28,659 nt of DNA, taken from positions 1 to 28,659 of the forward strand of contig CAZBZN010000008.1 in the NCBI GenBank assembly GCA_964496415.1, in the 5' to 3' direction. The notes below the pieces were generated by a model, which was not told the origin of the DNA, ran no database searches, and saw nothing but the letters and a program-made list of their open reading frames with translations. Within the stretch, counting starts at the first letter, position 1, and each line of letters opens with the position of its first letter. This stretch comes from Candidatus Micrarchaeota archaeon. GTDB lineage: Archaea; B1Sed10-29; JAJRYS01. Shown piece after piece: positions 1 through 28,659 of the stretch. The position numbers were made by a program, and so were the translations under genes.

Positions 1-23
1 GGTTCTGACTGAGCTACGGGCCC
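1..23 (-). tRNA. 5' fragment of a tRNA gene, truncated by the window edge (isotype unknown)
   Basis: Minus strand reads GGGCCCG TA GCTC AGTCAG..., the typical archaeal acceptor 5' strand, U8-A9, D-stem and start of the D-loop; anticodon lies outside the window. Confidence 0.7.
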
Positions 24-80
24 AACTTTGTTTAAAAAATTAAATTAGTTATTTTTTCTTATGCCTTGTTTTTAAATTTA

Positions 81-1853
81 TCATTCCCACTCTATTGTGG
101 CTGGGGGTTTATTAGTAATATCATAGAATATCGCATTAACCCCCTCTAATTTTAAGAGTTCTTTTTTTACTTCATCAACTAAACCCCATGGAAGTTTTGC
201 AAACCTTGCTGTCATTGCTCTTTTTGAAATCACTGGCCTTAATATGATCGTTCCACCACTTTCTGTAAAAGATATTGGTGCATAGATTACTGGGAACTGC
301 CATACTTTATCATAGTAATTGCTTTTTCTCATAATCTTTTCTACTATATAATCAGCTTCTCTTAGTAGCTCTATTTTTTCTTTATTTATCTCATCTTCGA
401 TGGTTTTTGGTTTCTTGAAAGTTTTTGGTTGCAATGAAAAAACAACTCTGTTTATCCCCTCTATATTGTTGGTTATTTTTATTGATATTTTTTCTAATTC
501 ATCCCAATTTTTTGGGCCAAATAAAACAACTGGATGTTCATAACATCTTGCATCTCCCTTCACTCCAACACTTTTTAAAGGTAAAACAAGTCCTTTATAC
601 CTTGTGTGCTTAAGTACTTTTTCCAACTTCTCCTGCAAGCCTGGTTTTGGTGTTTTAACAGTAATTATTCTAACAGCTAAGCCTGGACCTGGAAAAGGAT
701 GATTTTTTAGTATTTCTTCAGGAACTTTTAAAATCCTTCCAAGCACTCTTACTTCTTCCTTATACAAATCACTTAATGGTTCTAATACAAGACCTTTCTT
801 TATCATTCTTTGAATTATTCCTACTCTATTATGATGGGTTTTTATTACCTCAGAATGTTTTGTCGCACCGCTTTCTATCGTGTCTGGATATATCGTGCCT
901 TGACATAAAACCCAATTATCTAATTGGTTTAGTTTTGGTTCAATTATACTGATAAACTTTTCGCCGATTATTTTTCTTTTTTCTTCAGGGTCTTTAATGT
1001 CTTTTATCGCATTATAAAAATCACTTTCGGCATTGATAATTTCAGGAACTATGCCTGCTTTTCTCAAAGCACTTGCTACTTTTTCTGATTCATTTTTTCT
1101 CATAAACCCAGTATTGATATGAAAAACTTTTACATTCTCCTTTGGTAATGCCTTTGCAAGCATGAAAGCAAGCACTGTAGAGTCAACGCCACCGCTTGCC
1201 AGCAAAACTACTTTTTTATTATAAGTGTGTTCTTTTATCTCATATAACTTTTTTTCAAGATATTTTTCCATATTCCAATTTTTTGATGCGCCGCAGATTC
1301 TAAACACAAAATTTTCTAAGATTTTATTTCCATACTTAGTATCACTAACTTCTGGATGAAATTGAACTCCATAAATTCTTTTATCAGAATTTTCAAAAGC
1401 AGCTATTTTACAATTATCTGTAAAGCCAATAACCTTAAATCCTTTAGGGAGTTTTATGACAGAATCACCATGACTCATCCATACCTCCTGGCTTTTATCA
1501 AGTCCTAAAAAGAGAGGGCTTGAGTTGTCTGCTTTCATTATTGCTTTGCTATATTCTCTAGCTTGTAGTTTTTTTACTTCACCACCAAACACCTTTGCTA
1601 TGTACTGCATCCCATAACATATTCCAAGAATTGGTTTTTCAGATAAAAAAATTGCTTTAGAAACTCTTGGCGCTTTTCTATCATTAACTGAATACGGTGA
1701 CCCTGACAAAATGAATCCTTTATATTCTTTAATCTTTTCTTTTTCAAGATTTGTTGAAAGAAGCTCAGAGTACACGCCAAGTTGCCTGATCTTCAAACAT
1801 ATTAGATGAGCATACTGTCCCCCGTTATCAATCACGCCTATTTTTTCTTCCAT
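81..1853 (-). CDS. guaA: GMP synthase (glutamine-hydrolysing), fused GATase + ATP-pyrophosphatase, long C-terminal form
   Basis: GICYGMQ catalytic Cys, GVQFHPE, PP-loop SGGVDS, IKTHHN, HPFPGPGL, C-terminal KPPATIEWE. Confidence 0.97.
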   Translation of the reverse strand: MEEKIGVIDNGGQYAHLICLKIRQLGVYSELLSTNLEKEKIKEYKGFILSGSPYSVNDRKAPRVSKAIFLSEKPILGICYGMQYIAKVFGGEVKKLQAREYSKAIMKADNSSPLFLGLDKSQEVWMSHGDSVIKLPKGFKVIGFTDNCKIAAFENSDKRIYGVQFHPEVSDTKYGNKILENFVFRICGASKNWNMEKYLEKKLYEIKEHTYNKKVVLLASGGVDSTVLAFMLAKALPKENVKVFHINTGFMRKNESEKVASALRKAGIVPEIINAESDFYNAIKDIKDPEEKRKIIGEKFISIIEPKLNQLDNWVLCQGTIYPDTIESGATKHSEVIKTHHNRVGIIQRMIKKGLVLEPLSDLYKEEVRVLGRILKVPEEILKNHPFPGPGLAVRIITVKTPKPGLQEKLEKVLKHTRYKGLVLPLKSVGVKGDARCYEHPVVLFGPKNWDELEKISIKITNNIEGINRVVFSLQPKTFKKPKTIEDEINKEKIELLREADYIVEKIMRKSNYYDKVWQFPVIYAPISFTESGGTIILRPVISKRAMTARFAKLPWGLVDEVKKELLKLEGVNAIFYDITNKPPATIEWE

Positions 1854-2205
1854 TTTTATCCCTTTGTCTTTTTAAGTTTATAGCAATCCAAGACGCTTGG
1901 TTTTCCCATTCTGCTTTTTTTATAGCTTCAGAAGCTTCTTCAGGAAAATTCTTTAACGTAAAAGCAACATCCCAAGGACATAACCCTCTTTCTTTTGCTA
2001 TTTTTATAGCCTTTTCACTCACTTCAGGAAATTCTTTTAAAGTAATTATTATATCATAGTAATTAAGACCTGTTTCTTTTGATATATTTAATGCTCTTTT
2101 AACTAATTCCTTACCATATAACCTTTGCATTAAACCTATTTCCCCTTTAAGGACTGGCAATTGCTTAAATACTTTTCTAGCTCTTTTACGCATAAATTTA
2201 TACAT
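1828..2205 (-). CDS. Hypothetical helical-repeat protein (start may be the ATG at 2193)
   Basis: 125-aa ORF overlapping the guaA start; two ~28-aa repeats ([27 protein letters not shown] / [28 protein letters not shown]). Confidence 0.7.
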
Positions 2206-2226
2206 TATTTAGTATTAAAATTACTT

Positions 2227-2730
2227 ATGCTTTTGGTTTTAAGGCTTGGTCATAGAAGGAAGCGTGATGCAAGGGTTTCAACGCATTGCGGGTTAGTTGC
2301 TCGTGCTTTTGGAGCTGATGGAATCATTTTTTCAGGAGAAAAAGACGAGGCTCTTCTTGAAAGCATTAGGAAGGTGAATGAGAAATGGGGTAATGGATTT
2401 AAGGCAAGTTATGAGAAAAACTGGCGTAAGGTTATTAAGGAGTTTGATGGGAAAGTAGTTCACTTAACAATGTATGGTGTTGATTTCAGAGAAAAGATAA
2501 AAGAATTGAAAAAAGAGAAAAACATTCTCGTGGTAATAGGGGCTGAGAAGGTTCCTGCAGAAGTTTATGAGCTTGCTGATTTTAATCTTTCAGTTACTAA
2601 CCAACCTCATTCTGAAATTGCTGCTCTTGCAGTGTTTTTAGAAAACCTTACGGGGTTAAAGAAAAAGTTTTCCGGAAAGCTTGAAATCATCCCAAGCCCT
2701 AAAGGAAAGAAAGTCATTAAAAAAGAATGA
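2227..2730 (+). CDS. trm56: tRNA (cytidine(56)-2'-O)-methyltransferase, SPOUT family
   Basis: [36 protein letters not shown]; start moved to ATG 2227, with TTTATA at 2197-2202. Confidence 0.95.
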
Positions 2731-2771
2731 CACCAGTCAGTAATATAAATTAGAAAATATAGAATAATAGC

Positions 2772-3287
2772 ATGCCCAAGAATTCTATTAATTTAAAAGA
2801 TGAGCTTGTGAAGGACTTTATCTCAAAAACAATCAGTAAAGACGCCTATAACGTGCTTGCTTGTCTTGAACGTGGAAAGACTGATGAACAGATAAGCAGA
2901 AAGCTTAAAATGAGAGTTAATGACGTTAGAGCCTTATTAAACCAACTTCATTATCTTGGAGTAATCACTTACACTAAAGAAAAAGCTAAAACCAACAACT
3001 GGTATACTTACACTTGGTATGCTAGAAAAGATAGGATAAAAGAACTGTTAAAAGAGAGGTTTGAAGAAGAAATAAAAGAGCTTGAAGAGAGACTTGGTTT
3101 TGAAAAGACTTATACTTTTTTCAAATGCAAGAAGGGATGTGAGAAGCTTCCTTTTGAAATTGCTTTTGAGTATGACTTTAAATGCCCTGAGTGCGGGACT
3201 CAAATGATAGCTACTGATAACAAAAAAGAGGTTAAAAAAATAGAAGCAAGGATAAGGAAGTTGAAGAAGTTCTTGGAAAAGGCTTAG
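2772..3287 (+). CDS. tfe: Transcription factor E subunit alpha
   Basis: N-terminal wHTH (TDEQIS..VNDVRALLNQL..WYTYTW), Zn ribbon FKCKKGC..FKCPECG, coiled C-terminus; TATA-like AATATAAA ~25 nt upstream. Confidence 0.93.
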   Translation: MPKNSINLKDELVKDFISKTISKDAYNVLACLERGKTDEQISRKLKMRVNDVRALLNQLHYLGVITYTKEKAKTNNWYTYTWYARKDRIKELLKERFEEEIKELEERLGFEKTYTFFKCKKGCEKLPFEIAFEYDFKCPECGTQMIATDNKKEVKKIEARIRKLKKFLEKA

Positions 3288-3955
3288 ATTATTTCTCTTA
3301 TTTTATGCACTGTTATTCCTTTCTTAGTCAACTCGAAAGGATGTATTGAAGAATCGTGGTTGGTAGCTATCATCTTCCTTATAGAGACGCCTCTCATTAT
3401 TTCTGAGTTCTTTTTTATCAAGTGAGTTTGAATAACTCCATCTAAAACAAATTCTTCTATTCCAAAAGCGCTTAACTTTGGATCGTTGTCATGGATTTCT
3501 GAAAGCATTAAAGCAGTTACTCCTGAGTTTGAAAGCATTTTCCTCATTTCTATTAATCCTTTCCTCATCTTGTAAGGAGAGTCAAAAAACTGCCCTATTA
3601 TCGTAAGAGAATCAATCACTACTCTTGAAGCATTAAGCTTGTCAATGTTGTCAGATAAGTCTGATAAGAAAGACTCAAACTGATATAATTCACTGCTTAT
3701 TATGTTAAATTGCTTTGACTTTATTTTCTCTTCAAGCTGCCAGTCAAAAACCGAAAAAGCTTTTATTAGATAAGATTCGTCTTTTTCAAACGAATAGAAT
3801 AATGTTGGTTCTTTACTTCTGTAAAGGAATTCTCCTGCAAAGTAAATCTTCCCAGAACCACAAGGCCCTGTTAAAAGTACTGATGAGCCTTTAGGTATCC
3901 CACCTTCCATCAAAGAATCAAAACCTTTTATTCCAGTAGGTATTCTTTCAATCAT
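3284..3955 (-). CDS. KaiC/RAD55-like single-domain ATPase (RecA superfamily), Walker A reads GKI
   Basis: IPTGIKGFDSLMEGGIP, GPCGSGKI, RVVIDS, EEFVLDGVI, IRKM; start set at MIERIPTG, with TTTTATAAAA at 3977-3986. Confidence 0.9.
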   Translation of the reverse strand: MIERIPTGIKGFDSLMEGGIPKGSSVLLTGPCGSGKIYFAGEFLYRSKEPTLFYSFEKDESYLIKAFSVFDWQLEEKIKSKQFNIISSELYQFESFLSDLSDNIDKLNASRVVIDSLTIIGQFFDSPYKMRKGLIEMRKMLSNSGVTALMLSEIHDNDPKLSAFGIEEFVLDGVIQTHLIKKNSEIMRGVSIRKMIATNHDSSIHPFELTKKGITVHKIREII

Positions 3956-3990
3956 GAAAATAAAAACGAAAAGCTGTTTTATAAAACTTT

Positions 3991-4028
3991 TGAAAAACAA
4001 GAAAAAGGTTAAGGAGCAAAAGCTCCTT
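3991..4028 (-). terminator. Hairpin plus T-tracts downstream of the major pilin
   Basis: Stem AAGGAGC-4nt-GCTCCTT (4011-4028) followed on the minus strand by AACCTTTTTCTTGTTTTT. Confidence 0.65.
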
Positions 4029-4036
4029 CAGGTTTC

Positions 4037-4474
4037 TCATGCTTCACAGTCAGCGTAGATTATTCCACTGTCTGTGTGTGTTAATCCTCCTTCTGAAGTG
4101 TAGGTAACATTTACATTTAGGGTAACTGATCCTCCAGGAGTACAAGTAACTGTTGACAAATTCACTAGTTTCTGTTGTCCAGCGCCTATGGTAAATCCAT
4201 TGTCAAGTATTTCACTTCTTGATGTGCCGTCATAGTATGTTATATTAACGTTTCTTAAAGCCTGCCCTGCAACATTTCTGAATAATATCTGAGATGCATT
4301 TGTTCTGTTAGTAATTGTCCACTCTGCTGGTACTAAAACATCAAATCCAGAAGATCCTGTAGAGCTTGTTCCAAAAACTCCAGACCTCCATAATACTAAT
4401 CCTACTATTACGACCACGAGTATTGCCCACCCGTAGGTCATTAGGTATTCTAGTGCTCCTTGACCTTTCCTCAC
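4037..4474 (-). CDS. Archaeal type IV pilin, probable major pilin
   Basis: Class III signal MRKG|QGALEYLMTYGWAILVVVIV (Q+1, E+5); GTG start at 4474 after SD GAGGTGA; own TATA (4519-4528) and terminator. Confidence 0.9.
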   Translation of the reverse strand: MRKGQGALEYLMTYGWAILVVVIVGLVLWRSGVFGTSSTGSSGFDVLVPAEWTITNRTNASQILFRNVAGQALRNVNITYYDGTSRSEILDNGFTIGAGQQKLVNLSTVTCTPGGSVTLNVNVTYTSEGGLTHTDSGIIYADCEA

Positions 4475-4576
4475 ATGCGTCACCTCAAATTAATTATCTG
4501 TTTGAAATAAAGAAACAGTATTTAAAAAAGTTACTGGTTGATTTCAAATATTTTTCAAAAAAACAGTTTTAAAACT

Positions 4577-5602
4577 TTACAATGCCATTATCCCTGAAAG
4601 GATTTTTGAAAGCACTACTAACACGACAAAGAATACCACAAGCCCGATGAACAAAAACACAGGAATCATCTTTATACCTTCTTTTTCTTCACCATACTTT
4701 AGCACGCCAATCACTAAAGAAGCAAAAATAGCTGAAATTGAAAGACTGATTATTGAAAACCATCTTAATACTCCAACGTCTATTGATGACTTCTGAGGAG
4801 TTATCACTGGAAAGTTTACATTAACTATTGGTGCTTTTGGAATTGCTTCTATGGAAGTGACTCCAACAGCTGTTCTTATTGACTGGCTTAAGTCAACAAA
4901 ATTAATAGAAGTAGCATACAAAATAGGAGCAGCTATCAATACTGCTATAATTGTAAACAACACGTAAGCACCAATGTTTGCTTGAATTTCCTGTTGAAGG
5001 ATTTCCCCCATCCTGATATCATCAGCTGTTTTTTCAAGCAAGCTGGCTAACTCCCCACCTGACCTCATTCCCTCAACAATCAAACCAACTACTCTCTTAA
5101 GTAATGGTGAATTCACTCTTTTTGAAAAATCAATAAGAGCTTCATCAACTGGCTTTCCTGCAAGAGTCTCTTCACCTATCAAGTTAATTTCTTCACTTAA
5201 AACCCCGAACTCAGGTCTTGCTGATAATAGTATTGCTTTATCAGGAGTAATCCCAGCCCTTATATTTGCTGAAATCAACTGTAAAGCATCTGGAAGGTTT
5301 TTTTCAATCTGTTTTGCCCTTTGATAAGCACTGTAAGATAAAAAGAAATAAGCTGAAATGAAAAAAACAAACAACAATCCAAAAAACAAGGCAAGATATA
5401 AGAAGAAACCTAATTCCCATATGTAAGAGGCAAGCAAAGCTATTAGAATAGAAAGTAACAAACTATAAACAAACACCACCCCGAGCCATACTTCTTCTTT
5501 TACTGCAATTCTTGCATAAAAAAGAAGATTGCCTACTTTAGCCTTAAAACTCTCAGGAAAAGCTTTCCCAAAAGTCATAAACATTCTTTGAATTCTTCTC
5601 AT
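4577..5602 (-). CDS. Type IV pilus membrane platform protein (TadC/GspF family)
   Basis: IEKNLPDALQLISANIRAG, EFGVLSEE, GMRSGGELASLL; multiple TM helices. Confidence 0.92.
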   Translation of the reverse strand: MRRIQRMFMTFGKAFPESFKAKVGNLLFYARIAVKEEVWLGVVFVYSLLLSILIALLASYIWELGFFLYLALFFGLLFVFFISAYFFLSYSAYQRAKQIEKNLPDALQLISANIRAGITPDKAILLSARPEFGVLSEEINLIGEETLAGKPVDEALIDFSKRVNSPLLKRVVGLIVEGMRSGGELASLLEKTADDIRMGEILQQEIQANIGAYVLFTIIAVLIAAPILYATSINFVDLSQSIRTAVGVTSIEAIPKAPIVNVNFPVITPQKSSIDVGVLRWFSIISLSISAIFASLVIGVLKYGEEKEGIKMIPVFLFIGLVVFFVVLVVLSKILSGIMAL

Positions 5603-5604
5603 GC

Positions 5605-6492
5605 TTAAAACCTCAGCTTTGGTCTTTTCATCTTAAGGAATTTTACGAAAAACAACTGAAATGCTGAAAAGAAACCTAAGAAAACAACAAACATGCCATT
5701 ACTTATAGTTATAGGCATTAACGAAGACAATACCATAATCAAAGCAATTCCCATTGTCGGGAAGATAACTGTCAAAAGCAAGTACATTAAAGCCCAAGGA
5801 CTTAGTTCTTTACTGAACCTCTGAAGCCTTACTCTTTCTTCTTCTGAAAAATCCCTCACTAATCCTTCAAGAACATCAGCTAAGTTAGTCCCAGCCCTGA
5901 GAGCATTAGAAATCTGCCACACTGCACGACGTAAGTAAACAGATGGTGTCCTTAGCATCATCCTGTCTAATGCTTCAAGCTCAGGAGTTCCACCATTTAT
6001 TTCTTTAGCAGTTATCTCAAACTCTTTAGAAATAACACCATAACCAGCTTCACTGACAGAAACAATAGCATTGTATAATGGAACCCCTGACCTTACTTGA
6101 ATAAGCAAATGCCTTAAAGCAAAAAGAATATCTTTATTCAGTTCTTCTGCTTTCTTTTTCAAAAGCATTGAAGGATAATAAAGCACCTGACCAGTAATGA
6201 ACAATGAAAGAACAAAACCAGACAACAGGATAATACTAAAGATTTCATGAAACTGTGATGCTGAAAGCAAGAAAACAACCAAGCTAATCCCTATCACGAA
6301 CATGACAAACACGTAGAAAAAAGTAAGTATGGTTACTGAAAAATACTCTACTGGCGTGAACGGAAAATCAAGCTGAGCCAATTCTGCTTTTAAAGAAGGT
6401 TTTAAACTAACCAATTTTCTTGCTATGGGATTAAATACTCTTGAATACTTTTTTGCTTTGCTTGCTTCAAACGGAAGGAAAGGAGTCTTCAA
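5605..6492 (-). CDS. Second type IV pilus platform protein (TadB/TadC/GspF family)
   Basis: ILFALRHLLIQVRSGVPL, YGVISKEF, ISNALRAGTNL; TM helices; TTG start. Confidence 0.9.
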   Translation of the reverse strand: MKTPFLPFEASKAKKYSRVFNPIARKLVSLKPSLKAELAQLDFPFTPVEYFSVTILTFFYVFVMFVIGISLVVFLLSASQFHEIFSIILLSGFVLSLFITGQVLYYPSMLLKKKAEELNKDILFALRHLLIQVRSGVPLYNAIVSVSEAGYGVISKEFEITAKEINGGTPELEALDRMMLRTPSVYLRRAVWQISNALRAGTNLADVLEGLVRDFSEEERVRLQRFSKELSPWALMYLLLTVIFPTMGIALIMVLSSLMPITISNGMFVVFLGFFSAFQLFFVKFLKMKRPKLRF

Positions 6493-6498
6493 AAAACA

Positions 6499-7995
6499 TC
6501 ACTCATAGGGTTTGTTTTTTTCAACATAATCAAGAATCTCGCTTTTGTTCTTATAATACTTTGCAATTACTTCCCCGACCTTATGCACGTCATTGATCTT
6601 ATTATCAACCATCCATGCTAGTATTCTTTTCTTTTCACTTAAGTCTTCTTCAAGCTCTTTTTGAGTAAGTCCTGTAAGCAAAGCAATTTCTGAAAACACT
6701 CTCATCGAGTCTTTCTCTTTAACTATCTTATCTTCCCTTGGCCTCCAGCGGTAAAGCAGCCTGATATCAACTCCTGTCTCTGCTCTTGACTCTCCAACAG
6801 GCATTACTTCAGCAACTTCAATAGTCCTTCTAATTCCAAGCCTCCTATGCCTGTATTGAATAATTATCAAGTGAAGTGATTCAAGCAAAGGCTCTGGGAT
6901 ATTAATCGGCGGCGTGATTAGTCTTCTTTTTACTTGCTCTGCACTGTCAGCATGAAGTGTTGAATAAACAGAATGACCAGTATGCATTGCCTCGAACAAA
7001 ACCTCTGCTTCTCTTTGCCTCCTTATCTCCCCCACAACTATCCTGTCAGGCCTCATACGTAAAGCATTAATCATTAAATCAAGCATTGAAACTTCTCCTT
7101 TTCCTTCTGGGTTAGGCTCTCTTGTAGTAAGAGGAACCCAGTGCTGGTATTTTGGAAGAGAAAGCTCTCGCGTATCCTCAATACTGACAATCCTTTGATT
7201 TGGTTGAATGAATGGAAGAATAGTGTTCAAAGTACTTGTTTTTCCAGAACCAGTACCTCCTGAAATTAAAACATTAAGCTCGTATTGAATGCATAACCAT
7301 AACAACGCGGCTATTTCATTATTAAGAGTATTAAGGGTTATGAAGTCAGTTATTGTCCAAGGTTTCCTAGCAAACTTCCTAATGGTTATCGTGTTTCCTT
7401 TAGTGGAAATCGGGAACAAAGTAGCGTTAACCCTATCTCCTGTTATCAAATGAGCATCCATTAAAGGATTCAAGATATTTATCTGCCTTCCTACTCTTCT
7501 CCCAATCATGTTAGCATAATCAAGAATGTTTTCCTCTGAAGGCAAGAAAATATTTGTCTTAAGCCACCCGTACCTACGATGATAAACCCACACAGGTTCA
7601 GCAGAACCATTAATCACTATTTCTTCTAATTCCTCGTCACTTAAAGGAACCTCAATATCGCCAAGGCCAAGCATTTCATTAACAACCAAACCTACAAGAA
7701 GCTTTACTTCGTCAGGCTTTAAGTCAGGCAAGTACTCCTTTATCTTTTTCTCAGCATTAGTCAAAAACTCCTGCTTCATCTTTTCAAAAATCCTTGGGTC
7801 TAAAACCTCCTTCATTCTTACTTTTGAAAGTTTTATGAGCTCAGATTTCACCTGAGAAAGAATATTCTTAGTAGCAACTCCAACTTCAGGAATCTTGATT
7901 TCATAAACAGGAACAAACTCTCCAGTATCTGAAATTATTACATCAGCAATAAGTCCTGAAGCATTAACCTTGTAAGATTCAAGTTTTTTCTTCAT
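6499..7995 (-). CDS. Type IV pilus assembly ATPase (VirB11/CpaF/TadA family)
   Basis: GGTGSGKT, SIEDTREL, LRMRPDRIVVGEIR, AMHTGH..STLHA. Confidence 0.96.
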   Translation of the reverse strand: MKKKLESYKVNASGLIADVIISDTGEFVPVYEIKIPEVGVATKNILSQVKSELIKLSKVRMKEVLDPRIFEKMKQEFLTNAEKKIKEYLPDLKPDEVKLLVGLVVNEMLGLGDIEVPLSDEELEEIVINGSAEPVWVYHRRYGWLKTNIFLPSEENILDYANMIGRRVGRQINILNPLMDAHLITGDRVNATLFPISTKGNTITIRKFARKPWTITDFITLNTLNNEIAALLWLCIQYELNVLISGGTGSGKTSTLNTILPFIQPNQRIVSIEDTRELSLPKYQHWVPLTTREPNPEGKGEVSMLDLMINALRMRPDRIVVGEIRRQREAEVLFEAMHTGHSVYSTLHADSAEQVKRRLITPPINIPEPLLESLHLIIIQYRHRRLGIRRTIEVAEVMPVGESRAETGVDIRLLYRWRPREDKIVKEKDSMRVFSEIALLTGLTQKELEEDLSEKKRILAWMVDNKINDVHKVGEVIAKYYKNKSEILDYVEKNKPYE

Positions 7996-8948
7996 GGAAC
8001 CACCAGCAGGAATATTATCAACATTACTGCAATAGCAATCATTAAGAAAGCTGCTCTTTTCCTTCTCTTAAGAGAAAGTTCATGCTTTAATTCCTTAAGC
8101 CTTGACTTGTGCTCGATTATTTTTCTTTCAATTTCCGACAAAGTAATAGCAAGGTTTTTTATCTCCTCCTCAATCTCTTTGATTTCTTTATTAACCTTCT
8201 TAATCATATCACTTAGTTCTTTTTTCTCATTCAATAATTCATTTGACCTTAACTTTATTTTTTCAAGCTTTCTTTCAAGTTTCTTCTTCTCATTAAGTAA
8301 AGACCTCATGCTCTTCTCAAGTTTGCTTATCTCCCTTTTTCTTTTAGCAGCTAACTGTTTATACCTCACGCCTAACTTCTTTCCCTTATACTTTTCAGCT
8401 TTCTCAGAATAAGCCTCAAGCTTCTCTTTTTCTTTCTTCAACTTATCCTCAATCTTTGAAACATGCTTAGATACCTTTTTAAGTTCTTCCTTAACGCTAT
8501 CCATTTCAAAAAACACTTTCTCAATCTTCTTCTGAAGCTTTGAAACATCAGATTCAAGCTCCTGCACCTTAGATGATTTTTCTTTAACTTTTGCTTCTGC
8601 TTTTTTCTTAGAGATGAGGACTCCTGCAAGCTTTTTTTCAAGGTTTGAGATTATTCCTTTTTCATTCAAAATCTCCTGTTTAAGTCCTCTTTTTCTCATA
8701 AAAGAAAAGAGTTTTCTTTCAACTGGTGGTTTTTTACTCTCAGCTTTTCCTGGAAGAGTCAAGTAAGGTGGGACAAAAGGATTTGCTGGATAAACCAATA
8801 CTAACAAGCCATTCTTGTCAAGAATGTTAGCCCATTCTTCAACTTTTTCAAAAGGAACCTCAAGCTCTCTTGAAATAGTTTCAAGGTCAACAGCTTCTCT
8901 TTCTTTTACAAGGTCATAAATCTTGTCAACAACACTTTCAAGCTTCAT
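7992..8948 (-). CDS. wHTH + long coiled-coil protein with C-terminal membrane anchor
   Basis: Start MKLESVVDKIY after SD GGTGA; N-terminal wHTH-like pattern, ~190-aa K/E heptad region, terminal hydrophobic helix; ATGA overlap with the ATPase gene. Confidence 0.8.
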   Translation of the reverse strand: MKLESVVDKIYDLVKEREAVDLETISRELEVPFEKVEEWANILDKNGLLVLVYPANPFVPPYLTLPGKAESKKPPVERKLFSFMRKRGLKQEILNEKGIISNLEKKLAGVLISKKKAEAKVKEKSSKVQELESDVSKLQKKIEKVFFEMDSVKEELKKVSKHVSKIEDKLKKEKEKLEAYSEKAEKYKGKKLGVRYKQLAAKRKREISKLEKSMRSLLNEKKKLERKLEKIKLRSNELLNEKKELSDMIKKVNKEIKEIEEEIKNLAITLSEIERKIIEHKSRLKELKHELSLKRRKRAAFLMIAIAVMLIIFLLVVP

Positions 8949-8952
8949 TAAA

Positions 8953-9969
8953 TCACCAAGAGTAAACAGCCTTATCCTTTCCCCTTTCAACCATTACCCC
9001 AATCACATGATTGAACATGACTGTTGTTCCGCTACTATCCACGCTTAATACAAATACTCTATTGTTTAAAAATGCTTTTGATTTGTTGTTATAAAGCTCT
9101 GAATTTGAAAAGTTCTGGTCTTCGTCAACATAAACACTCTCATAAATTGAATCACTGTCATAATCCATTGATATTAGGTAATAAGTTTTTCCAAAAAGAG
9201 AAATTGAACCATAGTACTTTTGGGGGTTGGAAGAAGCAGGATAATCTGGTTCTATGAAACCAGGATTTGACGAAGATAACGTTGTTGAAAGCAACTCTCC
9301 CTGCTGGTTTAAAGAAGAAGCATTTCCTAGCTCAAATAAAAAACTCTGGTCAACTGCGGATATATTTGAATAATCAATTAAAATTTTGGTTGGAGAAACT
9401 GTGAGATTAATGCTTGCAGAAGAATAATTCAAGAAAACCCAGCACTCTTGACTAATGTTCTTAGCAAAAACATTGCCTGCTTGGATTACTACTCTAATTT
9501 GGCCTGAATCAGTACAGTTGTCAGTTATTGACGCTATTCCTGAAAAATTCAACCAAGCATGAGAATAATTAAGAAGAATTGACGAATTGTTTGAAAGGTA
9601 GTTCATCAAATAAACAACGTTATCTCCTATCAGTGTTATTGAATCATTAAAAACAGAATAATCAAAATAAATAGATGAGTTACTAAAACCAGAGTAATTT
9701 TCTAAAAACAAAGAATAGTAATACAGTTTTAATGACTTGTCTTCCTTAGAAAAATTATTGACCAGATGTAAGTGAGTGCTATTATTCTCCCAAGACAAGC
9801 CTAAAATCTTCTGAGTGTCTTTGATTATTGAATCAGCATCATTGCTAACACTTAAAGTAGAAACCAGCAAAGGCGTTTTTGAAGATGTTGAAACTACAAA
9901 AACACCTAAAAGGAGAATAATTACTGCAGAAATGAAAAAAGACAATGCAATGTAAATAAACCCTTTCAT
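8953..9969 (-). CDS. Large minor pilin-like protein
   Basis: MKG|FIYIALSFFISAVIILLL class III-like signal; beta-rich body with many N-X-S/T sequons. Confidence 0.7.
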   Translation of the reverse strand: MKGFIYIALSFFISAVIILLLGVFVVSTSSKTPLLVSTLSVSNDADSIIKDTQKILGLSWENNSTHLHLVNNFSKEDKSLKLYYYSLFLENYSGFSNSSIYFDYSVFNDSITLIGDNVVYLMNYLSNNSSILLNYSHAWLNFSGIASITDNCTDSGQIRVVIQAGNVFAKNISQECWVFLNYSSASINLTVSPTKILIDYSNISAVDQSFLFELGNASSLNQQGELLSTTLSSSNPGFIEPDYPASSNPQKYYGSISLFGKTYYLISMDYDSDSIYESVYVDEDQNFSNSELYNNKSKAFLNNRVFVLSVDSSGTTVMFNHVIGVMVERGKDKAVYSW

Positions 9970-10401
9970 TTACCACACCTGAAGAACCGCTATTGCCTCA
10001 TAATCATCAAACACAAAAGAAACCCTTGAACTTATGATAGTATCTTGCTTCCCAGGATAAGCTTTCTTAGGATTTGTGACCGAATAAGAGTCAACATACT
10101 GCGAACCATTATAAACATACAAAGTAATTCTTTCCCTTAATCCTTTTGGAAAAACACTTCTTAGTTTTTGCCTTATAAAAGACTCTGCTTGGTTTTGATT
10201 ACCATTAACCAAAGCACTTGCCTGAGAAGATAAAAAACCTTCCTTTTTCAAAGTTTTAAGAATGCTTAAAGAATACCTATAAACTTCATAATGCTTAAGA
10301 GAACTATAACTAGTGTTCATCACAGTTACAGCTACTGCTAAGGTCGAGAATAAAATCAACAAAGCAATAACAGAGTCAAGTGAGAATACAAACCCTTTCA
10401 T
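9970..10401 (-). CDS. Minor type IV pilin
   Basis: MKG|FVFSLDSVIALLIL class III signal; operon position. Confidence 0.8.
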   Translation of the reverse strand: MKGFVFSLDSVIALLILFSTLAVAVTVMNTSYSSLKHYEVYRYSLSILKTLKKEGFLSSQASALVNGNQNQAESFIRQKLRSVFPKGLRERITLYVYNGSQYVDSYSVTNPKKAYPGKQDTIISSRVSFVFDDYEAIAVLQVW

Positions 10402-10820
10402 GAGTAAGTCTTCACCTCAATTACTTTTTCACCATCAAGCAAAATCATCCTTTTAGCAGTCACAACATAATCAGACTTCAAAGAATAATTCCCTTTTGAA
10501 AAAACAACCCCATTAGAAGAATAAACTCTTCCATTAAGGTCAGTCACTCTTATTGAAAAATTATATGGTAAGCCAAGCTCTTGTCTTATTTCATCAACTG
10601 ATTTTGAAAAAAACTGAGTAAAGTATTCCTTAGGAAAACTCTGTGCTTTCATCTCTAAATAATCAGCAGCATACTCTGCTTTCTGCTCAATCTGAGAATA
10701 AACCACTAACTCAGCATTCCTAGCAGTAATTGAATTAATCATGAAAAGAGCTACTGCAACAATAAGAAGCATTACTCCAACTGAAGTAATCGCGTCAGCA
10801 GTAAACACCTGTGCTTTCAT
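10398..10820 (-). CDS. Minor type IV pilin
   Basis: MKA|QVFTADAITSVGVMLLIV class III signal; ATGA coupling. Confidence 0.8.
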   Translation of the reverse strand: MKAQVFTADAITSVGVMLLIVAVALFMINSITARNAELVVYSQIEQKAEYAADYLEMKAQSFPKEYFTQFFSKSVDEIRQELGLPYNFSIRVTDLNGRVYSSNGVVFSKGNYSLKSDYVVTAKRMILLDGEKVIEVKTYS

Positions 10821-11203
10821 TTAACATACACCACTCCATCAACGTTCTCAATGGTTGAATTTTCTTTCCATTCAATTACTCTAACCTCACCTAAAAGCTT
10901 CACTGAATAAAGATGTTCTCCTGAATAAACTTCAAGAATCCTTGCAGAAGAATTCAAATTAATAGAATAATTGAAGCCACCAACCTGCTGAGGAACCGTA
11001 TAATAAAACCTAGTACCGTGTCCTGCTAAAAATGCTTTATTCAAAACCATTCCAAGCTCCTGAGTAAAGTCAGCTAACTCAGCTTGCCTTAACTCCTGGT
11101 TTACTTTAACATAATAAGACAAAAAAATTCCTGAAAACACTGTAATCATGACAAGCAAAAAAGTAAAGCTTTGCATGAACTCAAGAGCAGACTGTGACCT
11201 CAT
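10817..11203 (-). CDS. Minor type IV pilin
   Basis: MRS|QSALEF class III signal (Q+1, E+5); ATGA coupling. Confidence 0.82.
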   Translation of the reverse strand: MRSQSALEFMQSFTFLLVMITVFSGIFLSYYVKVNQELRQAELADFTQELGMVLNKAFLAGHGTRFYYTVPQQVGGFNYSINLNSSARILEVYSGEHLYSVKLLGEVRVIEWKENSTIENVDGVVYVK

Positions 11204-13431
11204 TCCCCCACCACTACTAAAGTACTTTCACCACTGTAACCAACTGAAACAGCTATTGGCTTTGTTGAGCTAATATTAAGATAATTTGTATTAACTGTTC
11301 CAGCGTAAGTTGAATAAACAGTTGTAGTATTAGTATCTTCACCATTAACGTAAACATAAGTATCTGCACTTGGAATAAAGAGAAGGTAATCTAAAGATGA
11401 CGTACTTGAAGCAAAATAACCCTTCAAATAAAAGTTACCATACTTATATGCTGGCTGATCTATGCTTGACCCTGACCAAGGATTAGCTGCCATAACTATT
11501 TTTTCATTAGAAGAAACTACTAATGTCCCCAAAGGATTACTTGCAAAATCTTTGAATTTATCACATTCTCTTAAAATAGTGGATATTGAATATTCTTCTG
11601 TTTGATTACTACCTAATGTTTTTAAAACATTACAAACTCCTAAAGTAGGAATATAACCAACCTGTGGATAAATAGTGAAATTAAGCTCTGCTGGGCCACT
11701 AACAGCAAATACTATGACAGATGTTCCCGTCTTGTCATAAATAGGAACAGCAAGTTTACTTGAAAGTGAATCTGAAGAATACAATAATGCTTCTGTGCCA
11801 TCAGGTTCATAAACCACTATGCCAGTACCATTTAATTCTATAATTATAGAAGAAGCTGCTGCGTATTCTTCTTCTACTGAACCATTAACAGGAATTGTTC
11901 CACTAATAGTTTGCTTCACTCCCCCTGTAGCATCAAGAGTTTTAACAACATAAGATAATGAACCAAAAGGAGCACTTATCCTAACAGAACCTGCTTGCTT
12001 TATAATACCATAATAAGTTGATGAAAGCTGTGATGGAGTTAAAAATGAATACATCCCCTCTGTTGAAGGACCTGAAGTAACGACAGCAGAATCATTACAC
12101 TGCACATGTATTAAAGCAGGATATTGCCATCCAGTACCGCCAAGAGAACTCATTGTCAAAGTTGAAACATTATCAAACAAATGAGATTGACTATACTTCA
12201 ATTCTCCTGTCCTATCATTCACAGTTATGTTACAAGAAATAACCTTTCCAACAGTATATACATTTATTTCAGAATCAGAAGAAGAAGCTATACCATAATA
12301 ATCAGTTGAAATAACTGTCATTGGCTGAGATTCAGGTCTTGCTTTTACTACAAAGCTTTTGTTGACTTCAACCCTAAAAAAAGCATCCTCAACTTTAGCA
12401 GTCCAATTACCAAGACTTGCTTCACTTCCAAGAGTATAATTACCATAATAAGTAGAGTATGAAAAGGGACCTGAATAATCCTTTGTCTGGAGAGCGTTGT
12501 CTAATATTCTAATATAATAATCTGTAGAACCTGTCCTTTGAATTTTATAATAAACAGTTGAAGGACAAGCATAATAAACTGATTCAACTACTTCAACCGA
12601 AGGTTCAGCAGGAGGATATACTATAAAAGTATCTGATTCTGTCCTGGTCTGATATCCTGTTTTTGAACAAGTAACATTCCAATTAAAAGTCCCATTATCA
12701 GAAAAAGAACGGTAGTATTCATATAAAGAAGATGTTAAATTATAAGACATATTATAATACTCCCAACCTCCAGAAATATTAAAACCAATTATACATGAAG
12801 CATTAAGAATAGGGTCTGAAGAGTTTGAATAATTAGCATAAAAACCAATTGTTTCATTGACTCTTTTTATATAAAAATCAGTATCATCCCAAATTGAAAG
12901 ATTAGTAAAAACAATAGCAGGAGGCGTATAATTTACCGTAAGATTCATATAATCTACATATGCATACTGGGTTCCTCCTGAAAGTCTTGAAGCTTCAAAT
13001 CTTAAGAACACATTATTTGCTTGAGATACATTAGTAATATATGAAGTTAAATCACACGAACTTATAGTATCAGTAGAAGCTGTTGAAGGAGAACACACCT
13101 GGATCCATTGAGTCCCATTATACCAGTATACTTTTAAGTCAACTCTAGATGCTTGATTCTCATAATGCTCAAAATAATAAATAACTGAATTAATAGTTGA
13201 ATTTTCAGGGATGTTGTTGTTAGTCCAGTTAGCATCAATTGAATCAGTTTTATCTGAAGAACTCATGTCTAGTTCTGCTCTAACGTCATCAGAAACATTA
13301 ACCTGGGAAAGAACATCAGTACCATCATCTTCAAAAGCAGAGTCAGGAGGCTGTGAAAAAATATCTGCAAGAACAGGTGTTGAAAACAAAAACATAAAGA
13401 AGATGATTGGAATCAAAATCCTTAGATACAT
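11200..13431 (-). CDS. Secreted multidomain beta-rich protein, candidate pilus adhesin
   Basis: Sec-type signal (..TPVLA|D), no C-terminal anchor, Cys pairs, many sequons, embedded among minor pilins. Confidence 0.75.
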   Translation of the reverse strand: MYLRILIPIIFFMFLFSTPVLADIFSQPPDSAFEDDGTDVLSQVNVSDDVRAELDMSSSDKTDSIDANWTNNNIPENSTINSVIYYFEHYENQASRVDLKVYWYNGTQWIQVCSPSTASTDTISSCDLTSYITNVSQANNVFLRFEASRLSGGTQYAYVDYMNLTVNYTPPAIVFTNLSIWDDTDFYIKRVNETIGFYANYSNSSDPILNASCIIGFNISGGWEYYNMSYNLTSSLYEYYRSFSDNGTFNWNVTCSKTGYQTRTESDTFIVYPPAEPSVEVVESVYYACPSTVYYKIQRTGSTDYYIRILDNALQTKDYSGPFSYSTYYGNYTLGSEASLGNWTAKVEDAFFRVEVNKSFVVKARPESQPMTVISTDYYGIASSSDSEINVYTVGKVISCNITVNDRTGELKYSQSHLFDNVSTLTMSSLGGTGWQYPALIHVQCNDSAVVTSGPSTEGMYSFLTPSQLSSTYYGIIKQAGSVRISAPFGSLSYVVKTLDATGGVKQTISGTIPVNGSVEEEYAAASSIIIELNGTGIVVYEPDGTEALLYSSDSLSSKLAVPIYDKTGTSVIVFAVSGPAELNFTIYPQVGYIPTLGVCNVLKTLGSNQTEEYSISTILRECDKFKDFASNPLGTLVVSSNEKIVMAANPWSGSSIDQPAYKYGNFYLKGYFASSTSSLDYLLFIPSADTYVYVNGEDTNTTTVYSTYAGTVNTNYLNISSTKPIAVSVGYSGESTLVVVGE

Positions 13432-14501
13432 GGTCTCACCTCAAACACAGTAGTCTTGGTTTTTTCAGAATTATTTACTACAACAGTATAATTACCGAAA
13501 GTAGTAACCTGTGATTGATCCCAATAATGTACAAAAGACCCCTCATTGTCTGTTTGAATAACCACGGGATAACCAGTAACGTTATAACCTAAAGGATCAA
13601 GGATACTAATAGTTAAGTTGCTTGACGCTGGCCAATTTTTCCCTCTTATTTCAACCAGTTTTCCCTGATAAAACTCATAAGCTTCTTTTGAATAGCTAGA
13701 ATCATTGTATAATGTAATCGTATAGTTTGGCAGAGTGAGGTTTCCTGAATAAACATTTAACTCTATTATTATCTCTCTTGTAGTGTTTCCTGATTCTGCG
13801 ATTATCTTTCCAGAATAATAACCCAAATCAACATTATCAGGCACTGTTATATTAAAAAATATTGTTTTGTTAGAATAAGAACTTAAAGTGGTTTGGTTTG
13901 TTGAAAGGGTTATCCAAGAAGCAATATCCCCTGTCTTTGTAAAGTTAATAGTTAAATCATAGTCAGAGTAACTTATAACAGTAAAGTTAAGCTGGGTGCT
14001 TGTTCCTGCTTGAATGTTTTCGTTAAAATAAGAAGGGATAGCATCAAACTCTAACTCATAAGGTATTATTAACACATAACCATCTGAAGTCATCTGAACA
14101 ATGTACAATTGATTACCTGGATTTCCAAGCCAAGAACCTCTTACTTCAGGAGTAGTTGATTCAAAAACATCAGTCTCTCCATTTCTTGTCTGAAGCCTGA
14201 GGTTTATTTCTTTTGAAGGAACAGAAGGGCCTGTCCAAGCAGGCTTTCCAATATAAGAACCAGAATAGTTTACTCCTCCAGGAATTGTTACCTGAACAGT
14301 TATCCTTGAGCCAACACCCTGAGAATAAACATACTCAGCTGCTTTTGCAAGAGCTTGAACAGCTTGTTTTGCCTGAATCACCCTCGTAGACTCCTGAGAA
14401 GTCATGTAGCCATAATAAATAAAAGGAGTAAGTATTGCAATTACCAAAGATATTATCAACAAGTACTCTATAGCTGACTGAGAAAAATGCTTGAAACGCA
14501 T
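13422..14501 (-). CDS. Pilin-like protein with C-terminal Ig-like domains (first gene of the pilus operon)
   Basis: Start moved to ATG 14501: MRFKHFS|QSAIEYLLIISLVIAIL; the longer upstream start overlaps the divergent gene. Confidence 0.82.
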   Translation of the reverse strand: MRFKHFSQSAIEYLLIISLVIAILTPFIYYGYMTSQESTRVIQAKQAVQALAKAAEYVYSQGVGSRITVQVTIPGGVNYSGSYIGKPAWTGPSVPSKEINLRLQTRNGETDVFESTTPEVRGSWLGNPGNQLYIVQMTSDGYVLIIPYELEFDAIPSYFNENIQAGTSTQLNFTVISYSDYDLTINFTKTGDIASWITLSTNQTTLSSYSNKTIFFNITVPDNVDLGYYSGKIIAESGNTTREIIIELNVYSGNLTLPNYTITLYNDSSYSKEAYEFYQGKLVEIRGKNWPASSNLTISILDPLGYNVTGYPVVIQTDNEGSFVHYWDQSQVTTFGNYTVVVNNSEKTKTTVFEVRPCI

Positions 14502-14543
14502 GGTTTTAAAAAAACACTTTGCATATTTATTTGTTGATGAACC
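14502..14543. promoter_or_regulatory. Compact bidirectional promoter between the pilus operon and the second KaiC-like gene
   Basis: 42-bp gap; TTTTAAAAAA (from 14504, +) and ATAAATAT (14530-14523, -), each about 22-40 nt from its ATG. Confidence 0.55.
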
Positions 14544-15341
14544 ATGCCAAGAGCTAAAAAACCTGTGAAGAAAAAAACAAAACAGCAGAACAACAAACGC
14601 AGCAATAAAAAGACTAAACAAGAAGTAAACGCTGAAGAGATAAAAAAATTAATGGCTCAAGCAGTTGAAAAAGAAACAGGAACTATTAAAAAAATAAGCA
14701 CTGGGATAAAGGAACTTGACAAAATGATTAAAGGCGGGTTTCCTTTTCCAGGAGTAATCCTCGTTCTCGGAAAACCAGGAGTTGGAAAAACTCCCTTTGC
14801 AATAGCATACGCTCACGAGGGGATAATGAAAGGTCAAAAATCAATATACGTGTGCTTGAATAATTTTCCTGAAGAAATAAAAGCAATAGCTAAAAGCATA
14901 GGGTATGATCTTGAATCAGCAGAGTTTATTGATGCTTACTCTTGGCTTATTGGGAAAAAAAGCGAGTATGAAGATGTGTCTGCTTTAGACCCTACTGGAA
15001 TTCTGGAGCTAATGGAGGAAAAACTAAAAAAAGGACCAGTGGAAAGAGTAGTACTTGACTCTCTTTCCACAATGTTCTTATATCACGATGAGAAAACTAT
15101 TCAAAGATTTGTACAAGCTTTCACAGCAATGATAAAAGAATACGACGCGTCAGCATTAATCCTTGTCGAGGAAGGAACTTGTTCTCCTGAAATGATTTCA
15201 ACTCTTGAATACCTAACTGACGGAACCATACTCCTTGAAAATAAAAAACTCTTCATAGCAAGACTTGTTGGCATAGAAGTAAAGAAAAAAGAAGCAATAG
15301 TAAACATCACGAAAAAAGGAATAGAAATAGAAGTAGTGTGA
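14544..15341 (+). CDS. KaiC/RAD55-like ATPase with basic N-terminal extension
   Basis: ISTGIKELDKMIKGGFP, GKPGVGKT, RVVLDSLS, LEYLTDGTI. Confidence 0.9.
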   Translation: MPRAKKPVKKKTKQQNNKRSNKKTKQEVNAEEIKKLMAQAVEKETGTIKKISTGIKELDKMIKGGFPFPGVILVLGKPGVGKTPFAIAYAHEGIMKGQKSIYVCLNNFPEEIKAIAKSIGYDLESAEFIDAYSWLIGKKSEYEDVSALDPTGILELMEEKLKKGPVERVVLDSLSTMFLYHDEKTIQRFVQAFTAMIKEYDASALILVEEGTCSPEMISTLEYLTDGTILLENKKLFIARLVGIEVKKKEAIVNITKKGIEIEVV

Positions 15342-15343
15342 AA

Positions 15344-16018
15344 TCACTTAACTATCCTTCCATCTTTCAACTTGAACACTTTGTCTCTTTTTTTGATATA
15401 CTCTAAATCATGAGTTACTATGACAAAAGTTTTTTTCTCTTCTTTGTTTATCTTCCTCATGTATTCAATAACCTCTTCACCTGTTTTTGAATCAAGTTCT
15501 CCTGTTGGCTCGTCTGCAAAAATAATCAAGGGGTTGTTAATTAAAGCACGCGCAATAGCAACTCTTTGTTTTTCACCTCCTGAAAGCTGCGTAGGTTTAT
15601 GGTTTTTTCTTTTTCCTAAACCAAGAACTTTAAGAAGCTCTTCAGCTTTCTCTTTATCCTGTTTGCTAATACCATCAGGCATTTTTGGAAGTAAGACGTT
15701 TTCAAAAGCAGTAAGAGAAGGGGCTAAGTTAAAAGCTTGAAACACGAACCCAACCTTATACCTCCTGTAAAAAGACAATTCATAATCATCAAAAGAGTAA
15801 AGATCATTACCTCTAACAAACACTTTGCCTTTTGTTGGCCTGGAAAGCCCTCCTAAAACATCAAGCAAAGTCGTTTTCCCACTTCCAGAAGGACCTACTA
15901 TAAAAACAAATTCTCCTTCTTTTATGCTTAAATTCACTCCCCTCAAAGCATTAACAAAAACTTCTCCTACTTTGTAAGTCTTCCATACTTCTTTTGCTTT
16001 AATCAAAACATTACTCAT
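15344..16018 (-). CDS. ABC transporter ATP-binding protein (LolD/MacB type)
   Basis: [36 protein letters not shown]. Confidence 0.96.
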
Positions 16019-17159
16019 ATCTTATCGCCGTAACAGGATCAAGTGAAGCGGCCTTAAACGCTGGATAAATCCCTCCAATCACACTAAGTAATACTGAAAT
16101 AAAAAAAGCCATCACTAAAAGCTCTGGAGTAACTATGAAGGAAAAAGGAAGAAAAGGACTAATCAAAGCTATTAAAAGAAAGGAAAAACCAATACCTGTA
16201 AAACCACCAATAACTCCTAAACATAAAGACTCATACATTACTAGTTTTAATACATCATCTTTAGACCAGCCAATAGCTTTCAAAATACCAAACTCTTTAG
16301 TTCTCTCACTGACACTCATCAGCATCGTGTTCAAAATCCCTATCCCACCAACCATCAAAGCAATAGAAGACACTGTAATAAAGAATAATGATAAAGTGTT
16401 AAGAATCTGGTTCGTTGATTCAGAATAACTTGAAGAAGATTTAGCACTCACGTCATCAAACATTAACTCAATAGTATTCCTTAAAGCTTCTGTCTGAGAA
16501 GGGTTTTTTGGTTCAACATAAATCATTGAAACTTTGCCTTCTTCTTTTCCAGTGATTTCCCGAGCAGTTTTTATTGGAATTATCATCATTCTATCAGCTA
16601 TCTTACTTCCTGTTGAAAACAAGCCAACAACCTTAAACTTTTTACCGTTAAAAGTTATTATTGAACCAACGTTCTTATCATAATCATCAGCAACCTGCTG
16701 TCCTATAACAACTGAGTACTTGTCACCAGGCATTAGCCTCCTTCCTTCAGTTATCTTAGGATTGTAAAAACTACCTTCTTCTAACAAGGCTTGTTTTTGA
16801 GGATCAACTCCTAAAAATAAAACCAACCCCAACATTGACCCTGCTTTAAGAGACTCCCCTTGTTCTTCAATATTAGAAGCAATCCCATTAATCATAGGAA
16901 CTGCTGTCTTAACATACTTCAACCTTGAAATCTTATCAACTAAAGACTCGTCAATGGTGGAAAAAGCATCATCAACAGCCCCTTTTTCTAAAACAATTAC
17001 TCCTTCCATGCCTGAAAGAATGGACTCTATATTATGCTTCATTCCATTAGAAATTGAAACTAAAGTAATCACTCCAGTAACTGCTATCGCAAGACCAATT
17101 ATTGCTAACGCTGTCCTAGCCTTTCTAACCCAAAGGTTCTTAAAAGCAAACTCATACAT
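16011..17159 (-). CDS. ABC transporter permease (MacB/FtsX type)
   Basis: N-terminal TM, extracytoplasmic domain, GIGILNTMLMSVSERTKEFGILKAIG, YPAFKAASLDPV. Confidence 0.95.
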   Translation of the reverse strand: MYEFAFKNLWVRKARTALAIIGLAIAVTGVITLVSISNGMKHNIESILSGMEGVIVLEKGAVDDAFSTIDESLVDKISRLKYVKTAVPMINGIASNIEEQGESLKAGSMLGLVLFLGVDPQKQALLEEGSFYNPKITEGRRLMPGDKYSVVIGQQVADDYDKNVGSIITFNGKKFKVVGLFSTGSKIADRMMIIPIKTAREITGKEEGKVSMIYVEPKNPSQTEALRNTIELMFDDVSAKSSSSYSESTNQILNTLSLFFITVSSIALMVGGIGILNTMLMSVSERTKEFGILKAIGWSKDDVLKLVMYESLCLGVIGGFTGIGFSFLLIALISPFLPFSFIVTPELLVMAFFISVLLSVIGGIYPAFKAASLDPVTAIRYE

Positions 17160-18312
17160 TCAATGCTCTTCCCCTTTTCCTTTTCTTAAGGGAATGAAAA
17201 TAAAACAAGACCAAAAAGATGACAAATAATAAGATGAAAAATCCTGCTAATGAATAATTCGGCGGGGTCTGCTTTACAAAAACTGAAAAGTAAGTCTCAT
17301 AAGTAAACTCATCACCTTTCTTATCAGAATAATACACTGTAACTGGAATACGTATTACCCCTGGCTTGTTAAACACAAGCTCAAAAACAGCAGTACCAGA
17401 ATCATCTTTTTCAACAGAACCAATAACAGACTCGTTTATCCCTGAAGCCAAAGAACCTAAATTTAAAACCGCTTTCGCAGCCTTCACATCACCAGTTCCA
17501 ATGTTTTCAAAAAGTAATGAAAGAGAAACCTGCTGTCCAACCAAAGGCTTCTCACTTAAAGAAACTCCTGAAAGAGAAAGCTTTGGCTTTCCAAGCAAGT
17601 CAACAAAAAACAAAGAAGTAATCTCTCCAGAATCAGAGACAACAGAAACGTTAACAGGAACTAACTGCTCTTCTGAATGAACGCTTGAAAAACCATTAAA
17701 AACAAAACAACTTTCTGAATTTTCTTTAATGGAATCAAGGACAACAGAAGAAGGCACGTAATACACTGAACTTGTTGAAGGCGTTAGAGTAATGTTTACT
17801 TCAGAGCTTGGAAGAGAACCGTTATTAAACAAGCATATTTCTGTCTCAAAACCTTCTCCAATGAATGCTTGGGAAGATGAAATTGAAGAAATCCTTAACC
17901 TTGGCTTTCTTGAAACCTGTAAATATAAATACCTAACATAAAAAGTGCTTCCATCAATAGTGTCATAAGAAACCTTAACTGGAACAGCATAAGTACCAGG
18001 CGATGCTTCATCACTCACGTTAAAATTAGTTATTATTGTTTCAGCACTCTTAGGGTCGATTTTCACTATTGAAACTTTTTCAGGAAAAGAAAAATACTCT
18101 GTGCTTTCAAAAGCAAGCGTTATGTTTTCATAAGTTACTGTCCCATAATGTTTTACTTCAAAAATAAGAGTTACATTAGTTTCACCTGGCTCTATTGTAG
18201 AAGGATAAGTTCTTGGATTCCTTAACCAAAGAGAATTTTCAACACTGACGGCTACTGAAAAAAACAACATGCCAACCAAAAACATTAAAGATAACTTCTT
18301 AAAACCAAACAT
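17152..18312 (-). CDS. COG1361-like S-layer/Ig-domain protein associated with the ABC transporter
   Basis: Signal peptide, three Ig-like repeats (PGTYAVPVKVSY, FENIGTG), C-terminal TM; start at MFGFKKL with TTTTAAAA at 18337-18344. Confidence 0.8.
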   Translation of the reverse strand: MFGFKKLSLMFLVGMLFFSVAVSVENSLWLRNPRTYPSTIEPGETNVTLIFEVKHYGTVTYENITLAFESTEYFSFPEKVSIVKIDPKSAETIITNFNVSDEASPGTYAVPVKVSYDTIDGSTFYVRYLYLQVSRKPRLRISSISSSQAFIGEGFETEICLFNNGSLPSSEVNITLTPSTSSVYYVPSSVVLDSIKENSESCFVFNGFSSVHSEEQLVPVNVSVVSDSGEITSLFFVDLLGKPKLSLSGVSLSEKPLVGQQVSLSLLFENIGTGDVKAAKAVLNLGSLASGINESVIGSVEKDDSGTAVFELVFNKPGVIRIPVTVYYSDKKGDEFTYETYFSVFVKQTPPNYSLAGFFILLFVIFLVLFYFHSLKKRKRGRALNV

Positions 18313-18345
18313 AATTGAAAAAGACAAGAAATTTGTTTTTAAAAC

Positions 18346-21120
18346 TTATGTTGCTTTCTTCTTCAATTTCCTATAACTCACAAGACCAATGCTTGAAACA
18401 ACAATCAAAAGCAAGCCAAGCACTATGCTTTTAAGGTTAAAAGAAACAATAGCTGAGGAAGTAAAACGTTTCGGCTTTTCTTCTAAAATTTGTTTTGACT
18501 GCACCTTGACAGAAGTTAGGTTCTCTTCACTTGTATTAGCAACTTCCAGTTCATTGACCTTTTTTTCTTTGCAGAAAACCTTTGAACTCCATGGAGGCAA
18601 AAAGCCCTTCTGTGATATTACCTCATCATCAACTGAAAAATTAAAACCTAAAGAATCATCAAGATTTCTTACTTCAAAACAAGAGTCATTCAAGTAAAAC
18701 AACACTACTGGAATTGAAGAGCATGAAGCAACTTTGACTGTGTTTTCACCAGGATTTAAAGCTACTTTGCTTGATTGATTGCATTCCCATCCTTTTCTTG
18801 AAACCACAGGCAAACTCAAGGTTACTTGTTCTTTAGAAAAAGCTTTTAGATAAACAAGTACTATTGCTTCTTTGTTTGGTTTGACAGCCCCAGTAATCCA
18901 CTCAAAAGAGTAATTAACAAGCTTTGCACTTCCATTAACAGTTAAATTACTTTCACCTAAAGGAATTAAAACTTCTTCAACTTCACACTCATCCCATGCT
19001 TCATCACAAAGTTCTTTAGGAAGAACTCTTAAAGAAAATGCTGAATTGTTTACTGAAAAATGAACTAAGAATTTCTGTCTTTCAAGACTTGATTCTAAAA
19101 ACTCGTAACTCTTATTAATCAAAGTTATTGGCATTAATGAATCTTCAACTTCTGCAATAGTTGAAGAATCAGCATTAACAAAAACACTTGAAGAACCAAT
19201 GCTTACAGTATAAGGAATTGAATCATTATTTGTGACAAGTAATGTTCTCTTTATGAAAACATTGCTTAAAGTTGACTGCTTAGAGTAATCCTGTTCTTCG
19301 TTAATTACTTCAACTGATACTGCTTTTTTCACTACAGGAACTTCAAGCAAATAATACTCTCTTGGTTCTATTGTAAAACTTTGAGTAAGATTCTGCTGAA
19401 AATCATCACTCGTAATTGTAAGGTTTACTTCAAAAGGATTATACAATACTGCTTCAAGTATTGAATACGCTGCGTCAGTAGTTGACTGTTTGGAATCATC
19501 CTGCTTCCTGTCATAAGCCTTAACTATTTCACAGCCTTCTGTTGATTCAAAATAATGAAATTCTTTTGAAGAATTTGGTTCAAGCAAAAAAGAGTCATTA
19601 AGCTTGTCATCAAAGACTTCTATTGTTTCATGCTCTTTGTTAATATAGTTTCTGTTAACTTCTTTTACAACACTACAATTAACTGTTTCTAAGAAAGAAC
19701 AATTAGCTGAAGCATTAACCACTGAATCAGCATAAACAGCCGTAATAGTTGAATAATTGAACACGCCTTCTGTTGAAAAAACACTTAAATTAAAGTCATA
19801 AACACCAGGAGAAGCATTAACAGTAAAAGTCATTGACTGGTTTTGCTTAAAAACGCTTAGAGGTTCTTCTGTAAGGTTTTTTGATTGGTTTCCAAGATTT
19901 GTTGAAATTATAACATTATGCAAGTCAGTGCCAAGATTAACAACAGTAACATTTACTTTCTTATCACCTGAAACAACTGTAAAATTCAACACTGTTTCTA
20001 CTTTTTCATCAGACAAGTCACAAGAATAATTTAACACAGGAAAATATTTTTGAACAAGCTCATCGTAAGGTGTTGAAGAATACTCAAATGTTCCTAAGTA
20101 AAAGTCATACTCATACCAAGAATCTATATTTTCTTCTTTCCACGCTCCTTCACCAGAACTGTCAGCGATAAAAACAAAACCATCATACTGATTATGATAA
20201 AACCTAAGGCTTCCATCATCACCTGCTCTTAAAAGCTTCCAAAACGCTCCAAGAGCCTCAGACCCCCCTTGCTTCCAGTAAACAAACCAAGGCTCAAAGT
20301 TGTTGATCACTTGCCAGGAAAAACCACTTATCTTTAATTCCTCATTGATTACTTCAGCATGCTTGAACTCGTTAGAGTTATCTTTTTCTCCTTGAATAAA
20401 AGAGTAAACTGACGGCACGTATTTTGCATTTCCTTCTTGTCTTACTTCAACTTTCATAAAAGGCCAATGCTTGAAAAAAACAAAACTTACTGATGAAGTA
20501 TTCTCATTACAGTACGCTGTCCAAACAGCAGTAAGTCTGCCTTCAAAAGTTTTCTTTAAATCACTGCAGTTTGAAAAAGCTTTAAGACCATCAATTCCTG
20601 TTAAAAAAAGAAACCTGCCACCCCAACCAGTATGAGCCCAGTTAATATTATTTCTTAAACTAATCCATTTTTGAAGCTTAAAATGATGCCCTTCATTATA
20701 ATAATCATCTCCTAAAGCAGTCTCATAATAATCAGTGGTTATTTGATTATACTCATTGTGAACGAAGCCTGAATAATAATTAATTTCAACTTTTGAACCT
20801 TGTTCATAATAAAGCGAATAAATAGGATCATTTGCCATAAAAACAAGATTAAAGTCTTCTAATTGATTATCATCCACTTGTTTTACAGGAACTAAATCAA
20901 ACTCAACACTATTAGAATCGTTTTGAGTAAAACACTTTCCAGGAACAAGAATTACTGTTGAAAGATTAGGATAATGCTGCCAGGAAGTAAGATTCAACCT
21001 CACTGCCACTGGAATACTTGTTGATGGAAGACCTGCCAACTTAATTTCTTTACAATAATGAACTGAAAATACTGTTGGCAGTATTAGTACTGTTAAAATA
21101 AAGATGAGTACTTCACGCAT
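18346..21120 (-). CDS. Large membrane-anchored cell-surface protein, function unknown
   Basis: 924 aa; signal peptide, Cys pairs, many sequons, C-terminal TM + basic tail; TATA at 21144-21152. Confidence 0.8.
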   Translation of the reverse strand: MREVLIFILTVLILPTVFSVHYCKEIKLAGLPSTSIPVAVRLNLTSWQHYPNLSTVILVPGKCFTQNDSNSVEFDLVPVKQVDDNQLEDFNLVFMANDPIYSLYYEQGSKVEINYYSGFVHNEYNQITTDYYETALGDDYYNEGHHFKLQKWISLRNNINWAHTGWGGRFLFLTGIDGLKAFSNCSDLKKTFEGRLTAVWTAYCNENTSSVSFVFFKHWPFMKVEVRQEGNAKYVPSVYSFIQGEKDNSNEFKHAEVINEELKISGFSWQVINNFEPWFVYWKQGGSEALGAFWKLLRAGDDGSLRFYHNQYDGFVFIADSSGEGAWKEENIDSWYEYDFYLGTFEYSSTPYDELVQKYFPVLNYSCDLSDEKVETVLNFTVVSGDKKVNVTVVNLGTDLHNVIISTNLGNQSKNLTEEPLSVFKQNQSMTFTVNASPGVYDFNLSVFSTEGVFNYSTITAVYADSVVNASANCSFLETVNCSVVKEVNRNYINKEHETIEVFDDKLNDSFLLEPNSSKEFHYFESTEGCEIVKAYDRKQDDSKQSTTDAAYSILEAVLYNPFEVNLTITSDDFQQNLTQSFTIEPREYYLLEVPVVKKAVSVEVINEEQDYSKQSTLSNVFIKRTLLVTNNDSIPYTVSIGSSSVFVNADSSTIAEVEDSLMPITLINKSYEFLESSLERQKFLVHFSVNNSAFSLRVLPKELCDEAWDECEVEEVLIPLGESNLTVNGSAKLVNYSFEWITGAVKPNKEAIVLVYLKAFSKEQVTLSLPVVSRKGWECNQSSKVALNPGENTVKVASCSSIPVVLFYLNDSCFEVRNLDDSLGFNFSVDDEVISQKGFLPPWSSKVFCKEKKVNELEVANTSEENLTSVKVQSKQILEEKPKRFTSSAIVSFNLKSIVLGLLLIVVSSIGLVSYRKLKKKAT

Positions 21121-21239
21121 GTTGGTTTTTCTAAAACAAGATGTTTATAAAATTTTTGCACTATTTTTTAGTTTTGAACAGTTCTGCCAAGTAAAACTAA
21201 AAGAAAGTAATAAAATACTTCAAAGAGTTAATATACTTC

Positions 21240-22451
21240 ATGAAAGCCAGTATTGTAATAATATTACTTATCCTTACTGCTGCAAACGCAACCATAAACA
21301 TAATTTCCCCAAATCAAGAGACCTACTATCAGGGAGAAGAAATAAAATTCATTGGTAACGTTTTCTCAGATGAATGCTACGGTGAAATAAGCTTTTATGT
21401 TGATGGAAAAAAAATAGCAGAAGGAACAACAACACAAAAAGGATACTTTTCATTTGAAACAATAACAAATTCAAGCTTAACAATGAAAGCAGAAGAACTT
21501 AATCTCGGACAGCATGTATTCAAAGTAAGCTCTGAATGTTATGGTGAAGCAGAAACAACTTTTCAAACAACAAACAACCTAAAAGTAAACTATGAAATAG
21601 TTCCAGTAAAAGCAATGACAGGAGATGTTATTAGAATTTCAGCTTATGGTTACAAAAAAGGTGAAAAAGTAAAAGCAAGCATAACAATAAACAACAACAC
21701 ATTTGAAAGCCCTTTATCTACTTTTTTCCAACAAAAAGGAGAATACACAGTAAAGATAAATTCAATAGACGAGTATGGTAATTCAGGACAAGCAATAGCA
21801 ACAATAACCATTTACGATGCTTTAACAGTGAATGCTTCAACAGACAAAAAAACATATTTTCCAGGAGATGAAGTAAAGGTATTTGTTACTGCTTATGATG
21901 TTTTCGGAAACCAAAGAACAGGAAAAGTAATAATAAACTGGTTTGGTGAAAACAAAACTCCTGACTTACTAAAAATTCCAAGCAATGCAAAAGGAAACTA
22001 CACTATAAAACTCTGGTTCTTTAACGGTTCAAACAAAGGTGAAACACAACTAAGCTTTAACGTAATGAGCTTTCCAATAATTAAAAAAATCATAATAAAA
22101 GACAAAAAGCTAAAAGTAGTAAGCTCTGACCAGACAGGAGAGCCATACAACGAACAACTAGAACTAAACATATTCGACTCCTATGGAAATCTCTTAATGG
22201 AAAAACCAATAGACCCTAACAAAGAAATAACATTCAACGACCAGCTTCTCCCAGACCAATACTCTGTAATAATAAAAGCATATGGGAAAACAATATACAA
22301 CAAGACTTATTTCAAAAACCAAACCAAAGACAATCCCCTGGCAAAAACAGGTTTGGTTATTGCAAAACAAAGAACAACCTTAGCAGCAGGAATAATAATC
22401 ATCATTCTAACAGCAATAGCTTTATGGATAAACAAAAAGCAAGAAAAATGA
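21240..22451 (+). CDS. Membrane-anchored Ig-like repeat surface protein
   Basis: Signal peptide, TYYQGEEI / TDKKTYFPGDEV (MG2-like) motifs, C-terminal TM + basic tail. Confidence 0.8.
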   Translation: MKASIVIILLILTAANATINIISPNQETYYQGEEIKFIGNVFSDECYGEISFYVDGKKIAEGTTTQKGYFSFETITNSSLTMKAEELNLGQHVFKVSSECYGEAETTFQTTNNLKVNYEIVPVKAMTGDVIRISAYGYKKGEKVKASITINNNTFESPLSTFFQQKGEYTVKINSIDEYGNSGQAIATITIYDALTVNASTDKKTYFPGDEVKVFVTAYDVFGNQRTGKVIINWFGENKTPDLLKIPSNAKGNYTIKLWFFNGSNKGETQLSFNVMSFPIIKKIIIKDKKLKVVSSDQTGEPYNEQLELNIFDSYGNLLMEKPIDPNKEITFNDQLLPDQYSVIIKAYGKTIYNKTYFKNQTKDNPLAKTGLVIAKQRTTLAAGIIIIILTAIALWINKKQEK

Positions 22452-22569
22452 CAAAAGCCTCAGACCGTCCGTCAATCCTCATTTATTTTTCAGGAAATGC
22501 TGATCATCATCGGCTTGATATTATTTTAAATAACATCTTATTTAAAACATAATCAAAAAGCAGCATATC

Positions 22570-22577
22570 TTTATAAG
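22570..22577 (+). promoter_or_regulatory. TATA box of the tRNA-iMet gene
   Basis: TTTATAAG ending ~25 nt before 22601-22603, where the leader copy of AGCGGGG begins. Confidence 0.6.
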
Positions 22578-22616
22578 TATCAACTTACAAAATAATTTAA
22601 ACAGCGGGGACACCAT

Positions 22617-22723
22617 AGCGACTTGTTGATCAAATTGTTCAACAAGCTATAAGGGTAGGGCAGCCAGGAGTGCCCGTCGGGCTCATAACCCGAAGGTCAG
22701 AGGTTCAAATCCTCTCCCCGCTA
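22617..22723 (+). tRNA. Initiator tRNA-Met(CAT) with a 32-nt intron (22621-22652) at acceptor-stem position 4/5
   Basis: Spliced AGCG|GGG TA GGGC AGCCAGGAGT GCCC G TCGGG CTCATAA CCCGA AGGTC AGAGG TTCAAAT CCTCT CCCCGCT A; A1:U72 and three G-C anticodon-stem pairs; canonical BHB at the junctions; CCA not encoded. Confidence 0.9.
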
Positions 22724-23026
22724 CTATTTTTTGAAATAATAAAAACATCTTTTACATATTCTTCTTTCAACAAATGTCACACCTTCTGCTTCAAGTAATT
22801 GTTTTTTCTTTTTAACCCCTCCTGGGCCTGAATAGCCTCCTAAGCAACCGTTCTTTTGAACCACTCTATGGCATGGAACAAATGGAGCATAGGGGTTCTT
22901 CTTCATAAGCCAAGCAACTTTTCGAGCATTAACTCCAACAGCCTTTCCGAGTTCTGAATAGGAAACGACTTTTCCTTTTGGAATCTTGCATGTTAAGTAA
23001 TAAACGCTTGCAGTTACTTTATTCAT
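22724..23026 (-). CDS. ogt: O6-methylguanine-DNA methyltransferase (single-domain MGMT)
   Basis: IPKGKVVSYSEL, active-site PCHRVV, LGGYSG..KKQLLEAEG; start MNKVT after SD GGTGA. Confidence 0.9.
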   Translation of the reverse strand: MNKVTASVYYLTCKIPKGKVVSYSELGKAVGVNARKVAWLMKKNPYAPFVPCHRVVQKNGCLGGYSGPGGVKKKKQLLEAEGVTFVERRICKRCFYYFKK

Positions 23027-23027
23027 T

Positions 23028-23690
23028 TCATTCACCAGAAGCTTCAAGAAAATCAAGGGCTTTGTCAAGATTAGGTGAAAAAGGAATAGAATCAAGCAGT
23101 TTTCGTACTTCTTCATTGCTTATGATTACTTCTAAAAGTTTTTCAAAAAGCTCTTTGTCATATTCTTTGAATGGAAGTGAGTAAAGTTTTATCCTTATTT
23201 CATCTCTAAGGCTTGGTGACTCATAACACATCAGCAAATTAGCTAATTCTAATCCAAAGTTTTCAGTTTTTGTTTGCCTAAACCATTTATGCATTATTGT
23301 TACTGCATCTAAGTTTATTTCAGGTATTGCTGGGAATTTTAACAATATTTTGCTTGGCTTTAAGTAAAAGAAATTAACCTGGTATAATTCAGTTAATTTT
23401 CTTGGTTTTTTCTTAACATTAGCTTTTTTCAGATAGTATGACAAAAGCTTTCTTGACTTATTAAACAACAAATCCCGATGCAAATATTTTACAATAAACT
23501 GCTTTTTGCATAATTTTTCTAAAAATTTTTTTCTTAAAAACTTGACCACAAGTTTGTCAGGAGTCTTTGGGTAAAATTCAGGATATAGAGCTTTTAAGTA
23601 CCTGACTATTTCAATTGGTGTTCTTGGGATAGGATTTGAGCAAAATTCAACTATTTTTTGTTCAATTTCAAGTGTTTTTTCTTCTTGCAT
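23028..23690 (-). CDS. Hypothetical basic protein, possible N-terminal wHTH
   Basis: 220-aa ORF ending 1 nt before the ogt start; helix pattern KIVEFC..TPIEIVRYL..FLEKLCKKQFI. Confidence 0.65.
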   Translation of the reverse strand: MQEEKTLEIEQKIVEFCSNPIPRTPIEIVRYLKALYPEFYPKTPDKLVVKFLRKKFLEKLCKKQFIVKYLHRDLLFNKSRKLLSYYLKKANVKKKPRKLTELYQVNFFYLKPSKILLKFPAIPEINLDAVTIMHKWFRQTKTENFGLELANLLMCYESPSLRDEIRIKLYSLPFKEYDKELFEKLLEVIISNEEVRKLLDSIPFSPNLDKALDFLEASGE

Positions 23691-23775
23691 GCAAAAATTA
23701 TGTTTGTTTAAGTATAAAAAACTATTATACTTAACAACATGTTCTTGTGAGATTTTTAGACCCTGTTTTAATCAG

Positions 23776-24009
23776 TCATTTCTGGACAAGAACAATATCT
23801 TTTATTGACTTCACTCTTTTGAACATTATGCTGTTTTCCTGAATCATCTTCTTAGCATTCTCTGAAATAAGGCTTCTTATTGGCTTAGTTGTTAATCTCA
23901 CAACTTCTCCACTTTCAGCATTAAGGATCACATCATACACTTTTCCTATGTATCCTGCTGAATCTTCATAAATGTCCATTCCATAGATTTCAGAAAGCCT
24001 TATGCTCAT
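23776..24009 (-). CDS. PRC-barrel domain protein (CdpB-like)
   Basis: LSEIYGMDIY..GYIGKVYDVILNAESGEV..VKSIKDIVLV; SD GAGGTGG. Confidence 0.85.
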   Translation of the reverse strand: MSIRLSEIYGMDIYEDSAGYIGKVYDVILNAESGEVVRLTTKPIRSLISENAKKMIQENSIMFKRVKSIKDIVLVQK

Positions 24010-24086
24010 AAAACCACCTCATCACCGTTGCCTAAAACAAATAATCAAGCATTATTTAAAAACCTTTGCTGTTAATGCTTGTGATT

Positions 24087-24209
24087 TCAGTTTTTGTCTT
24101 TAATAAGGCTTACAAATACCTTTCTTTCGAGCTTGTAGTCAGAGTTAAAGCCAGAAAGTATTTTTTCAAGCTCATCTATTCTCATTTCCCCAATTGTTTT
24201 TATTTTCAT
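24087..24209 (-). CDS. Unannotated 40-aa small protein
   Basis: MKIKTIGEMRIDELEKILSGFNSDYKLERKVFVSLIKDKN, preceded by SD-like GGAGGCGAT; 39 bp after the ATPase stop. Confidence 0.55.
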   Translation of the reverse strand: MKIKTIGEMRIDELEKILSGFNSDYKLERKVFVSLIKDKN

Positions 24210-24248
24210 TCCATCGCCTCCGCACGGTTTTAAAGGTCAGGTATGGGT

Positions 24249-25484
24249 TTAGTCAGTTGAAAGTATCTTTCTTACATGTGGAGCAAGGCGGTAAGCATAG
24301 CCCCTTCCTTTTAGGTTTGGTTCTTCAAGTACAAGAGGGTATAATTCTTTTATTTTTGGCCTGTTTTCAGGCTCCTTGTATTTTCCTTGCAGCCTTTTTA
24401 TCATATGCCTTATTGTGTCATACTTGTCGTTTATGTCTTTTGCTATTTCTCTTGAAGTTTTTGGCTCTCCATTATACAAGCACATTACTATTCTTCTTTG
24501 AAGAGGAGATAACTCAGCTAAGAATTCCTGTTTTTCAATATTGTAAGTTTCTTTTGGCACGTACGGTGGTGCTTCTCCTTCAACCAATCTTTCAAGAGTG
24601 CTTGTTTTCTCTTCTACTTCTTCTTCAATTTCTTCTGTTTTGCTCTCAGTTACTTGTTCTGTTTCATGTTTTGTTTCACTTTCAATGCCTTCAAGGACTT
24701 TTTTTATTGTGTTCTCGTCAAGAGAATGTAAGTCTTTCTTTATAGCGTATTCTACGAGTTTTGAGCAGTTTTCAATTATTTCCCTTGGAATCATTCTTGA
24801 GATCCTTACTATTTCTTTCATTCCTTGTTCTGAAAACAAGTAAGCTTTTGACTTTGCAAGTATTTCAATTCTTTTTTTGATTAATTCACCACCTTCTTCA
24901 GTGTATAATGGTCTTAAGCCTTCACATAAGTCAAGCCTGTCTTCTAAATAAGCTGGAAGAATTTTTTCTCCTTTTATTAGTTCTGGTTTTCCAGCAAAGA
25001 TTATTGAGAAAGTGGTTCCGTTTTCTGACAAGCTTCTTAAGTATGAAAAGGTTTGTTCATCAAGCGCGTGTGCTTCGTCAAATATTAAAATTGTGCGTTT
25101 TTTTATCTTTTCATTTATTTTTTTATAGTCATGGTCTTCAATTTTTATTAGTTTAAGTTTTCTTAATAATGAGCCACCGCATAGCGTTTTTATTTTTTGT
25201 GCAATGTATTCTTTTTTTGGAGCATCTTCAAATAGTAAAACATTATATTTTTTTGAAAATTCTTCTGCTGCTTTTTTGATTAATGCTGTTTTCCCATACC
25301 CGTATTGTCCGTATATTACTGCGTAGTTTTTTCCAAGAGCAGCGAATTGATATAATTTTGTTAGCAGGTCTTCAAATCCTACAAATAAAGAGGGGTCTGT
25401 TAAGTGTATGAAGGGATTTTCCATTTCCCAGCCTTGTTTTTGTTTCCATTTTTCTATTTTTTCAGCTTCTTGTTCAAAGGTCAT
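24249..25484 (-). CDS. ExeA-like AAA+ ATPase with acidic linker and C-terminal winged helix
   Basis: WEMENPF, Walker A GQYGYGKT, Walker B LIFDEAH, IIFAGKPEL, LEDRL; C-terminal LSPLQRRIV..TSREIA..YDTIRHMIKRL..GRGYAYRL; start at MTFEQ after SD GGTGA. Confidence 0.85.
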   Translation of the reverse strand: MTFEQEAEKIEKWKQKQGWEMENPFIHLTDPSLFVGFEDLLTKLYQFAALGKNYAVIYGQYGYGKTALIKKAAEEFSKKYNVLLFEDAPKKEYIAQKIKTLCGGSLLRKLKLIKIEDHDYKKINEKIKKRTILIFDEAHALDEQTFSYLRSLSENGTTFSIIFAGKPELIKGEKILPAYLEDRLDLCEGLRPLYTEEGGELIKKRIEILAKSKAYLFSEQGMKEIVRISRMIPREIIENCSKLVEYAIKKDLHSLDENTIKKVLEGIESETKHETEQVTESKTEEIEEEVEEKTSTLERLVEGEAPPYVPKETYNIEKQEFLAELSPLQRRIVMCLYNGEPKTSREIAKDINDKYDTIRHMIKRLQGKYKEPENRPKIKELYPLVLEEPNLKGRGYAYRLAPHVRKILSTD

Positions 25485-25523
25485 TTTTTCACCAGATTTA
25501 TAGCTCATTAATGTTTTATAAAC

Positions 25524-25662
25524 TTAACGGGTAAAAACGAGTATTAATACTCGGAATTACTCGTTAAATATACATTAAATTTTACTCGTTATTTATAAAT
25601 AAAATAAGTTTGTACACGGTTTTACCCATTAATTTTTACTCGTTAATACTCGGTATTACCCG
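25524..25662. repeat. Array of TAC(T/C)CG hexamers with 10-bp period
   Basis: Copies at 25528(-), 25538(-), 25548, 25558, 25583, 25637, 25647, 25657 and a variant at 25623; perfect palindrome CGAGTATTAATACTCG at 25538-25553. Confidence 0.85.
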
Positions 25663-25823
25663 CTTTATTTTTGTTGTTTCATGGGAATACTTGAAGTAAG
25701 CCCCCTGGCTGTAAAACCTGTTTTTAAACAAAATTAGGTCAAAACCGTTATACTGCAATGAAATTTGAGAAATAGAACAGACCTTTTTCCGTCACCGTGC
25801 TCTTGTTTTGCTGCGTCACCAAC

Positions 25824-25862
25824 TTATTGGAGGCGATCTCCAATTTTATTGGAGGCGATCTC
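25824..25862 (+). repeat. 17-bp perfect direct repeat TTATTGGAGGCGATCTC x2 (22-bp period)
   Basis: Copies at 25824-25840 and 25846-25862. Confidence 0.9.
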
Positions 25863-26062
25863 TCACATTTTACTTTATTTTTATTGTTTTCTCACTTTTT
25901 AATACTTTCTCTCACATTTTTTAATCTATACCTCTTTTTTCCTCTTTTCTCTCACTTTCCTTATTGTTTTTTGCCTTCTCTCACTTTTTCCTTGTTTTCC
26001 TGTCTTTTCTCACTTTTTTGAAACAACCAGCAGTGCAATATTTTTTTACTATAATCTCTCAC
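25859..26062 (+). repeat. Seven TCTCAC repeats, most followed by (A/T)TT, in a pyrimidine-rich strand
   Basis: CTCAC cores at 25862, 25891, 25911, 25951, 25980, 26009, 26058. Confidence 0.8.
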
Positions 26063-26230
26063 CAAAAAAACAATATTTTATTTTTTTAAATTAATACTTT
26101 CAAACATATCTTTTTTAGTTAAAAAATAGATAATATTACTTTAAAAATATATATTTTTGTTAACAATTTTTCATAGTAATCTTTAAATACATACTTTTTG
26201 TAATATTGCTTGAAGTTAATAGGTGGTTGT

Positions 26231-26515
26231 GTGTTAACTAGGATTTTTTTCAAAGAAAAGCCATTGAATGCCCTAGTATCTTTGGCTGAAAAAGACAAAG
26301 TTTGGTATGCTTCAATGCTTGCAAAAAAAATCGACTGCACTTACCCGCATATGCTTAAGATTCTTGATATCTTTGAAAAGAATGGGTTGGTTGTTACAGA
26401 AGGTCAAGGAAGAATAAGAATAGTAAGACTCACGCAAAAAGGTGAGGATTTAGCAGCAGACTTGCAGAATGCCTTAAGAAGAATAAGTAGAATTGAGGGA
26501 AGTGAAAATAAATGA
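26231..26515 (+). CDS. Winged-helix (MarR-like) DNA-binding protein
   Basis: YASMLAKKIDCTYPHMLKILDIFEKNGLV..GRIRIVRLTQKG; GTG start after SD AGGTGG. Confidence 0.85.
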   Translation: MLTRIFFKEKPLNALVSLAEKDKVWYASMLAKKIDCTYPHMLKILDIFEKNGLVVTEGQGRIRIVRLTQKGEDLAADLQNALRRISRIEGSENK

Positions 26516-27084
26516 AAGTAAGGGAAGTAACCCTTGATGATATTGAATCCTTGTTTCCTGTTTACAAAAAATGCAAAGGAAAAAGGCCTCTTAATGCTTA
26601 TCCTTTGGCTGATTGGATAATTAGAAAAAATGTGGTTTTCTTTTTAGCTCAGGATAAAAAAGGAAAAGTTGTTGGATTTACTGTAATAAGACCAAAAGGA
26701 GAACAGGCTACTATTGACATTTTCTGCTTTGATCCTAATTGTAAGGAAAAGGGCTTGAAAAAGAAACTTTTGGAGACTAGCTTAAACAAGCTTGAAGTGA
26801 ATTATGTTACTGTTCATGTTTCAAAGAAAAGCAAACTAGCTGATTTTTATAAGCAAGCAGGTTTTTCAGTAGTTGAGGAGATTCCTGCAAAAGGAGGAAA
26901 ACAACTGCTTCTTGCAAAAACTTTACATTCAGCTAAGAAGAAAAAAACCACAAAAATATTGCAAAAGAAAAAGGTGTTTAAAAAGAAAGCTCAAGAGCTT
27001 CTTCAAGAAAACCTTGAAAAGCTTGAAAAGTCTTACTCAGAAGGAGATGAGTTTGGGCCAGACTTACTTGACATTTATTATTAA
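26512..27084 (+). CDS. GNAT-fold acetyltransferase-like protein with charged C-terminal tail
   Basis: MKVREVTLDDI, GKVVGF, motif-A-like DPNCKEKGLKKKLL, FYKQAGF; ATGA overlap with the wHTH gene. Confidence 0.75.
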   Translation: MKVREVTLDDIESLFPVYKKCKGKRPLNAYPLADWIIRKNVVFFLAQDKKGKVVGFTVIRPKGEQATIDIFCFDPNCKEKGLKKKLLETSLNKLEVNYVTVHVSKKSKLADFYKQAGFSVVEEIPAKGGKQLLLAKTLHSAKKKKTTKILQKKKVFKKKAQELLQENLEKLEKSYSEGDEFGPDLLDIYY

Positions 27085-27432
27085 GGTGTTCTCGTCAAAT
27101 TCAAACTTGTTGTTTTTTACTATGTTTTTCCAGGCTTCTCCAAGTCTTCTGACAGCTGTTGAAAATTCTGTGTTTAAATAGTATTTCATTGCTCTTCTTT
27201 CAACAAGACCCAAAGCCCTTAATCTTTTGAAAACTTTTTGCATTGTTGACCTTGAAATATTTTTTTCTTTGCAGAGCACTGAAAGTTCATATCCGTCTAT
27301 CCCATTATTTTCACTTATTTTTTTTAAGAACCAAGCAGCAGCTACTCTGTACTTGTCTTGCTTAGGATAAAGTACTCTTAAGAATTGTTCTAAGTCCATT
27401 CCAGTGCTTATTTTTTCATGATGAAAGTCCAT
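27064..27432 (-). CDS. Winged-helix DNA-binding protein
   Basis: ISRSTMQKVFKRLRALGLVERRAMKYYL; SD AGGTG; TATA TTTATATA at 27523-27516. Confidence 0.75.
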   Translation of the reverse strand: MDFHHEKISTGMDLEQFLRVLYPKQDKYRVAAAWFLKKISENNGIDGYELSVLCKEKNISRSTMQKVFKRLRALGLVERRAMKYYLNTEFSTAVRRLGEAWKNIVKNNKFEFDENTLIINVK

Positions 27433-27622
27433 TTTGACACCTTTTACTTTTTAGTGCAATGGACTTGTTCAAATCTTATTCAAACAAGTGCTTTGTTATA
27501 CTAATTAGTGCAAGTATATAAATGTTCCGCTGGCATGCTTGATCACAAGGGTTAAAGTACGCAAAAAACTGGGTGAAAAGGCGTATCTGTTGTTTTTTAG
27601 CAAAGTTTTACTAATTAGTAAA

Positions 27623-28180
27623 TTAACTAAATTTTTTAAGTCTTTCAACATAAGTTAAAAGCATTAAGACTACTAATCCTGAGATGAAGACTAATAAAAA
27701 GCTTGGTAAAAGGATTCCTGAAATTGATGGATAGCCTATTGCTCTTGAAATTTCCTGTATGCTTGATGGCTTTGCGATTAATAGTTTTTGTGTTATTGGC
27801 TTTTCTTTTGGTTTTGAGAAATTCATGATTGCAGTAATTGTTTCTCCTTGCACAGCTTTTGGCTTTACTTCATATTTAGGAAGCATTAGCCCAATTGATG
27901 CAATTAAGAAGAGTATTATCACTGCAGTGTATACTGGTTTTAATTCCTCAACAGTGAGAGTTTTTACTTTTCTTGCTTTTATTTTTCTTTTTTTAAGTTT
28001 TCCTGTTTTCGTTTTTTCAATTTCAATCGCTATTGATCCAACGTATCCACAGTCACGGCAATAGTATTTTTCAGGAACGCCTAACCCAACTATTTCTCCT
28101 GAACGAACATCAAGAGACGCATATTCAATATTACTACTGCCGCATTTAGGGCATACTAAGATTTTTTCTTTTTTCTTCAT
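27623..28180 (-). CDS. Zn-ribbon membrane protein (two TM helices)
   Basis: CPKCGS..YYCRDCGY plus two hydrophobic helices. Confidence 0.75.
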   Translation of the reverse strand: MKKKEKILVCPKCGSSNIEYASLDVRSGEIVGLGVPEKYYCRDCGYVGSIAIEIEKTKTGKLKKRKIKARKVKTLTVEELKPVYTAVIILFLIASIGLMLPKYEVKPKAVQGETITAIMNFSKPKEKPITQKLLIAKPSSIQEISRAIGYPSISGILLPSFLLVFISGLVVLMLLTYVERLKKFS

Positions 28181-28533
28181 GGCTTTATCACTCTTAGTTT
28201 TGTTTCAGCTTCATATACTGCTTTTGTTTTATCATATCTTTCTTCATGCTCAAATACTTTTATCTTTATGAGGTATTCTCCTTCTTTTATATTGTATTTT
28301 GGGTACAGCATGATTGGTATTGCTTTTTCTGCTCCTGCTTTTATTGTTCCTATTCTTTTTACTTTTTCTCTTTCTAATCCAATTTTATCGAATCCAAGTG
28401 AAAAGGGAATTTTTAACAGCATTGATGCAAGAAGGTCTTTTTCAGAATTGTTTTTTAGGTACACAGTTAGTACTACTGGTTCTGGTTTTCCTTCAACAAT
28501 TCTTATTGGATAAAAGCTTGTTGATATTTTCAT
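28177..28533 (-). CDS. Hypothetical cytoplasmic Ig-like protein (alternative TTG start at 28572)
   Basis: Beta-sandwich pattern LTVYLKN..IGTIKAGAEK..EGEYLIKIKV; no signal peptide; ATGA overlap with the next gene. Confidence 0.7.
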   Translation of the reverse strand: MKISTSFYPIRIVEGKPEPVVLTVYLKNNSEKDLLASMLLKIPFSLGFDKIGLEREKVKRIGTIKAGAEKAIPIMLYPKYNIKEGEYLIKIKVFEHEERYDKTKAVYEAETKLRVIKP

Positions 28534-28659
28534 GTTTTTTATTTCTCTTAGCGCCTTTTTAATTGTTTTCAAGCCTTTTCCAAGCTGAAACCATAAGGCT
28601 TTTATTAACTTTATTTAATATTTTTTTATCAATTGTTTTTTATAAGTTAACAACTTAAT

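What the first reader, a model, noticed from the sequence alone, without database searches (positions are those of the whole stretch)
22603..22723. Initiator tRNA with an acceptor-stem intron (4/5) and a leader carrying a surrogate acceptor strand
Seen: a full helix-bulge-helix-bulge-helix. The outer helix is ACC(22612-14)/GGT(22654-56), the central 4-bp helix ATAG(22615-18)/CTAT(22647-50), the 3-nt bulges CG^A(22619-21) and AA^G(22651-53), and the inner helix CTTGTTGA/TCAACAAG. Established: archaeal EndA cuts after the second bulge nucleotide, which here removes 22621-22652 and regenerates AGCGGGG exactly. The 5' exon is only 4 nt, so the motif needs leader bases and unpairs the real acceptor stem. 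Seen: 14 nt upstream, at the predicted TSS, is a second exact AGCGGGG (22603-09). Inference: this copy pairs with CCCCGCT as a temporary acceptor stem so the precursor still folds; after splicing, strand exchange and 5' trimming give the mature tRNA. That would force splicing before leader removal on an essential tRNA.
Basis: partly seen in the sequence, partly recalled or inferred. Interest (0 to 1): 0.92.

Follow-up and report, generated by a model that had tools for sequence, protein, structure and literature searches.

The report
Split initiator tRNA with spare strand
The only start-codon tRNA gene found in this tiny archaeon is cut after its fourth base by a short intron, and its leader carries a conserved spare copy of the tRNA's first strand that probably holds the molecule together while the intron is removed.

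Summary
AGCG (22617-22620), a 32-nt intron (22621-22652) and GGGTAGG... (from 22653) form a 3-4-3 bulge-helix-bulge motif that borrows five leader bases. Removing the intron in silico gives a complete tRNA-Met with initiator features. The second AGCGGGG (22603-22609) is real. I found 10 genes with this 4/5 intron in two archaeal lineages that the tool labels as sharing only the domain. All 10 carry the upstream copy, against 2 of 39 initiator genes without the intron. In 9 of 10 the pairing runs on into the discriminator and trailer, using three different sequence pairs; this occurs in 0 of 39 controls. One relative that seems to have lost the intron has a decayed copy. Folding models predict that the copy keeps the 3' strand from disrupting the splice motif. 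They also predict that it tethers the short 5' piece after cleavage, at about -11 versus -4 kcal/mol. No RNA data exist, so strand exchange and processing order remain inferred. I found no paper describing the spare strand. Earlier notes of this scan report the same design on other DNA. Verdict: a real intron of a known kind with a probably undescribed helper element.

The parts
22570..22577 (+). TATA-like box TTTATAAG, the probable promoter; the transcript is predicted to start a few bases before 22603
   Evidence: Sequence. It starts 33 nt before the upstream copy. TATA-like motifs start 30-38 nt before the mature 5' end in 7 of the 19 other tRNA genes of G000 that I inspected. Inference only; there are no RNA data.
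22603..22609 (+). Upstream (distal) copy AGCGGGG of the acceptor 5' strand: the proposed surrogate strand or clamp that pairs with 22716-22722
   Evidence: Conserved as AG[CT]GGG(N) in 10 of 10 loci with the 4/5 intron. No true equivalent lies upstream of the 30 other tRNA hits of G000.
22610..22616 (+). Spacer ACACCAT of the leader: ACC (22612-14) forms the outer BHB helix with G6 G7 U8, and AT (22615-16) forms half of the central helix
22617..22620 (+). 5' exon AGCG, tRNA positions 1-4; A1 and G2 pair with the intron, and C3 and G4 lie in the 5' bulge
22621..22652 (+). 32-nt intron at position 4/5, with an 8-bp inner helix, CTAT as the 3' strand of the central helix, and AA in the 3' bulge
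   Evidence: Removing it gives a full tRNA-Met in ARAGORN.
22653..22723 (+). 3' exon, tRNA positions 5 to 73 (discriminator A at 22723); anticodon CAT at 22684-22686
   Evidence: Rfam tRNA model, 45.2 bits; ARAGORN. A1:U72 and three G-C pairs closing the anticodon stem are read; that these are initiator marks is recalled knowledge.
22716..22722 (+). 3' acceptor strand CCCCGCT, partner first of the upstream copy and later of the restored true strand
22727..22732 (+). Run of six T, the probable transcription stop four bases after the discriminator
   Evidence: Sequence. That archaeal terminators are oligo-T runs is recalled knowledge.

Best explanation
This is the functional initiator tRNA gene of a small DPANN-type archaeon. 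It is interrupted between positions 4 and 5 by a 32-nt intron of the protein-spliced (BHB) kind.

Because only four tRNA bases lie before the intron, the splice motif has to be built from five leader bases, tRNA bases 1-2 and 6-8, and the 3' end of the intron. That arrangement would leave the 3' acceptor strand CCCCGCU free to pull the motif apart.

The leader therefore carries a second AGCGGGG. In the primary transcript this copy pairs with CCCCGCU and forms a stand-in acceptor stem. The precursor then looks like a cloverleaf with one extra arm, the BHB, between acceptor stem and D arm.

The splicing endonuclease cuts after G22620 and after A22652. The 18-nt 5' piece stays on the body through the stand-in stem, and RtcB joins G4 to G5. 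The restored true strand then replaces the copy, and RNase P removes the leader at 22616/22617.

Shown here: the gene, the motif, the copy, its conservation, and covariation of the leader-to-3'-end helix. Modelled: competition between the strands and tethering of the 5' piece. Inferred: the transcription start, cleavage, ligation, strand exchange and the order of events.
For: - **The gene.** A 3-4-3 BHB sits at the stated coordinates, and in-silico splicing gives a full tRNA-Met. Only one initiator-like gene was found in the 91%-complete assembly.
- **The enzymes.** The genome encodes EndA (113 bits), RtcB (576 bits) and RNase P RNA (145 bits).
- **Recurrence.** Ten loci have the 4/5 intron: G000, G004, metagenome L185, and seven in another lineage that the tool labels 'same domain'. 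All 10 have the upstream copy pairing 6-7 of 7 positions. Among 39 initiator genes without the intron, 2 have such a copy: L011 and the tandem copy in L020.
- **Extension of the helix.** Pairing continues into A73 and the trailer for 3-6 bp in 9 of 10 loci, with three sequence solutions (AAU/AUU, AGU/ACU, GGU/ACC). This is seen in 0 of 39 controls. Pair -3:75 is G-C in 7 and A-U in 3 with none unpaired. The covariation score is 0.135 against 0.088 in shuffles, reached by 6 of 500 shuffles.
- **Within the family of G210.** Six of 6 genes with the intron have the copy. None of 6 genes without the intron has an intact copy. One of those, G396, keeps a decayed copy (AGCGAGG) plus a spacer remnant in front of an intron-less gene.
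- **Folding models.** With the copy the BHB helices have pair probabilities of 0.40-0.65; without it they have 0.03-0.09. For L185 the exact motif has probability 0.146 against 0.013.
- **Tethering model.** The cleaved 5' piece binds the body at -11 to -17 kcal/mol with leader and copy. Without the copy the values run from +0.4 to -6.2, in 10 of 10 loci.
- **Promoter spacing.** The TATA-like box lies at the usual distance from the copy.
Against: - No RNA run holds this DNA, so no transcript, splice junction or 5' end has been observed.
- This window is the one locus of the 10 without any extension of the helix into the trailer.
- For G004 the model gives the exact BHB a probability near 1e-5 both with and without the copy.
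- After splicing, the model still favours the upstream copy in all 10 loci while a trailer is present. After trimming at A73 the true strand wins in 7 of 10, but not in this window (0.12) or G444 (0.07). Strand exchange is therefore not predicted to be spontaneous here.
- The 10 loci come from only two lineages, and four of them are nearly identical, so the number of independent cases is small.
- The copy sits where the ancestral 5' end would be expected, which also fits a relic. An intron-less relative (G424) has GGT directly before its true 5' end, so part of the GGU/ACC extension in that lineage could be inherited rather than selected.
Confidence: 0.65

Rival explanations
1. The intron is real, but the upstream copy is only a relic. 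On this view it is the original 5' end of the gene, left behind when a cassette (spacer, new AGCG, intron, GGG) was inserted between positions 7 and 8, or a leftover of a duplication or integration event. It has no role in maturation.
For: The copy lies at the usual promoter distance for a mature 5' end. Partial upstream copies exist before intron-less initiator genes in L020 and L011. G424 has the same GGT leader directly before its true 5' end. Integration of mobile elements is known to leave tRNA fragments upstream of tRNA genes (abstract of PMC3293823).
Against: The copy is kept in 10 of 10 loci, while the surrounding leader, the spacer and the intron interior have diverged beyond recognition between G000, G004 and L185. 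Complementarity extends beyond the duplicated bases into the trailer in 9 of 10 loci and in 0 of 39 controls; this includes 6 bp in G004, where the bases before the two copies are unrelated. The copy is decayed in G396, the one gene that seems to have lost the intron. A relic origin and a present function are compatible.
Confidence: 0.15
2. The upstream copy is the true mature 5' strand, and a larger 46-nt segment (22610-22655, or an equivalent register) is removed, either as one intron at 7/8 or in two nested steps.
For: The minimum-energy fold pairs the upstream copy with the 3' strand and places all extra sequence between positions 7 and 8. Joining 22609 to 22656 would also give AGCGGGGTAGG.
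Against: By hand inspection of the sequence I found no 3-4-3 motif at those junctions in the registers I tried. This was not an exhaustive computed scan. In 7 of 10 loci the seventh base of the copy cannot pair with C66, and G004 has T at position 3. The proximal strand is a perfect AGCGGGG after splicing in 10 of 10 loci. The conserved BHB fixes the cuts at 4/5.
Confidence: 0.05
3. The locus is a dead gene or an assembly artefact, and the working initiator tRNA lies elsewhere.
For: The assembly is 91% complete and in 41 contigs, so a second gene could be missing. Contigs of the independent run X2 break inside the region, with no cover between 22549 and 22668.
Against: No other initiator-like gene was found. 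A contig of X1 covers 22450-22696 without differences. The same architecture occurs in 9 other loci, with compensatory changes and intact tRNA bodies.
Confidence: 0.03

Closest known systems
Non-canonical BHB introns of archaeal tRNA genes, in particular the 3/4 acceptor-stem intron of some Thermoproteales (Sugahara et al. 2008, as cited in the review PMC4090602; passage read)
   Same: A protein-spliced intron defined only by a bulge-helix-bulge motif, located in the 5' strand of the acceptor stem, so that flanking leader sequence must take part. tRNAscan-SE 2.0 extends candidates by 60 nt for introns near the ends (PMC8450103, passage read).
   Different: The position is 4/5, the tRNA is the initiator, and the hosts are DPANN-type lineages. 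The conserved spare acceptor strand in the leader is not mentioned in any passage I read. I could not read Sugahara 2008, so I cannot say whether the 3/4 cases have one.
Complementary leader and trailer sequences of split tRNA genes (Nanoarchaeum equitans, Caldivirga; passages of PMC4090602 and PMC4033280)
   Same: Extra base pairing outside the mature tRNA holds two exon-bearing pieces together, so that the splicing endonuclease can cut and the ligase can join them. The extra sequence is discarded afterwards.
   Different: Here there is a single transcript. The helper helix does not flank the BHB. Instead it joins the 5' leader to the tRNA's own 3' acceptor strand (plus trailer), imitating the acceptor stem, and it must later give way to the true strand.
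Disrupted tRNA genes of ARMAN-2 / Micrarchaeota (PMC3239211, passages read)
   Same: A small-genome DPANN archaeon in which many tRNA genes carry introns at non-canonical positions. This genome likewise has D-loop and T-loop introns.
   Different: The passages I read list positions such as 53/54 and 59/60. They contain none of the words acceptor, leader or initiator (0 occurrences each).
Permuted tRNA genes (Cyanidioschyzon merolae, Thermofilum pendens iMet; PMC4090602 and PMC4033280)
   Same: Splicing has to come before the ends of the tRNA are made by RNase P and tRNase Z.
   Different: This gene is not permuted. The forced order comes from a leader-dependent BHB and a stand-in strand.

Membership tests
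Archaeal BHB (protein-spliced) tRNA intron | Two 3-nt bulges on opposite strands separated by a 4-bp helix and flanked by helices (hBHBh') | tested here: met
   ACC/GGT, ATAG/CTAT, bulges CGA and AAG, and an 8-bp inner helix. The same geometry is present in 10 of 10 loci.
Archaeal BHB (protein-spliced) tRNA intron | Cutting after the second base of each bulge and joining the exons restores a functional tRNA | tested here: met
   In-silico removal of 22621-22652 gives ARAGORN tRNA-Met 22617-22724, with AGCGGGG opposite CCCCGCT. The cut rule itself is recalled knowledge.
Archaeal BHB (protein-spliced) tRNA intron | The host encodes the splicing endonuclease and RtcB ligase | tested here: met
   PF01974 at 113 bits; PF01139 at 576 bits.
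Archaeal BHB (protein-spliced) tRNA intron | Cleavage and ligation observed in RNA | not testable with these tools
   No RNA holder was listed for this DNA.
Archaeal initiator tRNA | CAU anticodon, A1:U72, and three G-C pairs closing the anticodon stem (features recalled) | tested here: met
   Read from the sequence. The exon matches the initiator genes of relatives at 82-95% identity (among the 30 best-ranked matches).
Leader/trailer helper helix of split tRNAs | Two separate transcripts joined in trans | tested here: not met
   Leader copy, exons and intron are contiguous on one strand within 121 nt, behind a single TATA-like box.
Leader/trailer helper helix of split tRNAs | Complementary non-tRNA sequence that holds the exon pieces together for endonuclease and ligase | tested here: inconclusive
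   The helix is conserved and covaries, and the model predicts a gain of 4.5-12.5 kcal/mol in tethering. No experiment has been done.

The most novel reading that the evidence does not exclude
Leader-encoded spare acceptor strands are a general, undescribed class of cis-acting helper in archaeal tRNA maturation. Any intron whose splice motif must borrow the tRNA's first strand needs a stand-in that occupies the 3' strand and tethers the tiny 5' exon. That need fixes the order of events: splicing, then 3' trimming, then strand exchange, then RNase P. The stand-in is the ancestral 5' end of the gene, kept when an intron cassette carrying its own exon mimic was inserted. It decays once the intron is lost, as in G396.
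Probability: 0.45. Interest if true: 0.85.

Novelty: new variant of a known kind. Interest (0 to 1): 0.72.

Why it matters
The initiator tRNA is indispensable, and here its supply would depend on a splicing event that must precede 5' maturation. That event seems to need an extra RNA element which standard annotation does not see: ARAGORN and Rfam report only a truncated gene. If the spare strand works as proposed, it explains how introns can survive inside the acceptor stem, where the splice motif and the tRNA fold compete for the same bases. It would also add a simple, testable rule for finding hidden tRNA genes. And it offers a natural example of a programmed strand swap in RNA maturation. 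The intron-loss relative with a decayed copy suggests that the two elements are gained and lost together.

Tried and rejected
- **Collection scans.** Scans of genome contigs and metagenome contigs with a 15-letter pattern were too unspecific.
- **First pattern search.** My first search over the phylum had a spacing error and matched nothing, not even G000. It was corrected.
- **Relaxed pattern.** A relaxed pattern over 401 genomes added only two false hits inside coding sequence.
- **G001, G003, G005, G015 and G016.** A 10-letter anticodon-arm pattern found no initiator gene in the 12 of 18 matches whose loci were read; their completeness is 67-87%.
- **RNA evidence.** No RNA holder was listed for this DNA.
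- **Laying contigs.** Contigs of four DNA runs showed the region intact in X1. There was no cover between 22549 and 22668 in X2, and otherwise only other organisms' initiator genes.
- **Second, nested intron.** I looked by hand for a nested intron that would remove the 14 bases between the copies after the first splicing. I found no 3-4-3 motif in the registers I tried. This was not an exhaustive computed scan.
- **Homing endonuclease.** The flanking ORFs are a 403-aa protein with only a weak Ig-like hit below Pfam's cut-off and a methylguanine-methyltransferase-like protein.
- **Literature.** Six searches and passages of seven papers gave no description of a spare acceptor strand. Sugahara et al. 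2008 is not held.

Full report
**What is in the sequence.**

The window is contig C8 of a 687-kb, 36% G+C archaeal assembly in 41 contigs, 91% complete. Earlier notes of this scan call the organism Micrarchaeota-like (DPANN); I did not test that label.

Around the finding the + strand reads as follows:
- AGCGGGG (22603-09)
- ACACCAT (22610-16)
- AGCG (22617-20)
- a 32-nt stretch (22621-52)
- GGGTAGGGCAGCC ... CCCCGCT (22716-22)
- A (22723)
- CTA and six T

ARAGORN and the Rfam tRNA model find only the part from 22653 onward. The Rfam hit covers model positions 5-66 at 45.2 bits.

Leaving out 22621-52 in silico makes ARAGORN call a complete tRNA-Met(CAT) from 22617 to 22724. The gene has A1:U72 and three G-C pairs closing the anticodon stem, which I recall as initiator marks. 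Its exon matches the initiator genes of relatives at 82-95% identity (among the 30 best-ranked matches).

No second initiator-like gene was found in the assembly.

**Is it more than chance?**

A 3-4-3 motif by itself is common. With my thresholds there are 19 on the + strand of the window and 11.5 on average in 20 shuffles.

The weight lies elsewhere:
- The cuts restore exactly the strand that pairs with CCCCGCT.
- The design recurs in other genomes.

The 132-nt precursor folds better than all 200 shuffles (z = -4.2). Its minimum-energy structure pairs the upstream AGCGGGG, not the split true strand, with CCCCGCU.

**Relatives.**

Most initiator genes of 60 relatives are uninterrupted at the 5' end.

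The same 4/5 intron occurs in:
- G004, of the same family;
- one metagenome contig, L185;
- seven genomes of another lineage, which the tool labels 'same domain' (outside the phylum): G210, G229, G426, G427, G428, G429 and G444.

A looser pattern over 401 genomes added no further true case.

In all 10 loci:
- the central helix has 4 of 4 pairs;
- the bulges are CGA and AAG;
- the outer helix has at least 2 pairs.

The pair formed by leader base -1 is T-A in nine loci and C-G in G004, a change on both sides. The pair of base -2 is A-T, G-T or G-C. Intron length ranges from 15 to 34 nt, and the intron interiors are unrelated.

**The upstream copy.**

All 10 loci carry AG[CT]GGG(N) in the leader. 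It lies 5 to 16 nt before the true A1 and can pair with 6 or 7 of the 7 bases of the 3' strand.

Controls:
- Among 39 initiator genes without the 4/5 intron, one has a run of 6 such bases within 45 nt upstream (L011). One has a tandem partial copy (L020, which my script anchored on that copy). That makes 2 of 39.
- Among 30 other tRNA hits of this genome, the only flagged case is an alignment start that is not a true 5' end.

The pairing does not stop at the tRNA boundary. In 9 of 10 loci the bases just before the copy pair with the discriminator and the first trailer bases for 3 to 6 further pairs. Three different sequence solutions are used:
- AAU/AUU, within UUGAAU/AUUUAA, in G004;
- AGU/ACU in L185;
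- GGU/ACC, up to AAUGGU/ACCAUU, in the other lineage.

This window is the exception, with no extension.

On alignment A1:
- pair -1:73 is U-A in 9 of 10;
- pair -2:74 is G-C in 8 and A-U in 1;
- pair -3:75 is G-C in 7 and A-U in 3, with none unpaired;
- the covariation score is 0.135 against 0.088 in shuffles, reached by 6 of 500.

The sequences are related and come from few lineages, so this figure is modest support. The plainer control is that 0 of 39 intron-less genes have three or more such pairs next to their 5' end.

**A natural experiment.**

In the family of G210, 12 of the 30 loci returned could be read at the 5' end. The other 18 lacked a contiguous D-arm motif and were not examined.
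- Six loci have the intron, and all six have the copy.
- Six lack the intron, and none has an intact copy.

Of the six without the intron, G396 has GGTAGCGAGG, then a remnant of the spacer (CTACC), directly before an intron-less AGCGGGG. This looks like precise intron loss followed by decay of the copy.

G424 has GGT directly before its true 5' end. That is either the ancestral state or a deletion between the two repeats. Part of the GGU/ACC extension in that lineage may therefore be inherited. Only one of these six has three leader-to-trailer pairs.

**Models of what the copy does.**

*Competition for the 3' strand.* With the copy present, the outer and central BHB helices of this window have pair probabilities of 0.40-0.65. 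In transcripts that start just after the copy, the values are 0.03-0.09. In that case the split true strand pairs with CCCCGCU instead.
- For L185 the exact motif has probability 0.146 against 0.013.
- For G004 the model gives about 1e-5 either way, because a competing register is favoured.

*Tethering after cleavage.* After both cuts, the 5' piece carries only four tRNA bases. Its predicted binding to the body is:
- -11 to -17 kcal/mol with leader and copy;
- between +0.4 and -6.2 kcal/mol without the copy, in 10 of 10 loci;
- for this window, -11.3 against -4.3.

So the copy plausibly also keeps the exon pieces together for the ligase, much as the complementary extensions of split tRNAs do (passages).

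*Strand exchange after splicing.* The model still favours the copy while a trailer is present. After trimming at A73 the true strand wins in 7 of 10 loci, but not here (0.12) or in G444. Strand exchange may need 3' trimming, tertiary folding or a protein. This step is inference.

**Transcription and enzymes.**

A TATA-like box starts 33 nt before the copy. In 7 of the 19 other tRNA genes of this genome that I inspected, such a box starts 30-38 nt before the mature 5' end; the other 12 showed none.

The copy therefore sits where a mature 5' end normally would. That fits a transcript starting just before it. It also fits an origin as the ancestral 5' end of the gene.

Six T follow four bases after the discriminator.

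The genome encodes EndA, RtcB and RNase P RNA. RNase P RNA is also found in G210, G229 and G444. It was not found in G004, which is 90% complete.

**What is known.**

Reviews state that BHB introns occur at many non-canonical positions, 'in an extreme case' at 3/4 in Thermoproteales (PMC4090602, passage). tRNAscan-SE 2.0 adds 60 nt of flank to catch introns near the ends (PMC8450103, passage).

No passage I read mentions a spare acceptor strand, and none of six full-text searches turned one up. I could not read Sugahara et al. 2008.

Earlier notes of this scan report the same design, an acceptor-proximal intron plus a spare strand, on other genomes and other tRNAs. These notes are unchecked and are not independent evidence. 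My own searches reached the same reading from the 10 loci above.

**Verdict.**

The intron is real and belongs to a known kind, at an unusual position in an essential tRNA. The spare strand is conserved, covaries with the 3' end beyond the tRNA, and is tied to the presence of the intron. Its proposed roles rest on models and comparison, not on RNA data.

Noticed in passing
L300 (G229), L309 (G426), L312 (G429); L310 (G427) looks alike: These initiator tRNA genes carry four further inserts (about 22, 34, 29-31 and 29-30 nt) besides the 4/5 intron, making five intervening sequences in one tRNA gene. A 2011 paper's introduction speaks of a maximum of three per gene (PMC3239211).
   Followed up: partly
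L325 (G396), about 30 nt before the initiator gene: An intron-less initiator gene is preceded by a decayed copy GGTAGCGAGG and a spacer remnant CTACC. This looks like loss of the 4/5 intron with the leader left behind.
   Followed up: partly
L020 (G048), just before the initiator gene: An uninterrupted initiator gene is preceded by a tandem partial copy of its first 13 bases, with two differences. L011 (G038) has GGCGGG 19 nt upstream.
   Followed up: no
L185 430-480: The metagenome relative's initiator tRNA has C rather than T at anticodon-loop position 33 (CCCATAA). It also has a second insert of about 32 nt after the anticodon stem.
   Followed up: no
L030 (G004), anticodon arm: The second intron of G004's initiator gene, at or near 37/38, folds as a helix flanked by a 6-by-6 internal loop rather than a strict 3-4-3 motif. 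This suggests an endonuclease with relaxed specificity in this family.
   Followed up: no
window 22727-23116 (- strand): A 130-aa methylguanine-DNA-methyltransferase-like ORF (PF01035, 87 bits) ends one base after the tRNA's discriminator. The tRNA's T-run terminator therefore lies inside the last codons of the convergent gene.
   Followed up: no
G000 contigs C1, C5, C9, C12, C25, C26, C27: Many other tRNA genes of this genome have introns in the D-loop or T-loop, some with two introns, and are only partly seen by ARAGORN and Rfam.
   Followed up: partly
window 22653, runs X1, X2, X4: Contigs of other organisms in the same vent metagenomes match the exon from 22653 onward. Their unmatched part ends in AGCG just before it, so they are uninterrupted initiator genes of co-occurring archaea (table 7).
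   Followed up: no

Follow-up and report, generated by a model that had tools for sequence, protein, structure and literature searches.

A gene-free gap apart from cdc6 as a candidate chromosomal origin core in a DPANN phylum

The 746-bp gene-free gap at positions 25485-26230 of the window (the whole 28,659-nucleotide stretch analyzed here, from a Candidatus Micrarchaeota archaeon) is, at a rough probability of 55%, the chromosomal origin core of this DPANN phylum, lying apart from cdc6 and flanked to the left by an accessory module that can be exchanged. Underlying this reading are a conserved layout, a skew switch in four relatives, clustered ORB-like sites, and co-variation between a recognition helix and a repeat family. 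The sequence-only reading had proposed a non-canonical origin or segregation locus, and the skew breakpoints, the ORB-like elements, and the conservation throughout the phylum support an origin-type locus.

The gap and its conserved core

The gap lies between the start codons of two divergent genes, encoding an AAA+ ATPase (ATG at 25484-25482, minus strand) and a small wHTH protein (GTG at 26231), the same flanks that the sequence-only reading had named (Table 1). That reading had also called it the longest gene-free stretch in the window, and no longer gap could be established as clearly non-coding; a longer gap (13432-14543) from separate gene calling is an uncalled ORF and hence no rival non-coding stretch. 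The gap consists of two separable modules, a conserved core and an accessory ATPase with its own array. The core comprises one-way CTCTCAC boxes, an AT-rich tract, and the small wHTH gene. Its conservation extends throughout this DPANN phylum, and ORB-like G-string elements occur no more than 4 kb from it. We did not find this design of core plus accessory module in print.

Table 1. Features in and around the gap (positions in the window)
Feature	Position	Strand	Remarks
220-aa conserved protein	23028..23690	-	flanks locus in 7/7 aligned orthologues
PRC-barrel protein	23776..24009	-	PF05239, E 5.6e-8
ExeA-like AAA+ ATPase, 411 aa	24249..25484	-	AAA+ core, lid, disordered linker, C-terminal wHTH
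Family A, 8 TACYCG cores	25520..25662		both orientations; putative ATPase wHTH sites
Family D, single ORB-like element	25685..25706	+	GAATACTTGAAGTAAG, then C-run replacing usual G-run
Family C, 17-nt repeat, two copies (25824/25846)	25824..25862	+	small hairpin; 22-bp tandem duplication
Family B, 7 one-way YCTCAC(TTT) boxes	25859..26062	+	lead into AT-rich tract
AT-rich tract	26063..26200		candidate DNA-unwinding element (DUE); 12% GC
Small wHTH protein, 94 aa	26231..26515	+	KP..WY.S.L.K.IDCTYPH; single copy
GNAT acetyltransferase	26512..27084	+	coupled to small wHTH gene; conserved neighbor across the taxonomic order
Second conserved wHTH protein, 122 aa	27064..27432	-	convergent with GNAT gene

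The three repeat families proposed earlier hold in part: families A and B are significant arrays, but the third, family C, is a polymorphic 22-bp duplication. Family A cores (25528-25662) number eight against a shuffle mean of 0.29, with 0 of 2000 shuffles reaching eight, and form the densest TACYCG cluster in the 687-kb genome (the next has two). They overlie the ATPase promoter, which has a TATA-like element at about 25516. The seven family B boxes (YCTCAC, 25861-26057) are all on the plus strand (shuffle mean 0.25; 0 of 2000 reach seven) and are also the densest cluster of their motif in the genome (seven versus three), the last standing 177 nt before the small-wHTH match in the window. Across 22 loci, B boxes number 124 forward versus 5 reverse, their count beats all 200 shuffles in 18 loci, and the last box falls at -157 to -177 in 19. 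The evidence on family B draws on a second phylum as well. A KOPS-like polarity of these boxes was rejected, as every copy lies on one side of the tract and there is no flip. Family C occurs nowhere else in the genome and is not conserved in relatives; since a single 22-bp unit at 25824 is missing from one X3-run contig, we interpret it as a recent duplication rather than a conserved family.

The extreme AT-richness noted earlier was borne out, with positions 26041-26190 (13.3% GC) being the lowest-GC of 67,783 150-bp windows in the genome and the next lowest having 18%. The tract corresponds to the AT-rich unwinding element that ORB-type oriC carry in an intergenic region, and its right end contains the TATA-like box of the small wHTH gene (26182-26189). 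Of 31 genomes from the phylum, 22 carry this gene, as do all 11 of the high-quality ones. The PRC-barrel gene, which we take to encode a CdpB-like cell-division protein, belongs to the conserved neighborhood and directly abuts the core in one relative (G017), while the 220-aa protein had no match in Pfam, NCBIfam, or PDB sequences. Three other accounts of the gap were rejected: a non-coding RNA (Rfam and tRNA searches of the gap gave no match), a 74-aa ORF at 25797-26021 (a side effect of T-richness on its strand, matched by none of the ORFs in relatives), and an assembly artefact (an X1 contig is identical across 22670-26194, although X1 may be the source run, and the same arrays occur in genome G012).

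The earlier view that there is no canonical ORB stands in that no canonical-core match (up to two mismatches) occurs in the gap, with core matches elsewhere at chance level, but the gap does hold a conserved ORB-like element, family D. This copy ranks third among matches to the phylum motif in this genome, behind two sites on another contig (C4:14553 and 14613). Aligned in register with the common ORB, TCCA[CG]T[TG]GAAA[TC][GA]AAGGGGT (PMC4164010, Table 1), the window copy agrees at 10 of 20 positions and the best one at 15 of 20, a common-ORB score that 32 genomic sites attain. Archaeal origins show an ORB(-)/DUE/ORB(+) pattern (bioRxiv 10.64898/2026.08.15.744077); no such inverted pair flanks the tract here, as the gap has one D copy, left of the B array, and none right of the tract. 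With a D pattern derived from these same loci, all 13 strict sites in 1.42 Mb (eight contigs) fell within 3.7 kb of the locus, and a reversed control gave 0. The element is present in 20 of 31 genomes (control 0) and lies about 80 nt upstream of mcm in four; in relatives, D sites lie in, or just past, the gene for the 220-aa protein. None was found near the locus in seven stretches from other phyla.

The cdc6 gene is on a different contig in this genome, so the adjacency seen at ORB-type oriC is absent, and it lies 16-40 kb from the locus in all eight genomes that have both on one contig. An origin beside cdc6 itself was rejected: its upstream intergenic space is only ~100 bp, followed by a head-to-head gene that is presumably SepF-like, and no D element occurred in 28 cdc6 loci (1.5 kb around the C-terminal domain).

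The ATPase and its repeat array

Across lineages, the recognition helix of the ATPase varies together with the A repeat sequence, in five helix/repeat pairings. This co-variation supports the earlier suggestion that the array is the cognate site of the ATPase, and it is very probable that the protein binds the A array via its wHTH. A arrays accompany the ATPase gene wherever it is located, including places with no B/AT-rich core. In a distant clade they reach 18-30 A-type sites per 550 bp and also adjoin an AT-rich tract, as in the window. At 1.5-30 kb from the locus, A-motif density equals that further out (four contigs), with no spread sites.

Of 31 genomes, 8 have the ATPase at the locus. 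In other families its gene slot is occupied by an amphipathic-helix/coiled-coil/wHTH protein, and the two are mutually exclusive at the locus. Walker A/B, Arg finger, and sensor II are intact in the ATPase, and its motifs are invariant in 41 sequences. It also has a basic-hydrophobic insertion (about residues 110-122) that is a candidate helix, with a hydrophobic moment that is not outstanding. In another phylum, 6 of 10 windows have the ATPase gene only 5-19 kb from cdc6. The ATPase may have a tether or segregation role at the origin, to which we give somewhat less than an even chance.

Alternatively, the locus could be an origin whose ATPase module acts only as a firing modulator or as a transcription factor controlling its own gene, with A as its operator and no part in tethering or segregation. 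An operator would fit arrays that track the ATPase gene even away from the core, and the lack of extra A sites around the locus, unlike ram, ricS, or parS sites. However, the site numbers in the distant clade far exceed the needs of autoregulation, and the invariant ATPase motifs, a slot shared with a protein whose build resembles a bridge between DNA and membrane, and the proximity to cdc6 in the other phylum also count against an operator, which we consider unlikely.

Strand composition at the locus

Skew patterns in relatives suggest that the locus is a boundary between replichores, a conclusion we hold with high confidence. In four relatives it sits at an extreme of the strand-composition curves, with best skew breakpoints at -0.7 (G017), +4.7 (G011), +2.6 (G007), and +1.2 kb (G025) from the locus. 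For the 569-kb genome of G017, a free two-breakpoint fit placed one break at the locus and divided the genome into arms of 284 and 285 kb; skew amplitude is 0.32 within 40 kb and about 0.10 at 240-280 kb, and the opposite break has no repeat-rich AT-rich gap. We note that a strong switch within 5 kb was seen in only 4 of 20 stretches, that no switch was seen in G012, G004, G030, G411, and G211, and that the signal is weak in this genome, whose own contig reaches a skew z of only 1.5.

The polarity of the skew bears on whether this boundary is an origin or a terminus. In the four strong-switch genomes, the G-rich strand runs toward the locus, as it would toward a terminus under the rule for bacteria. 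The ribosomal-protein superoperon is likewise oriented toward the locus in three of the four, and 16S in one. In this genome, orthologues of genes pointing outward from the locus are G-richer (0.17 versus 0.10, p 0.001; p 0.01 once the ribosomal block is left out), which is what textbooks describe for an origin. We judge an origin the likely assignment. Because four genomes have a skew polarity and ribosomal operons oriented opposite to what an origin would predict, some probability stays with a terminus or ter-organizing site, at which B and D would be fork-trap or organizer sites and a tether would join the terminus to the division site. The nearby PRC-barrel and SepF-like division genes, and an XerA-like integrase 2.4-4 kb from the locus in G015 and G016, would suit such a site. 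This linkage, however, is limited to 2 of 31 genomes, so the Xer association of a Xer/dif terminus is lacking, and tyrosine recombinases occur in only 10 of 31 genomes and not in this one. Moreover, the skew is sharpest at the locus and fades at an antipode without an origin-like gap, polarity is opposite in this genome, and the ORB-like sites, AT-rich tract, cdc6 linkage, and presence of the same D motif at mcm promoters all argue against a terminus, which we regard as quite improbable.

Affinities of the ATPase, related systems, and significance

The ATPase is ExeA-like, as the sequence-only reading had proposed from its NPF, DEAH, and FAGxPEL motifs, all of which are present (the last as FAGKPEL). 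It matches AAA_22 (PF13401; E 1e-12, 48.7 bits versus a cut-off of 27) with NPF, GxxGxGKT, DEAH, and PRE motifs, and TIGR03015 at E 1e-14, where its 54 bits fall below the equivalog cut-off of 324.5. The closest sequences are ExeA-like at 24-29% identity, and hhalign gave 99.9% to 11 ExeA-like proteins. No Cdc6 model matched at E 0.1, including Cdc6_C (PF09079), whose sole match in the genome is C1:491-805; blastp against six Cdc6 proteins covered the P-loop alone, and HTH_5 was absent among the Pfam matches. The predicted model nevertheless has the AAA+/lid/C-terminal wHTH fold of Orc1/Cdc6, with top structural matches 2qby, 7jgr, and 1w5s (Z 17.6-18.2, rmsd 7.6-10.8). Foldseek ranked RuvB first, TnsC and MuB folds scored Z 15.8 and 15.7, and VchTnsC matched by profile at E 5e-9. 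No transposase was found beside the ATPase in 8 loci and 80 distant loci (matches to this genome's genes only), and a plasmid search found distant bacterial ExeA-like genes only. A single-protein scan of genome contigs gave no match. Phylum sampling gave 3 matches in 151, with only 13-19 candidates scored per genome.

That the ATPase serves as an initiator, whether alternative or auxiliary, comparable to Mc-pRIP and binding A to load or open the origin in its lineages, is very unlikely: its domain order and best folds (Orc1/Cdc6, Z 18.2, rmsd 10.8, 320 aligned) and a cognate array adjoining the AT-rich tract both here and in the distant clade would suit this role, but 29 of 31 genomes have an ordinary Cdc6, the ATPase is dispensable and replaceable by a non-ATPase, detached ATPase loci (including the distant clade) show no skew switch (11 of 23 either way; 10 further windows), and its sequence is closer to ExeA (hhalign E 1e-34 versus 2e-6 for Cdc6). 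The earlier suggestion of such an initiator is not upheld. G017 has no ATPase at the locus, yet has the sharpest two-arm skew, and because the protein is at the locus in so few genomes, is replaced elsewhere, and is absent from this sharp-switch genome, we are confident that it is not an essential initiator.

If the gap is an origin core with an exchangeable module, a single Orc1/Cdc6 would act in trans, binding D elements (perhaps B boxes too) and loading MCM; the AT-rich tract would melt and forks would depart both ways. The small wHTH protein (or Cdc6) on the one-way B boxes may be an origin co-factor. The ATPase would sit on the A array via its wHTH and oligomerize in an ATP-dependent manner, and we propose that it would thereby also cover its own promoter. 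Most plausibly it would hold the origin at the membrane or help separate sister origins, a job apparently done in other families by the amphipathic-helix/coiled-coil/wHTH protein in the same slot.

The locus shares features with several known systems. Like Orc1/Cdc6-ORB origins, it has an AT-rich tract, a skew-extreme position, a single Cdc6 in the genome region, and ORB-like elements with a G-run at equal spacing from the GAA core. It differs in its distance from cdc6, in a left half of AATAC rather than TCCA, in elements that spread over ~4 kb, partly within genes, rather than flanking the DUE, in a separate one-way CTCTCAC array into the DUE, and in skew polarity, reversed in four genomes. 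WhiP-type (Sulfolobus oriC3) and Mc-pRIP (MJ0774, Methanococcales) origins also have a non-cdc6 wHTH or AAA+/HTH gene at the origin (PMC4009838; Ori-Finder-Arch preprint). Compared by description, Methanococcales lack the cdc6 that this phylum has, and WhiP has two wH domains versus one in the 94-aa protein. The replacement protein fits in outline the wHTH, coiled coil, and amphipathic helix of RicO (Staphylococcus aureus), RocS, and RacA, which have origin-near sites (bioRxiv 10.64898/2026.03.06.710092), but its order is reversed (helix N-terminal, wHTH C-terminal) and its membrane binding is putative; sites here lie in one array, not over hundreds of kb, and the window's protein has an AAA+ core in place of the coiled coil and a candidate helix only. 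ExeA/GspA-like ATPases, TnsC, and MuB share the AAA_22 core with NPF, DEAH, and PRE motifs, the likeness to TnsC/MuB filaments on DNA being one of fold only. In contrast to them, the ATPase here is chromosomal, single-copy, and archaeal, has a C-terminal wHTH with a cognate array, and has no transposase, secretion operon, or peptidoglycan-binding tail beside it, its neighbors being PRC, wHTH, and GNAT genes. In SegAB (Sulfolobus) and ParABS, as at this locus, binding sites immediately precede the gene for an ATPase, close to an origin (a candidate one here), but the ATPase here is not a deviant-Walker-A ParA, joins ATPase and DNA-binding domain in one chain, and has no SegB or ParB partner in view.

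Replication start and chromosome separation in the smallest archaea are essentially unmapped, and we found no segregation system described for these cells. As a tentative and rather unlikely generalization, DPANN origins may share a design in which cdc6 is uncoupled, CTCTCAC boxes and the small wHTH protein place the melting site, and a membrane module is plugged in, being either a passive helix/coiled-coil/wHTH anchor or an ExeA/TnsC-side AAA+/wHTH machine that polymerizes from its own array. If true, this would mean a new type of segregation, with motor and centromere binder in one AAA+ chain, and a leading-strand GC bias that flips between lineages; likewise, an ATPase module that is a tether or motor would be a new kind of segregation device. 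The locus offers a precise candidate oriC for the whole phylum, at a site that cdc6-adjacent searches would miss, and three short motifs with named candidate binders. The five helix/repeat pairs form a natural specificity series that can be addressed with purified domains and no culture. Finally, the reversed skew is a warning that, in these genomes, cumulative GC skew may mistake origin for terminus.

Architecture of the gap and its motifs

The window is contig C8 of an archaeal genome of 687 kb that is 91% complete. Relatives of this genome, where named, carry the label Ca. Micrarchaeota or Nanobdellati archaeon; phylum counts refer to the 31 genomes of its GTDB phylum. The gene-free gap between the ATPase gene and the small wHTH gene was confirmed, and of the three repeat families proposed by the sequence-only reading, two held. 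Family A has eight TACYCG cores, in both orientations, on the ATPase side of the gap, and family B has seven YCTCAC boxes on the + strand only. None of 2000 shuffles reached either number, and each cluster is the genome's densest for its own motif. The 17-nt pair of family C is private to this genome and one 22-bp unit is missing from one run's contig, so we consider it a recent duplication. No RNA family matched in the gap.

The sequence-only reading saw no canonical ORB but overlooked an ORB-like element, motif D. Motif D consists of GAATACYGGAASTR and then a run of G or of C. It shares the spacing of the common ORB as given in a portion of PMC4164010, with a modest likeness (10–15 of 20 positions). 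The motif is present in 20 genomes of the phylum. In 1.42 Mb it has 13 strict copies (control, 0), none of them farther than 3.7 kb from the locus, by a pattern that was itself drawn from these loci. The two best copies in the window's genome are on contig C4, not at the locus. This pair lies between aIF5A-like and methyladenine-glycosylase-like genes (names read from sequence), and the same site (L352, L353, L363) is kept, in part as an inverted pair, in G011, G012, and G013; a second origin, a Cdc6 sink, and an operator are candidate roles in the window's family. In G021, G007, G025, and G026 (L354, L356, L360, L365), the mcm start is preceded by a D element some 80 nt away, which suggests that the initiator may regulate helicase transcription; none was seen upstream of mcm in G000 (the window's genome) or G017. 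G017 also has two D elements within the 220-aa gene, a conserved neighbor.

Positions of features in the window and in other contigs and genomes
Feature	Sequence	Position	Strand	Detail
KaiC-like ATPase, then type IV pilus-like cluster	window	3284-13431		named from ORF starts; has pilins, TadC-like membrane proteins, and an assembly ATPase
tRNA-Met(CAT) and adjoining gene	window	22654-23116		gene encodes O6-methylguanine methyltransferase DNA-binding domain
220-aa gene	window	23028-23690	-
ATPase gene	window	24249-25484	-
Gap	window	25485-26230		exact limits
D element	window	25685-25706
Lowest-GC 150 bp of whole genome	window	26041-26190
Small wHTH gene	window	26231-26515	+
D pair	G000:C4	14553-14632		two perfect elements and an inverted partial copy; outside window
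XerA-like recombinase gene	G016:C11	9473-9955		2.4-4 kb from locus; one family only
XerA-like recombinase gene	G015:C4	13346-13828		same family
SMC-like gene (read from sequence) and one ftsZ	G017:C1	63742-66906 and 81911-83011		<10 kb from far skew break
Second AT-rich tract	L302 (G188)	6230-6400		6% GC; lies about 1 kb downstream of small wHTH gene, with an inverted B box

Replichore boundary and the choice between origin and terminus

Skew was measured at fourfold-degenerate sites with gene strand corrected; z-values are overstated because sites were treated as independent. Among 20 stretches, four long contigs switch strongly at the locus, with best breakpoints at -0.7 (G017), +4.7 (G011), +2.6 (G007), and +1.2 kb (G025). 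Weak switches, 1.4–6.3 kb off the locus, were found in the window's genome, G392, G019, G373, and G233, the break in G300 was 16 kb away, and nothing clear was seen in the remaining stretches. With G017 treated as a circle, a free fit placed one break at the locus and the other 284–285 kb away. In the 40 kb nearest the locus the signal was 0.32, against about 0.10 around the far break, where there was no repeat-rich AT-rich gap.

Given that a replichore boundary exists, we put the probability that the locus is an origin at about 0.78. It could instead be a terminus, as the G-rich strand runs toward it in the four strong genomes, the ribosomal superoperon is directed toward it in three genomes (likewise 16S in G017), and a XerA-like gene is nearby in two. 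However, polarity cannot decide, because it is lineage-dependent: the window's genome has the textbook origin sign, with orthologs of away-pointing genes richer in G over the first 60 kb of each arm, and those four relatives are reversed. Their leading-strand GC bias is apparently opposite to that of the window's genome despite conserved gene order. A tyrosine recombinase is missing from most phylum genomes, and genes within 20 kb of the locus are mostly directed away in 7/7 contigs, which share synteny. Motif D, with its ORB spacing, clusters at the locus, and cdc6, present in 29 phylum genomes, lies 16–40 kb from it in 8/8 measurable cases. In the window's genome, an ordinary cdc6 on contig C1 is head to head, with about 100 bp between, with a gene that we take to be SepF-like. 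In the Diapherotrite described in part of PMC5905446, the skew-located origin adjoins cdc6.

Conserved core and exchangeable ATPase slot

The locus is real and conserved. The small wHTH gene is single-copy in 22 of the 31 genomes and in 11/11 high-quality ones, and the B array is kept upstream of it (124 forward versus 5 reverse copies in 22 loci). The B count exceeds all shuffles in 18/22 loci, the final box lies 157–177 nt ahead of the wHTH match in 19/22, and the AT-rich tract always comes after the array. A strong ATPase ortholog is found in only 10 genomes, in eight of them at the locus. At 11 loci from six further families, its slot is taken by a protein that has a basic-hydrophobic helix at the N terminus, then a long helix and a wHTH. 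By a profile built from five of its own members, this replacement protein is present in 15/31 genomes, and in 0/8 with the ATPase at the locus. G017 has neither protein; in G027 and G030, which have both, the ATPase is detached, with repeats still upstream of it. Several of these coiled-coil/wHTH replacement genes (L037-L039, L041, L043, L051) contain local repeat copies just before the wHTH, which shape the protein into STRD.. and LTRQ.. runs.

The ATPase scores against AAA_22 and weakly against the ExeA-like TIGR03015, and Cdc6 models gave no match in the profile search. Profile comparison upheld the sequence-only reading of an ExeA-like protein, with E of 1e-34 against 11 ExeA-like proteins versus 2e-6 against six Cdc6. 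The predicted structure has an AAA+ core, lid, disordered linker (277–321), and wHTH. Orc1/Cdc6 ranked highest in fold comparison (Z 17.6–18.2, rmsd 7.6–10.8), followed by TnsC and MuB (Z about 15.7), and Foldseek placed RuvB first. No variation was seen among 41 sequences at the Walker A lysine, the Walker B DE, R191, R213, or R242, and the core carries a basic-hydrophobic insertion of unexceptional hydrophobic moment.

Sequence covariation ties the A repeats to the ATPase: different recognition helices go with different upstream repeats, in pairings that represent five clades and not five tree-proven independent events. Upstream of the HAIRSVNNILRRL-type ATPase, TTCACGT half-sites number 18–30 per 550 bp versus 0.7 in the gene (64 of 80 loci had enough upstream DNA, 61 distinct). 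A sites were not scattered in the scanned surroundings of the locus.

Recognition helices of the ATPase and their upstream repeats
Helix	Repeat	Loci
YDTIRHMIKRL	TTACTCG
NATIRHMMHRL	TTACACG
KGSVAKQLSRL	TGACTAA or TGACAC
DIRSVGSLIRKL	TAAGTCA	10/12 loci listed
HAIRSVNNILRRL	TTCACGT	61/61 distinct metagenome loci

Distant relatives and a proposed mechanism

Genomes with a distant ATPase clade are Aenigmatarchaeota-like by Atlas taxa, presumptively for individual genomes. The small wHTH is present in 21/22 of them, and in 10/21 a B box lies 208–264 nt upstream and is immediately followed by a tract of 3–13% GC. No B box preceded the small wHTH in five genomes of a third phylum, presumably Altiarchaeota, and motif D was not seen in the distant-clade genomes examined. 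One-way B boxes occur in 48/61 distant ATPase gaps. Since the adjoining small wHTH there is of another family, the reader of B may be either Cdc6 or the small wHTH supplied from another locus. The distant ATPase (L167-L246) is flanked by radA (50/80 loci), RPA-like (37/80), and 2'-5' RNA ligase-like (50/80) genes, named from best matches in the window's genome, and by the divergent small wHTH of the other family.

We propose that Cdc6 would bind D and load MCM, and that B boxes and their binder would direct melting to the AT-rich tract. From its position on A, the ATPase would repress or tune its own gene and might tie or move the origin. This tether is the weakest step and somewhat doubtful; it is suggested because the slot is shared with a RicO/RocS-like protein, the replacement protein, and because of the insertion in the AAA+ core.

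The locus is apparently undescribed. We found no description of it, its motifs, or the ATPase family in mainly open literature, and Ori-Finder-Arch family ORBs/Nanobdellota predictions may bear on novelty. Comparisons drew on parts of PMC4164010 (Table 1), PMC4009838, PMC4010727, PMC3914693, PMC5905446, PMC7111523, PMC13228585, and bioRxiv 10.64898/2026.08.15.744077 and 10.64898/2026.03.06.710092. As an origin, the locus would be a variant of the archaeal type, and its accessory ATPase module might prove to be a segregation device of a new type.
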